Below are positions 1 to 64,000 of a DNA stretch of 64,000 bases, in pieces. Numbering within the stretch: position 1 is the first letter of the stretch; each line of letters opens with the position of its first letter. A program made the translations under genes and the position numbers. Below the pieces are notes generated by a model, which was not told where the DNA came from, did not search any database, and saw nothing but the letters and a program-made list of their open reading frames with translations. Source of the DNA: an uncultured Hyphomicrobiales bacterium (GTDB taxonomy: Bacteria; Pseudomonadota; Alphaproteobacteria; Reyranellales; JAQSWP01); contig CAYWLS010000005.1 of assembly GCA_964458605.1 (NCBI GenBank), forward strand, positions 81,244 through 145,243, in the 5' to 3' direction.

Positions 1-1
1 G

Positions 2-760
2 AGTCTCGAGGGCCGCGTGGTCATGGTGACCGGCGCCGGCCAGGGCATCGGCCGGGCCATCGCCGAGCTGGCGGCCGGGCTGGGCGCCAGGCTGGTGCTG
101 GTCGACGTCAAGCAGCAGGGCATCGGCGCGCTGGCCGAGCAGCTCGGCCCCCAGAAAGCGCGCGCCTTTGCCGGCTCGGTGGCCGATGCCGGCTTCGTGC
201 AGGAGGTGGTGCAAAGCGCGGTCGAGGATTTCGGCGCCATCCACGGCCTGGTCAACAATGCCGGCATCGTGCGCGCGGCGATGATCGACCGGATGCCGGT
301 GGCGACCTGGCAGGCGGTGATCGACGTCAACCTGACCGGGGTGTTCCTGTGCCTGCAGGCAGTGGGTCGGCACATGCTGGAACGCGCCAAGGGTGGAAAC
401 AAGGAACCTGGGCGTATCGTCAACATCTCCTCCGACGCCGGGCGGCGCGGCACGGTGGGCCAGATCAATTACGGCGCCGCCAAGTCGGGCGTGCTGGGCA
501 TCACCATGAGCGCGGCGCGCGAATGGGCGCAGTCCGGCATCAACGTCAACAGCGTCTGCTTCGGCGTGGTCGAGACGCCGATGACCGAGACCATCCGCGG
601 CGAGAAGTTCCGCGACCGCTACATGGCGCAGATCCCGATGGGCCGCTTCTCTACGCCCGAGGAGGTGGCGCAGCCGGTCTGCTTCCTGCTGTCCGATGCC
701 GCCTCCTACATCACCGGGCAGCACCTGTCGGTCAACGGCGGCTACCAGATCGGCATGTAA
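2..760 (+). CDS. short-chain dehydrogenase/reductase (FabG-like), 5' end outside window
   Basis: Frame of ORF 17..760 stays open to the window edge. Shows TGAGQGIG Rossmann motif, NNAG, and YGAAK catalytic motif. Confidence 0.9.
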   Translation, partial: SLEGRVVMVTGAGQGIGRAIAELAAGLGARLVLVDVKQQGIGALAEQLGPQKARAFAGSVADAGFVQEVVQSAVEDFGAIHGLVNNAGIVRAAMIDRMPVATWQAVIDVNLTGVFLCLQAVGRHMLERAKGGNKEPGRIVNISSDAGRRGTVGQINYGAAKSGVLGITMSAAREWAQSGINVNSVCFGVVETPMTETIRGEKFRDRYMAQIPMGRFSTPEEVAQPVCFLLSDAASYITGQHLSVNGGYQIGM

Positions 761-782
761 CGGAAGCGAAGGAGAGCGCGAG

Positions 783-1583
783 ATGGGTCAGGTTCAGGGC
801 AAGGTGGCGCTGGTCACCGGCGGCGCGTCGGGCATCGGCGCCGGCTGCGCGCGCAAGCTGGCGCAGGAAGGCGCCCGGGTGATGGTGACCGATATCGACG
901 CGGCGTTGGGCCAGGAGGTGGTGGCCGGCATCATCCGCGCCGGCGGCAGCGCCGCCTTCCTCAGGCACGATGTCACGCAGGAAGACCAGTGGCAGAAGGT
1001 GATCGCCGACGTTGTGGCGCGCTGGAGCAAGCTCGACATCCTGGTCAACAATGCCGGCGTCGGCATGGGCGGGCCGATCACCGAGATGAGCCTGGAGGAT
1101 TGGCGCCGGCAGACCGCGATCAATCTCGACGGCGTGTTCCTGGGCACCAAGCACGCCGCACGCGCGATGCGCGAGAGCAAGGACTATTGCGCGATCGTCA
1201 ACATGTCGTCGGTGGCCGGCTTCAACGGCGCGCCCATGCTGGCCGGCTACTGCGCCACCAAGGGCGGGGTGCGGCTGTTCACCAAGGCCTGCGCGCTGGA
1301 ATTCGCCCAGCTCGGCTACAGGATCCGCGTCAACTCGGTTCATCCGGGCATCATCGACACGCCGATCTGGACCAAGATCCCGGCGGGCGGCGCGCAGCTC
1401 GATCCCAACGCGCCGCGGCCGAACGCCATGGATCCCAACGCGCTGGCCGCCATGGCTACTCCCATAAAGCGCGCCGGCACGCCGGAGGACATCGCCAACG
1501 GCGTGCTCTACCTGGCGTCGGACGCGGCCAGCTACGTCACCGGCACCGAGCTGATCATCGACGGCGGCATGGTAGCGCGCTGA
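783..1583 (+). CDS. short-chain dehydrogenase/reductase
   Basis: ATG at 783 inside ORF 696..1583, with GAAGGAG about 8 nt upstream. Shows TGGASGIG, NNAG and YCATK motifs. Confidence 0.9.
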   Translation: MGQVQGKVALVTGGASGIGAGCARKLAQEGARVMVTDIDAALGQEVVAGIIRAGGSAAFLRHDVTQEDQWQKVIADVVARWSKLDILVNNAGVGMGGPITEMSLEDWRRQTAINLDGVFLGTKHAARAMRESKDYCAIVNMSSVAGFNGAPMLAGYCATKGGVRLFTKACALEFAQLGYRIRVNSVHPGIIDTPIWTKIPAGGAQLDPNAPRPNAMDPNALAAMATPIKRAGTPEDIANGVLYLASDAASYVTGTELIIDGGMVAR

Positions 1584-1600
1584 GGGACGCGCCAAGCCGC

Positions 1601-2224
1601 TCAGCGGCGCAGCGCGGCGACATAGGCCTGGGCGATGGCGGCCGGGCTGTCGCCGCCGGGCCGATACCACACCGGCGTGGCATTGAGCGCCCCCAGTAGC
1701 ATCAGCCGCAGCAAGCGCCGGTCGCCGCTCCCGGGCAGGGGAAGCGCATCCACCAGGCCGGCGAACAGCTTTTCGTATTCGTCGCGCTGCGCCACCAGCC
1801 GGCGGCGCAGCGAGGGCGAGACGCGGCTGAATTCCTGGCGCACCACGGCGGCGAAATCGTCGGCGCCCAGCAGGCACTGCAATTGCGCCACGCAGGCCGC
1901 TTCCAGCCGGTGCCAGGGATCGTCCAGGCCGTCGATCGCCGCCGTCGCCGCCTCGATCACCCGGCGCACGCCCAGCCCATGGGTGGCCGCCACCAGCTCC
2001 TCCTTGGAGCGGAAATGGTAGTACATCGAGCCGGCCAGCATGCCGGCGGCGCCGGCGATGTCGCGCATCGAGGTGGCTTCGTAGCCGTGCCTGGCGAACA
2101 GCCGGGCCGCCACGCGCAGCAGCCGGTCGCGCCGGTTGTCGGCGTGGCGGATCGGCGCCGCCGATTTGCGCGGGGCGGACCGCCGGGTCTTGCGCTGCGC
2201 CAAGCAACCTCCGTCATTGGCCAA
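1601..2224 (-). CDS. TetR/AcrR family transcriptional regulator
   Basis: N-terminal HTH (RDRLLRVAARLFARHGYEATSMRDIAGAAG). Divergent from the P450 gene. Confidence 0.9.
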   Translation of the reverse strand: MANDGGCLAQRKTRRSAPRKSAAPIRHADNRRDRLLRVAARLFARHGYEATSMRDIAGAAGMLAGSMYYHFRSKEELVAATHGLGVRRVIEAATAAIDGLDDPWHRLEAACVAQLQCLLGADDFAAVVRQEFSRVSPSLRRRLVAQRDEYEKLFAGLVDALPLPGSGDRRLLRLMLLGALNATPVWYRPGGDSPAAIAQAYVAALRR

Positions 2225-2285
2225 ACGATTGTTTGGTAAACGGCCGTGTGGTAGAAATGGCCGTGGCCCATGATGGAGCGGTCCG

Positions 2286-3530
2286 ATGGCGCTTGTCGAG
2301 CCGGCAGCTTACGTATTCGATCTGTCAAACCCGCGCACCAACGCCGATCCCTTCCCGGAATTCGCCCGGTTGCGTGCCGAGGATCCGGTGCACTACTCGC
2401 CGCGCATGAAGGCCTGGATCGTCACGCGCTACGACGACGTCAAGAAGGTGGCGCTCGACAATGCCGGCATCTCCGCCGACCGGCTGACGCCGTTCTTCAA
2501 GGCCAATCCCGAGTTTCAGCGCAACACGGTGTCGGACCTGATGCGCTACATGAACCACTGGATGGTGTTCCGCGATCCGCCCGACCACACCCGCCTGCGC
2601 CGGTTGTTCACCAAGGCCTTCACGCCGACCGCGGTGGCGAACCTGCGGCCCAATATCGTCGAGATCGTCGACCGCCTGATCGTCGGCATGGAGGCCAAGG
2701 CCAAACGCGGCGAGACCGTCGACTACATCGCCGATTTCGCCTATCCGCTGCCCGCCACGGTGATCATGGACCTGCTGGGCGTGCCGCGCGGCGATCTCGA
2801 CCGCGTCAAGGTGTGGTCCGACGACATCGCGCTGTTCATCGGCACCGCGCAGGCGGCCGAGAACAAATACGCCCGCGCCGAACGCGGCGCGACTTTGATG
2901 TCCGGCTATTTCCGCGAACTGGTCGAGCAGCGCAAGGCGGCGCCGACCGGCGACATGATCAGCCAGCTTATCGCCGCGCGCGACGAGAAGGAAATCCTGA
3001 CCACCGACGAGATCATCGGCACCTGCATCCTGCTGCTGTTCGCCGGCCACGAGACCACCACCAACCTGATCGGCAACGGCTTCTACTACTCGATGAAGTT
3101 CCGCGACCAGTGGGAGCGGCTGCTGGCCGAGCGCAGCCTGGCGGGGCGCGCGGTCGAGGAATGGCTGCGCTACGACGGCCCGTCCGGCGCGCTGGCGCGG
3201 GTCGCCGCGCGCGACGTCGAGCTGGGCGGCCGCACCATCCGGGCCGGGCAGCGCGTGTTCGCCTTCGTCAATTCGGCCAATCGCGATCCCGATCAATTCG
3301 CCGACGCCGAGAGCTTCGACGTCGGGCGCAAGGAAAATCCGCACCTGACCTTCGGCCACGGCATCCATTTCTGCCTGGGAGCGCCGCTCGCCCGGCTCGA
3401 GGCCCAGATCGCCATCGACATGCTGGCCGAGCGCCTGCCGCGCATCGCGCTCGACACCGCGCAGATCGACTGGAGCGATTCGCTGATCCTGCGCGGCATC
3501 AGGAAGTTGCCGGTGCGGCTGAACGGTTGA
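2286..3530 (+). CDS. cytochrome P450
   Basis: Heme-thiolate loop FGHGIHFCLGAPLA, I-helix AGHETT, ExxR (EEWLRY). Confidence 0.95.
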   Translation: MALVEPAAYVFDLSNPRTNADPFPEFARLRAEDPVHYSPRMKAWIVTRYDDVKKVALDNAGISADRLTPFFKANPEFQRNTVSDLMRYMNHWMVFRDPPDHTRLRRLFTKAFTPTAVANLRPNIVEIVDRLIVGMEAKAKRGETVDYIADFAYPLPATVIMDLLGVPRGDLDRVKVWSDDIALFIGTAQAAENKYARAERGATLMSGYFRELVEQRKAAPTGDMISQLIAARDEKEILTTDEIIGTCILLLFAGHETTTNLIGNGFYYSMKFRDQWERLLAERSLAGRAVEEWLRYDGPSGALARVAARDVELGGRTIRAGQRVFAFVNSANRDPDQFADAESFDVGRKENPHLTFGHGIHFCLGAPLARLEAQIAIDMLAERLPRIALDTAQIDWSDSLILRGIRKLPVRLNG

Positions 3531-3540
3531 GGAGGACGAC

Positions 3541-4728
3541 GTGAACCACGAGATCATCCTGGCGGGCGGCGCCCGCACCGCTTTCGGCGATTTCGGCGGA
3601 TCGCTGAAGGACGTCAGGCTCACCGACATGGCGGCGCATGTCGCCAAGGCCTCGATGCAGCGGGCCGGAATAGCGCCGCAGGACATCGACCACATCGTGT
3701 TCGGCGGCACGATGTTCCCGGACAAGGACACGATGTTCAACGCGCGGGTGATCGGCATCAAGGCCGGCCTGCCCGAGGAGGCCAGCGCGCTGGCGGTGAT
3801 CCGCGCCTGCGGCACCGGTCTGCAGGCGCTGGTTTCGGCCGGCCAGCAGATCCAGACCGGCCATTCGCAGATCGCCGTGGCCGGCGGTGCGGAAAGCTAC
3901 AGCCGGGTGCCGTATGTCGTGACCAGCGCGCGCTGGGGCAAGAAGCGCGGCCCGCAGGTGCTGGAGGACCAGCTCGACTGGGCCTATCGCTGTCCCTTTA
4001 CCGACGAGTTCATGGGCGAGACGGCCGAGAACCTGGCTGAGGACTATCAGTACGAGCGCGAGGCAATGGACGATTGGGGCCATATGAGCCAGCAACGCGC
4101 CGGCCGTGGCATCGACTCCGGATTCCTGGCCAGGCAGATCGTCCCGATCGACGTGCCCGACGGCAAACGAACCCGCAGCTTCGCGGTCGACGAGTTTCCC
4201 CGTCCCGGCATCGGTCGCGACAAGTTGCGCAGCCTCAAGCCGGCGTTCAAGGCCGGCGGCAAGGTCACCGCCGGCAACTCCTCGGGCGTGACCGACGGGG
4301 CGGCCTTCCTGGTGGTGGCAGACCGCGCCGCCGCCGAGAGCAAGGGCGTGCGGCCCGAAGCGCGGATCGTCGACTGGGCGACGATCGGCGTACCGCCGCG
4401 CATCATGGGGGTGGGGCCCGTGCCCGCCATCGCCAGATTGCTCGAGCGCAACGGCCTCAAGATATCCGATATCGACTACTACGAGATCAACGAGGCCTTC
4501 GCGGTGGTCAATTTACATGCCGAGAGGCAGCTCGGCATCCCGCGCGACATCACCAATCTCTATGGCGGCGGCATATCGATCGGCCATCCGCCCGGCGCGA
4601 CCGGCGTGCGCATGACCATCACCGCCATGCACCATCTGGCCGAGACTGGTGGCAAGTACGCCGCGGTCAGCATGTGCCTGGGCGCCGGCCAGGGCATGGC
4701 GATGCTGATCGAGAACCTGGCACGCTAG
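3541..4728 (+). CDS. thiolase (acetyl-CoA C-acyltransferase family)
   Basis: GTG start 10 nt after the P450 stop. Shows motifs RACGTGLQA, NSSGVTDGAA, GGGISIGHPPGATG, CLGAGQG. Confidence 0.9.
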   Translation: MNHEIILAGGARTAFGDFGGSLKDVRLTDMAAHVAKASMQRAGIAPQDIDHIVFGGTMFPDKDTMFNARVIGIKAGLPEEASALAVIRACGTGLQALVSAGQQIQTGHSQIAVAGGAESYSRVPYVVTSARWGKKRGPQVLEDQLDWAYRCPFTDEFMGETAENLAEDYQYEREAMDDWGHMSQQRAGRGIDSGFLARQIVPIDVPDGKRTRSFAVDEFPRPGIGRDKLRSLKPAFKAGGKVTAGNSSGVTDGAAFLVVADRAAAESKGVRPEARIVDWATIGVPPRIMGVGPVPAIARLLERNGLKISDIDYYEINEAFAVVNLHAERQLGIPRDITNLYGGGISIGHPPGATGVRMTITAMHHLAETGGKYAAVSMCLGAGQGMAMLIENLAR

Positions 4729-4800
4729 GCGCCGCCGGCAGGACTGCCCGTCGCTTTCGCCGCGGCCGGGCGCCGCGCGGCCGCGTAAGCTCCGCGCGCC

Positions 4801-5664
4801 ATGAGCTTGCGCGACATGATGCTGGCCTGCCTGGTCTCGGCGATCTGGGGCCTGGCTTTCGTCTTCACCGCCTTCGGGCTGGAGAGCTTCTCCGCGCCGC
4901 AGCTCACCGTGCTGCGCTTCGCCATCGCCGCGCTGCCGGCGCTGGTACTGCCGCGACCGGCCATCGGCTGGCGGCTGCTGATCGGCACCGGCCTGTTCCT
5001 GTTCGCCGGCCAGTTCCTGCTGCTGTTCTTCGCCTATCGCGCCGGCCTGCCGCCCGGCCTGGCCTCGATCGCGGTGCAGATGCATGTGTTCTTCACGGTG
5101 GCGCTGGCAGCGGCGCTGCTGGGCGAGCGGCCGAGCCGCGCGCAGCTCTGCGGCATGGCGATCGCCCTGCTCGGCCTGGTGCTGATCGGCGCGACGATCG
5201 GCGGCGACCTGCCGCCGCTGGCGCTGATCCTGGTGCTGGCCGGCGCGCTGAGCTGGGCCATCGGCAATCTGCTGGTCAAGCGCATCGCCCATACGCCCGT
5301 GCTGCCGCTGATGGCCTGGCTCAGCCTGGTGCCGCCGCTGCCGGCGCTGGCGCTGTCGCTGGCGATCGACGACACGCCGATCTGGAGCGCGCTGGGCCAT
5401 GCCGCGCCGCTGTCGCTGCTGGGCGCGCTCTACCTGGGCGTCGTCGCCACGATCGGCGGTTACGGGCTGTGGAGCTTCCTGCTGGCCCGCTACAGCGCCG
5501 CCACCGTGGCGCCGTTCGCGCTGCTGTCGCCGCTGACCGGCGTGATCGCCGCCGCCATCGTGTTCGGCGAACGCTTCCCGCCACTACGCTATGCCGGCAT
5601 GGCGCTGATCCTGTTAGGCTTGGCGGCGGTGCTGGTGCCGGCGTGCGGATCGCGCCGGCCTTAA
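4801..5664 (+). CDS. EamA/DMT family transporter
   Basis: About 10 hydrophobic helices and two EamA-like halves. Typical length of 287 aa. Confidence 0.85.
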   Translation: MSLRDMMLACLVSAIWGLAFVFTAFGLESFSAPQLTVLRFAIAALPALVLPRPAIGWRLLIGTGLFLFAGQFLLLFFAYRAGLPPGLASIAVQMHVFFTVALAAALLGERPSRAQLCGMAIALLGLVLIGATIGGDLPPLALILVLAGALSWAIGNLLVKRIAHTPVLPLMAWLSLVPPLPALALSLAIDDTPIWSALGHAAPLSLLGALYLGVVATIGGYGLWSFLLARYSAATVAPFALLSPLTGVIAAAIVFGERFPPLRYAGMALILLGLAAVLVPACGSRRP

Positions 5665-5684
5665 GGAAAGAGAAAGGGAGAGAC

Positions 5685-6689
5685 ATGCGCGCTGTGGTCT
5701 GCCGCCGCTGGGGCGGCCCGGAAGATCTGACGATCGAGGACATGGCCGACGCGGCGCTGCAGCCCGATGAAATCCGCATCGCCAACAAGGCCGGCGGCAT
5801 CTCCTTCGGCTCCTCGCTGCTGATCGCCGGCAAGTACCAGCGCCGCCCCGCCTTCCCGTTCTCGCCCGGCACCGAATGCGCCGGCGACGTGATCGAAATC
5901 GGCAGCGCCGTGACCCGCTTCAAGCCGGGCGACAAGGTGGTGGCCTCGCTCGACTGGGGCGGGCTGTCGGAACGGCCGGTGGCGCGCGAAGCCAATACCT
6001 TTGCCCTGCCGCGCGGCATGGACTACGCCCCGGCGATCTCCCTGCCCCTGACCTACGCCACCTCGGCGGCGGCGCTGACCTGGCCGCACCTGCTGAACGT
6101 CAAGCAAGGCGACTGGCTGCTGGTGCATGGCGCGGGCGGCGGCGTCGGCCTGGCGGCCTGCGAGATCGGACGCATCCTGGGCGCCAATGTGATCGCCACC
6201 GCCTCGAGCGAGGAGAAGCGCGCCCAGGCCAGGGCGCATGGCGCGCAGCACATCGTCGACTACACCAAACAGGACTTCCGCGAGGTCGTGCTGGACCTCA
6301 CCGATGGCCGCGGCGTGCAGGCGATCTACGACCCGGTGGGCGGCGACGTGTTCGACCAGTCGCTGCGCTGCCTGGCGCCGGAGGGACGCATCTGCCCGGT
6401 GGGCTTTGCCTCGGGCCGCATCCCCTCGGCGCCGGCCAATATCCTGCTGGTCAAGAACGCCTCGGTGGTCGGGCTGAACTGGGGCTACTATATCGGCTGG
6501 AGCCCGCACGATGCGCGCATCGAGTGCTTTCCGCGCGTCAAGGCGCTGATGGACCGGCTGCAAGGCTGGGCCGAGGCCGGCCTGATCAGGCCGGCCGTTT
6601 TCGCGACCTACCGGCTGGAGCAGTATGTCGAGGCGTTCCGCAGCGTGATCGACCGCAAGGCGTTCGGCCGCGTCGCCGTCGTGCCGTAA
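5685..6689 (+). CDS. NADPH:quinone oxidoreductase / MDR-family zinc-type alcohol dehydrogenase-like protein
   Basis: ATG 5685 lies in frame within the artefactual 871-aa ORF 4074..6689, with AGGGAGAG upstream. Shows GAGGGVGLAA nucleotide-binding motif. Confidence 0.88.
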   Translation: MRAVVCRRWGGPEDLTIEDMADAALQPDEIRIANKAGGISFGSSLLIAGKYQRRPAFPFSPGTECAGDVIEIGSAVTRFKPGDKVVASLDWGGLSERPVAREANTFALPRGMDYAPAISLPLTYATSAAALTWPHLLNVKQGDWLLVHGAGGGVGLAACEIGRILGANVIATASSEEKRAQARAHGAQHIVDYTKQDFREVVLDLTDGRGVQAIYDPVGGDVFDQSLRCLAPEGRICPVGFASGRIPSAPANILLVKNASVVGLNWGYYIGWSPHDARIECFPRVKALMDRLQGWAEAGLIRPAVFATYRLEQYVEAFRSVIDRKAFGRVAVVP

Positions 6690-6695
6690 GGCGGT

Positions 6696-7616
6696 TCAGC
6701 TTCCGCTGGGCGGCGGCAGGCGACTGCCGCGCCCCAGGCACTTGAAGAAGCGCGCGAAGCCGGCCAGCACCGCCACTGCACCGATGATGAAGATCTTCTT
6801 GGCCGCCAGGATGAAGCCGATGATGACGGCGAAGAAGCCCACCTTCTTCAACGCCACGCCGGCGATCAGCGCGGCGATGCCGTATTCCGCCAGCTTGTCG
6901 TTGCCCGGTTCGTACTGGTCGTAACGGTTGCCGTCGGTGAAATTGACCTCGGCCAACACGCTGGGAATGGCGTTTTCGACCTGCTTGAGGCTTTCCATCG
7001 GCGCCACGAAGTTCAGCACCAGCACGCCGCGGCGGCCCAGCATGCGGACGTTGTAGTTGAGACTGTCGCCGCCGACCGACCTCAGATGCTTGGCCCAGTG
7101 CAGCTTGTGCGCCGCCTTGTCGTAATACGGCGGACGGGCCCAGCCGACCAGTTCGAGTCCCTCGAAGCCTTCCTTGCGACGCTCCTCGTTCTGGTCGCGC
7201 ACCGATTGCTGCATGCTTTTCAGCAGGTCGGCATAGTCGATCTTCTCGGCGTCGTCGTCGGCGACGTGGCCGTCCTCGGTATAGAACATGATGATCGCCC
7301 AGTCGCTGTCCGACAGGGCGTCGAAGCCTTGCGGCACCAGCGCGCCGAGATTGCCCTGGGCCACGTTGGGCGGATTGCCCCAGATATCGACCAGCAGCTT
7401 GCGCGTATCCTCCGGGGAGAGATAGGCCAGCCGACGGGCCTCGAAACGGGCCACGCCGTCGGCCAGGCTGACGCTGCCGGTTTGCGGTTTCAGCTCGGCC
7501 GCAGCCCGCCGGATCGCCGCCACGCGATCCGCCTGCGACGGCGCCTGCTGCGCCCAAGCCGACGCAGCCACGGCAACCAGCAGCGCGGCTGCCCACGCCA
7601 GGAACAATCCCCGCAT
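6696..7616 (-). CDS. DUF2167-like membrane-anchored protein
   Basis: Signal peptide (LLVAVAASAWA), soluble domain, then two C-terminal TM helices. The DUF2167/COG4714 assignment is from memory of that family. Confidence 0.6.
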   Translation of the reverse strand: MRGLFLAWAAALLVAVAASAWAQQAPSQADRVAAIRRAAAELKPQTGSVSLADGVARFEARRLAYLSPEDTRKLLVDIWGNPPNVAQGNLGALVPQGFDALSDSDWAIIMFYTEDGHVADDDAEKIDYADLLKSMQQSVRDQNEERRKEGFEGLELVGWARPPYYDKAAHKLHWAKHLRSVGGDSLNYNVRMLGRRGVLVLNFVAPMESLKQVENAIPSVLAEVNFTDGNRYDQYEPGNDKLAEYGIAALIAGVALKKVGFFAVIIGFILAAKKIFIIGAVAVLAGFARFFKCLGRGSRLPPPSGS

Positions 7617-7958
7617 CGCATCCCCCCGGACCCGCAGGTTGTACTAACGGTCCGAAGATAACCGCAATGGTTGCCGCCAGCAACGCGGTCGGACCGGCGG
7701 CGGCCGGTTTATCCGCATGACGCGCGCTTATACATCGGCATGGGCAAGAACGATGGTTGCAAATGATAACGGAGAAGAATACGCCGTGCCGCCGGCCGTC
7801 GCGCATCGGTCCCGCATCAGCCTAAAGTATTAGGAAAGGCTCGTTAGCCATTGAATCGAAACGATTCCAGGTTACAAGAAGAGTGGTTGCATCATCGAAC
7901 GGCCGGCAGATTGGTGTATGGTAAAGGGGCGCTGCAGGCGCGCCAATGGGGGGAGAGG

Positions 7959-9146
7959 ATGACGGTTCAGCAGGTCGATCTGGCATCGGGTCCGAGCGTC
8001 GCGACGATCGTCGGCGGACCGATGCTCGCCAAGCCGCGCGGCAAATCGTACCTGTTCGGGCCGGTGCTCGACTTCCTCGGCCTGGGCGGCGGTTCGGTGC
8101 TGGCGCTGATCGCCATCCTGCTGATCAAGCCGCCGCAGCAATGGCATGCCGAGGCCGCGACCTGGGCGATGATCCTCGCCATCTTCATCAACAACCCGCA
8201 CTTCGCCTACTCCTACCAGATCTTCTACGGCAATTTCCGCGAGAAGGCTTTCGGCACGTCCTATTCGCCGCTGCTGCGCGCCCGCTACATCGTCGCCGGC
8301 ATCGTCGTGCCGATCGTGCTGGCCGCGTTCTTCTACGCCTGCATTCGCAGCGGCGACGATGTGCTGCTGGGCGTTGCCGGCAATGCGATGAGCTTCTTCG
8401 TCGGCTGGCACTACGTGAAGCAGGGCTACGGCATGGTGATCGTCGATTCGGTGATGAAGAAGCGCTTCTTCACCGCCTTCGAGAAGAAGATCCTGCTGAT
8501 CAACGCCTATGCCGTGTGGGCCGCCTCCTGGCTGTCGGTCAACGCCTCGATCCAGGACATCGAATTCTGGGGCCTGCACTACTATCAGTTCGCCGTGCCG
8601 GCGATCGTCGTCACCATCGGCACCTATTTCGCCTATGCCTGCGGCGCGCTGACCCTGGGCATGCTGGGGTTGAAGGCGATGCGCGGCGCGGCGCCGCCGA
8701 TCAACGGCACGCTCGCCTATCTGGTGTCGCTCTATCTGTGGCTGCTGTTCGTGCAGATCAATCCGTTCTTCCTGCTGATCACGCCTGCCTTCCATTCGCT
8801 GCAGTACACGGTCGTGGTGTGGCGCTATCGGCTGAACAAGGAAGAAGGACGGCGCAACGCGCTGGCGGCGGCCCGGCCGGAACTGTCGCGCGGCGCGCTG
8901 ATGCGCGGCTCGCTGCTGCGGCATGCCGGATTCCTGGTGCTGGGCCTGGCACTGGGCGGGCTGGGCTTCTGGATCGTGCCGTCGGCGCTCGATGCGCTGG
9001 TGCCCTACCAGAAGGACATCTTCGGCACCGCGCTGTTCCTGTTCATGTTCTGGATCTTCATCAACGTGCACCACTACTTCCTGGACAACGTGATGTGGCG
9101 CCGCGAGAACCCGGACACCGGCAAATACCTGTTCGGCAGGGCCTGA
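7959..9146 (+). CDS. polytopic membrane protein with conserved His motifs, unknown function
   Basis: Multiple TM helices. Shows motifs NNPHFAYSY, GWHYVKQGYG, FHSLQY, NVHHYFLDNVMWR. Start is uncertain (ATG 7959 preferred over TTG 7851). Confidence 0.65.
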   Translation: MTVQQVDLASGPSVATIVGGPMLAKPRGKSYLFGPVLDFLGLGGGSVLALIAILLIKPPQQWHAEAATWAMILAIFINNPHFAYSYQIFYGNFREKAFGTSYSPLLRARYIVAGIVVPIVLAAFFYACIRSGDDVLLGVAGNAMSFFVGWHYVKQGYGMVIVDSVMKKRFFTAFEKKILLINAYAVWAASWLSVNASIQDIEFWGLHYYQFAVPAIVVTIGTYFAYACGALTLGMLGLKAMRGAAPPINGTLAYLVSLYLWLLFVQINPFFLLITPAFHSLQYTVVVWRYRLNKEEGRRNALAAARPELSRGALMRGSLLRHAGFLVLGLALGGLGFWIVPSALDALVPYQKDIFGTALFLFMFWIFINVHHYFLDNVMWRRENPDTGKYLFGRA

Positions 9147-9155
9147 TCCGGCGCT

Positions 9156-9974
9156 TCAGCGGCCGGTGAAGCGGGCCGGCCGCTTCTCCAGGAACGAGGC
9201 GATGCCCTCGCGGAAATCCTCGCTCTTCATCAGCGGCAGAAGCTGCAGGAAGACGTGATGCACATGGGCGTCGAACGGCTCGCTCCAGCCCATGCGCATC
9301 ATGCGCTTGGCCGCCTGCACGGCGAGCGGCGCGTTGCCGGCGATCTCCAGCGCCAGGGCGCGCGCCTTGTCGGCGACGGCGGCGGCGTCGACCACATGCG
9401 ACGCCAGCCCCATCTCCAGGCATTGCTGCGCGTCCAGGGTGCGGCCGGTGAAGATCAGCTCGGCCGCCTTCGACCAGCCCAGTAGCCGCGGCAGGATCCA
9501 GGTGCCGCCCGATTCGGGCACCACGCCGCGCTTGACGAAGGCGGCGGCCAGCTTGGCGCCGCGCGCCATGACGCGGATGTCGCAGCCCAGCGCCAGGTCC
9601 ATGCCGTAGCCCGCGGCCGAGCCGTTGAGCGCGCCGATGGTCGGCTTGTCCATGGCGAACAGCACGGTGGGCGGCGTGTTGCGCAGGTCGAGATTGGTCG
9701 GGCCCGCGCCGCTGCCGACCGAGATCGAGTCGCTGCCCTTCTGCTGCGCCTCCAGATTGAGTCCGGCGCAGAAGGCGCGTTCGCCTGCCCCCGTCAGCAC
9801 CACCGCGCGCACCGCCTCGTCCTCGTTGGCTTCGGTCAGGCGCCTTGTCAGCGCGCCCAGCATCGGGCCGGAAATGGTGTTCATGCGCTGCGGCGCGTTG
9901 AGCGTGATCGTCGCCACGCCATCCGCCACGGCATAGAGCACTTCGGTCGTCGCGGTCGATTGGCTGTGATCCAT
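9156..9974 (-). CDS. enoyl-CoA hydratase/isomerase family protein
   Basis: Crotonase motif VLTGAGERAFCAGLNL. 272 aa. Confidence 0.92.
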   Translation of the reverse strand: MDHSQSTATTEVLYAVADGVATITLNAPQRMNTISGPMLGALTRRLTEANEDEAVRAVVLTGAGERAFCAGLNLEAQQKGSDSISVGSGAGPTNLDLRNTPPTVLFAMDKPTIGALNGSAAGYGMDLALGCDIRVMARGAKLAAAFVKRGVVPESGGTWILPRLLGWSKAAELIFTGRTLDAQQCLEMGLASHVVDAAAVADKARALALEIAGNAPLAVQAAKRMMRMGWSEPFDAHVHHVFLQLLPLMKSEDFREGIASFLEKRPARFTGR

Positions 9975-10039
9975 CGCTGCCTCCCCGGCGGTTTCCCGCT
10001 ATTGTTGTGGCGATCGCCGCAAGGAGCAACCGTCCCAGC

Positions 10040-12367
10040 ATGAGCGTTCCGCCCGCCAGAACCGGCCGCCTGGAGGATGCCCGCTTCCTTACCGGACGCG
10101 GCCGCTTCATCGCCGACCGCCAGAGATCCGACATGCTGCATGCCGTGGTGCTGCGCTCGCCCGTCGCCCATGCCCGCATCGGCGGCATCGACACGGCAGC
10201 GGCAAAGGCGATGCCCGGCGTGGCCGGCGTGTTCACCGCCGCCGATCTGCAGACACTGGGCCCGCTGGCCTGCCCGGTCGAACTGACCGGCCATGACGGC
10301 AAGCGCTTCGTCGAGCCGGCCCGTCCGGTGCTGGCGGGCGCGCAGGCGAAATATGTCGGCGAGGCGGTGGCGCTGGTGGTGGCGCGATCCTTGGACCAGG
10401 CGCGCGATGCCGCCGAGGCGATCGCGGTAGCGTACCACGATCTGCCGGCGCTGAGCGATGCGCGTGCCGCGCTCGAGCCGGGCGCACCGCAGATCTGGCC
10501 CGAGGCGCCCGGCAATCTGGCGTTCGACTGGCGGCGCGGCGACGAAGCGGCCACCGCCCATGCCTTCGCCCAGGCCGCGCATGTGGTGCGACTCGACACC
10601 CGCAACAACCGGCTGGTGGGCGGCGCGCTGGAAACGCGCGGCGCCATTGCCGCCCACGACCCCGCCACCGGCGTCACCACCTTGTGGACACCCTCGCAGG
10701 GGGCGCATTTCCTGCGCGACCTGCTGGCCGATCGCGTGTTCGGGGAGCCGCGCGAAAAACTGCGCGTGGTGACCGAAGACGTGGGCGGCGGCTTCGGCCC
10801 CAAATTCTATCTCTATGCCGAGCAGGCGCTGATCGTGTGGGCGGCGCGACGCCTGGGCGGCACGGTCTGCTGGCAAGCCGAGCGCGGCGAGAACTTCCTG
10901 GCCGAGGCCCACGCGCGCGACCAGTGGACCGAGATGGCGATGGCGCTCGACGCCGAGGGGAAGATCCTGGGACTGCGCGTCGAGGCGATCGCCAATTTCG
11001 GCGCCTATGTCTCTTCCTTCGCGCCCGCCATCCCCACCACCGGCATGGCCAAGGTGCTGTCGGGCCTCTACGCCATCCCGGCGATCCACATGCGCATGCG
11101 CTGCGCCTTCACCAACACGGTGCCGGTCGATGCCTATCGCGGCGCGGGCAAGCCCGAAACCATCTTCGCCCTGGAGCGGCTGATCGATCTGGCGGCGCAG
11201 CGCATCGGGATGGATCGCTTCGAACTGCGCCGCCGCAACCTGATCCGGCCCGATGCCATGCCCTACAAGACCGCGACCGGCGCGATCTACGACAGCGGCG
11301 ATTTCCCGGCGCTGTTCGAGCGGGCGTTGCTGGCGGCCGACATCGCGGGCTTCGCGGCGCGGCGAGCCGACAGCGAAAGGCGCGGGCTGCGGCGCGGGCT
11401 GGGGCTGAGCTGCTACCTGCATGGCACCGGCGGCGCCGCCGACGAGAACGGCGTGGTCGAGATCCATGGCGATGGCCGCATCACGGTGCTGACCGGCACC
11501 CAATCGACCGGCCAGGGCCACGAGACGGCCTATGCCCAGGGCGTGGCCCGGGCGCTCGACGTGCCGCTCGAGCGGATCGAGATACGCCAGGGCGACACGG
11601 CGGCGATCGGGACCGGCGGCGGCACCGGCGGCTCGTCGTCGACCATCATCAGCGTCACCACCATCCATGCCGCCACCGAGAAGCTGGTCGAGCGCGTCAG
11701 GCTGCTGGCCGGCCATCTGCTGGAGGCCGCGCCGCAGGACATCGCCTTGCGCCAAGGCCAGGCGGAGATCGCCGGGACCGACCGGCGGCTGTCGCTGGCC
11801 GAACTGGCGCTGCAAGCCGCCGGCGATGCCCTGCCCGAGGCGCTGCGCGGGCCGCTGGAAGGCCGCGCCAGCTTCAAGGACCAGATCGCCTCCTTTCCCA
11901 GCGGCGTGATCGTGGCCGAGGTCGAGGTCGATGCCGATACCGGGTCGGTGCGGGTCGACCGCCTGATGGCGGTGCAGGATGTCGGCACGGTGATCAACCA
12001 ACAGCTGGTCGACGGGCAGATGCATGGCGGCATCGTCCAGGGCCTGGGCCAGGCGCTGACCGAAAACTGCGCCTACGAGGCGCAAAGCGGTCAGCTGATC
12101 AGCGGCTCGTTCATGGATTACGGCCTGCCGCGCGCCGACGACACGCCGGCGATCGGATCGCTGACCTTGTCGCTGCCTTCGCCGAACAATTCGCTGGGGA
12201 TCAAGGGCGTCGGCGAACTCGGACCGATCGGCGCGCCGCCAGCCATCGTCAACGCCATCGTCGACGCAACGAAGGCTCTGGGAGTATCTCATGTGGATAT
12301 GCCGGTGACGCCACACCGCCTATGGCATACGTTGCTCAGTCGAACGCGCGAGAAACAAACCGACTGA
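10040..12367 (+). CDS. xanthine dehydrogenase/CO dehydrogenase-family molybdopterin-binding large subunit
   Basis: N-terminus GRLEDARFLTGRGRFIADR and a GGGFG motif. Size about 775 aa. No FeS or FAD subunit genes are adjacent. Confidence 0.88.
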   Translation: MSVPPARTGRLEDARFLTGRGRFIADRQRSDMLHAVVLRSPVAHARIGGIDTAAAKAMPGVAGVFTAADLQTLGPLACPVELTGHDGKRFVEPARPVLAGAQAKYVGEAVALVVARSLDQARDAAEAIAVAYHDLPALSDARAALEPGAPQIWPEAPGNLAFDWRRGDEAATAHAFAQAAHVVRLDTRNNRLVGGALETRGAIAAHDPATGVTTLWTPSQGAHFLRDLLADRVFGEPREKLRVVTEDVGGGFGPKFYLYAEQALIVWAARRLGGTVCWQAERGENFLAEAHARDQWTEMAMALDAEGKILGLRVEAIANFGAYVSSFAPAIPTTGMAKVLSGLYAIPAIHMRMRCAFTNTVPVDAYRGAGKPETIFALERLIDLAAQRIGMDRFELRRRNLIRPDAMPYKTATGAIYDSGDFPALFERALLAADIAGFAARRADSERRGLRRGLGLSCYLHGTGGAADENGVVEIHGDGRITVLTGTQSTGQGHETAYAQGVARALDVPLERIEIRQGDTAAIGTGGGTGGSSSTIISVTTIHAATEKLVERVRLLAGHLLEAAPQDIALRQGQAEIAGTDRRLSLAELALQAAGDALPEALRGPLEGRASFKDQIASFPSGVIVAEVEVDADTGSVRVDRLMAVQDVGTVINQQLVDGQMHGGIVQGLGQALTENCAYEAQSGQLISGSFMDYGLPRADDTPAIGSLTLSLPSPNNSLGIKGVGELGPIGAPPAIVNAIVDATKALGVSHVDMPVTPHRLWHTLLSRTREKQTD

Positions 12368-12829
12368 TCGCAATTAATCATGACACTTCAGTCATTTGAT
12401 CGAATTGTCTTAACAAGCCCACAAGCTTGACCGTGTGCTTACTGCAACAGATGAAACATTTTTAGAGGCCAGAACGACGAATCGCCCGCCGATAATCGCG
12501 TCCTGATTTTCCGCATGATGGGTGCAAGTATTCTTCAGCCCTAGCCATGCAAAGCACGAATCGCTGGCGGAATATCGCTGTATTTCAAGGCATTTTCCGC
12601 GATATCGCAAGGCCGCGAGACAATCATTGCGCGAATGACTTTAGGTCGCCAGTTCGCAGAATCGAACGATGCCGTACGTTCGGCGACCATGCTTAATCCG
12701 ATATGTGAAGGATGGCGCGTATTTATTGACTTGGTTTACCTTCGTCCATAACCTATTCACAAAGTTGATCGATTGTCAGATAAGACGCGCGGGGGGACAC
12801 GCGCAGCGAGTTGGGGGACGGTCCAGCAA

Positions 12830-13540
12830 ATGGGCGACCGAGCTATTACCGTTATACTTGCCGACGACCATCGCATGGTTCGCGAGGCCTTGGTGCCGTT
12901 CGTGCGCCGGGTCGGCGACGACGTCACGGTGCTCGAGGCGGGCTCCCTGCCCGAAGTGCTCGAACTGGCCGCCAAGCCGGACCAGATCGACCTCATCGTC
13001 ATCGACCTGTACATGCCGGGCATGCAGGGCATCGCCAGCCTGCGCCAGGTCCGCGAGCGGCGGCCCAACGTGCCGATCGCGGTGCTGTCGGGCTCGGTCA
13101 ATCCCCAGGACATCGAGAGCGCGCTGGACTTCGGCGCCGCCGGCTACCTGCCCAAGACCATGATCGGCGCGGCCTTCGTCAACGCCCTGTCGCTGGTGCT
13201 GAACGGCGAGCGCTTCGTGCCGTCCGAGTTCTACATGGGGCTGCGCGATCGCGGCCCGACCGCCGCCGCCGAGGATCAGGCGTCGGGCGGCAGCAAGGTG
13301 CCGGTCGGCCTCACCTCCCGTCAGTGGGCGGTGTTGCGCGAACTGGTGCTGGGCCGCTCCAACAAGGAGATCGCCAAGGCGCTGGGCATCGAGGAGATCA
13401 CCGTCAAGGTGCATCTGCAGGCGGTGTTCAAGCGGCTGCAGGTTTCCAACCGCACCCAGGCCGCGACCTACGCCATGCAGCGGGGCTGGTTCAGCCGCGC
13501 CGAGGATCGCGGCAGAGGCAACGAGCCCCTGCAAGGCTAG
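12830..13540 (+). CDS. LuxR/FixJ-family response regulator
   Basis: Receiver domain (ILADDH, DLIVIDLYMPGMQG) plus a C-terminal LuxR HTH (SNKEIAKALGIEEITVKVH). ATG 12830 chosen inside ORF 12773..13540. Confidence 0.88.
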   Translation: MGDRAITVILADDHRMVREALVPFVRRVGDDVTVLEAGSLPEVLELAAKPDQIDLIVIDLYMPGMQGIASLRQVRERRPNVPIAVLSGSVNPQDIESALDFGAAGYLPKTMIGAAFVNALSLVLNGERFVPSEFYMGLRDRGPTAAAEDQASGGSKVPVGLTSRQWAVLRELVLGRSNKEIAKALGIEEITVKVHLQAVFKRLQVSNRTQAATYAMQRGWFSRAEDRGRGNEPLQG

Positions 13541-13543
13541 CCC

Positions 13544-14881
13544 GTGTCGTCGTCGCAGCCAGGCGCTACCGGCGCCGCCGCTGCGCCCCCGTCTTCCGAC
13601 CAGGACCAGAAGCCCGCCGCCGAAGGGGCGGATCGCGCCGGCACGCCCTCCCCTGTCGCCCCAGGCGAGCCGACAGCCGCCGGAACCGGCGAGACGCGCG
13701 GCCGCAAAGGCGCCTCCCCGCCCCGCCTGAGCGAAGCGCGCCTGGCCGAGATGCAGCGCCTGGAAACGGTCGGCCGACTGACCGGCGGCGTGGCGCACGA
13801 CTTCAACAACATCCTCACCGTCGTGATCGGCAATGCCGAGCTGCTGCTGGAAAACCTGCCGCCCGGCGACCCCAGCCGCCACCTGGCCGAGGTGACCCTG
13901 GCGGCGGCGCGCTCGGGCGCGGATCTGGTGCGCATGCTGCTGGCCTATTCGCGCAGCCAGCCGCTGCAGCCGGTCGAATTCAACGCCAACATGCTGGTCG
14001 AGGAGATGCTCGATCTGCTGGTGCGCTCGCTGGGGGCGCGGATCAGGATCGAGACCGCGCTGGATCCGGCGCTATGGGGCATCCGTGTCGATCGCGCCCA
14101 GCTCGGATCGGTGCTGCTCAATCTTGCCGTCAACGCGCGCGACGCCATGCCCCAGGGCGGCGTCCTGCACATCGCCACCCAGAACCTGACGCTCGACAAG
14201 CCGGCGGCAGCCGCGGCCAAGCTGGCGGCAGGCGACTATGTCGGCATCGCCGTCGCCGACAGCGGCACGGGAATCGCGCCGGAAGTAGCCGAGCGCGTGT
14301 TCGAGCCGTTCTTCACCACCAAGCAACCCGGTCGCGGCAGCGGGCTGGGCCTGGCCATGGTGCAGGGCTTCGTGCGCCAATCCGGCGGCCAGGTGCGTCT
14401 GTCGAGCAGGCAGGGCGCCGGCACCGTCGTGCGCCTCTATATGCCGCGCGCGCAGATCCAGCTCGACCTGCCCAATATCGGCGTCGGCGAGGAGATTCGC
14501 GTGGCGCGCCAGGGCGAGACGGTGCTGGTGGTCGAGGACAACGAGCGGGTGCGCAACTACGTGGTCGAGCGGCTGCGCCGGCTGGGCTACGGCGTGGTCG
14601 CCGCGACCGACGGCAAGTCCGCGCTCCAGGCGCTGCGCAAAGCCGAGCGGGTCGACCTGCTGTTCAGCGACATCGACATGCCGGGACTGGATGGGGCGAA
14701 GCTGGCGGAGCGTGCGCGGCGCGCCAGGCCGCGGCTGCGCATCCTCTTTACATCGGCCCACGCCGATGCCGGCAGCGAACCGGACAAGCGCTTCCGCCAC
14801 GGCCATCGTCTGCTGCTCAAGCCCTATCGCAAGTATGAATTTGCACGGATGGTGCGGATAGCATTGGACGAATTACTATGA
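13544..14881 (+). CDS. hybrid sensor histidine kinase/response regulator lacking TM or sensor domain
   Basis: GTG start 4 nt after the regulator stop. Shows H-box GGVAHDFNNIL, N-box LNLAVNARDAM, G-boxes DSGTGI and GRGSGLGLAM, and a C-terminal receiver (VLVVEDN, DIDMPGLDG). Confidence 0.9.
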   Translation: MSSSQPGATGAAAAPPSSDQDQKPAAEGADRAGTPSPVAPGEPTAAGTGETRGRKGASPPRLSEARLAEMQRLETVGRLTGGVAHDFNNILTVVIGNAELLLENLPPGDPSRHLAEVTLAAARSGADLVRMLLAYSRSQPLQPVEFNANMLVEEMLDLLVRSLGARIRIETALDPALWGIRVDRAQLGSVLLNLAVNARDAMPQGGVLHIATQNLTLDKPAAAAAKLAAGDYVGIAVADSGTGIAPEVAERVFEPFFTTKQPGRGSGLGLAMVQGFVRQSGGQVRLSSRQGAGTVVRLYMPRAQIQLDLPNIGVGEEIRVARQGETVLVVEDNERVRNYVVERLRRLGYGVVAATDGKSALQALRKAERVDLLFSDIDMPGLDGAKLAERARRARPRLRILFTSAHADAGSEPDKRFRHGHRLLLKPYRKYEFARMVRIALDELL

Positions 14882-15211
14882 AATCTTGTGCGTGGCAAAA
14901 AAGTCATAATTTTTAATTGGAACAACCCCTTGTGGATTGAATTTGCCATAAGACTCAAGAGACTCATCCGTTTTGTTGTCAGTCTAAACTAAAGCATTAT
15001 TCAGCTTTTATAACGATCTACTTAATTATCCAAAGTATTAATTCAACAGCACCAGCGAACTATCTGTCTGGAAAGCTTTTTTTAGCCTGAAAACCGCAGA
15101 AAATCAGCGCGTTGCGGCTTGCGCCGCTTCGACTCGGATATTGGGGGAGACAAGGCGGCAAACCCGCCCAGACCCGGTCCGATCTATTCGACCCAGAAGG
15201 AGACATCACTA

Positions 15212-15427
15212 ATGCGTTCCACGCTCGTTCGTTTGATGAAGGATGAATCGGGCGCGACCATGATCGAATACGGTCTGATCGCGGCCCTCGTTTCCGTCGC
15301 TGCCATCGTCGCGCTGACTTCGCTCGGCACGTCGATCCAGAGCATCTTTGGTGTGGTTTCGACCAAGTTGAGTGCCGCGGCCACCGCCGCTCAGGGTTCG
15401 ACTCCGAACCCGAACCCGGCGCCGTAA
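15212..15427 (+). CDS. flp: Flp family type IVb pilin (copy 1)
   Basis: 71 aa. Flp motif G/ATMIEYGLIAALVSVAAIV. GAAGGAG lies 9 nt upstream of the ATG. Confidence 0.93.
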   Translation: MRSTLVRLMKDESGATMIEYGLIAALVSVAAIVALTSLGTSIQSIFGVVSTKLSAAATAAQGSTPNPNPAP

Positions 15428-15454
15428 GGACCTCGCAACCAAACCTCGAAAAAG

Positions 15455-15482
15455 CGGCGCCTTGCCATAACAGGCGGCGCCG
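15455..15482 (+). terminator. GC-rich hairpin after flp copy 1 (possible attenuator)
   Basis: CGGCGCC (15455..15461) pairs with GGCGCCG (15476..15482). It is followed by a T-rich run, ttcctttctctc. Confidence 0.35.
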
Positions 15483-15656
15483 TTCCTTTCTCTCGGCCCG
15501 CAAGGCCGAAGGACCAAAACGTTCGGACGATGCTCCAGCAGCTGGCGCGACGGTTCCGAACACAAACCGGGCCGTTTGATAACGGTCCAAGGAAGAGCAC
15601 GGCGGCGCAAGCCGTCATCAACCGGTCGAAACATTCGACCCAGAAGGAGACAGTCA

Positions 15657-15872
15657 ATGCGTTCCTCGTTTATTCGTCTCATGAAGGACGAATCGGGCGC
15701 GACCATGATCGAATACGGTCTGATCGCCGCTCTGGTTTCCGTCGCCGCGATCGTCGCGCTGACCTCTCTCGGCAGCTCGATCGAAAGCATCTTCACGGTG
15801 GTCTCGACCAAGCTGAGTGCTGCCGCTACCGCAGCCCAGGGCTCGACGCCGAATCCGAACCCGGCGCCGTAG
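15657..15872 (+). CDS. flp: Flp family type IVb pilin (copy 2)
   Basis: 71 aa, with 6 substitutions relative to copy 1. The same attcgacccagaaggagaca leader is duplicated upstream. Confidence 0.93.
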   Translation: MRSSFIRLMKDESGATMIEYGLIAALVSVAAIVALTSLGSSIESIFTVVSTKLSAAATAAQGSTPNPNPAP

Positions 15873-15893
15873 TCTGCCGGCCGTCAGCAATGA

Positions 15894-15932
15894 GGGAACG
15901 GCGCGTGCAACCTCAGAGCGCCCGCCGTTCCC
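15894..15932 (+). terminator. hairpin between pilin genes and cpaA (possible attenuator)
   Basis: GGGAACGGCG (15894..15903) pairs perfectly with CGCCGTTCCC (15923..15932). There is no clear T-tract. Confidence 0.3.
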
Positions 15933-15956
15933 AAAATTCCCAAGAGTTGGGGAGCG

Positions 15957-16520
15957 TTGGGGAATGTCATGTTTGTCGATGCGGTACTTGCCGTCTATGC
16001 CGGGATACTGAGCTGGGCCGCCCTTAGCGACGCCCTGCGGCTGCGCATCCCCAACAACGTGCCGCTGGCTCTGCTGGCGCTGTATCCTCTCTATATTGCG
16101 ATTTCCCATGGCGACCCGATGCAGGCGCTGGCAGCGGCCGGCCTGGCGGCGGTCGTCTTCCTGGTCGGCTTCTTCTTCTTCGCCCGCGGCTGGATGGGCG
16201 GCGGCGACGTCAAGCTGATGAGCGTGGGCGCCCTGTGGGCCGGCCCCGCCCTGCTGCCCGACTTCCTGATCGTGACGGCGCTGGCCGGCGGCGTGCAGGC
16301 GCTGCTCAGCCTGGTGCCGCTTTACAAATTCCTCCCGCACTGGGCGACCCTGGCCTTCGCCATGCCCGGCAGCGCCACGTCGCCGGCCGGGGCGACCGCC
16401 AGCGCCGATGCCCCGGCCGCGGCCAAGCCGCCGCGCCGGCGCAACCTGCCCTACGGAATTGCCATCGCGATCGGCGGGCTCTACGTCGCGGGCCGGCTGG
16501 CCGGCCTGGTCGCGATCTAA
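15957..16520 (+). CDS. cpaA: A24-family prepilin peptidase CpaA
   Basis: Polytopic membrane protein with the GGGDVKLM aspartyl-protease motif. Located immediately after the flp genes. Confidence 0.88.
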   Translation: MGNVMFVDAVLAVYAGILSWAALSDALRLRIPNNVPLALLALYPLYIAISHGDPMQALAAAGLAAVVFLVGFFFFARGWMGGGDVKLMSVGALWAGPALLPDFLIVTALAGGVQALLSLVPLYKFLPHWATLAFAMPGSATSPAGATASADAPAAAKPPRRRNLPYGIAIAIGGLYVAGRLAGLVAI

Positions 16521-16535
16521 CAGGAGGATCTTGCC

Positions 16536-17405
16536 ATGCGCTTCGGAAGGATCGGACTGGTGGCAGCGGCCATCGTGCTGGCCATCGGCACCGCCCTGCT
16601 GGTGCAGAACTGGCTGGAGTCGCAACGCGCGGCGATGAAGCCGCAAGCCGCCAAGCCGGCGCCGACCGTGCGCGTGCTGGTGGCCAAGAGCGACGTCGCG
16701 ATCGGCCAGTTCATCACGCCCGACAACGTCAAGTGGATCGAGTGGCCGGTGGCGGGCGTGCAGCCCACCTTCATGGTCGAGGGCAAGCGCGCAGTCAGCG
16801 ACGTGGCGGGTTCGGTGGTGCGCTACGCCATCGCCGCCGGCGAGCCGATCACCGATGCGCGCATCGTCGCGCCGGGCGATCGCGGCTTCCTGGCCGCCGT
16901 GCTGCAGCCGGGCATGCGCGCCGTGTCGGCGCCGGTGACGGTTACGTCGGGCATTTCCGGCTTCATCTTCCCCGGCGACCATGTCGACGTGGTGCTGGTG
17001 CATGTGTTCAAGCCCGCCAGCGACGGCGACCGCGAACATCGCGCCGGCGAGACGATCCTCACCAACGTGCGCGTGCTGGCGGTCGACCAGAAGACCGACA
17101 GCAAGCCCGGCGAACCGATCGTGGCGCGCACCGTCACGTTCGAGGTCACGCCCAAGCAGGCCGAGACGCTGGCGCTGGTCGCCGACATGGGCAAGCTGTC
17201 GCTGTCGCTGCGCAGCCTGACCAACAACGGCGACGACGACAGCAGCGACCGCTCCGTGTCGTCCGGCGACAAGGGCATGATGCACACGACCTTCACGCTG
17301 GACAGCGACGCCTCGAGCCTGCTGTCCGGCAGCGGCAAGGGAGGCGGAACCGAACGCGTGACGCTGCTGCGCGGCAGCGGCGCATCGTCGGCGAAACCGC
17401 AATGA
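16536..17405 (+). CDS. cpaB: Flp pilus assembly protein CpaB
   Basis: N-terminal TM anchor and CpaB/RcpC-like sequence. AGGAGG RBS. Conserved position in the cpa operon. Confidence 0.88.
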   Translation: MRFGRIGLVAAAIVLAIGTALLVQNWLESQRAAMKPQAAKPAPTVRVLVAKSDVAIGQFITPDNVKWIEWPVAGVQPTFMVEGKRAVSDVAGSVVRYAIAAGEPITDARIVAPGDRGFLAAVLQPGMRAVSAPVTVTSGISGFIFPGDHVDVVLVHVFKPASDGDREHRAGETILTNVRVLAVDQKTDSKPGEPIVARTVTFEVTPKQAETLALVADMGKLSLSLRSLTNNGDDDSSDRSVSSGDKGMMHTTFTLDSDASSLLSGSGKGGGTERVTLLRGSGASSAKPQ

Positions 17406-19558
17406 AGCCCGGCAAGCTGAAAATCGTCGGCGGCCTGGTCGGCCTGGCTTTCGTGGGCGGCGTGATCGTCGCCGCCTCGGCCGACAGTTCGGTCGACTAC
17501 AACAGCGGACCGATCTGGATCGGCTCGCCGACCGGCACCGCCACGCCAAACGCAGCGGCGGCCAAGCCGCCGGCCAGCGGCGTCAACCTGCCCCGGCTCG
17601 AACTGGCTTCGGCCGACACCACTTTCACGCCGTCGCTGTCCGACGCAGCGATTTCGCCGGCCATGGTCAAGGCCGACCGGCCGCCACAGCTCATCGCGCC
17701 GATCCTGACGCCGCCGGCGGCGGCGGCGGCCCCAGCGTCAACGCCGGCGGCTGCCACGGCGCCGGACAACGCTCCTGACGCCGACAAGCCTTCCACGGCC
17801 GCCGCGCCGGGCGCCGACGACAATACCAGGGCCGCGGCCACGAGCGCCGGCGACGGCAAGCCTCGCACGGACCAGGCGGCAGCGGATGTGAAGTCCGCCG
17901 CCGGCAACGGCCCAATGCCGGGAGACCAGCCCAACAAGGACGACAAGCCGACCGCTGCCGGCAACCCGGGCACCGACGCTCCCAAGCCGGTCGACGCCGC
18001 CGTCGCGCCGCCTGCCCCGCCGCAGGACGCCGATGCCGGCAAGCCGGTGCAGATGGCGCAGGCGGTGCCGTTCCTGACGCCGCCGAAGGCGGTGATCCCG
18101 CAGATCAATCCGGTCGCCCCGCGGCAGACGCAGCTCGCGCCGCCGGCCGGTGGCGGATCGCCCACGCCCACTTCCGCCGCAGCCGGCGCCACCCCGCCCG
18201 CCACGCCGGCCAGCGTCACCTTCACCGGAACCTCCGGAAAGGATCTGCGCATCGAGATCAATCGCGGCGCGCTGGTGCGTCTGGATACGCCGGCCGACAC
18301 CGTGTTCGTCGCCAACCCCGACATCGCCGACATCCAGGTCAAGTCGCCGCGCCTGATCTACGTGTTCGGCAAGCGCGCCGGCGAGACGGTGCTCTATGCC
18401 GTCGACGCCAACGACAACCTGCTGCTCAACACCCGCGTGGTGGTCGACCACAATTTGCAGGCGCTGCGCGCCGCCATTTCCAGCGTCGCGCCTGGCAGCG
18501 GCGTCAACGTCTCGTCCGCCGGCGACGCGCTGGTGATCGACGGTTCGGTGCGCACCGCGACCCAGGCCGAAGACATCCGCAAGCTGGCCGTGCGCTTCGC
18601 GCCCGGCGACGGCGCGGTGGTCAACAACCTGCATGTGGTGGCGCCCAACCAGGTCAATCTGCGGGTCCGCATCGCCGAAGTGTCGCGCGACACGCTCAAG
18701 CAGTTCGGCATCAACTGGGAGAACGCGGTCAAGCTCGGCGGCTTCGTGTTCGGCCTGGCCCAGGGCGCCAAGGTCATCGACGACAGCGGCGGCAACAACA
18801 ACGGCAAGATCATCGTCGGCAACAACGGCACCAACAGCATCGTCGGATCGTTCCGCAGCAGCCATGTCGATCTCAACACGGTGATCGACGCGCTGGCCAA
18901 CGAAAACCTCGTCACGGTGCTGGCCGAGCCCAACCTCACCGCGATGTCGGGCGAGACCGCCAACTTCCTGGCCGGCGGCGAATTCCCCATTCCGGTCGCC
19001 CAGTCGGGCACCAATGCCGGCGCCATCTCGGTCGACTTCAAGAAGTTCGGCGTCAGCCTCGCCTTCACCCCGACCGTGATCGACGGCAACCGCATCAACC
19101 TCAGGGTGCGTCCGGAAGTCAGCCAGCTATCGACAGTGGGCTCGGTCACCCTGAATGGCATCACCATTCCGGCGCTGACCACGCGCAACGCGGAGACCAC
19201 GGTCGAACTGGCCAGCGGCCAGAGCTTCGCCATCGCCGGCCTGCTGCAGCACAATTCGCAGCAGGACGCCAGCAAGACGCCGTTCCTGGGCGACGTGCCG
19301 ATCCTGGGTGCGCTGTTCAAGTCCGACCGCTACCAGCGCAACGAGACCGAACTGGTCATCGTCGTGACGCCATACCTGGTCAAGCCGGTGTCGGCCAACG
19401 CCGTGGCCACGCCGGTCGACGGGCTGACCCCGCCCACCGACGTGCAGCGCATCTTCTACGGCACCAAGAATCAGCAAAAGCTTCCCGAAGCCGGCAACGC
19501 GCCGCGCGGCCGCGACGGCAACACGGTGATCGGGCCGGCCGGTTTCCAGCTCGATTGA
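17402..19558 (+). CDS. cpaC: Flp pilus secretin CpaC with long Pro/Ala-rich N-terminal extension
   Basis: ATG 17402 overlaps the cpaB stop (ATGA) and is in frame within artefact ORF 16235..19558. Secretin motifs LAEPNLTAMSGETANFLAGGEFP and PFLGDVPILGALFKS are present. Confidence 0.9.
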   Translation: MKPGKLKIVGGLVGLAFVGGVIVAASADSSVDYNSGPIWIGSPTGTATPNAAAAKPPASGVNLPRLELASADTTFTPSLSDAAISPAMVKADRPPQLIAPILTPPAAAAAPASTPAAATAPDNAPDADKPSTAAAPGADDNTRAAATSAGDGKPRTDQAAADVKSAAGNGPMPGDQPNKDDKPTAAGNPGTDAPKPVDAAVAPPAPPQDADAGKPVQMAQAVPFLTPPKAVIPQINPVAPRQTQLAPPAGGGSPTPTSAAAGATPPATPASVTFTGTSGKDLRIEINRGALVRLDTPADTVFVANPDIADIQVKSPRLIYVFGKRAGETVLYAVDANDNLLLNTRVVVDHNLQALRAAISSVAPGSGVNVSSAGDALVIDGSVRTATQAEDIRKLAVRFAPGDGAVVNNLHVVAPNQVNLRVRIAEVSRDTLKQFGINWENAVKLGGFVFGLAQGAKVIDDSGGNNNGKIIVGNNGTNSIVGSFRSSHVDLNTVIDALANENLVTVLAEPNLTAMSGETANFLAGGEFPIPVAQSGTNAGAISVDFKKFGVSLAFTPTVIDGNRINLRVRPEVSQLSTVGSVTLNGITIPALTTRNAETTVELASGQSFAIAGLLQHNSQQDASKTPFLGDVPILGALFKSDRYQRNETELVIVVTPYLVKPVSANAVATPVDGLTPPTDVQRIFYGTKNQQKLPEAGNAPRGRDGNTVIGPAGFQLD

Positions 19559-19568
19559 TGGAGCAGTC

Positions 19569-20276
19569 ATGAATACCAGGTTCTCCATCCTTCCGATCGC
19601 CGCTCCGTTCGCCGCCCTGCTGCTCCTCGGCGCCTGCGACCTGCAGCCCGACATGAACGTACGGCCCGACTGGACGCCGGTGCAGGCGCCCAAGACCAAC
19701 CAGGTCTCGGTGGTCCACAACGACGTGGTGATCCCCTTCGCGCCGGGCACCGCGCGGCTGGGCGCCTCCGAAGCGGCGCAGCTCGACCGCTTCCTGGCGC
19801 GCGACAGCGCCAACCGTACCCAAGTCTCGGTGCTGGTCGGGCCCAACACCGGTCCCGCCCCGCTGGCCGCCCAGCGCGGCCGCGAGATCCAGACGCAGCT
19901 GGCGCGCCGCGGCATCGATTCGACCCTGGTCCATGGCGACAGCGACCGGCTGGCGGTCAACACGGTGCTGGTCTCGATCGACCGCTACGTCGTCACCACG
20001 CCGCACTGCCCCGACTTCAGCAAGTCGACCGAGAGCAACTACACCAACACGCCCGACAGCAATTTCGGCTGCGCCACGGCGCAGAATCTGGGCCTGATGG
20101 TGGCCGACCCGGCCGATCTGGTGCGCGGCCGGGACCTGGGCCCGCAGGACGGCACGCAGTCGGTGCTGGCCATCCAGCGCTACCGCACGGGCAAAGTGAT
20201 CAAGCCCGCTACCACCGATACCGGCAGCGGCGGCAGCGGCAGCAGCAGCAGCAGCAGTTCAAGCGGGTCCAACTGA
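19569..20276 (+). CDS. cpaD: pilus assembly lipoprotein CpaD
   Basis: Lipobox LLLGAC. CpaD-like HCPDFS..NFGCATAQNL region. Poly-Ser tail. Confidence 0.85.
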   Translation: MNTRFSILPIAAPFAALLLLGACDLQPDMNVRPDWTPVQAPKTNQVSVVHNDVVIPFAPGTARLGASEAAQLDRFLARDSANRTQVSVLVGPNTGPAPLAAQRGREIQTQLARRGIDSTLVHGDSDRLAVNTVLVSIDRYVVTTPHCPDFSKSTESNYTNTPDSNFGCATAQNLGLMVADPADLVRGRDLGPQDGTQSVLAIQRYRTGKVIKPATTDTGSGGSGSSSSSSSSGSN

Positions 20277-21520
20277 TGACCCCCACCGTCCGCCAGGGTC
20301 AAAACCTTTCGGACGCCCGGGAAATGCGGCAGATCGGGCGTGCCGCCGCATTCCTGCTGGATGCCGATGCGCCGATCGGCACGGTGCTCAATCGCGCCCT
20401 GACGGCGCGCGGCGTCGAATTGACGCTGCACTCCGGCGGGCTGGAGGCGGCGCTGGGCGAGGCCGGCCAGAATTTCGCCTACGACAGCATCATCGTCGAC
20501 GTGCGCCACGTCGAGGATCCGGTCGAGGACCTGGCGGCGCTGCAGTCGATCCTGCCGCGGCGCTGCCGCATGATCGCCTTCGCCGAACGCCTGACGTCGG
20601 ACGTCCACCGCGACCTGATCGATGCCGGCGCCTACGCCGTGCTCGACGTCACGCTTCGCCCCGACACGCTCGACGCGATCTTCGGCACGGTGATCCAGAC
20701 CTCGGACAACAGCAGCCACCACGTCGCCCCTTCGCCGCGCAAACGCGGCCGCGTCGTCGTCCTGCTCGGCACGCGCGGCGGCGTCGGCACCAGCACCGTG
20801 GCGGCGGGCCTGGCCTGGCTGATGGCCCAGGAGAGCGGCCGGGAGACCGCGCTGCTGGATCTCGACCCGTTTTTCGGCTCCACCGCCCTGGCGCTGAACA
20901 TCGACCCGGGCGACGGCATGCGCCAGGCGCTGGAACGTCCGTCCCGACTGGACTCGGTGTTCGTCGACCGCGCCGTGCGCAAGATCGGCGACCGGCTCTA
21001 CGTGCTGAGCACGGAAAACGCGCTCGAGCAACCGCTCGAAACCGACGACAAGGCGCCGGTGGCGCTGGTCGAGGCGCTGCGCAACCAGTACGAACGCGTG
21101 GTGGTCGACCTGCCGCGCGGCCCGCGCGCCTGGCAGGCGGCGGTGCTGACGCGGGCCGACGAGGTGCTGCTGGTCACCGACCTGTCGCTGGCCGGCGCCC
21201 GCGACACCATGCGGCTGCTGGCATTCTGCCGCCACTGTTCCAGCTCGTCGCGTATCCGCATCGTCGTGGGCGGCGCGCGCCAGCCGCAGAACGAGATGCT
21301 CGATCTCAACGAGTTCCGCCGCGCCGTGGGCGCGCCGGTCGAGCTCAACATTCCATTCGACGCGGCGGCCGCCATGGCGGCGGGCCGGCGCGGCCAGCCG
21401 GTGCCCAAGGCCGGTCCGCGCAGTCCCGCCGGCAAGGCCTATCGCACCCTGCTCACCACGCTCGAAGGAGCCGGCGAGAGCCAGGGCAAGGGCCGTCGCC
21501 TGTTGCCGTGGCGGCGCTAA
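20276..21520 (+). CDS. cpaE: CpaE/TadZ pilus-assembly ATPase-like protein (receiver-like N-domain plus MinD/ParA-like domain)
   Basis: ATG overlaps the cpaD stop by 1 nt. Deviant Walker A GTRGGVGTSTVAAGLA. Confidence 0.88.
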   Translation: MTPTVRQGQNLSDAREMRQIGRAAAFLLDADAPIGTVLNRALTARGVELTLHSGGLEAALGEAGQNFAYDSIIVDVRHVEDPVEDLAALQSILPRRCRMIAFAERLTSDVHRDLIDAGAYAVLDVTLRPDTLDAIFGTVIQTSDNSSHHVAPSPRKRGRVVVLLGTRGGVGTSTVAAGLAWLMAQESGRETALLDLDPFFGSTALALNIDPGDGMRQALERPSRLDSVFVDRAVRKIGDRLYVLSTENALEQPLETDDKAPVALVEALRNQYERVVVDLPRGPRAWQAAVLTRADEVLLVTDLSLAGARDTMRLLAFCRHCSSSSRIRIVVGGARQPQNEMLDLNEFRRAVGAPVELNIPFDAAAAMAAGRRGQPVPKAGPRSPAGKAYRTLLTTLEGAGESQGKGRRLLPWRR

Positions 21521-21535
21521 CAAGGGGGAAGGAAG

Positions 21536-23451
<1,916 letters not shown>

Positions 23452-23455
<4 letters not shown>

Positions 23456-24420
23456 GCGCCGATCTCACCTCGCTGATGCCGCTGCTGGTGGGCGGCGCGC
23501 TCGGCCTGATCGCGCTGCTGGTCGGGCTGGCGTTCTTCACCGGCCGCACCCGCCGCGTGGTGGCGCTGCCGACACCGATCAAGGACGGCCCGCCGCTGCC
23601 CTCGCTGCGTCGCGACGAATCCGACAGCGGCATCACCGCCGTCGATCGCGCCGTCAAGCGCTGGCTGCCGCGCCGCGTCGCCTTGCGCGACCGGCTGGAG
23701 CGCACCGGCTACGGCATCTCGGTCGGCAGCTTCGTCATGGTCTGCGGCATCCTGGTCGGCATCATGCTGCTGATCGAAACCCGCATGTTCCAGCTGCCGT
23801 TCCTGGCGGCGCTGCTGCTGTCGTTCACCGTCGGCGTCGGCATTCCCTACTTCATCGTCGGCATACTAGGCGCGCGCCGGCTCGACCGGTTCAACCGGCT
23901 GTTTCCCGACGGGCTCGACATCATGGTGCGCGGCCTGCGCTCGGGCATGCCGCTGCAGGACAGCATCGCGGTGGTGTCGCGCGAAATCGGCGATCCGGTG
24001 GGCAGCGAGTTCCGCCGCGTGCAGCAGGCGGTCGAGTTCGGCCAGCCGCTCGACCTGGCGCTGGCCGATGCCGCGCAGCGCATCAAGACCACCGAGTTCC
24101 AGTTCTTCGTCGTCAGCCTGGCGCTGCAGCGCGAGACCGGCGGCAACCTGGGCGAGACGCTGGCCAACCTGTCCGACATATTGCGGCGGCGCCAGCAGAT
24201 GAAGCTGAAGATCAAGGCGATGTCGTCGGAGGCTCGCGCCAGCGCAGCGATCATCGGCGCCCTGCCCTTCATCATGTTCGGCATCCTGGTGATGGTGAAC
24301 GAACACTACGTCATGAAGCTGTTCAACGACCCGCGCGGCATGGTGATGATGGGCGTCGGCCTGGTGGCGATCCTGATCGGCATCGGCGTCATGATGAAGA
24401 TGATGAGGTTCGAGATATGA
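23452..24420 (+). CDS. tadB: type II secretion system F-family inner-membrane protein TadB
   Basis: ATG 23452 overlaps the cpaF stop (ATGA). T2SSF-like membrane protein. Confidence 0.88.
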
Positions 24421-25391
24421 AGATCGTCGACCTCCTGCCGGCCGGCGTGACGCCGGAAGACGCCGTGGTCGGCATGGCAGCCATGACCGCCGCCGTCACC
24501 ACGCTGGCGATCTGGAACACGCTGATCGTGCGCGACCGCTTCGGGCCCCGGCTGCGCCTGCTGTCGCGGCGCCGCGCCGCGATGCGCGGCGAATACCTGG
24601 CCGGACCGGACGGCTCGACCAACAGCCCGACCATGAACGGCATCCGCCGCCTGGTGGCCAAGCTCAAGCTGATCAAGGGCAAGGATGCCGAGAAGGCCGC
24701 CGCGCTGCTGGCCGGCGCCGGCATGCGCACCAAGGACGCGCTGGCCGTCTACCAGTTCATGCGGCTGTGCCTGCCCTTCGCCTTCGGCGCGGTCGGCCTG
24801 CTGCTGTTCTACGTGCTGCAGGTGCCCAAGCTCGGCGACGGCCTGCGCGCCTTGCTGACCATGGTGCTGGTCGTGCTCGGCGGCTATGCGCCCAAGGTCT
24901 ACATCAAGAACGCCACGCACAAGCGGCGTCACCAGCTCACGCGCGCCCTGCCCGACACGCTGGACCTGCTGGTGATCTCGGCCGAGGCCGGCCTCAGCCT
25001 GGATGCCGCCTTCAGCCGCGTGTCGAAGGAGCTGGGGCCGGCCTGGCCGGAGATGGCCGACGAGCTGTCGCTGACCGCGATCGAGCTCACCTACCTGTCC
25101 GACCGCCGCCGCGCCATGGACAACCTGGCCCAGCGCGTCGACCTGGAATCGATCCGCGCCGTGATCAACACCCTGCGCCAGAGCGAGAAGTACGGCACGC
25201 CGCTGGCCCAGTCGCTGCGCGTGCTGAGCGCCGAGTTCCGCAACGCGCGCATGATGAAGGCCGAGGAAAAGGCCGCCCGCCTGCCGGTGCTGATGACGCT
25301 GCCGATGGTGCTGTTCATCCTGCCGCCGCTGTTCATCGTGCTGATCGGACCGGCGATCCTCGAAACCATCGATCAGCTTTCCAAGCTGTAG
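24417..25391 (+). CDS. tadC: type II secretion system F-family inner-membrane protein TadC
   Basis: ATGA overlap with tadB. T2SSF domain and C-terminal TM pair. Confidence 0.88.
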   Translation: MKIVDLLPAGVTPEDAVVGMAAMTAAVTTLAIWNTLIVRDRFGPRLRLLSRRRAAMRGEYLAGPDGSTNSPTMNGIRRLVAKLKLIKGKDAEKAAALLAGAGMRTKDALAVYQFMRLCLPFAFGAVGLLLFYVLQVPKLGDGLRALLTMVLVVLGGYAPKVYIKNATHKRRHQLTRALPDTLDLLVISAEAGLSLDAAFSRVSKELGPAWPEMADELSLTAIELTYLSDRRRAMDNLAQRVDLESIRAVINTLRQSEKYGTPLAQSLRVLSAEFRNARMMKAEEKAARLPVLMTLPMVLFILPPLFIVLIGPAILETIDQLSKL

Positions 25392-25399
25392 CACCGACC

Positions 25400-25999
25400 A
25401 TGGCCGCGCCGCTGACATCGCGTTACGCAATCTGGCGACACTTCCGCCGCCTGGCGGCCGATCGCACGGCCGGCGCCGCCATCGAGTTCGCCTTCGCGGC
25501 CCCGCTTCTCATCGTGTTCCTGCTCGGCATCATCGAGGTGGCGATGGCGCTGTTCGCCAGCTCGCTGCTGGAAGCCAGCGTGCGCGAGGCGGCGCGCTAC
25601 GGCATCACGGGCTACACCTATAGCGGCGTCAGCCGCGAAACGGTGATCCGCAACATCGTGGCCAACGACACGGTCGGCCTGATCGACATCAACAAGGTGA
25701 CGGTCAGCAGCCTGACCTACAAGTCCTTCACCCAGATCGGCCAGCCCGAGCCCTATACCGACAGCAATCACAACGGCCAATGGGATTCCGGCGAGGCCTA
25801 TACCGACATCAACGGCAACGGCAAATGGGACGCCGACATGGGCGCATCCGGCGCCGGCGGGCCGGGCGACGTCGTGCTCTACACGGTGTCCTACAGCTGG
25901 CCGCTGATCACCGGCTACCTGTCGGACGCCATGGGTCTGCACATCCCGCTCAGCGCCAGCTACGCCGTGCGCAACGAACCGTGGAACCCGGGTTCCTGA
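25400..25999 (+). CDS. TadE/TadF-like pseudopilin
   Basis: ATG 25400 inside artefact ORF 24767..25999. TadE N-terminal motif GAAIEFAFAAPLLIVFLLGIIE. Confidence 0.82.
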   Translation: MAAPLTSRYAIWRHFRRLAADRTAGAAIEFAFAAPLLIVFLLGIIEVAMALFASSLLEASVREAARYGITGYTYSGVSRETVIRNIVANDTVGLIDINKVTVSSLTYKSFTQIGQPEPYTDSNHNGQWDSGEAYTDINGNGKWDADMGASGAGGPGDVVLYTVSYSWPLITGYLSDAMGLHIPLSASYAVRNEPWNPGS

Positions 26000-26001
26000 C
26001 C

Positions 26002-26640
26002 ATGGCGCCGACCACGCCCCATAGCCCGCGCGCCGCCACGGCGGGGCTGAAGCACCGCCTGGTGCGGCGCTGCGGCCGGCTGGCCGCGGCGTGGCGCCAG
26101 GGCCTGCGACGCCTGCGGCGCGATCGCTCCGGCGCGATCCTGGTCGAATTCGCCATCTGCCTGCCGCTGCTGATGGCGGTGCTGCTCTACGGCGTCGACC
26201 TGTCGCGCCTGATCATCGCCAGCCAGAAGATGGATCGCGTCGCCGCCGGCATGGGCGACCTGGTGGCCCAGGCCAATACCCTGAGCAGCACCGACCTGAC
26301 CAACATCTACGCCGCGGTCAACTACGTCGCCAAGCCGTTCGACTTCACCCATGACGGCGTGGTGATCCTGAGCTCGGTCAGCCTGGTCGGCGGCACGCTC
26401 AAGATCAACTGGCAGTCGCGCGGCGGCGGCAGCCTCGACGTCGCCAGCAAGATCGGCGTGTCCGGCGGCACCGCCACCCTGCCCAGCGGGCTGACCATCA
26501 CCGACAGCAATACGCTGATCGTCGCCGAGGTGTTCTTCAATTTCACGCCGCTGTTCGAACTGCCGCTGGTGCCGGCCAACCAGCTCTACCACACTGCCTT
26601 CTTCCGCCCGCGCCTGGGCGACCTGACCACCCTGAACTGA
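26002..26640 (+). CDS. TadE/TadF-like pseudopilin
   Basis: ATG 26002 lies 2 nt after the preceding stop. Motif SGAILVEFAICLPLLMAVLLYGVD. Confidence 0.8.
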   Translation: MAPTTPHSPRAATAGLKHRLVRRCGRLAAAWRQGLRRLRRDRSGAILVEFAICLPLLMAVLLYGVDLSRLIIASQKMDRVAAGMGDLVAQANTLSSTDLTNIYAAVNYVAKPFDFTHDGVVILSSVSLVGGTLKINWQSRGGGSLDVASKIGVSGGTATLPSGLTITDSNTLIVAEVFFNFTPLFELPLVPANQLYHTAFFRPRLGDLTTLN

Positions 26641-26642
26641 CC

Positions 26643-28208
26643 ATGGCCCGCCCCCCCGACCTCGAATCCCCGCGTCTCCGCCTCGATCGGGCGAGCGCCG
26701 GCCGCAGGCTGGCCGCAATGGCACGCCGCCTGCGTGGCGACCAGCGCGGCAGCACGGCCATCTTCGTGGCGCTGGGCATGGTGGCGCTGATCGCCGCCAT
26801 GGGCACGGCGATCGACGCCGGCCGCGGCTATCTGGTGAAGGCCCGCCTGTCGCAGGCGCTCGACGCCGCCGGCCTGGCGGGCGGACGCGTCATTTACGGG
26901 GCGTCGCTCAACAGCGACATCCAGATGTTCTTCAATGCCAACTTCCCGACCTCCTATCTCGACGCCACGGTCAGCGGCCCGACCATCTCCGTCAATGCCG
27001 ATGCCGGCACGATCGATCTCAGCGCCAGCGCCACGGTGCCGACCACCTTCATGCGGCTGGTCGGCCTCAACAGCATGACCATCAAGGCCCAGACCACCGT
27101 GCAGCGCACCAATCGGGGCATGGAACTGGTGCTGGTGATGGACAACACCGGCTCGATGGCCTCCAACACCGGCTCCGGCACCCCGACCAAGATCCAGGCC
27201 ATGAAGGACGCCGCCACCAGCCTGGTGAACATCCTCTACGGCAGCAACGAAACGCAGAACAATTTCTGGGTCGGACTGGTACCTTACGTGGCCACGGTCA
27301 ACATCGGCACATCGCATACGTCCTGGCTGACGGGCTACAATGCCGCGAGCTATTCGCCCGGCACCTGGAAAGGCTGCGTCGAGGCCCGCTCCTCGCCCTA
27401 CGAGGAGGACAAGGCGGAGACCCTGCCGTCGTCGGTGAAATGGACGCCCTTCCTGTGGGTGTCGACCAAGGGGATCGTCTACAAGGGCAGCGACGGCAGG
27501 ATCGCCAAGGATACCAGCGGCAATACGGCCACCGGCGACAACAACTGGACGCCGATCAACGAGACCACGGGTGCAGGCAACAACGCAACGGGCCCCAATC
27601 TCGGCTGCGGCCCGGCGATCACGCCGCTGCAGCCCAACAAGAGCACCGTGCTGACCGCGATCAGCGACATGGGGCCATGGAGCCGCGGCGGCACCATGGG
27701 CAATCTGGGCCTGGCCTGGGCCTGGCGCGTGCTGAGCCCGACCTGGCGCGGCATGTGGGGCAGTCCCTCGCCGTCCAACCTGCCGCTCGACTACAACACC
27801 GCCCTGATCGACAAGGTGGTGGTGATGCTGACCGACGGTGTGAACCAGTGGTACGACTGGGACGGCCATCCCCCTGGCTGCGCCGGCATCCAGAACTGCA
27901 AGCTGCCGGCCGATGCCGACTACACCGCCTATGGCCGCCTGTCGGAAAAGCGGCTGGGCACCAGCAGCAACAGCACGGCAACGACAACCATCAATTCGCG
28001 CATGACCACGCTGTGCACGGCGATGAAGGCCAAGGGCATCATCATCTACACCATCGTGCTGCAGGAAAACGACACCGCGACACAGAACCTCTACAAGAAC
28101 TGCGCCACCAAGCCGTCCTATTTCTTCTCTTCGCCCTCCTCCTCCGACCTGGCGGCGATCTTCAAGCAGATCGCCACCCAGCTCTCCAACCTGCGCGTCG
28201 CGCAATAG
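26643..28208 (+). CDS. tadG: TadG-like pilus protein with von Willebrand factor A domain
   Basis: TadG N-terminal motif GSTAIFVALGMVALIAAMGTAIDAGR. vWA MIDAS-like LVLVMDNTGSM. Confidence 0.85.
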   Translation: MARPPDLESPRLRLDRASAGRRLAAMARRLRGDQRGSTAIFVALGMVALIAAMGTAIDAGRGYLVKARLSQALDAAGLAGGRVIYGASLNSDIQMFFNANFPTSYLDATVSGPTISVNADAGTIDLSASATVPTTFMRLVGLNSMTIKAQTTVQRTNRGMELVLVMDNTGSMASNTGSGTPTKIQAMKDAATSLVNILYGSNETQNNFWVGLVPYVATVNIGTSHTSWLTGYNAASYSPGTWKGCVEARSSPYEEDKAETLPSSVKWTPFLWVSTKGIVYKGSDGRIAKDTSGNTATGDNNWTPINETTGAGNNATGPNLGCGPAITPLQPNKSTVLTAISDMGPWSRGGTMGNLGLAWAWRVLSPTWRGMWGSPSPSNLPLDYNTALIDKVVVMLTDGVNQWYDWDGHPPGCAGIQNCKLPADADYTAYGRLSEKRLGTSSNSTATTTINSRMTTLCTAMKAKGIIIYTIVLQENDTATQNLYKNCATKPSYFFSSPSSSDLAAIFKQIATQLSNLRVAQ

Positions 28209-28373
28209 CATCGTCCGGCAGCATCGCCTCGAACCAGCGCGCGACTGGAGGTCATCGCCGCTGGCACAAATAAACGCACAATCGATGCAAATAATTGCAC
28301 GCCAGCCTTACTCGAATTATTAGCCCTGCCGCGCAAATTCATGATATATAATGGGAAAGTCTGATTGGATTGC

Positions 28374-29219
28374 ATGATGTCTCGATGGCTCCTCCTCGCA
28401 ACGCTCGCGGTCGCCCTGGGGGCGGCCGTGGGCGGTTGCGCCGAGAGCGATCCGATGAACGCCTCGACTCGCGACGCCAACGGCACCGATGTCGCCAGCT
28501 ACGGCTCGCTGATGCGGGTGGCCGACGCGACGCGCGTGGCGGGCGACCTGCCCGGCGCGGTGGCGCTCTATCGCCGCGCCGCCACCGCCAAGCCGACCGC
28601 GGTCGATCCGCATGTCCGGCTGGGCGAGACGCTGACCCAGATGCGCGCCTACAACGAGGCCATCAACTCGTTCAAATGGGCGCTGCAGCTCGATCCCAAG
28701 AACGCCGACGCCATGCGCGGCTGGGGCCATGCCCTGGTCGGGCTCGACCAGTTGCCGCTCGCCGCCACGCAATACCAGGCGGCGCTGGCGATCAACCCCA
28801 ACGACTACCGCACCCTGAACGGGCTGGGCGTCATCAACGACATGCAGGGCAACCACGCCCAGGCCCAGGGCTACTACCAGCGCGGCCTGCAGATCGCGCC
28901 GGGCAATCTGGCGCTGCAGAACAATTACGGCCTGTCGCTGGCGCTGTCGGGCAACTACGACGAATCGATCCGGGTGCTGCGCGCGGTGGCGGTCAATCCG
29001 GCGGCGACGGCGCGCAATCGGCTGAACCTGGCGCTGGCCTATGGCCTGGCCAACCAGCCCGACGAGGCGGCGGGCGCCTCGCGCAACGATCTCGACGCGG
29101 TGTCGATCCAGCGCAATCTCGAATACTACGCGACCTTGCGCGCCATGAGCCAGGAACAGCGCAGCAGCGCCATCCGCAGCAATCCCAACTACTTCCCGCG
29201 CGGCTCGGGTGTCCAGTAG
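28374..29219 (+). CDS. tadD: TPR-repeat lipoprotein (TadD-like)
   Basis: Signal and lipobox LGAAVGGC followed by several TPR repeats. ATG 28374 preferred over TTG 28365. Confidence 0.78.
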   Translation: MMSRWLLLATLAVALGAAVGGCAESDPMNASTRDANGTDVASYGSLMRVADATRVAGDLPGAVALYRRAATAKPTAVDPHVRLGETLTQMRAYNEAINSFKWALQLDPKNADAMRGWGHALVGLDQLPLAATQYQAALAINPNDYRTLNGLGVINDMQGNHAQAQGYYQRGLQIAPGNLALQNNYGLSLALSGNYDESIRVLRAVAVNPAATARNRLNLALAYGLANQPDEAAGASRNDLDAVSIQRNLEYYATLRAMSQEQRSSAIRSNPNYFPRGSGVQ

Positions 29220-29289
29220 CGGCGTCCAGTAGCGGCGTCCGACGAGGACGCCCGGCAGAGACGCCCGGGAGCTGGCCGCCGCCTAGTCC

Positions 29290-30522
29290 CTATTCCGCCG
29301 GCGCCGGCCGCACCGCGGCCCGCAACTGCCGCTCCGACGGCAGAAAGCTGGCGCAGAGCGCCGCGACGGCGGCAATCCCCGCCAGCACGAACAGCAAGCT
29401 GGTGAAACCCGACGCCTTGACGAACGGGCCGAGCAGCCACACCGCGGCCGAGCTGAAGCCGAAGGAGATGGTAAAGCGCATGCCCGAGACGCGCGAGCGC
29501 AGCCGGTCGTCGACGAATTTCACGATCATGGCGTCGATGAACGGGATGGCGCCGAACACGAAGATCATGAAGGCCAGCAGCATGACGTAGAACGCCCAGC
29601 CCTGGGCCAGTGCGGCCAGCACGAAGAACGGGATCTGCAGCGCCAGGATCGACACGAACAAGGTGCGCAGCGACACCCGGTCGATCAGCTTGCCGACCAC
29701 GATCTGGGCGAACGACGCAATGGTGTAGACCACCGCCAGCAGAATGCCCAGCGAGGTCGGGTCGTCGACCAGATTGGCCAGGCGATCGCGGATCAGCTGG
29801 GTGTTGCCGTTGGTGGTGAAGTTGAACACCAGGTTGCCGCAGATCGCGGTGAAGGTCATGATCAGGAACAGCTTGGCCATCAGCGCATTGGGAATGTCGC
29901 TCTTTTTGGCGGCGCGCTTGGCCGGCGCCGCCAGTTCGCGCGGCGCCAGCACGGCAAAGGCGATGCCGGCCAGGATCGACAGGACGCCCGGCACCAGGAA
30001 GGCGGCGCGCCAGCCGAAGCGCACCACCAGGAAGCCGGTCAGCAGCGCGGCCACGGCGATGCCCAGATTGCCGGCCAGGCCGTTCAGCCCGATGGTGAAG
30101 CCCGGCCGCAGCGTGTTCTGCACCAGCAACGGAATGCCGACCGGGTGGTAGATCGAGGCGAACATGCCCATGAAGGTGAGCGCAGCCGCCATCTGCCACT
30201 TGTTCTGGCTCAGCGCCACCAGCATGCCGGCCAGGCCCAGCCCGATGAAGAACACGATCATCATCGGCCGCCGGCCCCACAGATCGCCGAGCCGGCCCGC
30301 GGGCAGCGAGCACAGGCCGAAGGCGGTGAAGGCGCCCACCGTGTAGGGCATCAGGTCTTCCCAGCTCGCCAGGCCGAAATCGCGCGCGATGGCCGCCACG
30401 GCGGTGGCGAAGACCAGCAGGAACAGGTGATCCAGCGCATGGCCGACATTGAGCAGCAGCGCGGTCGGGCTGAGATTGTTCAGCGGCTCGGTGCCGGAGG
30501 CATGGGTGGCGGTGACGGTCAT
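29290..30522 (-). CDS. MFS transporter
   Basis: 410 aa, about 12 TM helices, with an MFS-like GRLGDLWGRR loop. Confidence 0.88.
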   Translation of the reverse strand: MTVTATHASGTEPLNNLSPTALLLNVGHALDHLFLLVFATAVAAIARDFGLASWEDLMPYTVGAFTAFGLCSLPAGRLGDLWGRRPMMIVFFIGLGLAGMLVALSQNKWQMAAALTFMGMFASIYHPVGIPLLVQNTLRPGFTIGLNGLAGNLGIAVAALLTGFLVVRFGWRAAFLVPGVLSILAGIAFAVLAPRELAAPAKRAAKKSDIPNALMAKLFLIMTFTAICGNLVFNFTTNGNTQLIRDRLANLVDDPTSLGILLAVVYTIASFAQIVVGKLIDRVSLRTLFVSILALQIPFFVLAALAQGWAFYVMLLAFMIFVFGAIPFIDAMIVKFVDDRLRSRVSGMRFTISFGFSSAAVWLLGPFVKASGFTSLLFVLAGIAAVAALCASFLPSERQLRAAVRPAPAE

Positions 30523-30623
30523 GGCGCAATCCTCGAGCGAACGATTACCGCCGGCACTATAGGGGGAAGCGGCTTGTCCCGCCTTCGCGGATCGGCCTAG
30601 AATTGTTGCGAAACGGACAATCC

Positions 30624-31442
30624 ATGGCCAGCCGCCCGCCCCAGCCGCCTGCCGATCGCCCTGCCGCGCCGCGGTCGATCGATCCCCTGGACTACCAGCG
30701 GGTGCCGCGGCCGCTGGCCGCCATGGCCAAGGAGTTCAGCGACGGTTTTCGCATCCCGCAGCATGCCCATGAGCGGGCGCAGCTCATCTTCGCCATTCGC
30801 GGCGTGATGACGATCGGCACCGCCGCCTCGCGCTATGTGGTGCCGCCGCAGCGAGCGCTGTGGATGCCGTCGGGCATGGCGCATTCGATCCTGATGGCGG
30901 GCGACGTGTCGATGCGCACGCTCTATGTCGACGAGAAAGGCGCGCGCGGCCTGCCCGGCGATTGCCGCGTGCTGGCGGTGACGCCGCTGCTGCGCGAGCT
31001 GATCGTGCGCGCCACGGCGCTGCCGGTGCTGTACGACGAGCGCGGACCGGACGGGCGCATCATGCACACCATCCTGGACGAGATCGCCACCTTGCAGATC
31101 GTGCCGCTCGACCTGCCCATGCCGCAGGACCGCCGCCTGCTCAAGCTGTGCCGGGCGCTGGTGGCCGAGCCGGCCGATGCCCGCACCCTGGAGCAGTTCG
31201 CCCAGGCCGCCCATGCCAGCGCCCGTACCCTGGCGCGGCTGTTCCGCGCCGAGACCGGCATGAGCTTCGGCGCCTGGCGCCAGCAGCTGCGCCTGCTCGA
31301 GGCGGTGCGGCGCATGGCGGCCGGCGCCGCCGTGACCGAGGTGGCGCTCGATCTGGGCTATGCCAGCCCCTCGGCCTTCGCCGCGATGTTCAGGAAGAGC
31401 CTGGGCGTGCCGCCCAGCCGATATTTCGGCCAGGGCGGCTGA
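30624..31442 (+). CDS. AraC family transcriptional regulator (cupin N-domain)
   Basis: Cupin-like HAHERAQLIFAIRGVM and a C-terminal AraC double HTH (LDLGYASPSAFAAMFRK). Divergent from the MFS gene. Confidence 0.88.
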   Translation: MASRPPQPPADRPAAPRSIDPLDYQRVPRPLAAMAKEFSDGFRIPQHAHERAQLIFAIRGVMTIGTAASRYVVPPQRALWMPSGMAHSILMAGDVSMRTLYVDEKGARGLPGDCRVLAVTPLLRELIVRATALPVLYDERGPDGRIMHTILDEIATLQIVPLDLPMPQDRRLLKLCRALVAEPADARTLEQFAQAAHASARTLARLFRAETGMSFGAWRQQLRLLEAVRRMAAGAAVTEVALDLGYASPSAFAAMFRKSLGVPPSRYFGQGG

Positions 31443-31622
31443 GGCGGTTTGCACGGCGTCAAATGCCGCCACTGCCGATACCACCGTTCGCTGCACTGCC
31501 CCTGCACTTCGACGCTGCCGGTCGCCTTCGCGCGAGCATAAATTGCCAACAGCCCGGCCGGTCGCGTTGTCCGTCTGACCACCGCGCCGGTCGCCGGGAC
31601 CGGCCGCTTCGGCGGACCCGCC

Positions 31623-32471
31623 CTACAGCCGATCCTTGTCGCGCATGGCCAGCGACCGGCTCATCTGTTCGGCCGCCTTCTGCAGCCCGGGCAGGAATTT
31701 CTTCACCACCGCGTCCTTGCTGAGGCGCGCGCGGTTGAACGAGACGTTGAGGGCGGCGATGACATGGCCCTGGCCGTCCTTGACCGGCACCGACAGGCCG
31801 GAAATCTGCTCTTCCAGCTCGCCGTCGATCCAGGAATAGCCGCGCTCGCGGTCGGTGGCGACGATCTTGCGCAGCTTGTCGGGATCGGTGACGGTGGCCT
31901 TGGTGAAGGCGCGCAGGTTGACGGTCTTGAAATAGCGGTCGAGCTGTTCGGGCGACAGCCCGGCCAGCAGCACGCGGCCCATCGAGGTGGCATGCGCCGG
32001 CAGGCGCGAGCCGACCGACACGCCGATGCTGAGGATACGACGCACCGGGATGCGCAGGATGTAGACGATCTCGGTTTCGTCCAGCACCGACAGCGACACG
32101 GTCTCGTTCATCTCGCCCACCAGCCGCTCCAGCATCGGCTGGGCGAAGTTCCACAGCGGCATGGACGAGATGTAGGCGTAGCCCAGCGACATCACCTTGG
32201 GGGTCAGGAAATAGAGCCGGCCGGTATGGTCGGCATAGCCCAATTCCTCGAGCGTCAGCAGCAGGCGCCGCGCCCCGGCCCGCGTCAGCCCGGCGCGGGC
32301 CGCCACCTGGGTCAGGGTCAGCCGCTCGGCGCCTTCGCCGAAGGCGCGGATCACCCGCAGGCCGCGAGCGAAGCCGTTGACGAACTGGCGCGGCGAGCCG
32401 GCATCGGCATCTTCGCTGTTGTCGGCCATGGCGGCGCGGCGCGCGAGCGTGTCCAAACTGGTCCTGGGCAT
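31623..32471 (-). CDS. IclR family transcriptional regulator (PcaR-like)
   Basis: HTH LTLTQVAARAGLTRAGARRLLLTLEELGY plus an IclR effector domain. Start is uncertain (alternative ATG at 32429). Confidence 0.88.
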   Translation of the reverse strand: MPRTSLDTLARRAAMADNSEDADAGSPRQFVNGFARGLRVIRAFGEGAERLTLTQVAARAGLTRAGARRLLLTLEELGYADHTGRLYFLTPKVMSLGYAYISSMPLWNFAQPMLERLVGEMNETVSLSVLDETEIVYILRIPVRRILSIGVSVGSRLPAHATSMGRVLLAGLSPEQLDRYFKTVNLRAFTKATVTDPDKLRKIVATDRERGYSWIDGELEEQISGLSVPVKDGQGHVIAALNVSFNRARLSKDAVVKKFLPGLQKAAEQMSRSLAMRDKDRL

Positions 32472-32581
32472 GATGCTCGGTCTTTCCCTGGTCCGGCGAG
32501 CGCATCATGGGCAGCCGCGCGCGGCGGACTCGATTTATATGCAGGAGGCGTCCGGGCGGGTCAATCGCAGCTATGGGCCGC

Positions 32582-33210
32582 TCACGGACGCAGTTGCATC
32601 CATATGCTCTTGCCCTTGAAGTATTTTTCGAAGGCGGCGAAGCCGAAATTCTTGCCGAAGCCGGATTGCTTGCAGCCGCCGAATGGGCTGCCGACAGCGA
32701 GCGACCGGCCGTGGCTATTCACCCAGAGCATCCCGGCCGGGATGCGCCGCGGTCAGGGCTTGGTCGATATTCACAGTGTGCGCGGCGCCGGCCAGGCCGT
32801 AGGTCGAGCGACCGGCCTTGGCCAGGCCCTCCTTGACATCGTCGAAGGTCTGCACGCCAGCACCGAGCCGAACTCCTCCTCCGGCGATTTGCCGCGCGCC
32901 TCGATCACGGTGGGCTGGAAATAGGCGCCGCCGCTTCCGCCGTCCTCGCCCGGACCGCCGGCGGTCAGCGGCACGGTGTCGCCGGCGGCGCGGGTGCGCG
33001 CCACGATATCGGCGATGCGATCGGCCTGCTTGCGCGAGATGATCGGCGCCAGGGTGGTGCCGATGTTCCACAGGGAACCGGCGGTGGCGTTCTTCATGCG
33101 CGCGATCGCTTTGTCGACAAGTTCGTCGGCGATTTGCCGCTGCACCACCAGCCGCGAGCCGCAATGGCGGAGTTGGCCTGCGTTGCGGCCACGCACAAGC
33201 CCCGCCGGAA
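32582..33210 (-). pseudogene. aldehyde dehydrogenase, C-terminal half only, with at least 2 frameshifts
   Basis: ALDH-like segments lie in three frames: NAGQ..CGSRLVVQRQIADELV / FQPTVIEARGKSPEEEFGSVLA, then VQTFDDVKEGLAKAGRSTYGLAGA, then WVNSHGRSLAVGSPFGGCKQSGFGKNFG..*. The N-terminal half is absent. Confidence 0.8.
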
Positions 33211-33510
33211 GGGTGGTCCGGCGGGGCTGGCACGGAAGGCGGGGAAACGCCCAGCGCGCGTTGGCGTGAGCGTGGGCCATTTCGATCGTCGAGGGACCGC
33301 TTCCCGCGCCGATACGGTTTCGGTTTGCGGGATTGTTCCAGCTACGCCAGCCGGCCGCGCCGGTTCCGCCGCGATCCGGCCGTCATTCACTTATTTATGC
33401 CGCCGGACGCCCCCGCCGCGCGACGGGCAACGCGCCACGCGCCAGCGGGCGATACCGCGCCTCCGTATCCAGATACCTGATTTCGTTGACAATTTCGACC
33501 GTCTTCAAGC

Positions 33511-33534
33511 GAACCTTCGAAACTGCGGTCCGTT
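33511..33534 (+). promoter_or_regulatory. EcfG-type (general stress response sigma factor) promoter candidate
   Basis: cGAAC-N16-CGTT (GAAC 33511..33514, CGTT 33531..33534), about 30 nt upstream of the small ORF. The alphaproteobacterial consensus is GGAAC-N16/17-CGTT. Confidence 0.5.
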
Positions 33535-33568
33535 ATCTGGGTGTTCACCGTGAAATGAGGAGATGTCG

Positions 33569-33757
33569 ATGAACGACAAAAAGTCCTATAGCGCGCAGGG
33601 TAACCAGGGTAACCCGAGCGACCGGCCGAGCCAGCGCAACGATCAGGTCGGCAAGGATACCGACGGCGACGGCCGCGTGGTCCAGCCGGGTCACAAGCCG
33701 GGCGAGATCGACGGCGACAAGCAGCGCCAGAAACAGCAGCAGAACCAGAACCGCTAG
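33569..33757 (+). CDS. small hydrophilic Asp/Lys/Gln-rich protein, unknown function
   Basis: GAGGAG (33557..33562) lies 6 nt before ATG 33569; an alternative ATG is at 33563. A strong terminator follows. 62 aa with no hydrophobic segment. Confidence 0.65.
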   Translation: MNDKKSYSAQGNQGNPSDRPSQRNDQVGKDTDGDGRVVQPGHKPGEIDGDKQRQKQQQNQNR

Positions 33758-33816
33758 GCCGGTTCGCTTCGGCTCCCCGTCCGACGATCCCCAAGCGGTA
33801 TCGGAAAGACGGGCGG

Positions 33817-33850
33817 AAAGCCCACGGATCGCAGGATCCGTGGGCTTTTT
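33817..33850 (+). terminator. rho-independent terminator
   Basis: AAAGCCCACGGATC-gcag-GATCCGTGGGCTTT forms a perfect 14-bp stem, followed by a T run. Confidence 0.85.
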
Positions 33851-34012
33851 CATGGACCGGCCGCTGCCCAGTCAGGCAGCGGCGCCATTGCAGCCCCGGC
33901 ATTTCCGCCGGGACTGGCCGTCCAGCCGCCCCGCGCGCGAGGCCGGGCGGCGTGGCAGAATAAAAAGGCAAACGTCCGCGGCCCATTGCCCGGGCGCCCT
34001 CGCAACGAACGC

Positions 34013-34933
34013 ATGTTCACCGGCCGTCTGCGCGCCTTTCCGGGCACCGATCCCTGGCGCGAACAGTATTTCGAGGATCAGCCCGTGCCGCCGGGCGTGA
34101 CGGTGCCGATCGACGACGCGGCGGCCTGGCAGCTCTTTCCCCGCCACAACTGGATCTACAACAAGCTGCTGATCTGCCGGAGCCAGGGTCTGGCGCACGG
34201 CCCGCACGGCACCGAGCCGCCGGCCTATCCGGTGTTCTCCAAGCCGATCTACAACATGCGCGGCATGGGCACCGGCAGCCGGGTGCTGCACGACGAGGCC
34301 GAGTACCTGGCCAACCTGCAGCCGGGCTATCTGTGGATGCCGCTGTTCGAAGGCCGGCATGTCTCGACCGACGTGGCGCTGGAACGCGGCCGGCCGGTGT
34401 GGTGGCGCCATACCACCGGCAAGCCGGCGGGCGACGGCACGTTCGACTATTGGACCGTACACGCGACGGCCGAGCCGGCGCTGGAAACCTATCTGGCCGG
34501 CTGGATCGCCGACCACCTGCAGGAATTCTCCGGCATCGTCAATTTCGAGACCATTGGCGGGCATATCATCGAGTGCCATTTGCGCATGGCCGAGCAATGG
34601 ATCGACCTCAACGGGCCGGGCTGGCTGGCCGCCGTGGTCGGACTCTATGCCGACGGCGTGTGGCGCTTCGACGACAGCACGCGGCGCGAGGGCTATTCGG
34701 TGGTGTTGTTCGGCGCGCATGGCAAGCACTGGCATATCGACCGCCAAGCGGTGGCCCGGCTACTGCCCTGCCCGGGCGTGTCGTCGATCCAGATCACCTT
34801 CCTGGACGAGCTGGCGCCGGAGCATCACGCCATGCCCGAGGGCGGCTTCCGGCTGGCGATCGTCAATTGCTGGGACCTGGCCGCCGGCAAGGCGATGCGC
34901 GAGACCCTGCGCGGCCTGTTCCGCGCCGACTGA
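34013..34933 (+). CDS. ATP-grasp-like protein, unknown substrate
   Basis: VFSKPIYNMRGMGTG (Lys plus Gly-rich loop) and NFETIGGHIIECHLR (Mg-binding E.N-like motif) resemble the ATP-grasp fold. The assignment is tentative. Confidence 0.6.
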   Translation: MFTGRLRAFPGTDPWREQYFEDQPVPPGVTVPIDDAAAWQLFPRHNWIYNKLLICRSQGLAHGPHGTEPPAYPVFSKPIYNMRGMGTGSRVLHDEAEYLANLQPGYLWMPLFEGRHVSTDVALERGRPVWWRHTTGKPAGDGTFDYWTVHATAEPALETYLAGWIADHLQEFSGIVNFETIGGHIIECHLRMAEQWIDLNGPGWLAAVVGLYADGVWRFDDSTRREGYSVVLFGAHGKHWHIDRQAVARLLPCPGVSSIQITFLDELAPEHHAMPEGGFRLAIVNCWDLAAGKAMRETLRGLFRAD

Positions 34934-34957
34934 CGCCGGCGCGGCGGGGCGGCGTCC

Positions 34958-35899
34958 CTATTCCATTACCTGGCGCGGGAAATAGCAGCTCACCACCCAG
35001 TTGGGCACGTCGACGATCGAGCTGATCTTCAGGTCGGCGCAGACGCTGCACAGCATATAGGCCTCGACCGGCTTGAAGCCGTGCTTCTTGGCCAGCAGCT
35101 CGACCATGCCCGACAGCGCAGCGCGTGCGCCCTGCATCAGGTCGGGCCCGATGCCGGTGGTGACCTCGTAGCCCTTGGCGTCGATGTGGTCGTTGACCGA
35201 GCCCGCGGTGCGATAGGTCGGGAACTTCAGATTGGCGCGCTTCACCAGGTCGAATTTCAGCGCCACGCCGATCGGACTCTCGATCGCCGTGCCGCACACC
35301 TCGCCGTCGCCCTGGGCGGCGTGGGTGTCGCCGACCGAGAACAGCGCGCCCTTGACCTCGATCGGCAAATAGAGCTCGGTGCCTTCGCAGATGTCGCGCA
35401 CGTCCATGTTGCCGCCGACCCGGCGCGGCGGAATGATCGAGTGATGGCCCGGCTCGACCGGCGCCACGCCGATGGTGCCGGTGAACGGGCGGATCGGCAC
35501 CCGGCCGCCGGGACCGTACATCGCCGGCGTCCGGCCGTCGGTGGCGTATTTCCAGTGATGCAGCGCTGCGTCGGGGAACTGGTCGGCCAGCAGGCCGAAG
35601 CCCGGGATGTTGGCCGTCCAGCCCCAGCCCGTGGGCTTGAAGCCCAGCATGGTGACCTTCAGCGCATCGCCCGGCTCGGCGCCGTCGATATAGACCGGGC
35701 CGGTGACCGGGTTGACCCGGCCGAGATCGAGCTTGGTGACGTCGGCCGCGGTCGAATCCGGATTGAGCTGGCCGCCCGAGGCGTCGCGCGTCTCGAACTC
35801 GACGCTTTCTCCGGGCGCAATTGTCAGCACCGGCTTGAAGCTGTTGTCCCAGCCGTTATGGCCATGTTCCTTGTGGATGGTGTGCTTGTGGCCGACCAT
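34958..35899 (-). CDS. acetamidase/formamidase (FmdA/AmdA) family amidohydrolase
   Basis: ATG with GGGAGG RBS inside artefact ORF 34958..36508. Family-typical TGPVYIDGAEPGD, GGNMD and SVGDTHAAQGDGEVCGTAIE. Confidence 0.9.
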   Translation of the reverse strand: MVGHKHTIHKEHGHNGWDNSFKPVLTIAPGESVEFETRDASGGQLNPDSTAADVTKLDLGRVNPVTGPVYIDGAEPGDALKVTMLGFKPTGWGWTANIPGFGLLADQFPDAALHHWKYATDGRTPAMYGPGGRVPIRPFTGTIGVAPVEPGHHSIIPPRRVGGNMDVRDICEGTELYLPIEVKGALFSVGDTHAAQGDGEVCGTAIESPIGVALKFDLVKRANLKFPTYRTAGSVNDHIDAKGYEVTTGIGPDLMQGARAALSGMVELLAKKHGFKPVEAYMLCSVCADLKISSIVDVPNWVVSCYFPRQVME

Positions 35900-35964
35900 G
35901 ATCGCCTCCCTGGCTGCGTGATGGATGGCGCGGCGCGCCCCGGCGGCGCCGCCCCGTGATGTGG

Positions 35965-36726
35965 CTAGAACTGCACGCGCTTGGTCAGCGCGCCATCGAC
36001 CATCAGATTGGTGCCGGTGACGAAGCTGGCCGCCGGGCTGGCCAGGAACGCCACCGCGTTGGCGATCTCCTCCGGCCGGGCCATGCGGCCCATCGGGTTG
36101 GAGGCCAGCGCCGATTTGTAGAGATCGGGCATGCCCTGCTCGATCCTGTGCCACACGCCGTCCTTGAAATAGGTGTTGCCGGGCGACACCACGTTGGCGC
36201 GGATGCCCTTGGGCGCGAGCTGGCTGGACAGGCCAGAGGTGTAATGGATCAGCGCCGCCTTCATCGCGCCGTAGGGGCCGGCGGCGAAATCGATCTCGAC
36301 GCCGGAGACCGAGGAGATCACCACGATCGAGCCGGCCTTGGATTTCTCCAGGTAAGGCATGGCCGCCTCGATGGCGCGCACCGTGCCCATCATGTCGACG
36401 TTGAACTCGGCGGCCCAGGAGTCCTCGTCCTTGTTGATGGCCAGCGCGCTGACATTGCACACCACGATGTCGATGCCGCCCAGCGCCTTGGCCGAATCGG
36501 CCACCCATTGCTTGAGCGCGGCGCCGTCGGCGATATCGACCGCCGCGCCATAGGCCTTGACGCCCTTGGCCTGCAGCGCCTTGACCGTGGCCTCGACCTC
36601 GGCGGCGTTGCGCGCGCAGATCGCCACGTCGGCGCCCTCCATGGCCAGCCGCTCGGCGGCGGCGCGGCCGATGCCCTTGGTGCCGCCGGTGACGATCGCC
36701 TTCTTGCCTTTGAGCTCCAGATCCAT
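35965..36726 (-). CDS. short-chain dehydrogenase/reductase
   Basis: TGGTKGIG and YGAMK motifs. 253 aa. Confidence 0.9.
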   Translation of the reverse strand: MDLELKGKKAIVTGGTKGIGRAAAERLAMEGADVAICARNAAEVEATVKALQAKGVKAYGAAVDIADGAALKQWVADSAKALGGIDIVVCNVSALAINKDEDSWAAEFNVDMMGTVRAIEAAMPYLEKSKAGSIVVISSVSGVEIDFAAGPYGAMKAALIHYTSGLSSQLAPKGIRANVVSPGNTYFKDGVWHRIEQGMPDLYKSALASNPMGRMARPEEIANAVAFLASPAASFVTGTNLMVDGALTKRVQF

Positions 36727-36778
36727 GGCTGCCTCCCGGTTTGTCTCTTGATCGCCCGTGCCGGGCGAGGGAAAGGAA

Positions 36779-37495
36779 CTATCCCGCCATGCCGACGAAC
36801 TCGCCCACCATGTCGGGATTGGACAATTGCTCGGGCGTCACCTCGCGGGTGATGGCGCCCTTCTGGATCATCAGGATGCGCTGCGACAGCGCGGCGATGA
36901 AGTCGAGATTCTGCTCGACCAGGATCACGGTCAGGCCGCTCTTGGCCTTCAGCCGCTGCAGGGTCTCGACGATCTCGTCGATGATCGAGGGCTGGATGCC
37001 TTCGGTCGGCTCGTCCAGCAGCAGCAGCCGCGGCCGGCCGCACAGGCAGCGGGCAATGGCCAGGAGCTGCTGCTCGCCGCCCGACAGGGCCCCGCCCTGG
37101 CGGTCGAGCAGGCGCTTGAGCCGCGGGAACTCCTCCAGCACCGTCTCGATCAGCCGCGCATCGTCGCCCTTCTCCTTGGCGCAGCCCATGCGCAGGTTCT
37201 CCATGACGCTGAGCGCGGGGAAGATGTCGCGGCCCTGCGGCACGTAGCCCATGCCCAGCCGCGCGCGCCTGTAGGGCGCCAGGTGGGTGACGTCCTGGTC
37301 CTGGAAGCGCACCGTGCCGGCGGTGGCCGGCAGGAAGCCCATCAGGGTGCGCAGCAGGCTGGTCTTGCCCATGCCGTTGTGGCCCAGGATGCCGACGAAC
37401 TCGCCCTCGGCCACCGCAAGGGAGGCGCCGTGCAGCACCGGGATGCGGCCATAGGCGGCGCGGATATTGTCGACCGCCAGCATCGTGCCGCCCAT
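36779..37495 (-). CDS. ABC transporter ATP-binding protein (LivF/UrtE-like)
   Basis: Walker A GHNGMGKTS and signature LSGGEQQ. The start ATG overlaps the upstream stop (TGATG). Confidence 0.9.
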   Translation of the reverse strand: MGGTMLAVDNIRAAYGRIPVLHGASLAVAEGEFVGILGHNGMGKTSLLRTLMGFLPATAGTVRFQDQDVTHLAPYRRARLGMGYVPQGRDIFPALSVMENLRMGCAKEKGDDARLIETVLEEFPRLKRLLDRQGGALSGGEQQLLAIARCLCGRPRLLLLDEPTEGIQPSIIDEIVETLQRLKAKSGLTVILVEQNLDFIAALSQRILMIQKGAITREVTPEQLSNPDMVGEFVGMAG

Positions 37496-38241
37496 CACGC
37501 CACCCGCTTGCCGAGATAGACGTCGCGCACCCGGGGGTCGCGCAGGATGACGTCGACCTGGTCCTCGGCCAGCACGCGGCCCTGGTCCAGCACCGTGACC
37601 TTGGAGGCGATCATGCGGATGAACTGCATGTCGTGCTCGACCACGATCAGCGATCGCGTCCGGTTGATGTCGCGGATCAGCGCGGCGGTCTTGTGCACTT
37701 CCTCGTGCGTCATGCCGGCGGCCGGCTCGTCGAGCAGGATCAGTTCGGGCTCCGCCGCCAGCAGCACGCCCAGCTCGACCCATTGGCGCTGGCCATGCGC
37801 CAACTGGCCGACCAGCCGGTGCGCCACATGGGTAAGATCGGTGCGGGTCAGGATCTCGTCGACCATCCGCTCGGCGGCGCTGCGGCCGCGGGTGCGGCTG
37901 GCGCCGATCCAGACATTCTCCCGCACGGTCAGCCCGTCGAACACCGAGGGCACCTGGGTCTTGATGCCGATGCCCAGCCGCGCGATCTCATGGGTATTGG
38001 CGTGGGAGATCACCTTGCCGCGATAGAGCACCTGGCCCTCGCTGGGAACGAGCTGGCCGGTCAGCAGCTTGAAGAAGGTCGACTTGCCCGCGCCGTTGGG
38101 GCCGATCAGGCAGCGCAGCTCCCCTTCCATGAGCCGGAAGTTCACGCCGCTGACCGCCTGCACGCCGCCGAAGCGCATGCCCAGGTCGCGCGTTTCGAGC
38201 AGCACGTTGCCGTCGCCGGCCTGGGGCGAGGCCGCGCTCAT
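37495..38241 (-). CDS. ABC transporter ATP-binding protein (LivG/UrtD-like)
   Basis: Walker A GPNGAGKST and Walker B LILLDEP. ATGA overlap with the permease gene. Confidence 0.9.
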   Translation of the reverse strand: MSAASPQAGDGNVLLETRDLGMRFGGVQAVSGVNFRLMEGELRCLIGPNGAGKSTFFKLLTGQLVPSEGQVLYRGKVISHANTHEIARLGIGIKTQVPSVFDGLTVRENVWIGASRTRGRSAAERMVDEILTRTDLTHVAHRLVGQLAHGQRQWVELGVLLAAEPELILLDEPAAGMTHEEVHKTAALIRDINRTRSLIVVEHDMQFIRMIASKVTVLDQGRVLAEDQVDVILRDPRVRDVYLGKRVA

Positions 38242-39380
38242 GGCAGCTTCTCCGTCTCGAGCTGCTGCACCATGGGAGCGCGGCGCAGCGGCAGCCAGGC
38301 GCGGAACAGATCGGCGATGCTGGGCACGATGCCCTTGGGCACCAGCAGCACGAAGGCCAGCAGCACCGCGCCCAGCACCAGGTTGGAATTGCTGAGGTCG
38401 ATGGTGCCGGCGATCGAGCCCACCACATGGCCGAACTCGCCGCCGCCCAGCGCCTTGTCGATCCAGGCGCCCATGCTCTTGCCGCCCAGTTGCACGGTGC
38501 CGAGCCAGGCGGTCAGCCACTGGATGCCGATGCATCCGACGATCGGGCCGATCAGGGTGCCGCGGCCGCCGACGATGACCCAGATGATGATCTGCGCCGA
38601 CTGGGCCAGGCCGAAGATGGTCGGGCTGACGAAGGCGCCCCAATTGGCGAACAGCACGCCGGCCATGCCGGCGATGGCGCCGCCGATGGTGAAGGTGGCC
38701 AGCTTGTAGGCGCGCGCGTCGTAGCCCAGGAACTCGGCGCGGCGCTCGTTCTGGCTGATCGCCACCACGACGCGGCCGAAATGGCTGACCAGCAGCCAGC
38801 GCAGGCCGAAATAGGTCAGCAGCAGCAGGCCCATCGACAGGTAGAACATGTCGTTGAGATCGAGCGCGGCGGACGCGTCGAACGGCATGTTGAGCGGCGG
38901 GATGGCCGGCACGCCGTTGAAGCCGCCCAGCATGGCGCTGCCGATGTGGTATTCCGGCCCGGCCGTCGAATTGATCGCGTTGAACAGGATCAGGGTCACG
39001 GTCAGCGTGATGACGCCGAGATAGACGTCGCTGATGCGGCCGTAGAACATGAAATAGCCCAGCAGCGCGGCGAAGGCGGCGGGCAGCGCGATGCCGGCCA
39101 GCGCCGGCACGGTGCTCTCGCCCATGTTGAACATGACGATGGCGTAGGTATAGGCGCCCAGGCCGAAGAAGGCGGCCTGGCCGAAGCACAAGATGCCGCC
39201 ATAGCCCCACACCAGGCCCAGGCTGAGCGCCAGGATCGCCATGATGAAATAGACCGTGATGTCGAGCAGCGTGGCGAGTTCGACGATCTGCGGCAGCAGG
39301 ATCAGGGCGGCGATGCCGGCCACGCCGGCGATCGCCAGGCCGGCCAAGGTCCAGGCGCGGTTGGCGGCGGCGTCCATCAC
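38238..39380 (-). CDS. branched-chain amino acid/urea-type ABC transporter permease (LivM/UrtC-like)
   Basis: 380-aa polytopic permease that overlaps the neighbouring genes. Confidence 0.88.
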   Translation of the reverse strand: MMDAAANRAWTLAGLAIAGVAGIAALILLPQIVELATLLDITVYFIMAILALSLGLVWGYGGILCFGQAAFFGLGAYTYAIVMFNMGESTVPALAGIALPAAFAALLGYFMFYGRISDVYLGVITLTVTLILFNAINSTAGPEYHIGSAMLGGFNGVPAIPPLNMPFDASAALDLNDMFYLSMGLLLLTYFGLRWLLVSHFGRVVVAISQNERRAEFLGYDARAYKLATFTIGGAIAGMAGVLFANWGAFVSPTIFGLAQSAQIIIWVIVGGRGTLIGPIVGCIGIQWLTAWLGTVQLGGKSMGAWIDKALGGGEFGHVVGSIAGTIDLSNSNLVLGAVLLAFVLLVPKGIVPSIADLFRAWLPLRRAPMVQQLETEKLP

Positions 39381-40252
39381 AGGCCCTTGCGGAAGAAGCG
39401 GCCGGTGATGCCCTGCGGCAGCACGCGGATCAGCACGACGGCGGCGGCCAGCGCCGCCACCACGCCGAACACCGGGGTGGTGAAGTAGATCGCCACTTCC
39501 TGGATGGTGGCGAACAGGGTCGAGGCGGAGATGGTGCCGGTCAGGATGGCGGCGCCGCCGCCGATCACGGTGATGAAGGCGCGCGCGATATAGGCCGCGC
39601 CGATGGTCGGGATGACGCCGGAGATCGGCGCCAGCAGGCCGCCGGCCAGGCCGGTCAGCGCGGCGCCGATGCCGAAGGTGACGGCATAGACCTTGGGCGG
39701 GCTGAGGCCCAGCGCCGCCGCCATGTTGGCGTTCTGCATGGTGCCGCGCGCGAACAGGCCGAGCCGGGTATAGCGCAGCACCAGGAAGATGGCGAACAGC
39801 AGCGCCACGGTGATGCCGATCAGCACCAGGCTGTAGATCGAGGTCGAATAGGCCCCGATCGGCGTGGCGCCCAGCGGCGCGGAGATGCCCGCCGTGGTAT
39901 TGCCGAAGATGGAGGTGACCAGGCCGATCAGGAACAGGCTCAAGCCCCAGGTCGCCAGCATGGTGTCGATCATGCGGCCGTAGAGGAAGCGGATCAGCAC
40001 CCGCTCCACCACCACGCCGATGATGCCGACCACCACCGGCGCCACCACCAGCATGCTGATCCAGATATTGACGCCCTGCTGGGTGGCGAAGATGGCGCTA
40101 TAGCCGCCCAGCATGAGGAATTCGCCATGCGCCAGGTTGATCACCCGCATCATGCCGAAGATGATGGCCAGACCGATGCTGATCAGCGCCAGGCTGGCGA
40201 TGGCGTAGAGCACTTGGATAGCCAGGAACAGGACCAGATCCACGATACGCAA
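39377..40252 (-). CDS. branched-chain amino acid/urea-type ABC transporter permease (LivH/UrtB-like)
   Basis: 291-aa polytopic permease. Confidence 0.88.
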   Translation of the reverse strand: MRIVDLVLFLAIQVLYAIASLALISIGLAIIFGMMRVINLAHGEFLMLGGYSAIFATQQGVNIWISMLVVAPVVVGIIGVVVERVLIRFLYGRMIDTMLATWGLSLFLIGLVTSIFGNTTAGISAPLGATPIGAYSTSIYSLVLIGITVALLFAIFLVLRYTRLGLFARGTMQNANMAAALGLSPPKVYAVTFGIGAALTGLAGGLLAPISGVIPTIGAAYIARAFITVIGGGAAILTGTISASTLFATIQEVAIYFTTPVFGVVAALAAAVVLIRVLPQGITGRFFRKGL

Positions 40253-40429
40253 TCCCCACTGCAGACGAGCCGGACCTGCGCGCGGCTCCCTGTTCCTATT
40301 GTCTCCCCAACCCTGTCGCTTGTGACCTGGATTCTTGCGCCCAGGTATGTCCCGGCCCTGCCGCCCGTCCGGCGCCGCGCGCCGCGCGGTCGCCGGACCC
40401 GCGCACAGGGCGCGGGCCCGGCCGGCCGG

Positions 40430-41677
40430 CTAGAGCTTGATGTTGGTGTTGTACTGCTTGTTGTCGTTGGGGTTCTTGATCAGGTTGCAGACCGCCTCGG
40501 TGTCGGTCGGCTTCTGCTGCGGGAAGCTGGCCAGCACCTTGCACTTCTTGTTCTCGACCTCGGCCATGTAGATGTCGAGGATGCAGTGATGGGTCGGCGG
40601 ATCGATCGTCACCTTGCCCGAGGGGGCGTCGATGCTCAGCCCCTTCTCCAGCGTCTCGATCACCTTCATGCGGTCGATCGACTTGGCCTGCTTGACCGCC
40701 TCGGCCCACAGGTAGAAGCCCTGGTAGGTGCCGACCGCCAGGCCGGTGATGTAGGGGTAGTCGGCGCCGAAGCGCTTGTGGAAGCGATCGACGAAGGCCT
40801 TGTTGGCCGGGGTGTCGATCTCCTGGAAATAGTTGTAGGCGACGACGATGCCGTTGGCCTCTTCCGGCGCCAGCACGATGTGCTCGTTGCCCAGCGCGAA
40901 GGTGGTCGAGGCCATCGGGATCTTCTTGTTCATGCCGGCGGCGGCCCACTGGCGATAGAACGAGATATGCGCGCCGCCGACCAGCGCCGACCACACGTAG
41001 TCGGGCTTGGCGGCCTGGATCTTGGCGATCGACGGGCCGAAATTGGTGACGTCGAGCGGGAAGAACTCCACCGCCACCGTCTCGCCGCCGTTGTCCTTGG
41101 TGTATTTCTGCACCCACTGCGCGGTGATCTGGCCGTAATTGTAGTCGGCGGCGACGATATAGACCTTCTTGCCCCACTTCTTGATGTTGGCCGGCACCAG
41201 CTTCTCGACCTGCTGGGCCGGCGTGGAACCGACGGTGAATTCGTTGCGGTCGCAGACGCCGCCTTCGTACTGGGTGTTGTAGAAATACAGCGTCTTGAAG
41301 CGGTCCAGCACCGGGCGGATCACCTCGCGCGAGGCCGAGGTGATGCCGCCATGCACCACCGCGACCTTCTGCTTCAGCGCCGCGTCCTGGGCGTATTGGG
41401 TGTAGAGCTGCATGTTGGACTGCGGGTCGTAGTTGACCAGCTCGACCTTCTTGCCCAGCAGGCCGCCGGCGGCGTTGACCTCCTCGACCGCGAGCGTGAT
41501 GGCGTCGGACATCGGCTTGCCGTAGATGTCGAGACCGCCCGACAGGTCGTGGATCGAACCGACCTTGATGGTGTCCTCGGCGAAGGCGCGCGAGGAAACG
41601 ATGGCGGGAGCTGCCAGCACGGCGGCCGTGGCGGCGGTGGACTTGAGGAACTGTCTGCGATCGAGCTTGATATCCAT
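40430..41677 (-). CDS. periplasmic substrate-binding protein, urea/short-chain-amide type (UrtA/FmdD-like), Tat signal
   Basis: Twin-arginine signal DRRQFLKSTAATAAVLAAPA..AFA. Type I periplasmic binding fold resembling amide/urea binders. Confidence 0.88.
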   Translation of the reverse strand: MDIKLDRRQFLKSTAATAAVLAAPAIVSSRAFAEDTIKVGSIHDLSGGLDIYGKPMSDAITLAVEEVNAAGGLLGKKVELVNYDPQSNMQLYTQYAQDAALKQKVAVVHGGITSASREVIRPVLDRFKTLYFYNTQYEGGVCDRNEFTVGSTPAQQVEKLVPANIKKWGKKVYIVAADYNYGQITAQWVQKYTKDNGGETVAVEFFPLDVTNFGPSIAKIQAAKPDYVWSALVGGAHISFYRQWAAAGMNKKIPMASTTFALGNEHIVLAPEEANGIVVAYNYFQEIDTPANKAFVDRFHKRFGADYPYITGLAVGTYQGFYLWAEAVKQAKSIDRMKVIETLEKGLSIDAPSGKVTIDPPTHHCILDIYMAEVENKKCKVLASFPQQKPTDTEAVCNLIKNPNDNKQYNTNIKL

Positions 41678-41915
41678 TTGAATGTCACCTTATTGCGGGT
41701 TGGATATGGTGCAGCGTCCCGCCTCGATAATCCAGTGATTCGCGCAGGACATTACGTCTCTCACCGGTGAAATGCGACATGACACAGTTTTGCGTCTGGA
41801 CGACCAGCGCGCGTCGCGACCGCCGACGCTGCGACACCTTGAGGATACGCCGCCCGATGGCGCGCCGCATGGCGCCGCTGCCGAACTGCAATCTCGCCGC
41901 CATTTAAGGGCAGAC

Positions 41916-41940
41916 TATTTTACTTTTCAAGTAATTTTGC
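41916..41940 (+). promoter_or_regulatory. AT-rich operator-like motif, copy 1 (upstream of the ABC/formamidase operon)
   Basis: TATTTTACTTTTCAAGTAATTTTGC matches the copy at 45883..45907 at 23 of 25 positions. Confidence 0.55.
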
Positions 41941-41971
41941 GCCGCGTCGCGAACCGCGCGCCGGCCGCGCC

Positions 41972-43216
41972 TCAATGCGCGGGAAAGCGCTGCAGGATGC
42001 GGAAGTCCAGGCCGTCGGCCTCGGCCAGATAGATATCGGAACGCAGGTGGCGCGCCCGCATCGAGGCGTTGCCGCGCGCGCCGAAACCGGTCAGCCCCTC
42101 GCTGGCCTTGCCCAGCGCGGCGACGTCGAAGGCGCCGGCGCGGCGCACCAGCTCGCCGTAGAGCCGCACGCCTTCGTAGCAGGACTGGCCGATGGTGTTG
42201 GGCATCGGCGCATCGGCGCCGAAGGCGGCGTAGTAACGATCGAGGAAGGCCTCGTTCTCCGCCGTGCGCATGTTGGACAGATAGCCGGCGGCGAAATAGA
42301 GGTTCTCGGCATTGTCGGCACCGATGCCCAGCAGGGTGTTCTCCTCGCTGGCCGCCGACAGGCGCAGCATGTGCCGCGCCAGTCCCGATTCGGCGAAGGC
42401 GCGGTTGAAGGCGACGCAGTCGTTGCCGACCATCGACACCAGCACCGCATCGGCGCGCGACTTGCGAATGGCGTCGAGCGTGGCGTCGTAGTCCTCGGTG
42501 CCGAACGGCACGAAGGTCTCGCCGACGATCTCGCCGCCGTTCTTGGCGACGTAGCGGCGCGCCGCCTCGTGCGACACGCGCGGCCAGATATAGTCGTTGC
42601 CGGCAAGGTACCAGCGCCGCACATGGCGGTGCTCGGCCATCCAGGCGATCGACGGCCGCAACTGCAGCGCCGGCGTCTCGCCGATCATGAACACGCCGGG
42701 GGTCTGCTCGCCGCCCTCGTAGACCGGCGTATAGACATAGGGCACCCGCCCGCGCAGCGCGCGCACCAGCGCCAGGCGCACGGCGCTGATATGCATGCCG
42801 ATCACCGCCTCGGCGCCGCTTTCGGTTACCAGCTTCATGGTCTCTTCGGTGACGATCTCGGGCGAGCAGCCGGCATCGGTGAACAGCAGTTCGACCTCGC
42901 GGCCCTCGATGCCGCCGCGGGCGTTGATCTCCTGCGAGGCCAGCAGCGCGCTGGTCTGGCAGGACGGCCCCCACAATCCGGCCGGGCCGCTGAGCGGCGC
43001 CAGCAAGGCGATGCGCAGCTTGTCGAAACGACGGCGCGGCCCAGGCGTGAAATCGGGATGCAGGCTGCGCCGCGCCAGACGCCGTTCGATCAGCACATTG
43101 GGCGGCACGACGCGACCGGCCGCCGCGCCGGCGATGCCCCGCGCGCCGTTGCCGTGCCACAGCCGGGCCATGTCCCTGGCCGCTCGACCGATCGATTTGC
43201 TGGCCGACATTGCCAT
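41972..43216 (-). CDS. AmiC-like cytoplasmic ligand-binding protein (type I periplasmic-binding-protein fold, no signal peptide)
   Basis: ATG 43216 inside ORF 41972..43378. Leu/Ile/Val-binding-protein-like sequence preceded by a basic, non-hydrophobic N-terminus. Confidence 0.8.
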   Translation of the reverse strand: MAMSASKSIGRAARDMARLWHGNGARGIAGAAAGRVVPPNVLIERRLARRSLHPDFTPGPRRRFDKLRIALLAPLSGPAGLWGPSCQTSALLASQEINARGGIEGREVELLFTDAGCSPEIVTEETMKLVTESGAEAVIGMHISAVRLALVRALRGRVPYVYTPVYEGGEQTPGVFMIGETPALQLRPSIAWMAEHRHVRRWYLAGNDYIWPRVSHEAARRYVAKNGGEIVGETFVPFGTEDYDATLDAIRKSRADAVLVSMVGNDCVAFNRAFAESGLARHMLRLSAASEENTLLGIGADNAENLYFAAGYLSNMRTAENEAFLDRYYAAFGADAPMPNTIGQSCYEGVRLYGELVRRAGAFDVAALGKASEGLTGFGARGNASMRARHLRSDIYLAEADGLDFRILQRFPAH

Positions 43217-43263
43217 GTCGTCCCCGCCCCGTTTGTCAGCAAACCGTAGCACCCGGCTGGATG

Positions 43264-43277
43264 CTTGAAAAGTCAAA
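43264..43277 (-). promoter_or_regulatory. half-site copy of the AT-rich motif in the amiC-like/marR divergent promoter
   Basis: The reverse complement, TTTGACTTTTCAAG, matches TTTTACTTTTCAAG of copy 1 at 13 of 14 positions. Confidence 0.4.
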
Positions 43278-43332
43278 CTCTTTGGCTCATATAGGACGGC
43301 CAAGAGAACCGCCGTAAAAAGCAACCAACGCC

Positions 43333-43806
43333 ATGAAACAAGCCGCCAAGCAAGCCGCCAGGCCCGCCGAGAAATCACCGCGCAACCGCCCGATCGCCGA
43401 CTACCTGGCCTATCTGCTGACCCAGGCCGAGCGGCAGATCAACCAGCGGCTGGACGTCGAATTCAAGGCCGAGGGGGTACCGGTCGAACAGTGGCGCATC
43501 CTCAAGCTGCTGGCCGAGCGCAACGGCCGCTCGATGGTCGACCTGGCGCAGGCGGCGTTGCTGAAGCACCCGACCCTGACCAAGACCATCGACCGCATGA
43601 TCTCCCAGGCGCTGGTCTATCGCCGCGCCGACCGCGGCGACGGACGCAAGGTGCTGATCTTCGTTTCCGAGCGCGGCAAGCAGGTCAACGAGCGGCTCAA
43701 CCGGCTGGCCAATCTGCACCAGGACGAGATTGTGGAAAGCTGCGGCAACCGCGACGCCGAGGAGTTGAAGCGCCTGCTCGAGGGGCTAATCAAAAGGACG
43801 GCGTAA
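43333..43806 (+). CDS. MarR family transcriptional regulator
   Basis: Winged-helix MarR core (WRILKLLAERNGRSMVDLAQAALLKHPTLTKTIDRM). 157 aa. Confidence 0.9.
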   Translation: MKQAAKQAARPAEKSPRNRPIADYLAYLLTQAERQINQRLDVEFKAEGVPVEQWRILKLLAERNGRSMVDLAQAALLKHPTLTKTIDRMISQALVYRRADRGDGRKVLIFVSERGKQVNERLNRLANLHQDEIVESCGNRDAEELKRLLEGLIKRTA

Positions 43807-43811
43807 AAATC

Positions 43812-43846
43812 GTCACCCCGGCCGAGCGCAGCGAGAGCCGGAGCCC
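43812..43846 (+). repeat. REP-like palindromic element, left flank of GIY-YIG ORF
   Basis: GTCACCCCGGCCGAGCGCAGCGAGAGCCGGAGCCC closely resembles the reverse complement of 44227..44263. Confidence 0.6.
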
Positions 43847-43870
43847 ATGTCGCGCCACAACAGAGTTTTC

Positions 43871-44173
43871 CTAGGGCGGCGGCTGCAAGCTGTCGTAAAG
43901 ATCGACCCAGTGCAGGTTCGCCTTTTCGATCAGCTCGATCTTCCACTGTGGTAGCCACTTCTTCAGCCGTATCTCCTGCGCGATGGCGCCTTCGGCTGTC
44001 GCATAATTCTCATACCAGACCAGCAGCGTAATGTTGTGGGTCTTGGTAAAGCCCTCGACAGCTTTGCTGCGATGCTCCCAGATGCGCCGAGCGATATCAT
44101 TGGTCACGCCGACATAGAGCGTTCCATGCGGCTTATTGGTTGGGATGTACACGAAGTAGCTGCGGTCTTGCAT
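43871..44173 (-). CDS. GIY-YIG nuclease family protein (UPF0213-like, 100 aa)
   Basis: YFVYI..GTLYVGVTNDIARRIWEH GIY-YIG core. Confidence 0.88.
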   Translation of the reverse strand: MQDRSYFVYIPTNKPHGTLYVGVTNDIARRIWEHRSKAVEGFTKTHNITLLVWYENYATAEGAIAQEIRLKKWLPQWKIELIEKANLHWVDLYDSLQPPP

Positions 44174-44226
44174 AGCAGCAGATTACCAACTCTCTACTGC
44201 TCTAGGCCGTTCGTTGTATCGACATG

Positions 44227-44263
44227 GACCCCGGGGTCTCGCTGACGCTCGCCCCGGGGTGAC
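44227..44263 (-). repeat. REP-like palindromic element, right flank of GIY-YIG ORF (inverted relative to the left copy)
   Basis: GACCCCGGGGTCTCGCTGACGCTCGCCCCGGGGTGAC is internally a CCCCGGGG hairpin. Its reverse complement, GTCACCCCGGGGCGAGCGTCAGCGAGACCCCGGGGTC, aligns with 43812..43846. Confidence 0.6.
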
Positions 44264-44273
44264 GAATCTCAAG

Positions 44274-45806
44274 TCACCGCTTCTGCCAATCCCCCAACTG
44301 CTCGACCGCATGGGCGGCGCGGATGGTGGCGGCTTCGTCGAAGTGTTTGCCCACCAGCATGATGCCGATCGGCAGGCCGTCGACCGTGCCGCAGGGCGCG
44401 GTGAAGGCCGGGTGGCCGGACACGTCGAACGGACAGGTGTTCTGCTGCATGTTCAACGCCAGGTCGACATAGTCCTCGCGGCTGGCATCGAGGCCGGGAA
44501 TCTTGGTCGCCGGGAACGGCAGGGTCGGCATGGCCAGCACGTCGTATTTCCGCAGCGCCGCGTCGTAGGCGGCGCGCAGCCCGACGCGCAGGTTCTGCGC
44601 CTTGGCGTGGTAGCGGTTGTGGTAGTGGGTGTGCATGTAGTCGCCCAGCAGCAACACGAGTTTCACCGTCTCCGAGACATCGTCGGCGCGGGCCCGCCAG
44701 CCGCGCGCGAAAGCCTCCTGCAGGGAGGTGGTGTAGTAGCCCATCCAGTTGTTGCCCATGGCGTAGCCCTTGATCATCATCTCGGCCGCGCCTTCCAGGA
44801 TCACCCCGGTCCAGATATGCGGCGCGTCGAGATGCTCGGGGATCGACACCGCCTCGACGATGGCGCCGGCCTTCTTCAATGCCGCCAAGGTCTGCTTCAC
44901 CTTCCTGTCGGTCTGCGGCGTCAGCCTGTTGCCGGTGGGATGGCCGAAACCCTGCGGCAGCACGCCGATCTTCAGGCCCCTGACGCTCTTCTTCAGCGCC
45001 CCGCGATAGTCGCCGACGGCGGCGTTGATGGTGCGCGGATCGTGCGGATCGGGCCCGGCAATGACGCTCAGCAGCAGCGCCACGCTCTCGACGCTGTCGC
45101 AGATCGGCCCGCAGTGATCGACCGAATAGGAGATCGGCATGCTGCCGGTGGTCGGCACCAGGCCCCAGGTGGGCTTCAGCCCGTAGACGCCGCACCAGCC
45201 GGAGGGCGTGCGGATCGAGCCGCCCTGGTCGCCGCCGATCGCCATCGTTACCTCGCCCGCCGCCACCAGCGCGGCGCTGCCGCCGGACGAGCCGCCGGCC
45301 GAATGGGCGGGATTGCGCGGGTTGCGGATCGGCCCGGTGGCGCAGGTGTGGCTGCCGGCGGAGAAGCACAGATCCTCGCAGGCCGCCTTGCCGGCGATGG
45401 TGCCGCCGGCCTCGAGGATGCGCGTCACCACTGTGGCGTCGATATCGGGCACGTAGCCTTCGAGCAGCCGCGAGCCGTTCATCATCGGCACGCCGGCGAC
45501 GCAGATATTGTCCTTGATGGCGACGCGCTTGCCGGCAAGCGGCCCCTTGGCCGCGCCGGCGATGTCGCATTTCCAGTACCAGGCGTTGAACGGATTGTCC
45601 TTCACGTCCGGCCGATGGCCCGGCGTGCGCGGATAGGCGACCGGCAGCTTGGGCTCGGCCAGCTCGTCGAGCCGCGCATAGGACGCCATCGAGCCCGCCA
45701 TCAGGCCACGGAACGACACCGCGTCCTCCTGGGTCAGGGTCAGGCCGAATTTGCGGCCGATGGCGATGAGCTGCTCGGGCGTGGGCAGGCGCGGCGGAAT
45801 GGACAT
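44274..45806 (-). CDS. amidase-signature (AS) family amidase
   Basis: GGSSGGSAA signature and Ser-cisSer-Lys context. 510 aa. Confidence 0.92.
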   Translation of the reverse strand: MSIPPRLPTPEQLIAIGRKFGLTLTQEDAVSFRGLMAGSMASYARLDELAEPKLPVAYPRTPGHRPDVKDNPFNAWYWKCDIAGAAKGPLAGKRVAIKDNICVAGVPMMNGSRLLEGYVPDIDATVVTRILEAGGTIAGKAACEDLCFSAGSHTCATGPIRNPRNPAHSAGGSSGGSAALVAAGEVTMAIGGDQGGSIRTPSGWCGVYGLKPTWGLVPTTGSMPISYSVDHCGPICDSVESVALLLSVIAGPDPHDPRTINAAVGDYRGALKKSVRGLKIGVLPQGFGHPTGNRLTPQTDRKVKQTLAALKKAGAIVEAVSIPEHLDAPHIWTGVILEGAAEMMIKGYAMGNNWMGYYTTSLQEAFARGWRARADDVSETVKLVLLLGDYMHTHYHNRYHAKAQNLRVGLRAAYDAALRKYDVLAMPTLPFPATKIPGLDASREDYVDLALNMQQNTCPFDVSGHPAFTAPCGTVDGLPIGIMLVGKHFDEAATIRAAHAVEQLGDWQKR

Positions 45807-45882
45807 GCTTTCTCCTACTGGCTGGCGCGAGCCGCGGCGAGCGGCCGGCGCTGGCGGAACCGAGCCGGATTAGACGGCGCTT

Positions 45883-45907
45883 TATTTTACTTTTCAATCA
45901 ATTTTGC
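45883..45907 (+). promoter_or_regulatory. AT-rich operator-like motif, copy 2 (between divergent amidase genes)
   Basis: TATTTTACTTTTCAATCAATTTTGC. A CATAAT -10-like hexamer lies at 45915..45920, ahead of ATG 45963. Confidence 0.55.
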
Positions 45908-45962
45908 CCCAGGGCATAATGCGGCGACGCCAACCGCATTTCGCCATTTCGGAGGGAGCATC

Positions 45963-47477
45963 ATGACGATCAAGCGCGCCACTTTGGGCCAGTTGCAGGA
46001 CATCGCCCGCGATCTGGGCATCACCATGACCGACGAGCGCGCCGCCGAATTCCTCGGCCTGATGCAGGGCAATTTCGACGCCTACGAGATCCTCGAGCAG
46101 ATGCCGGACTACAAGCCGGTGGTGAAGTATCCGCGCACGCCCGGCTATCGGCCCGAGGGCGCGGAGAACAAATACAACGCCTGGTACGTCAAGAGCACGG
46201 TCAAGGGCGCCGATTCGGGCAAGCTCAAAGGCAAGACCGTGGTGCTGAAGGACAATGTCTGCCTGGCCGGCGTGCCGATGATGAACGGCGCCTCGACCCT
46301 GGAAGGCTACACGCCCGACATCGACGCCACCATCGTCACGCGCATCCTCGACGCCGGCGGCACCATCGTCGGCAAGGCGCATTGCGAATTCTTCTGCCTG
46401 TCCGGCGGCAGCCACACCAACGCCATTGCCCCGGTGCACAACCCGTGGAAGATGGGCCACTCCGCCGGCGGCTCCTCCTCGGGCTCGGGCGCGCTGGTGG
46501 CGGCGGGCGAGGTCGATATGGCGATCGGCGGCGACCAGGGCGGCTCGATCCGCATGCCCTCCTCGTTCTGCGGCATCTACGGCATGAAGCCGACCCACGG
46601 CCTGGTGCCCTATACCGGGGTGATGCCGATCGAAGCCACGATCGATCACACCGGACCGATGACCAAGGACGTGGCCGACAACGCGCTGATGCTGGAGGTG
46701 CTGGCCGGCGAGGACGGACTCGACCCGCGCCAATACGCGCCCAAGGTGCACGACTACACCAAGGCGCTGGGCAAGGACGTCAAGGGCCTGAAGATCGCCG
46801 TGGTCAAGCAGGGCTTCGGCCACGCCAATTCGGAGAAGGATGTCGACGACTGCGTGCGCGCCGGCGCCGCGCACTTCAAGACGCTGGGCGCCACGGTCGA
46901 GGAGATCGACCTGCCGATGCATGCGCTGGGCCCGGTGATCTGGACGCCGGTGGCGCTGGAAGGCCTGCAGGCGCAGATGATGTGGGGCAATGGCATGGGC
47001 TACAACTGGAAGGGGCTCTACACCACCAGCCTGCTCGACGCCCACGCCAACTGGCGCGCCAGGGCCGACGAGCTGTCGGACAGCCTGAAGATCTCGATGT
47101 TCGTCGGCGAATATTTCATCAAGCACTATCGCGGCCACTACTACGCCAAGGCGCAGAACCTGGCGCGCAAGCTGAAGGCGGCCTACGACGCGGTGCTGGG
47201 CCAGTACGACCTGCTGCTGATGCCGACCCTGCCGGTCAAGTCGACGCCGATCCCGCCGGCCGACGCGCCGCTGGCGCTCTACCTGCAGCGCGCCTTCGAG
47301 ATGATCGGCAACACCGCGCCGTTCGACGTCACCGGCCACCCGTCGATGACCATTCCCTGCGGCCTGCGCGAGGGCCTGCCGGTCGGGCTGATGCTGACGG
47401 GCAGGAGCTACGACGAGCCGACCATCTATCGCGCCGCCCATGCCTTCGAGCAGAGCGGCGACTGGAAGAAGATGTAA
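45963..47477 (+). CDS. amidase-signature (AS) family amidase (paralogue of 44274..45806)
   Basis: ATG 45963 with GGAGGGA RBS, in frame within artefact ORF 44214..47477. GGSSSGSGA signature. Confidence 0.92.
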   Translation: MTIKRATLGQLQDIARDLGITMTDERAAEFLGLMQGNFDAYEILEQMPDYKPVVKYPRTPGYRPEGAENKYNAWYVKSTVKGADSGKLKGKTVVLKDNVCLAGVPMMNGASTLEGYTPDIDATIVTRILDAGGTIVGKAHCEFFCLSGGSHTNAIAPVHNPWKMGHSAGGSSSGSGALVAAGEVDMAIGGDQGGSIRMPSSFCGIYGMKPTHGLVPYTGVMPIEATIDHTGPMTKDVADNALMLEVLAGEDGLDPRQYAPKVHDYTKALGKDVKGLKIAVVKQGFGHANSEKDVDDCVRAGAAHFKTLGATVEEIDLPMHALGPVIWTPVALEGLQAQMMWGNGMGYNWKGLYTTSLLDAHANWRARADELSDSLKISMFVGEYFIKHYRGHYYAKAQNLARKLKAAYDAVLGQYDLLLMPTLPVKSTPIPPADAPLALYLQRAFEMIGNTAPFDVTGHPSMTIPCGLREGLPVGLMLTGRSYDEPTIYRAAHAFEQSGDWKKM

Positions 47478-47501
47478 AGCGTCCGCGACCGACGAATACC
47501 G

Positions 47502-47530
47502 ACCGGCCTCGCCCAGACGGCGGGGCCGGT
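47502..47530. terminator. hairpin between convergent genes
   Basis: ACCGGCCTCGCC-cagac-GGCGGGGCCGGT forms a 12-bp stem with one G-U pair. It lies between the amidase stop (47477) and the stop of the ORF at 47548. Confidence 0.45.
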
Positions 47531-47547
47531 GCCAACTCAAATGTTAG

Positions 47548-47847
47548 TCAAAGCCGCTGCGATAGGCGGGCTTTGGCGTGGCGGTCTCTCCAGACGCGCT
47601 CGAACGCCTCGCGGCTGATTTCGACGGGCTCAAATACCGGATTGCTGGCGATCTCGGCAAGGGGCGGCACCGGATAGACGCCTAGACCGGTATCGCCGAC
47701 TTCTCCGGTCGCATCGGCATAGCCGCAGCTTCCATCGGCATGAAGCTCGACCTTGCGAACCTCATAGCGCTCCTCGTCCAGCTCGCTATAGAGCCAGACC
47801 GGCAGATCGGCGTCGGAATGGATCCATTTGACCTTGATATCGCGCAT
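47548..47847 (-). CDS. hypothetical 99-aa protein
   Basis: Clean ORF in lower-G+C DNA with an AT-rich divergent promoter shared with kptA. Function not recognised. Confidence 0.6.
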   Translation of the reverse strand: MRDIKVKWIHSDADLPVWLYSELDEERYEVRKVELHADGSCGYADATGEVGDTGLGVYPVPPLAEIASNPVFEPVEISREAFERVWRDRHAKARLSQRL

Positions 47848-47894
47848 AATGATCTATCAATATATTTACATTCCGCTTCGACGCCACTGCATGC

Positions 47895-48444
47895 ATGGCC
47901 AAGACTGACGAATCGCTGAGCAAATATCTCAGCTACATCCTGCGCCACCGGCCCGACGAGATCGGGCTGCAGCTCGATGGGCAGGGTTGGGCCGCGGTGG
48001 CGGAACTGCTGGCCAAGAGCGCGGCGCACGGCCGCCCTATCGACTTCGGCGCTTTGGTGAATGTCGTCGAGAACGGAGCCAAGAGCCTCGTCCTTGTCCG
48101 AAAACCGGACTCGGATCCGCGCATTGCAAGGGCATTCCGTCCCGATCGAGCTTGGCTTGCAGCCGGTGCAGCCGCCCGCGCTTCTGTACCACGGCACCGC
48201 CTTGAAGTTTCTCGATTCGATCCTGCGGACAGGGCTGGCGAAACAGGCGCGCCATCACGTCCATTTGTCGAGCACGCCGGACAGCGCCTGGATCGTCGGG
48301 CGCCGACGCGGCAAGGCCGCGATACTCCAAATACAGGCGGAACGGATGCACCGCGACGGTTTTGCGTTCATGCGAGCCGAGAACGACGTCTGGCTGACCG
48401 ATGCCGTGCCGACGAAGTATTTCAAACTGCTAGCTCAAGATTGA
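47895..48444 (+). pseudogene. kptA: RNA 2'-phosphotransferase KptA/Tpt1, interrupted by a single frameshift
   Basis: The N-terminal part is in the 47895 frame (LSKYLSYILRHRPDEIGLQLDGQGWAAV..VVENGAK). The remainder is in the 48061 frame (SENRTRIRALQGHSV..LLYHGT..HHVHLS..NDVWLT). The junction lies near 48075..48095. Confidence 0.8.
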
Positions 48445-48553
48445 GCCGCGGCGGCGATAGTGGACTCTGGCGATAGTGGACTCTAGAGCCCGACGCTCGC
48501 TTCAGGAACCGACTTTGTCACCCCCCGCATCAGCGTTTTGACCTCCGCCCGCT

Positions 48554-48904
48554 TCATGATAAGCCGAACTGGGCCTTGAATTCGCTCTCGCTGATGACGC
48601 TGACGGGTAGAAACAGCGACTTGTCGTCGGGATCGCGCAAGCCATCGATGTTCAACATGTGCGGCGTCGGCGGATAGGTGCACACGACCTGGGCCACGAA
48701 CGCTTTGCCCGCCAGATCGGGATTGTCCTTGGCCGCGCGGCCGGCTTCGGCGAAGTGCATGCACAGCCCCGGCTTCTTGTGTAGCAGTTCCTCACGCTCA
48801 CGCGGATCGCCGATCGGCTCGTTGTCGAAGATCACCAGCGCCAGGCGGTGGTCGTCGTTGGGCAGCCGCACCACCATGTCGATCGCATCGCTTCTCAGGC
48901 TCAT
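48554..48904 (-). CDS. immunity-like small protein (paralogue of 60865..61257)
   Basis: 116 aa. Shares the identical 13-mer QVVCTYPPTPHML and a C-terminal E.F.AQFG motif with 60865..61257. Downstream of the toxin-like gene. Confidence 0.7.
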   Translation of the reverse strand: MSLRSDAIDMVVRLPNDDHRLALVIFDNEPIGDPREREELLHKKPGLCMHFAEAGRAAKDNPDLAGKAFVAQVVCTYPPTPHMLNIDGLRDPDDKSLFLPVSVISESEFKAQFGLS

Positions 48905-48952
48905 GGTTTCACCGAAAGATAAGAGTTCGGATGGATTGGCATCGGTCAGGCA

Positions 48953-49714
48953 TCAATACCGATCGCGCAGCGACGGCAGATCGCGCGGCACGAAGCCATG
49001 ACGCTCTCGGAATTCGGCCTCGGTCACGAACTCGACCGGCAACACGATATCAGGGTATGTCGGATCGCTTACCGATGTGATCGCGCGCATTGCCGGGGTC
49101 GGCATCGCGGCATAGACAACTTCGATCAACGGCCTATCGCTAGAGAACACATAATTATATTCCTCGAAGTCCCCCGAGGCGACACGAGCGGCGCAGCGCA
49201 GCAGCTTTTCATGCAGCGTTGCCTCTCGCTGTGCGGCGCTGGCCACTCGGCCGTCATCCAGCACTACAATAGTGCCGCCGAGTTGCTGGCCCTTGACGTG
49301 CACAAGGAGATCTCCGGGAGATCGCCCGATCCACGTCAGCCATTCGACGCCCAGCTTGATCCGTTGCTGAACCTCATTTAGGGACAAAATTGTATACGAC
49401 TCGTTACCGGCCCAGACATCATCCCATGCTGGTAAGTGGAGCAGAAGAGGATCAGGACTTCTTCCTCTATAGGCCAATTGCGTGATGAACGGCCGAGGCG
49501 TCCCTGTCGCCGTTGCTAGATTTGCACGATCTTCGGGCAAGTCCCACTCAGATTCGGGCTCGCCGTCAAAATAGAGTTCCAGCCACGCCAAGTCATCAAC
49601 ATTACAATGCAAGACATTATTCCATGCATAGGTTTCTCCAAAATTCCGAAAGCACGCCGTAAGGACGCCGATATCCAGCGGCTTTTTGGAGAAGAAGAAA
49701 AAAGAGTTCGCCAC
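48953..49714 (-). CDS. immunity-like protein, fusion of two domains found as separate genes at 61257..61655 and 60865..61257
   Basis: 253 aa. The N-half aligns to the 132-aa ORF (NESYTILSLNEVQQRIKLGVEW vs NEYGVIFTVREIQRRLKSGEEW). The C-half aligns to the 130-aa ORF (EAEFRERHGF vs LEGFYAQFGM). It begins 15 nt after the toxin stop. Confidence 0.7.
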   Translation of the reverse strand: MANSFFFFSKKPLDIGVLTACFRNFGETYAWNNVLHCNVDDLAWLELYFDGEPESEWDLPEDRANLATATGTPRPFITQLAYRGRSPDPLLLHLPAWDDVWAGNESYTILSLNEVQQRIKLGVEWLTWIGRSPGDLLVHVKGQQLGGTIVVLDDGRVASAAQREATLHEKLLRCAARVASGDFEEYNYVFSSDRPLIEVVYAAMPTPAMRAITSVSDPTYPDIVLPVEFVTEAEFRERHGFVPRDLPSLRDRY

Positions 49715-49729
49715 GTTGAATCCTCAATC

Positions 49730-52384
49730 TCACTTAAATTTATCCAATAAATCCTGACGATTTTTGATAGGTGTATGGCCTTTACCAGCGATAGATTTCT
49801 CCGCGTGCCCCATATTGCGACTATACCCAATCCCGGGCAATCCAGACACACTCACCGCGCGATCAAGTTGCTCCGCAAGTCCACTGGCGCTGCTGCTTTC
49901 TTCAATGACATATTTCCTCGTGACGATATCAACTTCTTTTCTTAAAAGCGGGTTGTTCAAATCGATGATGAAGCAATGCACGCAGACCACTTCGTTTGGG
50001 TGGTTTTTCTCAATCTCATTGGCGAGCCCGGCTACTCGGCGCTGTGACCTGTTTTGGCCTGCATCAATCGCCGTTGCTTGAAATGATCTCGTGCCATCTG
50101 CACTACGCACTTCGCTGCCCTTATCCGCCCGCCAAAGAAACTGGCCAGGTGATTTTGTCGAAGTCGAAGGCATCGGCAACAGAATCGTATCGGGCTTGTA
50201 AGCTGCGGCAAATTTCGCCACATCCGCTTCGGTCTTGATCAAGCCTGCCGACTGAAATGCCTTCATCTGGTCGGCGAAATCGACATGGTAAGCCGGATCG
50301 ATGGCGCGCTTCCATGCCGCCGCCGGACTACCCCATCCGGGCAGCGGCGGCGTTGGGCTTGGCAATGGTCTGCGCGGCGCACCCGGCGGCAGGTCAGTTG
50401 ACGGCTTCGCCCCCGCCGTCACACCCGGCTGCCCGACACTCCCCGGAGATTGACCACCCGGGCTCGGCTGCCCGGACGACGACGATGCAGCACTCGCTGT
50501 ACCTGGCTTTCTCGGCGGCACCGCAGCGGACCCGCCACCGCCGCTGTCGCCGCCGGCCGGGGCGCGGGCGATGCGGCTGCCGAAGCCGCCCATCATTCCC
50601 AGGCCGAAGCCGGTGAAGCCAGCCATCAGCGAATCGATGCCGATCTGAGACCAGGGCACTTCCTCGCCCCATCGCTCCCGCCATGGCTTGGTCAGCGATT
50701 CGCTGGCGGCGGTCTTTGCGCTGACCGCCGCGCCGGTCTTCAGGGCGTCGAGGGCGATTCTTCCGCCCTGCGTCTTGACGACGTTGGCGAGTTCGCCGCT
50801 GCCGATCGCCCGCAGCACGCTGGGAATGCCGATCCGGGCGATGTTGAAGATCTGCTTGCCGGCCATCCCCAGCGGAACGATGTTGGTCGGGTCGCTGACG
50901 AAGCCCAGCGTCTTGCCCGCCGCGCGAATGAACGGATCGTCCGGCGCATGGCCGATCTGATAGATCCGGTCTTGCATGGCGTCGAACAGGTCGGCCTTGG
51001 CTCGCGCTCGCTCCCGCGTCATGAACGGCTCGAACGGCATGGCGCGCTTCAGCTCGGGATCGTTGTTCCACTCCTCTTCGGTCAGGAACTCCACGCCCAT
51101 GCCGCGCAGCGCCTGTTCGATTTCCGCCTGCTTGGCCTTTCGCTGGTCTTCCGGCAGCGCCGCCAGGTACGACGCGAAGCCCTGCCGCACGTCGATCGGC
51201 CAGGGGAAACTGGCGATCTGGTCGGGCTTGCGCTCCCCGTTGAGGACGAGGCCGTAGAGGCGCTTCGTCTTCTCCGCGTCGAGCTGCTGGATTGCCGAAG
51301 GCGGCAAGGCGATCTCGTCGAGACCGCGGCCAACCCATTGGTGGAAGCCTTGCCCTATCTCGGCGCCGAAATAGCGAAAAGTCGGCGCCACATAAGGCTT
51401 GCTGTTCACAACGGCTTCGATATCGCTTGCCGACACCGTCGAGGCTGGCGCCGGCGGCGCAGCGGGTGACGGCGGCGACGCAGCCGTCGAGCCGCTGGCC
51501 GGGATGGTCGATGGATGGTCGCCATCGCCGCTGGCGATCGGACCGATGTCGCCGCCCGGAGGCGTGCCAGCGGCGCCGCCACCGGCGATGTCGTCGCCGC
51601 TGTCCTTGGCAGCGATATAGTTGGCGCCGGCATCGGTGACGGCGGCGAGCCTGGCATAGGTCGCCGGATCGACCTGGCCGGCGGCCTGGGCCAGCACGAT
51701 CCGCGCGCCGGGCACATTGCCGCTGTCGAACTGGCTGGCGATCGCCGCGCCGAACAGATGGCCGTTCCATTCGCTGGCGCGGCGATTGGTTTCCTGCGCG
51801 CTCCAGCCGTTGCGCTGGCCGATCTTGCGCCATTCGCCATCGCCGCGCGCCACCGCCAGATCGAGCCGGAACGGATCGTGGCTCCAGTAATGCGCATCGT
51901 GCAGATCGGCCGCCAGTGTGCCGAGCGATCCCAGGTCGAGCATCTGGCGATGCTGGCCAATGCGATAGCTTTGGCCGTCCTGCAGGTGCTCCTCATGCGC
52001 CTGGTCCAGGCGCGGCTGCAGCAGCGGCAGCACTGCCGGCGAAACGCTGGCGATGGCCTGGTCGCGATGGCTTTCCAAGGTGTTTCGATAGGTGTCGTAG
52101 GCGTCGGCCGCGCCGTTCTGGCCGCTCTGGCTGCCGTAATCGCCCAGCGCCGTCAGCGCGGCGCGGCGATAGACGTTCAGCGCGTCGTTGGCGGCGCTGT
52201 CATTGGCCCTAAGACGTCGGTCGAGCGAATAGGTGCGGTACGGGTCCGGCCCGGCCGGAGCGGTGCCGGACGAGACCGGATCGAACGGGATGATGTCGGT
52301 GCCGGGATCGAGGGCGGTGTCGGGATCGGGAGGGGCGAAGATAAGGGCCATGCGCGTCGCGAGCGTTGGATGGGGTCCGCCCAT
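49730..52384 (-). CDS. large modular polymorphic-toxin-like protein (toxin A), 884 aa
   Basis: Modules: an N-terminal region, a core shared with 61663..63282 (MPFEPFMT.., DPTN.., Gly-rich hydrophobic stretch), Pro/Ser/Gly linkers, and a low-G+C C-terminal domain homologous to the C-terminus of 61663..63282. An alternative start lies at 52351. Confidence 0.75.
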   Translation of the reverse strand: MGGPHPTLATRMALIFAPPDPDTALDPGTDIIPFDPVSSGTAPAGPDPYRTYSLDRRLRANDSAANDALNVYRRAALTALGDYGSQSGQNGAADAYDTYRNTLESHRDQAIASVSPAVLPLLQPRLDQAHEEHLQDGQSYRIGQHRQMLDLGSLGTLAADLHDAHYWSHDPFRLDLAVARGDGEWRKIGQRNGWSAQETNRRASEWNGHLFGAAIASQFDSGNVPGARIVLAQAAGQVDPATYARLAAVTDAGANYIAAKDSGDDIAGGGAAGTPPGGDIGPIASGDGDHPSTIPASGSTAASPPSPAAPPAPASTVSASDIEAVVNSKPYVAPTFRYFGAEIGQGFHQWVGRGLDEIALPPSAIQQLDAEKTKRLYGLVLNGERKPDQIASFPWPIDVRQGFASYLAALPEDQRKAKQAEIEQALRGMGVEFLTEEEWNNDPELKRAMPFEPFMTRERARAKADLFDAMQDRIYQIGHAPDDPFIRAAGKTLGFVSDPTNIVPLGMAGKQIFNIARIGIPSVLRAIGSGELANVVKTQGGRIALDALKTGAAVSAKTAASESLTKPWRERWGEEVPWSQIGIDSLMAGFTGFGLGMMGGFGSRIARAPAGGDSGGGGSAAVPPRKPGTASAASSSSGQPSPGGQSPGSVGQPGVTAGAKPSTDLPPGAPRRPLPSPTPPLPGWGSPAAAWKRAIDPAYHVDFADQMKAFQSAGLIKTEADVAKFAAAYKPDTILLPMPSTSTKSPGQFLWRADKGSEVRSADGTRSFQATAIDAGQNRSQRRVAGLANEIEKNHPNEVVCVHCFIIDLNNPLLRKEVDIVTRKYVIEESSSASGLAEQLDRAVSVSGLPGIGYSRNMGHAEKSIAGKGHTPIKNRQDLLDKFK

Positions 52385-52487
52385 ACAGCGCCACCGCCCG
52401 GCGTCATGCGATCTTCAATTGTTCACAGCCCCGCACCGCCGCAGACCGAAGCGACGGCGCGCGAAAAATCGATTCGCAATGCTCCGG

Positions 52488-53018
52488 TCAGCCGATCTCT
52501 TTCAGATCCCGCACATAGCGCTGCCAGCGCTGCACATAGCTCAGCGCCGAGCCCTGCAGGAAGTTGGCCATGCCGGGATCGAGGGTACGCATCACCTTGG
52601 CCGGGCTGCCGACGATCAGCGAGAAGTCGGGGAACACCTTGCCCTCGGTCACCAGCGCGTTGGCGCCGACGATGCAGTTGTTGCCGATCTTCACGTCGTT
52701 GAGGATGGTGGCGCCCATGCCGATCAGCGAATTGTCGCCCACCGTGCAGCCATGCAGGATGGCGTGATGGCCGATGGTGCAGCCCTTGCCGATGCTGAGC
52801 GGCTTGCCGGGATCGGTGTGCATCATCACGTTCTCCTGCACGTTGGATCCCTCGCCGATCGTGATCGGCTCGTTGTCGCCGCGCAGCACGGCGCCGAACC
52901 AGATCCCGACATCTTTGCCCAGGGTGACCTGGCCGATGACATGCGCACCCGGCGCGATCCAGAATTCGCCGGCGGCCGGCACGGTCGGGCGGTGTGCGCC
53001 CAGCGCATAAAGGGTCAT
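52488..53018 (-). CDS. gamma-carbonic-anhydrase-like hexapeptide-repeat protein
   Basis: ATG 53018 inside artefact ORF 52488..54128. Left-handed beta-helix hexapeptide repeats and the family-typical HVIGQVTLG..VLRGD..IGEGSNVQ. Confidence 0.88.
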   Translation of the reverse strand: MTLYALGAHRPTVPAAGEFWIAPGAHVIGQVTLGKDVGIWFGAVLRGDNEPITIGEGSNVQENVMMHTDPGKPLSIGKGCTIGHHAILHGCTVGDNSLIGMGATILNDVKIGNNCIVGANALVTEGKVFPDFSLIVGSPAKVMRTLDPGMANFLQGSALSYVQRWQRYVRDLKEIG

Positions 53019-53231
53019 GATCCTCACTCCCGGTTGATCGCGACCGCCCGTCCATGGGGCGTCGCGCAAGGCGTTGGTCGTTTTACCGTTTCGACTGCAG
53101 AAAAGCCCGCACAAAACGGCGCGAAATTCGCCATTTTGCCGTCGCCGCAACGGCGCTAGATTGCCGCCAACCAACATTACCGTTCGCGCCCGACCCTGTC
53201 GCCCGCGGCCATCGCGAAATCGGAGGAGCCC

Positions 53232-54191
53232 ATGTCCGACCTGCCCGCATCCATCGATATCGAAGAGCAAGGCCCGCGCGAGGGTTTCCAGATCGAGCCC
53301 GGCCCGATCGCCACGCCGGACAAGATCGCGCTGATCGACGCGCTGTCGGCCACCGGGCTGAAGCGCATCCAGGTCGCCTCCTTCGTCAACACCAGGCTGG
53401 TGCCCGGCTGGGCCGATGCCGAAGCGGTGGTGGCCGGCTTCGCGCCCAAGCCCGGCGTCAAATACACCGCCCTGTTCTTCAACGAGAGCGGCATGAAGCG
53501 CGCCATGGCGTTCCACAACCGCCTGACCCTGGAAGGCTATGTGGCGATGTCCGCCTCCGAGGCGTTCCTGGTCAAGAACATGCATCGCCAGCGCGAGGCC
53601 CATCTGGAGGCGCAGCGCGCCACCATTCGCAGCCACCAGGCGGCCGGCGTGCCGATCAACGCGCTGCTGATCATGGCCTCGTTCGGCTGCAATTTCTCCG
53701 GCGACGTCAGCCCGCAGCAGGTGGTCGACGCGGTGCAGGACGGCATGGACCTGGCGCGCGAGTTCGGCCTGACCTACGAGCATGTCGGCATCGCCGATTC
53801 GATGGGCTGGGCCACGCCGCAGCGTGTCGCCAGGGCGGTGGGCGCAGTGCGCGAGCGTTGGCCCGATCTGGAGGTGTCGCTGCACCTGCACGACACGCGC
53901 GGCCTGGGCATCGCCAACGCCTATGAGGGCCTGCGGCTGGGCGTCACCAAGTTCGACGCCACCGTGGGCGGGCTGGGCGGCTGCCCGTTCGCCGAGCAGC
54001 CCGGCGCCCCGGGCAATATCGCCTCGGAGGAGCTGGTGCTGCTGTGCCAGGAGATGGGCATCGACACCGGCGTCGATCTCGACGCGCTGATCGAGGCCGG
54101 CCGGCTGGCCGAGCGCGTGATCGGCCATCCTCTGCCCAGCGCCGCGCTGCGCGCCGGCAGCCTCGACAGCTTCCGCCGGAGGGTGGCGTGA
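53232..54191 (+). CDS. hydroxymethylglutaryl-CoA lyase family protein
   Basis: LHLHDTRGLGIANAYEGLRLGVTKFDATVGGLGGCPF motif. Confidence 0.9.
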   Translation: MSDLPASIDIEEQGPREGFQIEPGPIATPDKIALIDALSATGLKRIQVASFVNTRLVPGWADAEAVVAGFAPKPGVKYTALFFNESGMKRAMAFHNRLTLEGYVAMSASEAFLVKNMHRQREAHLEAQRATIRSHQAAGVPINALLIMASFGCNFSGDVSPQQVVDAVQDGMDLAREFGLTYEHVGIADSMGWATPQRVARAVGAVRERWPDLEVSLHLHDTRGLGIANAYEGLRLGVTKFDATVGGLGGCPFAEQPGAPGNIASEELVLLCQEMGIDTGVDLDALIEAGRLAERVIGHPLPSAALRAGSLDSFRRRVA

Positions 54192-55423
54192 GCGCAGACA
54201 ACGAAGCGGCGGCGCCCCCCGCGCCGCCCCCTGCTCCCCTCGCCGGCCTGAAGGTTCTCGATTTCGGCCATACCATCATGGGGCCGTGCGCCGGCTTGCT
54301 GCTGGCCGATCTCGGCGCCGAGGTGATCAAGGTCGAGCCGATCGACGGCGATTCCACCCGCCGCCTGCCCGGCTTCGCGGCCGGCTTCTTCGCCACCTTC
54401 AACCGCAACAAGCATTCCATCGCCGTCGACCTGAAGCGCCCCGAGGGCCAGGCGGTGGTGCGCCGCCTGGCGGCGAGCGCCGACGTGCTGCTGGAGAATT
54501 TCGGGCCGGGCACGATCGAGCGGCTGGGCTGCGGCTGGGACGACCTGAAGGACATCAATCCGCGGCTGATCTACCTGGCGCTCAAGGGCTATCTGCACGG
54601 CCCCTACGAAAATCGCGGCGCGCTGGACGAGGTGGTGCAGATGCAATCCGGCCTGGCCTATATGACCGGACCGCCCGGCCGGCCGTTGCGCGCGGGCGCG
54701 CCGATCATCGACATACTGGGCGGCGTGTTCGGCGTGGTCGCGGTGCTGGCGGCGCTGCGCGAGCGCGACCGCACCGGCCAGGGGCAGCGTGTCGGCAGCG
54801 CGCTGTTCGAGACCGCTTCCTTCCTGATGGGGCCGTTCGCGGTCGGCAGCGCCGTGTCGGGCGAGCCGATGCCGCCGATGCCGGCGCGCAAGGGTGCCTG
54901 GGGCATCTACGACGTGTTCACCGCCAGCGACGGCAAGATGGTGTTCCTGGGCGTCACCAGCGACCAGCACTGGCAGCGCTTCTGCGACCAGTTCGACCTG
55001 CCGCATCTGTTCGGCGATCCGCGGCTGAAGAACAACGCCATGCGCACCGACCAGCGCGACTGGATGCTGCCGCAACTGCAGGCGCTGATGGCCAATTTGC
55101 CGAGCGAGGAGATCGTGCGTCGCGCCGAGGCGGCCAAGCTGCCCTGGGCGCGGGTCGGCCATCCGGCCGATCTGATGCACGATCCGCAACTGCTGGCCGG
55201 CGGGCTGATCGAGACCGCCCGCTCGGTGCTGGGCGGCGGCGGCCCCACCGTGGCGGTGCCCGGCCTGCCGCTGGAATTCGGCGAGGCCAGGGCGCGTACC
55301 GGGCTTAAGACCCAGCCGCCGCGCATCGGCGAGGACGCCCGGACGGTGCTGGCCGAGGCCGGCTTCGCAGCCGACGAGATCGCGACCTTGCTCAAGGACG
55401 GCGTGGTGCGCGAGGCGGCGTAG
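54188..55423 (+). CDS. family III CoA-transferase (CaiB/BaiF)
   Basis: GTG 54188 overlaps the upstream stop (GTGA). LKVLDFGHTIMGPCAGLLLADLGAEVIKVE N-terminal motif. Confidence 0.9.
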   Translation: MSADNEAAAPPAPPPAPLAGLKVLDFGHTIMGPCAGLLLADLGAEVIKVEPIDGDSTRRLPGFAAGFFATFNRNKHSIAVDLKRPEGQAVVRRLAASADVLLENFGPGTIERLGCGWDDLKDINPRLIYLALKGYLHGPYENRGALDEVVQMQSGLAYMTGPPGRPLRAGAPIIDILGGVFGVVAVLAALRERDRTGQGQRVGSALFETASFLMGPFAVGSAVSGEPMPPMPARKGAWGIYDVFTASDGKMVFLGVTSDQHWQRFCDQFDLPHLFGDPRLKNNAMRTDQRDWMLPQLQALMANLPSEEIVRRAEAAKLPWARVGHPADLMHDPQLLAGGLIETARSVLGGGGPTVAVPGLPLEFGEARARTGLKTQPPRIGEDARTVLAEAGFAADEIATLLKDGVVREAA

Positions 55424-55469
55424 CGCAACCGGGATGGAGGCAGCATGGGTTCGCTGCCATCCGATCCCG

Positions 55470-56213
55470 CTACGGCTCAGCGACCGCGCCCAGCATCGAC
55501 TTGAAGGCCTTGAGATCGACCGTCAGATGCGCCTGGTCGGTGTGCAGCACGATGGTGTAGCGCAAGGGCGCGGGCACCAGCGCCGGATCGCCCTTGGTCA
55601 CCACCAGCACGTCGATCCAGCCATCGGTGCTCATCACCGTGCGGTGCTTGCGCTTGCGCAGCTTCTCGGCCAGCGCGTCGCACACGATGCGCGGCACGGC
55701 GCAAGGCGCAACCGTCTCCGTCTCGAGCTCGCTGTCCAGGCCGGCATAAGTCTCGATGCGCCGCTGCGTCGGTCCGAAACAATCCTGCGCCTGGGCCGGA
55801 TCGAGGAAGATCACCGAGCGCAGATCCAGGCCCAGCCGCGCCGGTCCCCGCGCGCGGCAATCGACGCCGCCATCGGGCCGATCGAGCGTGACGATGGTGC
55901 CGTCCTCGAAGGTCTCGAATTTGGGAGCGATCTGGGTTTGAAGATCGGCCGGCGGCGACGGCGTGGTCTGCAATGGCCGACCGCCGGCGCCGACCGGCTG
56001 GCTGCCGGCGCCCGGCACGGGGGGCGACGGCGCGTCGCGGCCGGGTTGAACCGGCGGCGTGGTCTGCAGCGGCGGCCCGGTGGCCGGCGCGGGTTCGCTC
56101 GGCGTCGCCGCGACGGGCGACTGCAGCGGCGCGGCCTGGATCGGCGGCTCGGCGGCTCGGGCGGCGATCGCCGCCAGGCCCAGCGCCAGAACCAACACCG
56201 TCACACCCCGCAT
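55470..56213 (-). CDS. secreted Pro-rich hypothetical protein
   Basis: Start ATG 56213 gives the signal peptide MRGVTVLVLALGLAAIAARA. Repeated PLQ(T/S)(T/P)P segments are followed by a globular C-terminus. Confidence 0.6.
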   Translation of the reverse strand: MRGVTVLVLALGLAAIAARAAEPPIQAAPLQSPVAATPSEPAPATGPPLQTTPPVQPGRDAPSPPVPGAGSQPVGAGGRPLQTTPSPPADLQTQIAPKFETFEDGTIVTLDRPDGGVDCRARGPARLGLDLRSVIFLDPAQAQDCFGPTQRRIETYAGLDSELETETVAPCAVPRIVCDALAEKLRKRKHRTVMSTDGWIDVLVVTKGDPALVPAPLRYTIVLHTDQAHLTVDLKAFKSMLGAVAEP

Positions 56214-56290
56214 CGCCCGCCCGATCCCGTCACAAGCCATCGCCGGACTGTGGCGAGCGATTCCGGCGAGATCGGGGCAAGCCCGAGGCG

Positions 56291-57043
56291 CTACAGGAAA
56301 TTGTTGGGCCAGATCATGGTGCGCCACATATGGGCCACCGGCGAATTGTCGAAACCCAGCCCTTCGGCCGGCTGGCGGAAATGGCGGCCGACGATGTCGG
56401 TGAAGATCGCCGGGTCGAAATCGAGCGGCTGCTCGAAGGAATAGATGTCGTAGATCGTCACCAGCCGCGCGCTCATGTACCAGCGATGCCGGCGCGCCGC
56501 CTCGTGGTCGCGGCGGATGTAGTCGGGCGGCACGTAGTCGGGGCCGAAGAAGCGCAGATAGGAGGCGGGATATTCGTAGCCCACCGACGGGTCGGGGAAA
56601 TAGCGCAGCGCCTGGTGGTACTGCACCGCCCAGGCAATCTCATCATCGACATAGGGCGCGATCAGCTGCGCGCCCCAGTAGCCGTGGTCGGACCGGATCA
56701 GCGCGCCGTTGGCGATGTCGTGCAGCAGGCAGGCCACGACGATCTTCTCGTCCTGCCCGGCATCGAGCGCGTGCTTGGCGGCCATCAGCAGGTGACGGTA
56801 GGTGATGTCGCCGAAGCGCAGGCGGAAGAAATCCATCAGGGCCGGCCGCTCCGGCATCGGCGGCAGCGCCGGGTTGTCGCCCATCATCATCACGGTGGTG
56901 GCGCCGTCGAGCGCGCCCAGCAGCGCCTTCTCGTTGTCCGGAATGTCGGTGCCGATGCGGCCGACCGGCGCGGAATAGATCTGGCGCTTCAGCCCGGCCT
57001 GCGGCGCGGCTTTGGGCTTGGAAGAAGATTCGCGACCATCCAT
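56291..57043 (-). CDS. HD-domain-like hypothetical protein
   Basis: 250-aa ORF with CLLHDIANG (an HD-like motif). The assignment is tentative. Confidence 0.55.
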   Translation of the reverse strand: MDGRESSSKPKAAPQAGLKRQIYSAPVGRIGTDIPDNEKALLGALDGATTVMMMGDNPALPPMPERPALMDFFRLRFGDITYRHLLMAAKHALDAGQDEKIVVACLLHDIANGALIRSDHGYWGAQLIAPYVDDEIAWAVQYHQALRYFPDPSVGYEYPASYLRFFGPDYVPPDYIRRDHEAARRHRWYMSARLVTIYDIYSFEQPLDFDPAIFTDIVGRHFRQPAEGLGFDNSPVAHMWRTMIWPNNFL

Positions 57044-57087
57044 GGCGCATCATCGCGCCCGGACCGGCGCGGCGCAAGCCTGCCCCT

Positions 57088-57150
57088 AGAGCGGATCACG
57101 ATCGGACAGAAGCGCGACAACGCTTCCATCCGATCGTGTGAATCCGCTCT
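57088..57150. repeat. imperfect inverted repeat at the chromosome/prophage-remnant junction
   Basis: AGAGCGGATCACGATCGGA (57088..57106) versus TCCGATCGTGTGAATCCGCTCT (57129..57150). The two arms are complementary apart from a 3-nt insertion. Confidence 0.5.
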
Positions 57151-57185
57151 ATCTCTCTAAAGTGTAGAACAAATTCACACCTTTC

Positions 57186-57209
57186 GACGGAATCCGGAAC
57201 GATTCCGTC
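57186..57209 (-). terminator. hairpin downstream of the lysis cassette
   Basis: GACGGAATC-cggaac-GATTCCGTC forms a perfect 9-bp stem. It lies 16 nt past the spanin stop. Confidence 0.5.
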
Positions 57210-57224
57210 AAAAGGCGATTTGCT

Positions 57225-57497
57225 CTAGCGGGCGGCGGCGAGCTTCCTGATCTCGGCCATGTTGGCCTGGCAGGCATGCAGCGCCGCCAGCGCGATCTCA
57301 ACCACCGCGGCGGCGTCCTTCTGCGTCGCGATCGGCCGGGGCGCGGGGTCGTCGGGGCAGACCAGCAGCGCCTGGGGGATGGTGACGCGCTCGACTTTAG
57401 TGACGACGATCGGCGGCGCAGGCTGGGGCGTGCCACAGGCGGCTAAAGGAAGCGCACAGCACATCGGCCACAGGGCCATCCTGCTCGGGCGGCGCAT
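57225..57497 (-). CDS. o-spanin (Rz1-like outer-membrane lipoprotein), overlapped with the i-spanin gene
   Basis: Signal and lipobox ALPLAAC followed by a Pro-rich mature part. The gene starts inside the 3' end of 57397..57813 in another frame. Confidence 0.7.
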   Translation of the reverse strand: MRRPSRMALWPMCCALPLAACGTPQPAPPIVVTKVERVTIPQALLVCPDDPAPRPIATQKDAAAVVEIALAALHACQANMAEIRKLAAAR

Positions 57498-57813
57498 TCT
57501 GGATCTCCATCAGGCGTTGGTTGAGATCGGCGTTCTCCTGCTGCAGCCGGACCAGCCGCGCCGCGGTGGCGGCATCGGTCATCGCCTGCCAGGCCTTCAG
57601 CGCGGCGATCGCCTGCCGTTGCTCGAGCGCGGCCTGGGCGGCGATGCGCGTGCGGTAGTCGGCGAACGCCGCGCGCTGCTGCGCCAGCGCGCTGTCGCTG
57701 CGCTGCAGGCGCAAGGTCTGCACGCCCAGCAGCACGGCCAGCGCGATCAGCGGCCATAGCCAAAGCGGCAGCTTGCGCACCGCGGCCAGCGCAAGAGACA
57801 GGCTCGCGCTCAC
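57397..57813 (-). CDS. i-spanin (Rz-like)
   Basis: GTG 57813 overlaps the endolysin-like stop (GTGA). N-terminal TM LPLWLWPLIALAVLLGV is followed by a coiled-coil-like Ala/Gln/Arg-rich region. Confidence 0.7.
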   Translation of the reverse strand: MSASLSLALAAVRKLPLWLWPLIALAVLLGVQTLRLQRSDSALAQQRAAFADYRTRIAAQAALEQRQAIAALKAWQAMTDAATAARLVRLQQENADLNQRLMEIQNAPPEQDGPVADVLCASFSRLWHAPACAADRRH

Positions 57814-58589
57814 GACGTCGCCCTGGCCGGCCGGTTCTTCTGGCGCTGCAGCCACCAGTGCCAGGCCAGGCCGGCGGCGATCAGCGCCAGCAGCGCCACC
57901 CCGCCCCATTTGAACAGATAGCCGTATTGCTGCAGGAACGTCTGGCCGCGCTCGATGACGACGCCGGGATCGATCGGCGCCGGGATCGACCCCGGCGGCG
58001 CGGCCGGCAAGCCGGGCAGCGGCGGCGGATAGGTCGGCGCGATCGCGCTGCCGGTGGCGGCAGCGGTTGCCGCAGCCGCGCCGGCGGCCGGCGCCATCGT
58101 GCCCAGCGGCCTTGGCGGGCGCAGCACGCCGTATTGCGCCAGGCCCCAATCGATCTGCTGGTCGTTCCACCAGCGATAGGGATCGCCGCCCTGCTCGACC
58201 GCGGCCATCGCCAGCAGCACCGGCTTGAGATGCGCGTAGCGATGGAAGTCGAGGACGGCGTTGGCGGCAAAGCCGGTGGCGCCCGTCACGCGCGCGATAT
58301 AGGCGGCGGTGTCGTTGCGATCCTGCGGCGGCGCCCAGCCCGGCCGATAGTCGGGCTGGCCGTAGCTGCCGCTGCCGCCGATCAGCGTCGCGATGGTGTC
58401 GTGGCCCCAGCGGTCGTAATGGGCGATCACGTTGCCCGCCGCGCAGCGCCAGCCCTTGGCCGGCCCGTCGAAATGCAGGAAATCGCCGGCGCCGGTGTGT
58501 TCGACGGCGATCACGCCTTGCCATTTGCTGCGGCCATCGGGTCGCACATTGAGCGGATTGTTGAAGCGCACGCCGGAAGGAAGAGCCAT
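57810..58589 (-). CDS. putative endolysin-like protein with C-terminal TM anchor
   Basis: Positioned between the holin-like and spanin genes. N-terminal RFNNPLNVRP..W.G motif, a Pro/Ala linker and a C-terminal TM WGGVALLALIAAGLAWHWWL. Enzymatic class not established. Confidence 0.5.
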   Translation of the reverse strand: MALPSGVRFNNPLNVRPDGRSKWQGVIAVEHTGAGDFLHFDGPAKGWRCAAGNVIAHYDRWGHDTIATLIGGSGSYGQPDYRPGWAPPQDRNDTAAYIARVTGATGFAANAVLDFHRYAHLKPVLLAMAAVEQGGDPYRWWNDQQIDWGLAQYGVLRPPRPLGTMAPAAGAAAATAAATGSAIAPTYPPPLPGLPAAPPGSIPAPIDPGVVIERGQTFLQQYGYLFKWGGVALLALIAAGLAWHWWLQRQKNRPARATS

Positions 58590-58597
58590 CGGTCACC

Positions 58598-60309
<1,712 letters not shown>

Positions 60310-60443
60310 TCACGGCGCTCCTCCACCGGCATTGTCTTGGCGTCGCCGCTTGGCGCGGCGATCGTAGCCAGGGTGGTAAGCCCGCGACCGGTTGGCGAGC
60401 AACAATCAGCTATTCACAGGGGGGCGGAGGCGTGGCCAATTGG

Positions 60444-60750
60444 TCATGGCGGCGATCCAATTCGCCAACGGCTTGGACCAGGCGGCAAAGACGTGCTGGG
60501 TATTACCGCCGATGCCCCGGCTTCCGAGCAGCGGTGCATCACCGTCCGCAACGGCGCCCCGCCGATGCCGGCCAGCGCATTGTCCGGCAGCGATGCCGCG
60601 CCATGAACTGCCCCGGCAGCGAATGCCACCAGCCGTCGCCGAACTTCGCCGCCAGGTACTGGCCCAGCGGCGTCTCGTAATCCGTCAGCGCCTGAAAGTA
60701 CCCCCCGCATCCGCTACACGATCGCTCTCGATCGGATCAAGCAGGTCCAC
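60444..60750 (-). pseudogene. decayed duplicate of the 5' end of toxin B
   Basis: 60545..60750 aligns nearly base-for-base with 63068..63282. ATG is replaced by GTG, and single-base indels cause frameshifts and an early stop. Similarity decays with indels down to about 60444. Confidence 0.8.
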
Positions 60751-60864
60751 CAGCCCGGCCCCTCATGCTCGAAGCCGGCAACACAACGATATTTATGCCC
60801 GGCACTTTGCTCATCGACCACTCGATAGTCGCAACCATCGAGTGATACCAGAACAGCCGCTGCA

Positions 60865-61257
60865 TCAGGTCGGGTTTCGTTCCACAGATTGCGCCGCGCC
60901 GGGCGGCCTCATGCCGAACTGCGCATAGAAACCCTCGAGGCTCATCACCTCGACCGGCACGATCACCGACTTGTCCTCGCGGCTGCGCAACGCATGGATC
61001 TCCAGCATATGCGGTGTCGGCGGATAGGTACAAACTACCTGGATCACCGCCGCCTTGCCGACCACGCTGGCGTCGAAATTCTCCATGGCGCCCGACGTGA
61101 TGATCTTGAGATAGCCGGCGAGCTTCCTGTGCAACAATTGCTCACGCTCACCCGCGTCTGCGATCGGCTCGGCGTCGAAGATCACCATGGCGATACGTCC
61201 GTCTTCGTCCGGCAGCCGCACCGCCATGTCGAGATTGGTCGGTTCGTTCAATGCCAT
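60865..61257 (-). CDS. immunity-like small protein (B2)
   Basis: ATG 61257 overlaps the upstream TAA by 1 nt (TAATG). Paralogue of 48554..48904 (QVVCTYPPTPHML). Confidence 0.7.
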   Translation of the reverse strand: MALNEPTNLDMAVRLPDEDGRIAMVIFDAEPIADAGEREQLLHRKLAGYLKIITSGAMENFDASVVGKAAVIQVVCTYPPTPHMLEIHALRSREDKSVIVPVEVMSLEGFYAQFGMRPPGAAQSVERNPT

Positions 61258-61655
61258 TACAGGAACTCCTCGCCGACCGTCTCCCACTCCTCGCCGGATT
61301 TCAGGCGACGCTGGATTTCCCTTACAGTGAAAATCACGCCGTATTCATTACAAATGAATAAATTATCAGTAGCTGGAAGCCGGCTGACCGCTAAGTTAAC
61401 TGACACCGAGTTTCTGAACGGTAGACCCGCAAAAAAAGGGCGACCAATCAAAGCGAGTAATCTGACCTTCTCATCTGGTTCGAATTCTGCCAGCACAGAA
61501 TCCGTCCCTCCCAAATCGATATGAAACCAACCCCAGTCATCATTCTGAACCACCAACCTTTCACCATAAACCGCAGCTTTGCCAATATCGTGGTACAGAT
61601 CGGCAAGGGCGGGCAGGTCAAGATCTCTCTCGGAAACAATGATCATCTCTTTCAT
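61257..61655 (-). CDS. immunity-like small protein (B1)
   Basis: 132 aa in low-G+C DNA. Starts 7 nt after the toxin B stop. Homologous to the N-half of 48953..49714. Confidence 0.7.
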   Translation of the reverse strand: MKEMIIVSERDLDLPALADLYHDIGKAAVYGERLVVQNDDWGWFHIDLGGTDSVLAEFEPDEKVRLLALIGRPFFAGLPFRNSVSVNLAVSRLPATDNLFICNEYGVIFTVREIQRRLKSGEEWETVGEEFL

Positions 61656-61662
61656 GCGCGCC

Positions 61663-63282
61663 TCATGGTTTGATAACCTCTCTGAGCAGCTTTTCGTCTT
61701 TGGTCACCAGTCCCCCTGCATTGCCAATGCCTCGAATGATGCTAGGACCCAAATCTGGTCCATAGCCGATAGTCGGAAAGCCAGTTAGCTTTTCGTACCG
61801 TAATACTTGATGGGTAAGTTTTCCGCCTGTTCCTGCTTTTACCTGGATCACTGCATTGCGAGTCAAGATATCGATTTCTCCTACTTTATCTCCAGTATGC
61901 GGGTCGATTAGCTCGCAATTAGTGCAAACGACATGTCCCGGATTGTCCCGCTCGATTTCATTGGCGCGGTCAGCTACATGCTTATCGGTCGACGCAAAGC
62001 TTCGTCTGCCATCCTTGCCGATGCTGATCGGGGTCGTTTCCTTTAGCACGAGTTTAGGAGAGGTTATGCCCTTGGCATAGTTGGCCATGCCAAAATGTAC
62101 CTGGTCGGCCCGATATTTGTAGCCGTTGTCGATGAAATCTTGAATAGCGACACCAAACAATTTGTGTTTGTCTGCCAGACTCATCTGATCGAGGAGTTGT
62201 TCGATAGGCGTATTGCCTAATGCACCGGTCACCCGTGCGCCGGATTTTGCAGGAACAGAAGCTACTGAAAGTTGTTGGCTGGTTACTCCGCTCATCCCCG
62301 CAGGTGACTGCGTCGGTACAACGGTGTTTGGGCCTAGCCCAGATGCATTAGCCAAGGGATTTCCTGGAGTAACGCCACTTGGCATGCTCTGAGTTTGTAA
62401 TGAAACTTTCCCGCCAACCGGCTCCTGGGGCGACCGCAGGATGCGGACACCATGGGCGCCCGCGCCCACCACGCTGCCCAGCGCCGCCGCCAGCCCCGCA
62501 TTGCGCCAGATCTCGCTGTCGCTTAGCGTCTCGCCCCAGCGCGCCAGCGGCTGCTTGATCGCATAGCCCTGCACCACCGCCGGCAGCGCGCCGCTCAGCG
62601 CCCCGATGCCGCCAGCCTTCGCCAGTGTCAGGCCACCGGTACGCGCCAGCCCCAGCACCAGCTTGCCTCCCGCGCCCCAGCCCAGCAGGTTGGTCGGGTC
62701 CGCCGCGCCCCCCGCCATCCCCGCCAGGAACCCCAACGTGCCGCTCAGCACGCCATCCGGCCGATGCGCGATCAGCCAGTCCCGCACCCGGTTGGTGTCG
62801 TAGATCGCCGCCTTCGCCTTGGCCCGCGCCGGCGTCATGAACGGCTCGAACGGCATGTCCCGATAGTCCGGCGACGCCCGCCACTCGGCCTCGGTGTAGA
62901 ACCTGTAGCCCGCCTGCTTCAGCACCTGCTCAACCTGCGGCAGGACCTGCTGCCGCTGCCCCGCCGGCAGGGCGTTCAACCGCTCCATGACCAGGTCCTG
63001 CGGCAACGGCGTGCTGGGCATCGCCACCGACGCCCCCGGCTGCCGCGCGGCCACCGGGATCAGGTGCATCACCGTCCTCAACGGCGCCCCGCCGATACCT
63101 GCCAGCGCATTGTCCGGCAGCGATGCTGCCGCCATGAACTGCCCCGGCAGCGAATGCCACCAGCCGTCGCCGAACTTCGCCGCCAGGTACTGGCCCAACG
63201 GCGTCTCGTAATCCGTCAGCGCCTGAAAGTAGTCCCCCGCATCCGCCACACGATCGCTCTCGATCGGATCAAGCAGGTTCAT
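61663..63282 (-). CDS. polymorphic-toxin-like protein (toxin B), 539 aa
   Basis: ATG 63282 overlaps the stop of the upstream gene (ATGA). The core is homologous to toxin A. The low-G+C C-terminal domain has ANEIE, VVCTNC and EIDILTRNAVIQVK motifs. Confidence 0.75.
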   Translation of the reverse strand: MNLLDPIESDRVADAGDYFQALTDYETPLGQYLAAKFGDGWWHSLPGQFMAAASLPDNALAGIGGAPLRTVMHLIPVAARQPGASVAMPSTPLPQDLVMERLNALPAGQRQQVLPQVEQVLKQAGYRFYTEAEWRASPDYRDMPFEPFMTPARAKAKAAIYDTNRVRDWLIAHRPDGVLSGTLGFLAGMAGGAADPTNLLGWGAGGKLVLGLARTGGLTLAKAGGIGALSGALPAVVQGYAIKQPLARWGETLSDSEIWRNAGLAAALGSVVGAGAHGVRILRSPQEPVGGKVSLQTQSMPSGVTPGNPLANASGLGPNTVVPTQSPAGMSGVTSQQLSVASVPAKSGARVTGALGNTPIEQLLDQMSLADKHKLFGVAIQDFIDNGYKYRADQVHFGMANYAKGITSPKLVLKETTPISIGKDGRRSFASTDKHVADRANEIERDNPGHVVCTNCELIDPHTGDKVGEIDILTRNAVIQVKAGTGGKLTHQVLRYEKLTGFPTIGYGPDLGPSIIRGIGNAGGLVTKDEKLLREVIKP

Positions 63283-64000
63283 TGCGGCAGCCCATCGATG
63301 GCGTAGCTGGGGAGCTGATACTGCGCAGGGTAGCCCAATAGCATCCCGGGAGGCAGCACCGCCCAATCGCGGTGCTCCTTGCCGAGCGCCAGCACTTGAT
63401 CAAGTGTGAAGACGAGCGGGCGGCCGGTTTCGTCCGGCAGCAACTTGCCGCTGCTCAACACCAACGCATATTCGCCGTCCTTGCCGCTCTTGAAATCGAT
63501 CCAGCGGGCCTTGGCGCTCTCTTGCGCTGCCGTTGCTTTGGCCATTTCCACCAGTTGCGAATCATCCTCGGGCAATCGCTTGAGGAAGTAGTTGGCGATC
63601 AGTTGGCCGCGCAAATAGTGAAATCCTTGAATCAGGCGTTCTTTATCCCCTTCCGCCGCCCGAGGAATGAATGCCGCCACCAAATTCTGATCGATCAACG
63701 GCACACGATCGCCCATCACCGCGCCAATTCCCGCGCCTGGATCGGGCCGATCGCGCGCTACATTGGCGATCATCGTCGCTTCTTCTATGCCCCTGTTGCG
63801 ATAGTCTTCGTTATGCGTCCATTGTGTCGTCATCTCGTAAACGGCAAAATATGGCGCAAACGGACTCATCTTGCGAAGCAGGTCGGCATGCTCGTCTGGG
63901 CTCAGCTTATGATGGGCGACGATGCTGGATTGAAGGAGATCCAGGGCTCCATCCTCATTGCCGCGACCGGCGGCCTGCACTATGTAGGGCAGCGTCTTGG
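63279..64000 (-). CDS. hypothetical protein translationally coupled to toxin B, 5' end outside window
   Basis: The reading frame is open to the window edge. No family recognised. Confidence 0.6.
   Translation of the reverse strand, partial: KTLPYIVQAAGRGNEDGALDLLQSSIVAHHKLSPDEHADLLRKMSPFAPYFAVYEMTTQWTHNEDYRNRGIEEATMIANVARDRPDPGAGIGAVMGDRVPLIDQNLVAAFIPRAAEGDKERLIQGFHYLRGQLIANYFLKRLPEDDSQLVEMAKATAAQESAKARWIDFKSGKDGEYALVLSSGKLLPDETGRPLVFTLDQVLALGKEHRDWAVLPPGMLLGYPAQYQLPSYAIDGLPQ

Follow-up and report, generated by a model that had tools for sequence, protein, structure and literature searches.

A conserved AT-rich motif at three promoter regions of an amide-utilisation cluster in a Reyranellales bacterium: candidate operators of the adjacent MarR-family regulator

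A conserved A/T-rich motif with the consensus TTnCTTGAAAAGTnAAATA and a conserved core of ~19-21 bp is found at three positions in the amide-utilisation genes of an uncultured Reyranellales bacterium: upstream of a transporter operon (S1), between two divergent amidase genes (S2), and between divergently transcribed genes for a MarR-family regulator and an AmiC-like binding protein (S3). We think it likely, from the sequence and its conservation, that these three sites are promoter-fused operators of a single small amide-catabolism regulon, and that they are bound by the adjacent MarR protein acting as a repressor. The coordinates of the sites, the putative promoters and the genes are given in Table 1; "the window" refers throughout to the whole 64,000-nucleotide stretch that was analysed.

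The original prediction drew attention to two 25-mers that match at 23 of 25 positions, TATTTTACTTTTCAAGTAATTTTGC at 41916-41940 and TATTTTACTTTTCAATCAATTTTGC at 45883-45907, and both the copies and their identity are confirmed; with up to three mismatches allowed there are two matches in the window and none in 100 dinucleotide-preserving shuffles. The description of these copies as AT islands in GC-rich DNA is also borne out, with a GC content of 0.42-0.50 in 50-nt windows at all three sites compared to 0.67 for the whole window. The third site, proposed from the reverse complement of 43264-43277 (TTTGACTTTTCAAG), is present in the AmiC-like/marR region as described, but its designation as a half-site does not stand: it is a full-length variant, and is conserved in relatives. 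A 9-mer (ACTTTTCAA), searched with up to one mismatch, is confined to the three sites within the 64 kb, and a weight-matrix scan also returns these three and no others, with scores of 45.4 bits (S1), 41.2 bits (S2) and 33.4 bits (S3), the best score in 30 random 64-kb sequences being 17.4 bits. The training of the matrix included the window's own sites; sites in related loci outside the training set (L038, L053, L067, L076, L086) score 36-44 bits.

Within the motif two -35-like hexamers, TTGAAA and TTTTCA, lie back to back on opposite strands with a 5 bp overlap. High information content is restricted to TT..TTGAAAAGT.AAATA, and conservation continues beyond the -35 hexamer for about 10 bp into the spacer. 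Two dyads can be proposed: TTACTT-N3-AAGTAA, which is present in S1 and in some S2 sites and is perfect in the window's S1 and in both sites of one related locus (L005), and TTGAA-N2-TTCAA, to which S3 conforms with one mismatch and Vineibacter perfectly. Because conservation across the motif is asymmetric, neither dyad accounts for all of the conserved positions.

Table 1. Motif sites, putative promoters and genes of the amide-utilisation cluster (positions are those of the window).
Feature	Coordinates	Strand	Remarks
Site S1	41912..41940	-	Toward the transporter operon reads GCAAAATTACTTGAAAAGTAAAATAGTCT; 31 nt after the AmiC-like stop codon, 241 nt before the substrate-binding protein (SBP) ATG
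Putative transporter-operon promoter	41902..41930	-	Predicted: TTGAAA (41930-41925), 17-nt spacer, TTAAAT (41907-41902)
Site S2, between divergent amidase genes	45879..45907	-	Toward the 510-aa amidase reads GCAAAATTGATTGAAAAGTAAAATAAAGC
Putative 510-aa amidase promoter	45869..45897	-	Predicted: TTGAAA (45897-45892), 17-nt spacer, TCTAAT (45874-45869)
Putative 504-aa amidase promoter	45891..45920	+	TTTTCA (45891-45896), 18-nt spacer, CATAAT (45915-45920)
Site S3, marR/AmiC-like divergent region	43255..43283	+	GGCTGGATGCTTGAAAAGTCAAACTCTTT; core TTGAAAAGTCAA, approximates TTGAA-N2-TTCAA
Putative AmiC-like promoter	43243..43271	-	Predicted: TTTTCA (43271-43266), 17-nt spacer, extended -10 TGCTACGGT (43251-43243)
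MarR-family winged-helix regulator, candidate binder	43333..43806	+	Pfam MarR_2 (PF12802) and MarR (PF01047)
AmiC-like binding protein, candidate amide sensor	41972..43216	-	Peripla_BP_6; ATG ~43216, exact start codon uncertain
Putative target operon	34958..41677	-	TAT-signal binding protein, two permeases, two ABC ATPases, SDR, FmdA/AmdA-family amidase
510-aa amidase-signature enzyme, putative target	44274..45806	-	Pfam Amidase; NCBIfam PRK07235 above cutoff
504-aa amidase-signature enzyme, putative target	45963..47477	+	Pfam Amidase; NCBIfam PRK07235 above cutoff

The gene context is as first described, namely a transporter operon with a short-chain dehydrogenase (SDR) gene and an FmdA/AmdA-family amidase gene, the divergent amidases, and the AmiC-like/marR pair. 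All three sites overlap putative core promoter elements. The sole sigma-70-like promoter called by the promoter scanner between 41600 and 46100 is that of the 504-aa amidase, whose -10 box is CATAAT, CATACT or AATAAT in relatives. An overlap of this promoter with the motif had been predicted, and it is supported by the conservation of CATAAT and its pairing with TTTTCA inside the motif, although the box begins 7 nt after the 25-mer and not 8 nt as claimed. More generally, conserved CATAMT and TGnTAC boxes are found 17-18 nt from TTTTCA, and a (T/C)TAAT-like box 17 nt from TTGAAA. TTGAAA is the better of the two -35-like hexamers and is on the strand facing the transporter operon and the 510-aa amidase; the box at the former is TTAAAT, TCTAAT or TTTAAT in relatives, and at the latter TCTAAT, TTAGAT, ATCAAT, ATGAAT or CTTAAT. 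In these -10-like boxes, which pair with TTGAAA, position 2 is not the usual A, and none of them was called by the scanner. S3, which is ~50 nt upstream of the marR ATG, overlaps the putative -35 of the AmiC-like gene and, in relatives, also the probable marR start region; in the AmiC-like promoter region GTA.CACC is invariant in a seven-locus alignment, and one locus (L002) has TACAAT at the extended -10 position. Other promoter and regulator classes were also considered. A sigma-54 element (GG-N10-GC, as in TGGCAC-N5-TTGC) is absent in register from both strands of all three sites, and reading TTTTGC as the -12 box would put CA, and not GG, at -24. An FNR/FixK box (TTGAT-N4-ATCAA, that is TTGA-N6-TCAA) was likewise rejected, as S3 reads TTGA-N4-TCAA and S1 and S2 are without a second arm.

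Among relatives, ~13 genomes or contigs (Reyranella, Reyranellales and related Alphaproteobacteria) have retained the motif at these three positions, while the intergenic DNA flanking it diverges. S1 has orthologues at nine loci (L002, L005, L006, L008, L009, L038, L053, L067, L109), S2 is the invariant block when six orthologous intergenic regions are aligned, and S3 is kept in seven aligned loci (L002, L004, L005, L006, L008, L038, L076); the gene order of the transporter operon is also the same in relatives. These three conserved positions with diverged flanks, together with the absence of the motif elsewhere in the window, uphold the proposal that a shared element ties the uptake, hydrolysis and regulator genes together. 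An exact 19-mer of the motif has 96 matches across 185,579 species genomes. Eighty-four of these are in loci of less than 55% GC and look like chance, and 10 of the 12 in GC-rich loci are beside the amide cluster. Occurrence at many unrelated loci, which had been named as grounds for abandoning the idea, is not seen: the window scan gives three sites, and the exact matches in GC-rich genomes are nearly all cluster-linked. Because the 19-mer is nearly confined to this cluster in GC-rich DNA, with no more than two exact copies in any of the species genomes, it is not a dispersed repeat, and we rejected REP, MITE and generic AT-rich elements as explanations on the same counts, all three sites in the 64 kb being within the cluster.

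In each of the 14 examined loci that carry the pair, including those of Pleomorphomonas, Vineibacter and a distant paralogous system, the MarR gene and the gene for a cytoplasmic AmiC-like protein are divergently transcribed, and in every related locus with the motif the pair adjoins amidases and an ABC transporter. No regulator besides MarR is conserved in the neighbourhood of these 14 loci. This invariant linkage, and the presence of a site at its own promoter, make the MarR protein the candidate binder. It has 178 homologues, and its best solved-structure match is 7kfo (5e-19). The AmiC-like protein matches the AmiC structure 1pea at 2.8e-25 and also urea-binding proteins; no hydrophobic stretch resembling a signal peptide is seen at its N-terminus, and its fold begins at DKLRIALLAPLSG, unlike the transporter's binding protein, which has a TAT signal. 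No ANTAR family member is listed among the cluster genes or in the gene tables for the 14 related loci. The leaders show no terminator-like site, and a search of 41500-46200 against Rfam up to E = 1 gave a single match, to a miRNA family, whose 22 bits are below the gathering score of 90. We rejected antitermination of the AmiC/AmiR (ANTAR) type, for which the AmiC-type protein is present but no ANTAR partner, leader terminator or hexaloop RNA target was found in these genes and leaders.

In the mechanism we propose, the neighbouring MarR-family protein would bind the three sites as a dimer and block RNA polymerase, thereby repressing the uptake genes, the two amidase genes, the gene for the sensor and marR itself. 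S1 would cover the -35 of the transporter-operon promoter, S2 the -35 regions of both divergent amidase promoters, and S3 the -35 of the AmiC-like promoter and, in relatives, probably the marR start region as well. The signal-less AmiC-like protein would bind an amide and relieve repression, most likely through protein-protein contact with MarR.

An alternative is that the motif is simply a promoter module, in which an A/T-rich upstream element, a -35 and a favourable spacer are read by polymerase with a housekeeping or alternative sigma factor and there is no dedicated repressor. TTGAAA does match five of the six positions of the -35 consensus and has an A/T-rich hexamer 17 nt downstream, and CTTGAAA resembles the -35 boxes of heat-shock sigma factors. 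Moreover, nearly all sites (~30 of 31) keep their orientation toward the downstream gene, which would be expected of a promoter element no less than of an operator. Against this reading, the element at one locus (L107) is inverted relative to the transporter operon. We regard this explanation as unlikely, since AGTnAAATA is strongly conserved within the spacer, where sigma-70 promoters require no specific sequence, since the element is limited to this one cluster both in the 64 kb and in the related loci when a promoter class should recur, and since a conserved, distinct variant is found at the promoter of the regulator itself. Pleomorphomonas, with a MarR 35% identical, also retains a two-site layout with a different sequence: its motif, TTCAAATATTGA, has exactly two occurrences within 21 kb, at the positions equivalent to S1 and S3, and none of 100 shuffles reaches two matches. 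This changed motif, like the diverged sites of Vineibacter, which include a perfect palindrome (TTGAAATTTCAA), speaks for a co-evolution of the MarR protein with its operator.

It also seems improbable that the sites are operators of some other regulator, be it a global nitrogen or carbon regulator, an AT-preferring nucleoid protein, or a remotely encoded factor under the control of the AmiC-like sensor. Sequence alone cannot name the binder, the information content is asymmetric, and an identical 17-nt core is found at three loci (L034, L044, L100) whose MarR is only 32-36% identical. As the sites in Vineibacter, whose MarR is ~60% identical, are more diverged, this is contrary to a simple co-evolution of regulator and operator. 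Nevertheless, nothing but MarR is conserved nearby, the confinement of the sites to the cluster is unlike a global regulon, direct reading reveals neither a sigma-54 nor an FNR/FixK site, and in Pleomorphomonas the motif changes along with the local MarR. The recognition helix of MarR (PTLTKTIDRM) is near-constant across lineages with different motifs, and it neither supports nor refutes the link between MarR and motif. That MarR binds the sites as an amide-dependent activator, with the AmiC-like protein as co-activator, strikes us as very unlikely. The weak -10-like boxes would suit activator-dependent promoters, and the MarR-like NhhD of Rhodococcus rhodochrous J1 is reportedly a positive regulator, but sites centred on the -35 and upstream spacer, and in relatives on the marR start region, are in the usual position for occlusion and not for recruitment.

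Repression by the adjacent MarR remains the reading we favour. It offers a regulon open to experimental test for the import and hydrolysis of short-chain amides in soil Alphaproteobacteria of the Reyranellales type, which are mostly metagenome-only; this regulon would comprise a single MarR with its three operators, an importer, one AmiC-like sensor and three enzymes of the amidase type. Should MarR indeed be controlled by the AmiC-like protein, the locus would offer a compact model of an AmiC-type sensor coupled to a DNA-binding regulator and not to an ANTAR antiterminator, and could also yield an amide-inducible expression switch. We further suggest, tentatively, that the divergent pair of a signal-less AmiC-type protein and MarR may serve widely among soil Alphaproteobacteria as a two-protein amide switch, uncharacterised so far, in which the ligand signal would be passed by direct contact, in parallel to AmiC-AmiR but at transcription initiation, and in which the operator would also be the -35 shared by back-to-back divergent promoters, such that one bound dimer would silence both directions.

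The operator design is itself ordinary, and for this lineage is without earlier description. Autoregulated divergent MarR operators (of the E. coli marO, OhrR and HpaR/HpcR types) similarly have a winged-helix MarR gene beside its targets, a ~20-bp partial-dyad site over the core promoter, including the regulator's own promoter region, and a small, local regulon. The sites described here differ in that the dyad is imperfect with asymmetric conserved positions, the core is formed by two overlapping back-to-back -35 hexamers, and there is a conserved binding-protein-type sensor, so that the ligand may not bind MarR itself. A cytoplasmic AmiC homologue and a MarR-type regulator are also encoded beside amidase genes in the NhlC/NhlD and NhhC/NhhD systems of Rhodococcus rhodochrous J1 and the AmiC/AmiA(/AmiD) system of Mycobacterium smegmatis, where NhlD, NhhD and AmiA are the MarR-like proteins, and the logic of sensing an amide product or substrate would be shared. 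In M. smegmatis AmiC and AmiD are positive and AmiA negative (PMC12719403). The likeness to these actinobacterial systems is one of gene arrangement; the present cluster is from another phylum, has other amidase families and no equivalents of AmiD or AmiS, and includes an ABC importer in the regulon. In the AmiC/AmiR system of Pseudomonas aeruginosa, and in the systems of a cytoplasmic binding protein and an ANTAR protein in FmdA operons of Rhizobiales (bioRxiv 10.1101/2024.02.22.581678), the genes for amide uptake and hydrolysis are likewise accompanied by one for an AmiC-type binding protein without a signal. Compared with both of these, the output partner here would be a DNA-binding MarR protein instead of an RNA-binding ANTAR antiterminator.

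Two near-identical AT-rich 25-mers had been proposed to mark the promoters of the amide-utilization genes, and the observation itself is confirmed: TATTTTACTTTTCAAGTAATTTTGC at 41916-41940 and TATTTTACTTTTCAATCAATTTTGC at 45883-45907 agree at 23 of 25 positions, and a search permitting up to three mismatches finds exactly two matches in the window and none in 100 dinucleotide-preserving shuffles. What had been taken for a half-site near marR (43264-43277, reverse complement TTTGACTTTTCAAG) is actually part of a full site. The 9-mer ACTTTTCAA, with one mismatch permitted, occurs at only three places in the 64 kb, which are the three sites (S1 to S3), and a weight matrix trained on 19 sites, the window's own included, likewise matches only these across the whole window, with scores of 45.4, 41.2 and 33.4 bits against a top score of 17.4 bits in 30 random sequences of 64 kb. 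All three are local AT islands, as originally described for the two 25-mers, with a GC content of 0.42-0.50 in 50-nt windows compared with 67% for the window.

Motif sites and genes in and around the amide-utilization cluster
Feature	Coordinates	Strand	Basis
FmdA/AmdA-family amidase	34958 to about 35950	-	Pfam
Short-chain dehydrogenase (SDR)	35965-36726	-	Pfam
Two ABC ATPases	36779-38241	-	Pfam
Two permeases	38238-40252	-	Pfam
Substrate-binding protein (SBP), TAT signal	40430-41677	-	Pfam
Site S1	41912-41940	-	
AmiC-like Peripla_BP_6 protein	41972 to about 43216	-	Pfam
Site S3	43255-43283	+	
MarR-family regulator	43333-43806	+	Pfam
510-aa amidase-signature enzyme	44274-45806	-	Pfam; above NCBIfam PRK07235 cutoff
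Site S2	45879-45907	-	
504-aa amidase-signature enzyme	45963-47477	+	Pfam; above NCBIfam PRK07235 cutoff
DUF6881 gene	47548-47847		Pfam
ORF whose match to the Tpt1/KptA RNA 2'-phosphotransferase model is limited to the N-terminal part	47895-48476		Pfam
253-aa ORF	48953-49714		no Pfam match
884-aa ORF	49730-52384		no Pfam match

The gene calls of the original prediction are borne out by Pfam. For the AmiC-like protein, matches are to urea-binding proteins and to the AmiC structure 1pea of P. aeruginosa (2.8e-25), and inspection of its N-terminus revealed nothing signal-peptide-like, unlike the transporter's binding protein with its twin-arginine signal. The MarR protein is typical of its family: among solved structures 7kfo matches best (5e-19), and HpaR is the best NCBIfam model, with a score below the HpaR cutoff. 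Because marR directly abuts the 510-aa amidase gene in relatives, the segment 43810-44265, in which a 100-aa GIY-YIG ORF (43871-44173, minus strand) is flanked by imperfect inverted repeats (43810-43852 and 44220-44265), resembles a small GIY-YIG cassette acquired by insertion. Several genes downstream of the amidases, at 47548-52384, may form a foreign island.

An exact-match scan for TATTTTACTTTTCAAGNAA in 185,579 species genomes yielded 96 matches (median GC over all 96 loci, 38%), of which 84 come from loci with less than 55% GC and have the look of chance occurrences in AT-rich taxa. Ten of the 12 matches in loci above 55% GC adjoin MarR, AmiC-like and amidase clusters, and are found in Reyranella, Reyranellales and other alphaproteobacterial genome bins; the two GC-rich loci lacking this link, one in an AT-rich island (L041) and one from Puniceicoccales (L065), were treated as chance. 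No genome contains more than two exact copies, and where there are two, both are in the cluster. The scan thus argues against a generic AT-rich element at many unrelated loci, and three sites in 64 kb with at most two exact copies per genome rule out a dispersed repeat. Spacing at the sites rules out both a sigma-54 promoter and an FNR/FixK box. The leader from the putative S1 promoter to the SBP start codon (41678-41895) is GC-rich and about 218 nt long, compared with ∼60 nt in the related locus L005 and ∼130 nt in L067, and an Rfam search with it returned no match; the lack of Rfam matches in the leaders rules out riboswitches and other known RNA elements, and a sigma-70-like promoter and terminator scan of 41600-46100 found no terminator-like site in them.

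MarR homologues number 178 at E ≤ 1e-10 and are mostly metagenome-derived; the loci compared are encoding contigs from 10 look-ups together with a Pleomorphomonas plasmid, the useful one from a plasmid search whose matches were only 60-80% identical. In every locus examined the signal-less AmiC-like gene is divergent from the MarR gene, which is adjoined by the same ABC transporter and at least one amidase. The motif occupies the same three positions in L002, L004, L005, L006, L008 and L009, and in further genomes from a pattern scan: past the AmiC-like stop codon and ahead of the transporter operon (S1), upstream of the 510-aa amidase gene (S2), and in the divergent region of marR and the AmiC-like gene (S3). 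A score of 25 bits or more is attained by 32 sites, with scores of 36-44 bits for sites outside the training set, and high information content is confined to TT..TTGAAAAGT.AAATA. In orthologous intergenic alignments the motif is an invariant block within poorly conserved DNA. The proteins encoded by L067, from Reyranellales, share 82-94% identity with their counterparts in the window, and this serves to place the source organism. In L008 (16100-19950) an S2-type site sits amid amidase ORF fragments and an N-terminal fragment of nitrile-hydratase beta, an arrangement that hints at either a link between the regulon and nitrile metabolism or a decaying locus.

In the orientation that faces the transporter operon, the 510-aa amidase gene and marR, the sites have the form CTTGAAAAGTnAAA, in which TTGAAA matches the -35 consensus at five of six positions. 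At S1 and S2 an A/T-rich hexamer (TTAAAT, TCTAAT, TTAGAT and similar) follows 17 nt downstream; none of these has the A that is usual at position 2, and the promoter scan passed over them. On the opposite strand TTTTCA shares 5 bp with TTGAAA, and at S2 it is followed after an 18-nt spacer by CATAAT, the sole promoter call in the region, which is CATACT or AATAAT in relatives. The CATAAT box of the original proposal is called and conserved; the strand opposite to the one proposed, however, gives the strongest promoter reading. At S3, TTTTCA is followed after 17 nt by a putative extended -10, TGCTACGGT, with GTA.CACC invariant and TACAAT in L002. Given these -35/-10-like boxes, all three sites coincide in part with putative core promoter elements; judging from consensus matches, the motif would carry bidirectional -35 hexamers, and S2 and S3 may each serve two divergent genes at once. 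Transcription is predicted to start near 41895, 43236 and 45862 on the minus strand and near 45927 on the plus strand.

Just upstream of S3, relatives have TTGCCA-N17-TATCAA, such that S3 would fall at the marR start. In the window GCTGGA stands in place of TATCAA and no canonical marR -10 can be assigned; the -10 seen in relatives appears to have been lost. The S3 flank (43228-43262 in the window, 9905-9950 in L005, and equivalents) is in relatives a wider conserved island, CTTGCCAA...ACCGTAGCACCCCTATCAAT, in which the -35 and -10 of marR probably lie, along with the -10 of the AmiC-like gene. In the window GTAGCACC is kept and GGCTGGAT replaces CTATCAAT, a difference suggestive of turnover in the marR promoter.

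The original interpretation is supported with three refinements, namely the full third site, the putative bidirectional -35 hexamers and the strand of the strongest promoter, and we consider it probable that the sites are operators of the adjacent MarR superimposed on promoter elements. That the motif is a promoter without a dedicated operator role would account for the -35-like hexamers, but is unlikely: roughly ten conserved bases extend past the -35 into a spacer needing no specific sequence, the element is confined to this one cluster, and the promoter of the regulator itself has a conserved, distinct form of the site, AGTCAAACT. An operator is also favored by the partial dyads TTACTT-N3-AAGTAA and TTGAA-N2-TTCAA, the latter perfect in Vineibacter, and by a site in the related locus L107 that is inverted relative to the transporter operon. 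This L107 site (8440-8640) comes after marR, just downstream of a perfect TTGACA, and a Band_7/flotillin gene stands between it and the transporter genes. In Pleomorphomonas, where MarR is 35% identical, the layout is the same but the sequence is another, TTCAAATATTGA; its only two occurrences in 21 kb are at the positions equivalent to S1 and S3, the pattern expected of an operator co-evolving with a locally encoded regulator.

The reading as MarR operators has its weak points: the conserved positions are asymmetric, and an identical core, CCTTGAAAAGTAAAATATTAAAAAGGCAA, stands beside a paralogous MarR only 32-36% identical. The latter belongs to a distant system (AmiC-like protein 47% and amidase ∼33% identical) at L034 14-42, L044 3200-3228 and L100 4178-4206, where the core ends ∼25 nt before the marR ATG, which suggests cross-regulation or an unusually conserved DNA specificity. 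A further weakness is that the MarR recognition helix is almost invariant between lineages, and its covariation with the motif is uninformative. The asymmetry and the shared core could be turned toward a regulator other than the adjacent MarR, which we nonetheless regard as improbable; an ANTAR gene or other conserved regulator is absent from all loci examined. It is very unlikely that MarR acts as an activator from sites placed over core promoter elements. If the sites are MarR operators, MarR protection of TTnCTTGAAAAGTnAAATA is expected at them.

AmiC-like proteins are paired with MarR-like proteins as NhlC/NhlD and NhhC/NhhD in Rhodococcus, and as AmiC/AmiA in M. smegmatis. The M. smegmatis regulators are the subject of a review statement (PMC12719403). 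An AmiC-type sensor is common to the locus, to P. aeruginosa AmiC/AmiR and to the rhizobial binding-protein/ANTAR systems (bioRxiv 10.1101/2024.02.22.581678). The ANTAR and leader-RNA features that define the latter two are missing here. It is the Rhodococcus and M. smegmatis pairs, likened by pairing and not by orthology, whose logic is closest to that of the locus, which is predicted to work in the manner of a MarR-type autoregulated local regulon.

Follow-up and report, generated by a model that had tools for sequence, protein, structure and literature searches.

Polymorphic toxin systems such as Rhs and CDI carry a variable C-terminal toxin domain on a conserved carrier, encode the immunity protein immediately downstream on the same strand, swap their toxin tips as cassettes by recombination and keep orphan immunity genes behind the toxin gene (PMC3482391). 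Two small immunity domains can be involved at once: fusions of Imm71 to Imm72 are common, and both domains go with Ntox48 (Zhang et al. 2012, PMC3482391), and the prophage-encoded polymorphic toxin Bxa is neutralized by two immunity proteins, Bsi and BAH, the latter an enzyme that reverses the modification made by Bxa (PMC11699363). [quoted passage not shown] DUF6572 proteins encoded downstream of LXG toxins have been listed as immunity proteins (PMC13253547).

Here we analyzed a stretch of 64,000 nucleotides, hereafter the window, from a high-GC genome of an uncultured Hyphomicrobiales bacterium. It contains two related loci, A and B, in which a toxin gene is followed by genes for two small domains, B1 and B2. 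As in polymorphic toxin systems, the toxins carry a variable C-terminal domain, which we named ToxCTD, on a conserved carrier; the immunity-type gene follows immediately on the same strand, tip cassettes are swapped by recombination and orphan immunity genes lie behind the toxin. ToxCTD also sits on Rhs proteins elsewhere. The loci differ from these systems in that ToxCTD and B1 have no Pfam or NCBIfam model, the carrier has no recognized trafficking domain and a DUF6572 module stands beside the immunity domain. The pairing of B1 with DUF6572 is a modest variation on a well-known type of toxin-immunity system. We think it rather probable that both loci are polymorphic toxin-immunity modules in which B1 is the cognate immunity protein and B2 a carrier-linked accessory.

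Two related toxin loci

Locus A comprises a long toxin gene, a fused gene (A1), a free DUF6572-type gene (A2) and a variable slot:

49730..52384, minus strand: toxin A, an open reading frame (ORF) of 884 aa, homologous to toxin B
about 49733..50197, minus strand: ToxCTD of toxin A (ToxCTD profile, E 2e-71)
48953..49714, minus strand: A1, an ORF of 253 aa, fusion of B1 and B2
49331..49714, minus strand: N-terminal half of A1, a B1-type domain and putative toxin-neutralizing immunity domain (B1 profile, E 4e-43)
48953..49330, minus strand: C-terminal half of A1, a divergent DUF6572 (B2-type) domain, stop codon included (B2 profile, E 4e-54)
48956..49012, minus strand: C-terminal tail of A1, F235-Y253 (FRERHGFVPRDLPSLRDRY), with a motif specific to fused proteins
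48554..48904, minus strand: A2, 116 aa, a stand-alone DUF6572-type gene, 53% identical to B2
47548..47847, minus strand: DUF6881 gene in the variable slot that comes after locus A (PF21812, 114 bits)

Toxin A consists of an N-terminal region, the conserved carrier core, a Gly/Pro/Ser-rich linker and ToxCTD at its C terminus. A1 begins with a GTG codon 15 nt past the toxin A stop, with GAGGA upstream. An earlier, sequence-only reading had described A1 as a single protein with a B1-like N-terminal and a B2-like C-terminal half, and BLASTP bore this out: residues 9-127 of A1 align to B1 (29% identity, E 3e-13) and residues 148-243 to B2 (28% identity, E 1e-10). The extra B2-type copy that it had noticed, A2, is likewise real, sharing the exact 13-mer QVVCTYPPTPHML with B2 (E 3e-40 overall) and showing 26% identity to the C-terminal half of A1 (E 7e-12). 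The DUF6881 gene is possibly a further orphan immunity-type gene; the equivalent slot holds a 514-aa B1-B2-B1-B2 ORF with no toxin adjacent in a related locus, L002, and a B1-like gene together with DUF6572 and DUF6881 genes in another, L005. The surroundings of locus A are housekeeping genes, and a scan of the neighboring ORFs found no phage genes near it.

Locus B is more compact, with B1 and B2 as separate genes, and is followed by two phage-like genes:

61663..63282, minus strand: toxin B, 539 aa, made up of the carrier core and ToxCTD, ATG start
about 61666..62100, minus strand: ToxCTD of toxin B (ToxCTD profile, E 3e-66)
61257..61655, minus strand: B1, 132 aa, a stand-alone immunity-type gene starting 7 nt past the toxin B stop
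60865..61257, minus strand: B2, 130 aa, a stand-alone divergent DUF6572 gene (PF20212, 25.6 bits, E 1.6e-5)
58852..60288: tail-fibre-like gene (phrog_1640, E 2e-23)
57810..58589: endolysin-like gene (phrog_873, E 6e-26)

The start of toxin B had previously been placed at TTG 63366, which is wrong; the gene instead begins at ATG 63282, overlapping as ATGA the stop codon of an upstream ORF that extends past the window edge. We also considered that toxin B might be a longer, frameshifted gene and rejected this, since the upstream ORF is unrelated to the N terminus of toxin A and the ATGA overlap makes a clean start. B1 and B2 are indeed separate genes that overlap as TAATG, as the sequence-only reading had stated (junction CTG-TAATG-GCA), an arrangement consistent with translational coupling. 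Residues 211-337 of toxin B match phrog_342, an internal virion protein (E 1e-7); the stretch is glycine-rich and hydrophobic, and the match may reflect composition only.

The two toxins are homologous (toxin A residues 331-884 versus toxin B residues 53-566, 28% identity, BLASTP E 2e-43), and their last 140 or so residues form the single family ToxCTD. Searches of both proteins against Pfam, NCBIfam and PADLOC, carrier and ToxCTD included, gave no match, and domain searches revealed no second toxin domain in either. Relatives of the carrier were absent from 50,697 phage records and from IMG/VR. A word-indexed homology search with toxin A returned only toxin A, low-complexity words having swamped the search.

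ToxCTD and its probable fold

The conserved columns of ToxCTD read E..D..(Q/E)VK, in which D is invariant and K, like the helix positions A41 and I44, is at least 90% conserved; 12 of 13 sequences keep the motif columns. Toxin A alone departs from the pattern, with VIE-ESS in place of IQVK, and may be inactive because this near-invariant lysine is missing. It may thus be a dead or altered toxin guarded by A1. The lysine is present in the L002-type toxin.

An AlphaFold2 model of the toxin B domain, built from a two-sequence alignment and of medium quality (pLDDT 74), predicts the order alpha-beta-beta-beta-alpha-beta. Its best Foldseek matches were the nucleases NucS/EndoMS, Card1 and Can2, at E values from 5e-3 to 0.1 and none at or below 1e-3, and the ToxCTD profile additionally matched a tandem PepSY protein (PDB 9vy3, E 5e-5). 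In its predicted core order and its E..D..(Q/E)xK motif, ToxCTD resembles the restriction-endonuclease-fold toxins (Tox-REase); it differs from them in matching none of the Tox-REase Pfam models and, in toxin A, in lacking the lysine. As the Foldseek matches are weak and the PepSY match competes with them, we regard ToxCTD as a probable, not an established, nuclease of the restriction-endonuclease (PD-(D/E)xK-type) fold.

B1 as the candidate immunity protein

Word-indexed homology searches found few relatives, 8 of A1 and 2 of B1, and an exhaustive profile search was used instead, yielding 290 representatives at E ≤1e-3. Local reclassification of the sequence set assembled in this analysis gave 51 representatives with B1 only, 70 with B2 only, 22 with B2 plus extra sequence and about 12 fused ones. 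The B1 family, counted as 51 representative clusters at 50% identity, occurs in Proteobacteria and Clostridia, and none of its 51 B1-only proteins matched Pfam or NCBIfam or had a relative in the PDB.

The co-occurrence with the toxin C-terminal family that would follow from the sequence-only reading was found: ToxCTD lies directly upstream of B1, on the same strand and within 200 nt, in 11 of 18 unique informative loci, all retrieved by a B1 motif alone from a 6-sequence subset that sampled only the [IV]DNDHGLI subfamily. The hosts of these ToxCTD-B1 loci are Gamma- and Betaproteobacteria, Lysobacteraceae and Clostridia. In two of them, L015 and L025, the carrier is an Rhs protein, of which ToxCTD forms the C-terminal end. 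Since B1 directly follows ToxCTD in these 11 loci, twice on Rhs, it is most likely the cognate immunity protein of ToxCTD, which it would neutralize.

A probable low-GC cassette at the end of a resident carrier

Relatives of locus A point to exchange of the toxin tip. Up to window position 50139 in L002 and 50512 in L008, the toxin body shares 90-94% identity with toxin A. Past these points similarity collapses, and it returns only within the 3' portion of the fused gene, at 49126 in L002 and 49012 in L008. The upstream toxin-like gene of L005 has a lysozyme-like domain at its C-terminal end; a 183-aa protein carrying a signal peptide comes next, and the fused B1+B2 gene there is left an orphan. 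Additional B1-only and fused genes lie downstream in L008, additional B1-type and DUF6572 genes downstream in L005, and a toxin-tip remnant precedes B1 in L013. In sequence comparison, then, ToxCTD behaves as a polymorphic toxin tip.

Base composition also changes along the loci. The GC content of ToxCTD is 0.495 in locus A and 0.494 in locus B, and that of the rest of the toxin A gene 0.68. The B1 parts are similarly low (0.508 for the N-terminal half of A1, 0.486 for B1). B2 is host-like in composition, at 0.60-0.62 for the C-terminal half of A1 and A2 and 0.613 for B2 itself, the whole window having 0.67; at both loci the shift falls exactly at the junction between B1 and B2. Within A1, residues 130-196 of the B2 half are as variable as B1 in L002, and for this reason the B2 half appears to move partly with the cassette.

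B2, A2 and the DUF6572 family

The sequence-only reading could place neither domain in a named family. This stands for B1; profile searches put B2 near PF20212, the DUF6572 family. The scores of B2 (25.6 bits) and A2 (19.5 bits) both lie below the 27-bit gathering threshold, and the C-terminal half of A1 had no match to PF20212. The B2-type profile, in turn, reaches at E 1e-12 a protein of L005 that clearly belongs to DUF6572 (PF20212, 111 bits). The A1-family profile retrieved 28 fused or extended proteins, 22 being B2 with additional sequence; PF20212 is matched by 21 of the 28, at E values down to 1e-11. By profile comparison, B2, A2 and the C-terminal half of A1 are thus divergent DUF6572 domains. 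Elsewhere, DUF6572 is partnered with unrelated domains, for example ankyrin repeats, Yip1 and DUF1444.

B2 seems to track the carrier. Downstream of B1 it was found in none of the 20 motif-retrieved loci with downstream sequence, all from the [IV]DNDHGLI subfamily. In the B2-linked loci with readable pre-toxin sequence (both window loci, L002, L008 and L010), the pre-toxin region is that of toxin A or of toxin B; such a region was absent from all eight B2-less ToxCTD proteins tested, a correlation that rests on few, closely related loci and on a B2-less sample from one B1 subfamily.

A2 is present in every relative of locus A (L001, L002, L005, L008 and L009, and the P0003 contig, where the gene encodes 116 aa), including L005, where the toxin tip is the lysozyme-like domain with its own immunity protein. 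Across five loci differing in toxin tip and fused immunity gene, its dN/dS is 0.10-0.18; A2 is under purifying selection. In a crude neighbor-joining tree, its nearest relative is the split-type B2 of locus B, not the C-terminal half of A1. Given the absence of B2 from the 20 B1 loci, the GC shift, the link to the carrier and the selection on A2, we consider B2 to lie probably outside the neutralizing unit.

The proteins described in S. suis (T7SSb MSE-ExT/EI) offer a parallel (PMC12558993). Like them, A1 and the proteins of about 12 fused clusters join a specific, here putatively neutralizing, N-terminal part to a C-terminal DUF6572, which of the two parts is the more conserved, or the more resident. 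That DUF6572 is dispensable for neutralization was demonstrated there, and we infer it here. The differences are several: the present genome is high in GC, the relatives are mostly from Proteobacteria and no T7SS or EssC is evident, with no T7SS genes among the window ORFs scanned; the PF20212 matches are below threshold; and DUF6572 also occurs as a separate, overlapping gene and as A2, the conserved free copy. Nor is the YxxxD/E export signal conserved: in an alignment judged by eye it is absent from B2, A2 and A1 and present only in some relatives, for example P0004 and P0005. Because the S. suis DUF6572 is a non-neutralizing, export-promoting tail, an accessory or adaptor is the better reading of B2, ahead of one half of a two-part immunity. 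The sequence-only reading had left both options open, and the adaptor alternative fits better.

An old linkage between B1 and B2

B1 and B2 are repeatedly linked. Split pairs occur in four independent cases: in locus B, L010 and L034/35, where stop and start codons overlap, and as a second pair in L005, where the genes are about 30 nt apart. Fused genes, about 12 cluster representatives, have the order B1 then B2, and an AlphaFold2 model of the fused protein is compact (pLDDT 87, pTM 0.85). In crude neighbor-joining trees of both domains, the fused proteins make up one nearly monophyletic clade.

This clade also has a private C-terminal tail. Its motif P(R/L)D(L/F)PSLR, PRDLPSLR in A1, is present in 12 of 13 fused proteins and in none of 145 others, and it is retained in fused proteins only about 20% identical to one another. 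The 18 tail codons F235-R252 of A1 differ from those of L009 by seven synonymous and no non-synonymous changes; the tail is under selection. Its start coincides with a cassette breakpoint, namely position 49012, where similarity to L008 resumes. We considered the tail as a mere recombination scar and discarded this view, as conservation at the protein level despite synonymous changes, and persistence at about 20% identity, speak against it.

The trees and the tail suggest that the fused form is old and of single origin. The sequence-only reading had proposed fusion or fission between the two loci of the window; because the fused clade is nearly monophyletic and has its private tail, the loci instead appear to represent two old lineages of the B1-B2 pair and not a recent mutual conversion. 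Its further proposal that the two domains act together was partly sustained: the repeated linkage and the immunity-type genes agree with it, and B1 alone beside ToxCTD in 11 of 18 loci does not agree with an obligate two-part immunity. We infer physical contact between B1 and B2.

A model for the two loci and its alternatives

In the explanation that we favor, the toxin proteins would carry an exchangeable ToxCTD, probably a PD-(D/E)xK-type nuclease, and B1, free in locus B or as the N-terminal half of A1 in locus A, would bind and block it in the producing cell. ToxCTD and B1 would travel jointly as a low-GC cassette that recombination places at the end of the carrier gene. Neutralization would require neither B2 nor the C-terminal half of A1 nor A2, which would be part of the resident locus and go with its carrier, not with the cassette. 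B2 most probably associates with B1, either as a separate subunit made from the overlapping gene or as a fused domain, and would serve as an adaptor or chaperone handing the toxin-immunity complex to the exporter of the carrier, or as a stabilizer of B1. Such an accessory role is what its distribution and the S. suis analogy suggest. The fused form would have arisen once, its PRDLPSLR tail being a docking peptide or an intramolecular clasp.

A serious rival, possible although on the unlikely side, is that B2/DUF6572 is an independent immunity domain against another toxin, the fusions and the B1-B2-B1-B2 ORF being polyvalent immunity proteins assembled from adjacent immunity genes and A2 an orphan immunity gene retained as a defense against toxins of neighboring cells. 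Both polyimmunity proteins, which usually lie in operons lacking a toxin gene, and series of orphan immunity genes behind toxin genes are well known (PMC3482391), and the 514-aa ORF of L002 fits that pattern, as do the surplus B1-type, fused and DUF6572 genes downstream in L008 and L005; A1 instead directly follows a toxin gene, and one of its two domains may be no immunity domain. The purifying selection on A2, which has no B1 partner, and the listing of DUF6572 as immunity downstream of LXG toxins (PMC13253547) point the same way. However, the sole experimental test of DUF6572 gave no neutralizing activity (PMC12558993), and toxins A and B have no second toxin domain. B2 is, moreover, bound specifically to B1 by overlapping codons in three independent pairs and not in mixed arrays, and the fused clade has long retained its domain order and private tail. 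The same points separate our loci from Imm71-Imm72 and other polyimmunity proteins, which likewise present two unrelated small domains both as neighboring genes and as one polypeptide: here the order is a fixed B1 then B2 and not combinatorial, and DUF6572 has experimental evidence against a neutralizing role.

That B1 and B2 jointly and obligatorily inhibit ToxCTD, with the fusion as a Rosetta stone for a heterodimer, seems to us very unlikely. The overlapping stop and start codons, with the translational coupling they are consistent with, the recurrent fusion and the compact two-domain model would suit it, and Imm71-Imm72 with Ntox48 (PMC3482391) and the two immunity proteins of Bxa (PMC11699363) are precedents. 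Bxa shares with our loci the two proteins downstream of one toxin and, with locus B, the prophage-associated setting, but B1 and B2 give no sign of being enzymes. Yet B1 stands alone with ToxCTD in 11 loci, Rhs toxins among them, B2 is unlike ToxCTD and B1 in composition, and A2 persists beside a lysozyme-like tip that has its own immunity protein. We give still less credence to a phage function, in which toxin B would be an ejected internal virion protein and B1 and B2 would protect the producing or lysogenic cell or chaperone loading. The tail-fibre-like and endolysin-like genes after locus B, the phrog_342 match and the lysozyme-like end of the L005 toxin-like gene, reminiscent of ejection proteins, would accord with it. 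Locus A, by contrast, lies among housekeeping genes, the carrier has no relatives in the phage collections searched and the phrog_342 match may be compositional. A phage function is compatible with the explanation favored above as far as B1 is concerned.

Implications for toxin-immunity modules and DUF6572

ToxCTD and B1 are two widespread families that have no Pfam or NCBIfam model. The ToxCTD-B1 pair exists with and without DUF6572, and with it fused or split, which makes the role of DUF6572 directly testable. To our knowledge, DUF6572 has so far been studied only in the Streptococcus T7SS. If it serves toxin handling in Gram-negative bacteria, its function is not limited to binding EssC.

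A more general conjecture, which we consider unlikely at present, is that DUF6572 is a hand-over module independent of the secretion system: it would ride with the carrier or export route and not with the toxin, grip the cognate immunity domain, whether fused to it or as a subunit encoded by an overlapping gene, and dock via short C-terminal peptides. Candidates for the docking peptide would be PRDLPSLR in the fused proteins and, in some of the free ones, PWW(R/K)xW, and delivery of the toxin-immunity complex would be to export or packaging machinery, possibly a phage-like particle at locus B. If true, this would extend a Firmicute T7SS mechanism to Proteobacteria and possibly to phage-borne toxins.

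A toxin without the motif lysine

Alignment of the 13 sequences of ToxCTD, the C-terminal domain common to toxins A and B and a putative PD-(D/E)xK-type nuclease, revealed that the near-invariant lysine of the (Q/E)VK motif is absent in toxin A alone (window 49730..50197), which reads VIE-ESS at this position, including a gap of one residue. Because this lysine is missing, toxin A may, as judged from its sequence, be an inactive or altered toxin; an intact immunity gene still follows it directly despite the loss. A profile search additionally matched ToxCTD positions 12-79 to a tandem PepSY-domain protein (PDB 9vy3_A, E 5e-5), with the match spanning the ToxCTD helix and the PG-x-V...DI strands. 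The resemblance between the first half of ToxCTD and this PepSY-like alpha+beta unit could reflect either chance or common ancestry.

Variable gene content around the toxin loci

The slot between the kptA and amidase genes differs in content among relatives, as seen by comparing the window with two related loci, L002 and L005; two further loci, L008 and L013, carry extra B1-type genes and a ToxCTD fragment, respectively.

Slot contents, neighbouring genes and extra genes (window coordinates unless a locus is named)
44274..45806, -, amidase-family gene, back to back with the next
about 45.9..47.48 kb, +, second amidase-family gene (pair, 44274..47477)
47548..47847, -, DUF6881 gene, slot content in the window
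47895..48476, +, kptA/Tpt1 (RNA 2'-phosphotransferase)
L002 2767..4311, single 514-aa B1-B2-B1-B2 ORF, slot content
L005 3485..4939, B1-like gene, clear DUF6572 gene and DUF6881 gene, slot content
L008 2092..2550 and 2596..3399, B1-only gene and second fused gene, 3' of the A2 copy
L013 7708..7917, 70-aa ToxCTD remnant before the B1 gene

DUF6881, of which the literature searched held no mention, may represent a further immunity-type family. The second fused gene of L008 encodes 267 aa and its tail ends in PSLRKV. Together, the extra L008 genes and the L013 remnant look like marks of past displacement of the cassette, that is, of ToxCTD and B1 swapped at the 3' end of a carrier gene.

The kptA/Tpt1 gene, embedded in the toxin locus on the strand opposite to the toxin genes, is kept in L001, L002 and L005. 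Whereas L002 encodes an intact protein of 183 aa, the window copy is broken across two frames, with residues 1-63 in one and 68-183 in the other; the frameshift or sequencing error is located near 48085-48095. In L002, the amidase-family pair is followed by genes for a HipA-type toxin and its HTH partner.

Among the free DUF6572 proteins from an exhaustive profile search, P0052, P0068, P0069, P0085 and P0107 have the C-terminal peptide PWW(R/K)(F/L/I)W in common, a second short tail motif beside the PRDLPSLR of the fused B1+B2 clade.

Phage-like surroundings of locus B

Phage-like genes (57810..60288, -) border locus B, and an ORF overlaps the start of toxin B.

Genes around toxin B
57810..58589, -, endolysin-like protein
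58852..60288, -, tail-fibre-like protein containing Gly_rich_2 and collagen-like stretches
63279..64000, -, ORF that shares an ATGA overlap with the start of toxin B and continues beyond the window

Residues 211-337 of toxin B matched phrog_342, an internal virion protein. The locus B region may be a prophage or tailocin bearing a toxin-tipped ejection protein.

Follow-up and report, generated by a model that had tools for sequence, protein, structure and literature searches.

What kind of protein is encoded by a toxin-like gene that stands alone among metabolic genes, how were its parts brought together, and by what route might its product enter another cell? The gene, toxA, occupies positions 49730..52384 (minus strand) of a 64,000-nucleotide window (the whole stretch of DNA analysed here). 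It starts with ATG and encodes 884 amino acids. The ORF and its translation bear out the four-module order read in the initial annotation, in which an N-domain with a Pro/Ala/Ser linker at its end (aa 1–311, 51452..52384) is followed by a trunk (aa 312–606, 50567..51451), a Pro/Ser/Gly linker (aa 607–687, 50324..50566) and a C-terminal toxin domain (aa 688–884, 49733..50323), all on the minus strand. Residues 1–316, which have PPSPAAPPAPAS at their end, are without counterpart in the second toxin of the window, ToxB, and the trunk terminates in GIDSLMAGFTGFGLGMMGGFG. The two proteins had been proposed to be paralogues, and BLASTP aligns residues 331–884 of ToxA with residues 53–566 of the toxB ORF (61663..63366, minus strand) at 28% identity (E 2e-43); the trunks are 32% identical and the toxin cores 38%. 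Post-trunk regions alone are matched at E 2.6e-14, confirming that the C-terminal domains are homologous as well. Elsewhere in the window there are no further copies of any ToxA or ToxB module.

Neither protein has a Pfam match of any kind at E ≤ 0.1–1, and PAAR, RHS, VgrG, LXG/WXG and MuF domains and haemagglutinin repeats are absent from both (Pfam/NCBIfam). A tblastn search of 50,697 phage genomes with ToxA and ToxB gave zero matches. One Logan assembly (SRR11845634) contains an exact copy of toxA with identical flanks, and the 90% identity cluster of ToxA consists of two members, from the source genome and from one Logan assembly.

The origin of the trunk can be traced through its relatives. 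A profile search with the trunk returned 307 relatives at E ≤ 1e-3, and in almost all of the 149 matches with a scored trunk this module is N-terminal. The PHROG family phrog_342 (‘internal virion protein with endolysin domain’, the T7 gp16 family) was matched by 54 of 70 scanned members, with the match covering profile positions ∼310–420. Domains carried by members of the family include ddrB-ParB, PBECR1/3, Zeta_toxin, RelA_SpoT, ART-PolyVal, LPD3, SLT and GNAT; LPD3, found in 2/70 members, is the sole large-polyvalent-protein-associated domain seen. As in gp16, a lysozyme or SLT domain stands at the N-terminus of some members, and in one metagenomic protein (P0007 of locus L020) a trunk of the ToxA subtype is joined to a ParB-like C-terminus.

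Gene order is consistent across the canonical relatives, which show a peptidoglycan-hydrolase internal virion protein, the trunk protein and a phrog_684 virion protein, with a tail fibre downstream. In a prophage (L001), the order is gp14-like protein, 830-aa M23 protein, trunk protein with PBECR3 and phrog_684. In a viral contig (L003), it is tail tubular A/B, phrog_418, 902-aa transglycosylase, trunk, phrog_684 and fibre, and a further locus (L024) has the same arrangement. The trunk profile also recovers ORF15 of phage Ab31 (E 7e-14), whose gene is flanked by ORF14 and ORF16. A late-operon position is thus seen for L001, L003, L024 and Ab31 and in part for toxB, and is not seen for toxA. 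On this sequence evidence, the trunk shared by ToxA and ToxB is a module found at the N-terminus of one family of podovirus internal-virion (ejection) proteins, and synteny together with PHROG annotation suggests that proteins of this family are packaged in virions. The trunk appears remotely similar to the T7 gp16 segment that lies between the periplasmic and cytoplasmic parts; direct comparison of trunk profiles with T7 gp16 was not significant (E 0.015–0.2). Searches of PDB and Pfam found no relative of the trunk, and its Gly-rich segments are only moderately hydrophobic (maximum KD19 1.2–1.4).

The trunk is normally followed by a body common to 117/139 members and by a tail with a nearly invariant Cys; the C-terminus of Ab31 ORF15 carries this family tail motif. 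ToxA, ToxB and a metagenomic relative (L023) are without the motif A..AA.C..R of nearly all canonical members and have the toxin domain in its place. Incorporation into particles might require the tail.

ToxB provides the context that ToxA lacks. The toxB gene (61663..63282; 539 aa from the ATG at 63282; trunk, linker and toxin) has an ATGA overlap with an upstream gene, of which the C-terminal part (63279..64000) lies in the window and the remainder extends beyond it. The visible product of this gene aligns co-linearly with the last 180 aa of the 830-aa M23 protein of prophage L001 (57.4 bits, E 4e-13, BLASTP), a match that was not recovered by tblastn or with a 3-sequence profile. Downstream of toxB lie two immunity-like genes, imm132 and imm140 (DUF6572-like; 60865..61655), and a frameshifted 5′ trunk-gene stub (60518..60749), a direct repeat of toxB 63048–63281 with 87–97% identity and two 1-nt deletions. 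These are followed by a podovirus tail-fibre gene (58852..60288), whose product has a T7-type N-terminal adaptor, collagen-like repeats and Gly_rich_2 and matches phrog_1640 (E 2e-23), many more tail-fibre PHROGs and PF21722. The phage endolysin-type protein encoded at 57810..58589 matches phrog_873 (E 6e-26) and has a hydrophobic segment at its C-terminus. All of these genes are on the minus strand. Locus B, with the order upstream internal virion protein, toxB, immunity genes, tail fibre, endolysin and spanin-like gene, is inside a podovirus-type prophage late operon, and locus A is a stand-alone copy. Given the position of locus B in a phage operon, the relevant delivery machinery would be the phage particle, and the Tad locus 20 kb from locus A, to which the initial annotation had pointed as the large machinery at hand, is irrelevant. 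The phrog_684 gene is missing from locus B and the trunk stub is pseudogenised, so this prophage, the only one visible, may be defective.

The initial annotation had also suggested that the extra N-terminal region of ToxA is represented in locus B by the separate gene upstream of toxB. A separate N-domain gene does exist: at the metagenomic locus L020, a 304-aa gene lies immediately 5′ of the trunk-toxin gene for P0007, and its product is 41% identical to the ToxA N-domain (E 1e-53). Split and fused forms of this protein can therefore be accepted in principle, although the partner proposed in locus B cannot, as ToxA residues 1–330 show no similarity to the visible 63279..64000 product. In phages, genes of the Ab31 ORF14 family sit just 5′ of trunk genes. 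A profile built from 11 Ab31-ORF14-like N-termini matches ToxA aa 163–248 co-linearly with 17.2 bits, compared to a maximum of 8.9 bits in 5000 shuffles and ≤4.5 bits in 149 other family proteins, and the N-domain matches phrog_1044 at E 0.016. These data suggest a distant relationship between the ToxA N-domain and the N-termini of ‘structural lysozyme’ proteins of the Ab31 ORF14 type.

At the other end of the protein, the C-terminal domain was modelled by AF2 with pLDDT 89.6 and pTM 0.85. Its best PDB matches in Foldseek include Can2/Card1 nucleases and EndoMS, at modest TM scores (0.35–0.42), and the predicted alpha/beta core resembles a PD-(D/E)xK nuclease-like fold. None of the Pfam Tox-REase models (Tox-REase-1 to -10) was matched by the isolated toxin domains at E ≤ 1. 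An RHS core protein (P0155) ends in a homologue of the domain, so that the same toxin domain is common to different delivery types. The conserved motif E...D...(E/Q)xK is present in ToxB (as E...D...QxK), P0151–P0155 and L023, and its lysine is kept by 7 of 8 members of the toxin family. ToxA is the exception: E792 (ANEIE) and D819 are followed by E828-E829-S830, with Ser in place of the catalytic Lys, and the codons at this site read AGC AGC AGC. The presence of Ser830 where relatives have this lysine may have attenuated the toxin of ToxA. ToxA has a lysine, K825, five residues N-terminal of Ser830. Relocation of the lysine is known among PD-(D/E)xK enzymes.

If the toxin domain was joined to a phage protein by cassette exchange, a compositional break would be expected, and one had been reported from about 50.3 kb downward. 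The break is quantitative and real, but its position is 50.5 kb, at the trunk/linker junction as judged by GC3. Raw G+C falls from 0.69–0.71 to 0.45–0.52 across 50.4 to 49.6 kb, and masks the break because the Pro/Gly codons of the linker are GC-rich. By maximum likelihood, the GC3 change point in toxA comes after codon 624 (∼50,512; 0.835 to 0.563), inside the linker, and that in toxB after codon 316 (∼62,418; 0.867 to 0.472); in both loci this is the trunk/linker junction. The first 606 codons of toxA have host-like GC3 (0.82–0.85). Comparison with L023 gives the same breakpoint. The trunks of ToxA and L023 are 59% identical until the linker, homology stops at aa ∼626–641, directly past ‘GGGSAAVPP[RK]’, and the toxin domains have diverged too far for BLAST. 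A conserved trunk is thus joined to a variable C-terminal toxin domain, with cassettes exchanged by recombination, and both the GC3 change points and the divergence of L023 at the linker support the earlier idea of cassette exchange. The toxin cassette and its immunity gene were probably acquired together from a lower-G+C source through recombination in the linker; this is one part of the overall explanation that we favour below.

The genes downstream of toxA, earlier described as immunity-like, are indeed paralogous to those of locus B. Immediately 3′ of toxA is imm253 (48953..49714, minus strand), the predicted cognate immunity protein, which has the form of an imm132-like and a DUF6572-like domain fused. 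Its N-half (GC 0.51) matches imm132 of locus B at E 3e-13, and its C-half is a third DUF6572-like domain, matching imm116 (E 3e-11) and imm140 (E 6e-10). The second immunity-like gene, imm116 (48554..48904, minus strand), encodes a small DUF6572-like protein that is 53% identical to imm140 and weakly matches PF20212. Loci A and B each have a member of the imm132/imm253N family 3′ of the toxin, as do L023 (49 bits) and L016 (13.1 bits; 0/2000 shuffles), and a weak match (5 bits) lies 3′ of the RHS toxin of L015. An immunity-type gene that co-varies with the toxin is therefore found immediately 3′ of it, and its product is predicted from sequence to neutralise the toxin. L020 contains a DUF6572 gene too.

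The rest of island A comprises a KptA/Tpt1 RNA 2′-phosphotransferase pseudogene (47895..48476, plus strand), with PF01885 split across two frames, and a DUF6881 gene at the left island end (47548..47847, minus strand; PF21812, E 5.5e-33). Only 106 aa of KptA are called in the Logan assembly, and an intact KptA adjoins the related locus L020. The island is flanked by amidase, hexapeptide protein, HMGL-like and CoA-transferase III genes, with toxA between the amidase and hexapeptide-protein genes. This agrees with the initial description, in which core metabolic genes flank the island and no bacterial secretion system is close by. Phage genes are absent from the neighbourhoods of locus A, L020 and L023.

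We consider it probable that toxA encodes a phage-derived polymorphic toxin, in which an N-domain and a trunk have been fused and a nuclease-type toxin cassette has been swapped in together with its immunity gene. In this explanation, the N-domain, elsewhere a separate gene, would be distantly related to the N-terminal part of a large internal virion protein, the peptidoglycan hydrolase of Ab31/AF-type podoviruses. The trunk would come from the next protein of the same operon, whose family normally bears injected effector domains, and the linker and restriction-endonuclease-fold toxin cassette would have been joined, with the immunity gene, by recombination. ToxA, or at least ToxB, would be loaded into podovirus-type heads via the trunk and ejected into the recipient cell before the DNA, and the C-terminal nuclease would end up in the recipient cytoplasm. 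In a published model, the portion of T7 gp16 that follows its putative membrane segments lies in the cytoplasm of the host (PMC8954989), and MuF toxins (PMC5576092, PMC11699363) and polyvalent proteins (PMC5512222) provide precedents. The downstream proteins would counteract the toxin in the producer or lysogen, and the locus A toxin would need particles from a resident prophage, such as that of locus B. A bolder extension, which we regard as doubtful, is that ToxA, L020 and L023 are chromosomal ‘hitch-hiker’ cargo, loaded in trans into the heads of resident podovirus-type prophages. Such particles would deliver a family of polymorphic toxins in Gram-negatives, RHS systems would trade toxin cassettes with this family, and island immunity genes would decide which cells survive contact with a particle.

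Several features of island A could be read as signs of decay. Ser830 occupies the position at which 7/8 family members keep the lysine, the KptA gene is frameshifted, imm253 looks fused from two once-separate immunity genes, the island is without phage genes, ToxA has a 90% cluster of two, and locus B is rearranged as well. Locus A might then be a decaying relic, a toxin-immunity cassette from a prophage since lost or rearranged. If it is retained at all, this would be for its immunity genes, which would protect against toxins injected by related phages, and ToxA would no longer be active or delivered. We think this possible, though somewhat unlikely. The ORF is unbroken over its 884 codons, and GC3 is host-like through codon 606. 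The N-domain/trunk/toxin organisation is repeated in L020 and L023, both stand-alone and with different flanks, a recurrence more suggestive of a module that is maintained than of random debris. Moreover, the loss of the canonical lysine need not mean loss of activity, given the enzymes with relocated lysines and the position of K825 five residues before Ser830.

Other readings would retain an active protein and assign it a different role or route. Canonical trunk proteins bear ddrB-ParB, PBECR, ART-PolyVal and LPD3 domains and are encoded in late virion operons, as polyvalent proteins are (PMC5512222), so ToxA and ToxB might be anti-defence or take-over effectors of this type, with an injected nuclease that attacks host or rival-element nucleic acids to the benefit of the incoming phage, and small proteins that regulate it or shield the phage genome. 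This we find improbable, since ToxA, ToxB, L023 and P0007 end in cassettes also found in RHS polymorphic toxin systems, a co-varying small-protein family follows the toxins, and the compositional and homology breakpoints are typical of toxin/immunity cassette exchange. The effector and toxin readings are compatible with each other. A conventional secreted or contact-dependent toxin, exported via T1SS, T5SS, T6SS, T7SS or Tad and only incidentally phage-like, would fit the stand-alone context and the occurrence of the toxin domain on an RHS protein. It is nonetheless highly improbable: Pfam and NCBIfam reveal no trafficking domain in ToxA or ToxB, ToxA has no signal-peptide-like segment at its N-terminus, and the only proteins homologous to the trunk and the N-domain are those of phage virion operons. 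Export of such toxins is not a known function of Tad pili.

To our knowledge, phage-borne polymorphic toxins have so far been represented by the MuF family. A phage-derived toxin of the kind favoured here would add a second virion-targeting module unrelated to MuF, namely a podovirus ejection-protein trunk to which toxin/immunity cassettes of the RHS type have been joined. No Pfam or NCBIfam family was matched by the trunk, the toxin domain or the immunity protein. Short-tailed phage particles carrying bacterial toxins may constitute a little-described route, and the window, which pairs a prophage-operon copy with a fused stand-alone copy, offers a test case for toxin carriage by ejection proteins and for the loading of island cargo. 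Even if it is only a relic, the locus records a gene fusion, a cassette exchange with a defined junction in the linker, and the passage of toxin modules between phages and RHS systems.

The likeness to MuF toxins is considerable. They too combine a virion-associated N-terminal module with variable C-terminal toxins (Zhang et al. 2012, PMC3482391; Jamet et al. 2017, PMC5576092; Apk2 and Bxa, PMC11699363), adjoin one or two immunity genes, lie in prophage late regions and have been proposed to be delivered by phage particles. Unlike them, ToxA and ToxB have no MuF domain (Pfam); their carrier is a podovirus internal-virion/ejection module in a high-G+C Gram-negative genome, whereas MuF is a head-morphogenesis protein of Firmicutes and Bacteroidales phages. 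Trunk toxins, in contrast to MuF toxins, also have stand-alone copies outside prophages. With polyvalent proteins (Iyer et al. 2017, PMC5512222), canonical trunk members share the defining domains PBECR1/3, ddrB-ParB, ART-PolyVal, LPD3 and Zeta toxin and a gene position among late virion genes, whereas ToxA and ToxB carry one RHS-type C-terminal cassette with immunity genes and no string of effector domains. The resemblance to Tox-REase/PD-(D/E)xK nucleases (Can2, Card1) lies in the predicted alpha/beta core, the E...D...(E/Q)xK motif, the C-terminal location in an RHS protein and the dedicated immunity gene, and the missing lysine sets ToxA apart from nucleases of the Can2/Card1 type. T7 gp16/phrog_342 and ORF14–ORF15 of Pseudomonas phage Ab31 occupy the same operon position as the trunk family. 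ToxA differs from gp16 in having no peptidoglycan-hydrolase domain, and from Ab31-type phages, in which the N-domain and the trunk are on two consecutive proteins, in combining both in one fused protein.

toxA is a genuine open reading frame on the minus strand (49730..52384), encoding a protein of 884 residues. As read in the initial annotation, this protein is made up of an N-terminal region of ~311 residues that ends in a Pro/Ala/Ser stretch, a trunk (residues 312-606) with a glycine-rich segment at its end, a Pro/Ser/Gly linker (residues 607-687), and a C-terminal domain (residues 688-884). The proposed paralogy with ToxB, the corresponding protein of locus B, also holds: BLASTP aligned ToxA 331-884 with residues 53-566 of the 61663..63366(-) product (28% identity, E 2e-43), and the C-terminal regions alone matched with an E value of 2.6e-14. 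Paralogy extends downstream of toxA, where a 253-aa protein resembles the 132-aa protein of locus B in its N-terminal half (E 3e-13) and has a third DUF6572-like domain as its C-terminal half, and where a 116-aa protein shares 53% identity with the 140-aa protein of locus B. Genes for an amidase, a hexapeptide-repeat protein, an HMGL-like lyase and a family III CoA-transferase flank locus A. Neither ToxA nor ToxB was matched anywhere along its length by Pfam or NCBIfam, and tblastn of both against phage and plasmid collections gave no match.

ToxB residues 211-337 match phrog_342, annotated as an internal virion protein with endolysin domain (E 1e-7). To find relatives of the trunk, we used the alignment of the ToxA and ToxB trunks as query in an exhaustive profile search, which returned 307 proteins at E<=1e-3. 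The trunk is N-terminal in nearly all of the 149 matches with a scored trunk, and in 117 of 139 members it is followed by a common body ending in a tail motif whose Cys is nearly invariant. toxA departs from the family both in its genomic position and in the C-terminal tail of its product. When 70 members were scanned, 54 matched phrog_342, and their variable middles contained ddrB-ParB (10) and PBECR3 (4) domains, along with PBECR1, Zeta toxin, RelA/SpoT, LPD3, ART-PolyVal, SLT and GNAT. This is the same domain vocabulary as that of the 'polyvalent proteins', which Iyer et al. proposed to enter with phage DNA by injection (PMC5512222).

The genomic context of other trunk genes fits a phage origin. 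In a prophage of a Rhodospirillales MAG (L001), the order is a gp14-like internal virion protein, an 830-aa M23 peptidase protein, a trunk protein with PBECR3 and an 870-aa phrog_684 virion protein; in an IMG/VR contig (L003), tail tubular proteins A and B are followed by phrog_418, a transglycosylase protein of 902 aa, the trunk protein, phrog_684 and a fibre. The gene order is the same in L024. In the isolated temperate podovirus Pseudomonas phage Ab31, whose description is without virion proteomics, ORF15 lies between ORF14 ('endolysin/structural lysozyme') and ORF16 (virion structural protein), matches the trunk profile (E 7e-14) and ends C-terminally in the tail motif. Collectively, the PHROG matches, the profile search and the genomic context point to a phage origin of the trunk, and on sequence evidence the ToxA trunk is a member of a podovirus internal-virion protein family. 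The trunk profiles did not match gp17 of the epsilon15-like phage Tyrion, which is syntenic and retains the C-terminal tail motif, and the trunk profile found nothing among PDB sequences.

The initial annotation had suggested that the region specific to ToxA might be supplied in locus B by the separate upstream gene. No similarity was found, however, between ToxA 1-330 and the visible part of that product (63279..64000), nor were there significant matches (BLAST, hhalign) between the ToxA N-domain and the N-termini of the large proteins of L001, L003 and L002. The counterpart came from a metagenomic contig, L020, in which a 304-aa protein is 41% identical to ToxA 49-278 (E 1e-53). The gene directly downstream encodes P0007, a 330-aa trunk protein whose C-terminal domain is ParB-like; in L020, the two parts of ToxA are therefore encoded by neighbouring, separate genes. 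ToxA 55-216 also weakly matches phrog_1044, the family of Ab31 ORF14 (E 0.016). A profile of ORF14-type N-termini, built from eleven sequences from podoviruses of Pseudomonas, Xanthomonas, Vibrio, Acinetobacter, Escherichia and Enterobacter, aligned co-linearly with ToxA 163-248 at 17.2 bits, compared to 8.9 for the best of 5000 shuffles and 4.5 for the best of 149 other family proteins. ToxA thus unites in a single polypeptide relatives of the N-terminal portions of two proteins that are consecutive in the ejection operon, without a peptidoglycan-hydrolase domain. The N-domain profile found nothing among PDB sequences, and the alignment of this domain found nothing in metagenome or viral contigs.

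Locus B itself lies in such an operon. The 63279..64000 gene, which runs off the window, is translationally coupled to toxB through an ATGA overlap, and the C-terminus of its product is co-linear with that of the 830-aa protein of L001 (57 bits), a match that tblastn and a small profile failed to recover. The coupling and the L001 match place locus B in the ejection-protein operon of a podovirus-type prophage.

A profile of the ToxA and ToxB C-terminal domains found five relatives. One, P0151 (on a contig of JGI metagenome 3300050046), is a stand-alone protein of 217 aa, 48% identical to the ToxA toxin domain; the genes on its contig, of 217, 252, 116 and 119 aa, mirror locus A, and it may be an orphan cassette or a shortened gene call. 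Another lies at the C-terminal end of an RHS repeat-associated core protein from Candidatus Electrothrix. AlphaFold2 modeled the domain confidently from seven sequences (pLDDT 89.6, pTM 0.85). The best PDB matches of the model were Can2 and Card1 (E 7e-5, 117 columns at 3.5 A), CRISPR ancillary nucleases bearing PD-(D/E)xK; EndoMS was also matched, and weak viral matches included annotated endonucleases. Conserved in the family alignment are E (of ANEIE), D and (E/Q)xK. The lysine is kept by ToxB and six other members; ToxA has Glu-Glu-Ser, and three consecutive AGC Ser codons (49889-49897) occupy the site of the conserved catalytic lysine and the positions following it. Judged from the model, the ToxA toxin domain has a REase-like, nuclease-like fold, and it falls outside every Pfam Tox-REase family.

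The drop in G+C noted in the initial annotation is strong when measured as GC3, which falls after codon 624 of toxA (~50,512; 0.835 to 0.563) and after codon 316 of toxB (~62,418; 0.867 to 0.472). Low G+C (0.49-0.51) extends to the first predicted immunity domain of each locus, and the DUF6572-like genes at both loci are without it. The trunk encoded by L023, a metagenome contig of 3 kb, shares 59% identity with that of ToxA. The similarity extends over 'GGGSAAVPP[RK]', at the beginning of the linker, and ends there, in the same place as the GC3 change point of toxA. Beyond this breakpoint, L023 encodes a divergent member of the ToxA toxin family, in which the D...ExK motif is intact, and carries an immunity gene of its own; GC3 is low in both. 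These breakpoints are typical of cassette exchange, and the recombination junction lies in the linker. With a NUDIX gene and a formamidase-like gene as its neighbours, L023 represents another stand-alone locus. The ParB-like C-terminal domain of P0007 (L020 2269-3261) recurs in L016 (4700-5560), in an RHS-type orphan cassette or array downstream of the P0154 toxin/immunity pair, and is a second toxin type common to trunk proteins and RHS arrays.

Directly after the toxin, loci A and B carry genes of one family. Members also follow the L023 toxin (49 bits) and, as an unannotated ORF, the L016 toxin (13.1 bits, 0/2000 shuffles), and there is a weak match after the RHS toxin (5 bits). Toxin and immunity genes thus co-occur, and the toxin domain is also found in RHS systems. 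Elsewhere in island A, a KptA/Tpt1 RNA 2'-phosphotransferase gene (47895-48476, plus strand) is split over two reading frames and is therefore a pseudogene; in an independent Logan assembly, the KptA call is likewise just 106 aa. An intact KptA gene (L020 97-648) and a DUF6572 gene adjoin the stand-alone trunk-toxin locus of L020, so that KptA recurs beside such loci. The left end of the 5-kb island is marked by a DUF6881 gene (47548-47847, minus strand; E 5.5e-33). As for a tRNA integration site, the window is without a tRNA gene and no repeats flank island A.

Overall, the locus works like a polymorphic toxin system, with the defining features tested all present, and its trunk and N-domain are both homologous to proteins of phage ejection operons. 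Trunk proteins would be packed in the phage head and then ejected, with the portion C-terminal to the glycine-rich segment entering the recipient cytoplasm. We infer cytoplasmic delivery because the alignment of the trunk with phrog_342 (the T7 gp16 family) falls at profile positions ~310-420, and because in published models of gp16 the putative membrane segments separate an N-domain in the periplasm from a C-domain in the cytoplasm (PMC8954989); this is limited by the lack of significance of our own profiles against T7 gp16 and by the moderate hydrophobicity of the trunk. Among T7 gp13-gp17, all below significance, the best local match was to gp16 residues 326-379. A classical transmembrane helix in the trunk was ruled out by a hydropathy of only 1.2-1.4. 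For the stand-alone locus A, delivery would require particles from elsewhere in the genome. Alternatively, island A could be a relic retained for its immunity genes, a reading that is supported by Ser830 in ToxA, the frameshift in the KptA gene and the fusion of the immunity gene but that we consider rather unlikely. In function, the nearest precedent is provided by the MuF toxins, whose delivery is likewise hypothetical (PMC5576092; PMC11699363). The locus is not a MuF, RHS, T6SS or T5SS toxin; it represents phage-borne polymorphic toxins carried by another virion module, with fused copies that stand alone.

Downstream of locus B lies a podovirus tail fibre gene (58852..60288, minus strand), with a T7-type N-terminal adaptor, a Gly_rich_2 C-terminal domain and an array of 18 copies of a 9-nt repeat (59528-59833) encoding collagen-like Gly-X-Y. 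It is followed by a gene for a phage endolysin-type protein (phrog_873; 57810-58589, minus strand) with a C-terminal hydrophobic segment, and then by one for a coiled-coil protein with an N-terminal membrane segment (57397-57800, minus strand), which has no Pfam match and by eye looks like a spanin. This endolysin-type domain is also present in the trunk proteins P0017 and P0019, as an extension at their N-termini. Between the trunk gene and the tail fibre gene (60289-61663), there is no homologue of the phrog_684 'virion structural protein' (~850 aa), which occupies that position in L001, L003, L024 and phages Ab31 and Tyrion. Between the locus B immunity genes and the tail fibre gene sits a 5' stub of a trunk gene (60518-60749), in which GTG replaces ATG and two 1-nt deletions shift the frame; it forms a direct repeat of ~232 nt with the 5' end of toxB (63048-63281; 87-97% identity). 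Recombination in the trunk has rearranged the region of locus B, and at the right end of the window the prophage may be rearranged or defective. Exact look-ups of the ToxB protein returned 2.4-kb contigs, broken at the repeat.

Follow-up and report, generated by a model that had tools for sequence, protein, structure and literature searches.

The window, which is the whole 64,000-nucleotide stretch of DNA analysed here, carries two genes for predicted multidomain toxins, named toxin A and toxin B. Both are encoded on the minus strand, a fact that the original prediction had overlooked; a plus-strand reading of the same positions was discarded, its frames being full of stops. The toxin A gene (49730..52384, minus strand) is an intact open reading frame that translates into 884 aa, running from 330 residues without assignment through a carrier domain and a Pro/Gly/Ser linker to a C-terminal domain with a predicted restriction-endonuclease (REase) fold. 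The independent Logan contig L001 carries the same gene call. Toxin B, also intact, consists of a carrier domain, a linker and a predicted REase-fold C-terminal domain. Its listed open reading frame spans 61663..63366 (minus strand); the start is most likely the ATG at 63282, giving a gene of 61663..63282 (minus strand) and 539 aa as in P0009, a protein that matches the N-terminus and the pre-toxin region of toxin B and whose length is consistent with this start. This start and the stop codon of the gene before it overlap in an ATGA. The peptide strings that had been quoted for the two toxins were both recovered by translation, that of A in 49730..52384 and that of B in 61663..63366.

Toxins A and B are 28% identical over about 570 residues (E=2e-43), and identity is 38% (E=3e-18) when the C-terminal domains are compared by themselves, a similarity that far exceeds chance. 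With A and B excluded, an HMM of 146 further members of the family described below scored toxin B at 134.5 bits and toxin A at 51.9 bits (E=3e-18). Toxin A as a whole protein has no match in Pfam, NCBIfam or PHROG, and single-sequence searches of Pfam, NCBIfam and the PDB sequences with the toxins returned nothing. A word-indexed protein search with full-length toxin A found only the query itself, probably swamped by low-complexity words, and exact-sequence contig look-ups for toxin B and for P0007 retrieved no record.

In an exhaustive profile search, the approximately 120 C-terminal residues of A (49733..50125, minus strand) and B (61666..62031, minus strand) fell into one family of 610 cluster representatives, counted at 50% identity. 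The domain is found at the C-terminus in 150 of the 150 listed matches. Among 149 members, the N-terminal partners include PT-HINT (11), RHS repeats (7), RHS (3) and PAAR, SpvB and ALF (one each); LRR is also found among them. Over the C-terminal domain itself, no Pfam match was obtained in any of the 149 members, nor did an NCBIfam model match. The family signature is E...DxD-x8-QxK...Q, formed in toxin B numbering by E444, D469-x-D471, Q480-x-K482 and Q492; the spacing is therefore D-x8-(Q/E)-x-K and not the D-x9 proposed earlier. Position 444 is occupied by E in 125 of 149 members and by D in 14, and position 480 by Q in 140 and by E in 9, while D471 is kept in 148, K482 in 147 and Q492 in all 149. 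Further conserved positions are S431/D433, P448-G449, N455, G464, Y507 and P509.

Toxin B keeps 19 of 19 conserved columns, including the full E...DxD...QxK...Q signature. Toxin B and 147 of the 149 members have a Glu on helix 1 and the motif D...(D/E/Q)xK spread over core strands 2 and 3. Toxin A keeps 10 of the 19 columns, the fewest of all 149, and among these aligned sequences it is the only one that lacks the putative catalytic Lys; the short fragment P0138 also deviates there. The absence of this Lys from toxin A had been noticed originally and holds in both alignments, the residue being Ser according to MAFFT and Glu according to the HMM. The CxxC that had been listed among the conserved positions is present only in A, B and the metagenomic orthologue P0001; the rest of the family has G/D/A and V/K/I at these two positions. 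Because it occurs in three sequences only and both Cys lie within strand β1 of the model, the CxxC is lineage-specific rather than a family motif, and a role as a zinc or disulfide motif was ruled out.

The C-terminal domains were modelled with AlphaFold2 from alignments of 36 and 19 rows, an input that could force toxin A into the family fold; the pLDDT was 94.3 for B and 92.3 for A. Both models show the order β-β-α-β-β-β-α-β-α-β-α, which contains the α-β-β-β-α-β core of restriction endonucleases. In toxin B this core was assigned by DSSP to H17-29, E34-42, E49-57, E61-64, H72-83 and E87-90, and toxin A is equivalent. The first core helix carries the conserved E, the second core strand the DxD and the third the QxK, and the invariant Q lies on the helix that follows the third core strand. 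The best Foldseek matches were NucS/EndoMS (2vld and 5gke) and Card1 (6wxw), then EcoT38I, Bax1, Ecl18kI and LHK-Exo; toxin A matched Can2 (8bao) and Card1 (6xl1) with a probability of 0.99. Foldseek probabilities were 0.97-0.99 for NucS/EndoMS, Card1 and Can2 (E-values 2.5e-3 to 3e-2, query-normalised TM-scores about 0.5-0.55) and 0.97-1.0 overall, with modest E-values (1e-3 to 3e-2) and query-normalised TM-scores of about 0.5-0.6. In BFVD, restriction endonuclease, RecB-family and PD-(D/E)XK proteins were matched with probabilities of 0.97-1.0. No solved polymorphic-toxin REase was among the top Foldseek matches. The original guess of a PD-(D/E)xK fold, for which a structure prediction had been recommended as a check, is thus supported: the models have the core topology with the catalytic residues at the expected places, and the top matches are all PD-(D/E)xK nucleases. 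The C-terminal domain is best explained as a REase-fold toxin domain; the family of polymorphic-toxin warheads that it represents is large and uncurated, and we infer a metal-dependent nuclease activity and its substrate.

REase-fold toxin domains are well known, so that this assignment adds one more family to them. Like Tox-REase-1 to -10 (Zhang et al. 2012, PMC3482391), the domain forms the C-terminal warhead of Rhs, HINT and PAAR proteins, has a D-(E/Q)xK site preceded by a Glu and followed by a Gln, and has a small immunity gene downstream. The signatures of Tox-REase-1, -6 and -7, 'E, D, ExK, Q(,Y)', resemble the E...DxD...QxK...Q...Y found here (PMC3482391); that of Tox-REase-6, 'E, D, ExK, Q, Y', is nearest in pattern, clades 1/4/6/8/10 having been compared by their published signatures only. 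The profile check against the Pfam Tox-REase families that had been suggested gave no support, since none of Tox-REase-2/-3/-5/-7/-9 matched at E<=1 for A and B, at E<=0.001 for the 149 members or at E<=10 for 36 trimmed domains. The present family also differs from the ExK type by the Gln that precedes the Lys in 94% of its members, and by the immunity protein X, which lies outside Imm49/SUKH/Imm52. The best structural matches, NucS/EndoMS, Card1 and Can2 (2vld, 5gke, 6wxw, 6xl1, 8bao), share the same minimal PD-(D/E)xK core, but they are only 11-19% identical to the toxin domains, with no homology detectable by sequence, and they are repair or CRISPR-ancillary enzymes with added sensor or dimerisation domains. 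The PT1 and PT7 DNases of Nachmias et al. are His-based and of a different fold, and hence are not this toxin family.

Each toxin gene is followed by predicted immunity genes of a family X and by DUF6572-like genes Y, in the order X then Y. Directly downstream of toxin B lies X_B, the predicted cognate immunity gene (61257..61655, minus strand, 132 aa, GC 48.6%), and then Y_B (60865..61257, minus strand), which likely starts at the ATG at 61257, its listed open reading frame being of 140 aa from a GTG at 61287. At locus A, X and Y are fused in one protein of 253 aa (48953..49714, minus strand), the N-terminal half of which is 29% identical to X_B (E=3e-13) and the C-terminal half 28% identical to Y_B (E=1e-10); tblastn within the window supports this assignment. 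The fusion is accompanied by a stand-alone DUF6572-like protein, Y_A (48554..48904, minus strand, 116 aa), which is 53% identical to Y_B (E=5e-40), and Y is better conserved than X. Against DUF6572 (PF20212), Y_B scored 25.3 bits (E=1.9e-5) and Y_A 19.5 bits (E=0.0012), for a cut-off of 27. The original idea that each toxin is paired with its own immunity proteins agrees with the 29% identity between the X regions of the two loci. X matches no Pfam family at E<=0.1, and therefore not the Imm49, SUKH or Imm52 models. Homologues of X come after family toxins in other, unrelated contigs (L004, L006 and L008), as supported by hhalign (probability 91.5%, E=8.7e-7) and by blastp against the L008 protein (E=9e-14).

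A comparable architecture has been described for the EIC-CR/DUF6572 proteins of T7SSb immunity in S. suis, where a variable immunity module is combined with a conserved DUF6572 (PMC12558993); here the variable module precedes the conserved DUF6572-like one, fused in A and adjacent in B. Unlike in S. suis, the DUF6572 match is below threshold and the host is of Gram-negative type, with high GC and no T7SS, so that any adaptor partner of Y would have to be a phage component. By analogy, Y would more probably serve as an adaptor or help with loading than neutralise the toxin. A precedent exists for toxins that are borne by phages and have two immunity genes (PMC11699363).

A probable phage origin of the N-terminal part of the toxins had escaped the original prediction. 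The toxin B carrier (62422..63282, minus strand, GC 71%) resembles podovirus internal virion or ejection proteins and has homologues in internal-virion-protein modules of the contigs L002 and L007. It was matched by phrog_342 'internal virion protein' (E=1.1e-7), as was the L002 homologue (E=1e-8), over only about 110 profile positions, and this is the sole PHROG match on the full-length toxins. The ejection-protein-like carrier of toxin A (50585..51394, minus strand), recognised by homology and bearing a 'MPFEPFMT' motif, is 31-34% identical to that of toxin B and 60% identical to that of L008. Upstream of toxin B lies the 3' end of an internal-virion-protein gene that continues beyond the window (63279..64000, minus strand); it is this gene that meets toxin B in the ATGA overlap. 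Its product shares 23% identity (E=1e-13) with the C-terminus of an 830-aa internal virion protein with an M23 peptidase, encoded in L002. The gene order of L002 is a gp14-like protein, this 830-aa protein, the carrier with an ATGA overlap and an 870-aa virion protein; the ATGA junction before the carrier gene is thus common to L002 and the window. The N-terminal 330 aa of toxin A show no similarity either to the L002 internal virion proteins or to the gene that precedes toxin B.

Toxin B sits between this internal virion protein gene and genes for a tail fibre and for lysis, in a prophage that is cut off by the window end. The tail fibre (58852..60288, minus strand) has collagen-like G-X-Y repeats, matches PHROG tail and tail-fibre families with E-values down to 2e-23 as well as Pfam Gly_rich_2, and its gene shows a 9-nt periodic repeat. 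It is accompanied by an endolysin (57810..58589, minus strand; phrog_873, E=6e-26; 32-35% identity to phage endolysins by tblastn) and a LysC/Rz1-like lysis protein (57225..57497, minus strand; PF23793, E=7.4e-10), which marks the end of the prophage late region. The moderate PHROG match and the synteny, seen in a MAG and two metagenome contigs, suggest a carrier of the podovirus internal-virion (ejection) protein type. The carrier and the C-terminal domain have no match among 50,697 GenBank phages or in IMG/VR, and a word-indexed search with the carrier alignment gave nothing, probably again because of low-complexity words. Delivery by a T6SS, CDI or Rhs system was rejected, as such domains are absent from A, B and the genes scanned around both. 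No tRNA gene that could mark an attachment site is present in the window.

Toxin A lies in an island of 5 kb that contains no phage structural genes and at the end of which is a gene for a DUF6881 protein (47548..47847, minus strand, 99 aa; PF21812, E=5.5e-33) that is also called in L001. A frameshifted Tpt1 gene is found within the island. An earlier phage probably left toxin A behind as a copy in decay or of altered function, kept with its immunity genes, and we infer that it is inactive.

The base composition of the two loci is heterogeneous. The C-terminal domains have a GC content of 48.5-49.6% (48.5% in A, 49.6% in B) and the X regions of 48.6-55.5%, for 66-71% in the carriers and 67% in the window. 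Similarity is mosaic as well: the carriers of toxin A and L008 are 60% identical but their C-terminal domains only 22%, the C-terminal domains of A and B being 38% identical. Homologous carriers bear different payloads or none that is recognised, with PBECR3 in L002, an unrelated middle region in L007 and a REase domain with X in L008. No immunity gene accompanies the carriers of L002 and L007, so that 'payload' may there differ in meaning, for instance as anti-defence. After Y_B lies a decayed relic of about 280 nt from the 5' part of a toxin-B-type carrier gene (60470..60752, minus strand), with two frameshifts and a GTG where the ATG would be; its direct repeats D4, D7 and D9 are 87-97% identical to 63048..63281, in agreement with tblastn. 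The low GC, the mosaic similarity and the carrier relic indicate, at the sequence level, that the C-terminal domain and its immunity gene were exchanged as a cassette by recombination.

We consider it probable that a REase-fold warhead and X have been grafted onto a phage ejection protein, giving a toxin that is delivered by the virion and blocked by X. The toxin domain would cut nucleic acid, most likely DNA, via a metal ion whose ligands would be the Glu in the 'ANEIE' helix, the D-x-D of the second core strand and the Q-x-K of the third. X, encoded directly downstream, would bind and block it. Warhead and X would have been joined, as a low-GC cassette, to the C-terminus of a podovirus-type internal virion protein. 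Toxin B would then be packed in the capsid and ejected into the next cell alongside the phage DNA, the nuclease would attack the DNA of cells without X, and X would protect lysogens as well as the producing cell during assembly. A broader proposal can be made only tentatively: the podovirus ejectosome protein would represent a new class of modular syringe with swappable nuclease warheads, of REase fold in the window and PBECR3 in a relative, Y would be an adaptor that loads the toxin-immunity complex into the capsid, and temperate podoviruses would, if this were true, double as the kin-discriminating weapons of their lysogens.

Other explanations were weighed against grafting onto an ejection protein. 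The L002 carrier homologue bears PBECR3, a domain defined in phage polyvalent proteins (PMC5512222), and no immunity gene follows it. This, together with the location of the genes in the late structural module, would suit phage 'early effectors' of the polyvalent-protein type instead of inter-bacterial toxins; the ejected nuclease would degrade DNA of the host or of competing elements for the benefit of the infecting phage, and X would serve only to silence it in the producing cell until packaging. Such a role is unlikely, however: the C-terminal domain and X are paired elsewhere on Rhs, PAAR and HINT toxins, which are classic inter-bacterial weaponry, a nuclease ejected with the phage genome would endanger that genome too, and at locus A a toxin/immunity pair is kept outside the prophage. 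Still less probable is that the toxins are leftovers which are no longer delivered, A being an inactive relic and only X and Y mattering as a shield from related toxins of neighbours. Both toxin genes are intact (884 and 539 aa), toxin B retains every conserved residue, and its translation is coupled to that of an internal virion protein gene in a late operon with tail fibre and lysis genes. These features stand against the low conservation of toxin A and its missing Lys, the lack of phage genes around it, the frameshifted Tpt1 gene in its island and the decayed carrier relic that adjoins locus B. Finally, one weak PDB profile match to the PepSY propeptide domain 9vy3 (E=3e-4, profile positions 12-69) would allow the C-terminal domain to be a PepSY-like binding or inhibitor module, or else a PD-(D/E)xK fold with a non-nucleolytic role. 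We rejected the PepSY reading, which covers half the domain, shares with it a helix-plus-hairpin motif and is contradicted by the fold searches. Whole-domain structure searches give only nucleases at high probability, the invariant acidic, Lys and Gln residues occupy canonical catalytic positions and a dedicated immunity gene accompanies the domain, so that a non-nuclease seems very improbable in either form.

The proposed system resembles the MuF toxins (Jamet et al. 2017, PMC5576092; Apk2; Bxa, PMC11699363), which are likewise prophage-encoded, join a conserved virion-protein N-terminus to variable C-terminal toxins, are followed by one or two immunity genes and are presumably delivered by capsid packaging. 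It differs from them by the absence of a Phage_Mu_F match (Pfam, both full-length proteins), by an ejection-protein-like carrier located before the tail fibre gene, and by a REase-fold nuclease payload. With polyvalent proteins (Iyer et al. 2017, PMC5512222) it would share virion delivery, a multidomain layout and nucleases such as PBECR, the L002 homologue carrying PBECR3; in contrast to these, it has a single warhead borrowed from polymorphic toxins and dedicated immunity genes. A toxin of a familiar kind would here be carried by a phage vehicle that is new. To our knowledge, MuF is the sole phage carrier of polymorphic toxins described so far, and its delivery route is still unproven. Ejection proteins enter the target cell, so that a toxin fused to one of them allows a direct test of toxin delivery by phage particles. 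Curation of the 610-cluster family together with X would improve the annotation of many Rhs, HINT and PAAR toxins. Locus A, for its part, offers a natural case in which immunity genes persist beside a warhead whose catalytic lysine is lost.

The two window genes that share a C-terminal domain, toxin A and toxin B, lie on the minus strand: the original prediction gave the right coordinates but missed the strand, the plus-strand frames being filled with stops, and both peptides that it quoted were found in minus-strand ORFs. Toxin A is an ORF of 884 aa (49730..52384, minus strand). The ORF of toxin B (minus strand) ends at 61663, and its likely start codon is the ATG at 63282. The protein would then have 539 aa, as does P0009, a database relative that resembles toxin B at the N-terminus and in the pre-toxin region. 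This ATG forms an ATGA overlap with the stop of the upstream ORF. Toxins A and B align over ~570 residues with 28% identity (E=2e-43). This stretch takes in a 'MPFEPFMT' domain at the centre as well as the final ~120 residues, whose identity is 38% (E=3e-18). Nothing in toxin B, in the comparison contigs L002 (a Rhodospirillales MAG), L007 and L008 (both metagenomic), in Pfam or in PHROGs corresponds to the first 330 residues of toxin A (51395..52384, minus strand).

A word-indexed search with the toxin B domain gave six matches, one of them after the end of an Rhs core. An exhaustive profile search retrieved 610 cluster representatives at E<=1e-3, 94 of which were found at E<=1e-30, and the domain lies at the protein C-terminus in 150 of 150 among the matches listed. 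Judged by these similarities, the C-terminal domain is a member of a large toxin family. Pfam scanning of 149 members revealed PT-HINT (11), RHS repeats (7) and RHS (3) as N-terminal partners, as well as PAAR, SpvB, ALF and LRR. The domain itself falls under no Pfam family in these 149 members or in 36 trimmed domains searched at E<=10, and the NCBIfam search yielded no model covering it. One weak sequence-profile match (E=3e-4), to a PepSY propeptide over half of the domain, was taken as a local helix-hairpin resemblance.

Conservation was counted over the 149 members in toxin B numbering. Two columns are invariant or nearly so in their acidic and amide residues, D471 (Asp in 148 of 149) and Q492 (Gln in 149 of 149), and Lys occupies K482 in 147 of 149. 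E444 is Glu in 125 and Asp in 14, D469 is Asp in 130 and Glu in 19, and Q480 is Gln in 140 and Glu in 9; S431/D433, P448-G449, N455, G464, Y507 and P509 are also conserved. The spacing is D-x8-(Q/E)-x-K, one residue shorter than the D-x9 proposed originally, and the CxxC thought to be conserved (C453/C456) is confined, among the family members aligned, to A, B and P0001, a metagenomic orthologue.

The toxin B domain was modelled with AlphaFold2 from a 36-sequence alignment (pLDDT 94.3, pTM 0.87). Two short strands at the N-terminal end (residues 2-4 and 10-12 of the model) precede a helix bearing the Glu (17-29) and a strand (34-42); a strand bearing the DxD (49-57) is followed by a strand bearing Qx (61-64), with the Lys at 65, then by a helix bearing the invariant Gln (72-83) and a strand (87-90). 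In the model, this order of elements is that of the PD-(D/E)xK core. Foldseek searches of the PDB placed NucS (2vld), EndoMS (5gke) and Card1 (6wxw) first (probability 0.97-0.99, E=0.015-0.03), with EcoT38I, Bax1, Ecl18kI, LHK-Exo and BstYI at lower ranks, while matches in BFVD were restriction endonucleases, RecB-family, DUF559 and PD-(D/E)XK proteins. The toxin A model (pLDDT 92.3) has the same topology and matches Can2 (8bao; E=2.5e-3, probability 0.99) and Card1. Because the modelled core topology and the nuclease structure matches agree, the PD-(D/E)xK fold guessed earlier from motif spacing is supported, and we infer nuclease activity for the domain.

Toxin A is an outlier of the family. 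Over 19 columns conserved in >=88% of members, toxin B keeps 19 and toxin A 10, the lowest of 149; all other full-length members keep at least 15. Its substitutions are D433Q, G449N, N455H, G464N, Q480E, V481E, K482S, G484S and P509R; the HMM alignment gives instead a one-residue deletion and a Glu at the Lys position, so that the Lys reported missing is absent under either alignment. Since toxin A still scores 51.9 bits against a family HMM from which A, B and P0001 were left out, it is a genuine, though eroded, member. On the metagenomic contig L008, the interval 26..2007 encodes a 508-aa protein and, downstream, an X homologue. The carrier of this protein, the ejection-protein-like domain preceding the toxin domain, is 60% identical to that of toxin A, and a normal E-x-K ('VVEIKTG') is present in its C-terminal domain, which is of the same family. 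This comparison indicates that the Lys loss in toxin A is derived. The L008 protein is the best available comparator on a possible loss of activity in toxin A.

Downstream of toxin B lie genes for X_B (61257..61655, 132 aa) and Y_B (60865..61257/61287, ~130-140 aa), and downstream of toxin A genes for a 253-aa protein (48953..49714) and Y_A (48554..48904, 116 aa). The 253-aa protein resembles X_B in its N-terminal half (29% identity, E=3e-13) and Y_B in its C-terminal half (28% identity); Y_B also resembles the 116-aa protein (53% identity, E=5e-40). From these half-by-half similarities, the order is toxin, X-Y fusion, Y at locus A and toxin, X, Y at locus B. On two unrelated contigs (L004, L006), family toxins are followed by genes sized like X, which align with it over the full length in profile-profile comparison (probability 91.5%, E=8.7e-7), and an X homologue follows the L008 toxin (E=9e-14). 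Since X homologues thus accompany family toxins, X is predicted to be a conserved cognate immunity family. Y gave a sub-threshold match to DUF6572 (25.3 bits, E=1.9e-5), which in Streptococcus suis is a conserved C-terminal appendage on variable T7SS immunity proteins, dispensable for neutralisation, that brings the effector to the secretion ATPase (PMC12558993). The layout of variable X and conserved Y is common to both, which suggests that Y may be an adaptor.

Toxin B matches the PHROGs family phrog_342, 'internal virion protein with endolysin domain' (E=1.1e-7). Y_B is followed by genes for a tail fibre (58852..60288; PHROG tail families to 2e-23, Gly_rich_2), an endolysin (57810..58589; PHROG match and tblastn) and a LysC/Rz1-like protein (57225..57497; Pfam match). 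Within the tail fibre gene, 9-nt periodic repeats (59528..59833, 74% GC) encode collagen-like Gly-X-Y triplets. A one-genome-per-species scan found a single carrier relative, a 637-aa protein of L002 (41% identical in its best tblastn segment; phrog_342, E=1.3e-8). There, a T7-gp14-like/phrog_418 internal virion protein and an 830-aa M23-peptidase internal virion protein are followed, via an ATGA overlap, by the carrier homologue, and behind this comes a structural protein of the virion with 870 aa (phrog_684, E=2e-142). In the window, the ORF that precedes toxin B resembles the C-terminus of the 830-aa protein (E=1e-13), with the ATGA junction in both. By homology and gene order, the carrier is a putative phage ejection protein. 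No match for the carrier or the C-terminal domain was found in GenBank phages and IMG/VR.

The C-terminal half of the L002 homologue contains PBECR3 (28.9 bits, E=1e-6). A metagenome scan retrieved L007, whose carrier resembles that of L002 over its first 254 aa (52%) and its final 53 aa (36%), on either side of an unrelated middle, and precedes a 53%-identical protein of the phrog_684 type, and also L008, with carrier, REase domain and X. These differing contents argue that the carrier bears interchangeable payloads. In the L002 prophage, the PBECR3 RNase-like domain on the carrier homologue (10001..11914) is without an immunity gene. A short conserved tail, '...EEAY..A..CV(L/I)R', ends the L002 homologue and recurs in L007, whereas the window toxins lack it.

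Three kinds of evidence point to cassette grafting: low GC, mosaic similarities and a decayed 5' carrier copy. The GC content is 48.5% and 49.6% in the C-terminal domains of toxins A and B, 48.6% in X_B, 51% in the toxin B linker and 55.5% in the X-Y fusion, against 66-71% in the carriers and 67% in the whole window. The carrier of A is nearest to L008 (60%), whereas its C-terminal domain is nearest to B (38%, versus 22% to L008). Finally, 60470..60752 (minus strand), just after Y_B and before the tail fibre gene, is a degenerate duplicate of the toxin B (carrier) gene's 5' ~280 nt, 87-97% identical to it, in which the ATG has become GTG and two frameshifts have arisen. It is a scar left when rearrangement brought in the toxin/immunity cassette.

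Most likely, toxin B would be made late, with X holding it inactive, and would be packed into the virion as one of its internal proteins; once ejected into another cell, its nuclease would act if that cell lacks X. The same packaging-and-delivery logic has been proposed for MuF toxins (PMC5576092, PMC11699363). The system here would work alike, but the defining test for a MuF domain was negative, and the vehicle differs in being of a protein class known to enter the target cell. The domain would likewise work as do the Tox-REase clades (Zhang et al.); it matched none of the five clades with Pfam models, the five compared. The fold claim is ordinary; the interest lies in a carrier of the ejection-protein type, in a 610-cluster family that is uncurated and has its own immunity family, and in how X and Y are arranged.

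Other readings would make the toxin proteins anti-defence 'polyvalent' effectors, give the C-terminal domain a non-nuclease function, or take the loci as pure relics. The first is to be set beside the predicted immunity genes that follow both toxins, and the second beside the nuclease matches of both models. As for relics, toxin A has an eroded active site, lies ~5 kb from the prophage end with no phage genes around and neighbours a frameshifted Tpt1 gene; toxin B, in its phage context, retains every conserved column. Delivery by the virion is proposed for toxin B, and toxin A is probably what is left of an earlier element, its immunity genes having been retained. The Tpt1/KptA RNA 2'-phosphotransferase gene (47895..48476, plus strand), which lies inside the toxin A island, appears split over two frames, the N-terminal 60 residues in one and the remainder in ORF 48061..48444, and looks like a frameshifted pseudogene. 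A 99-aa DUF6881 protein (47548..47847, minus strand; E=5.5e-33), whose gene lies at the distal end of this island, could be another orphan of the immunity type. Just past the island are two back-to-back amidase-family genes (44274..45806, minus strand, and ~46200..47477, plus strand) and, beyond them, a MarR regulator (43333..43806) and two periplasmic binding protein genes (40430..43378), which look like ordinary chromosomal context.
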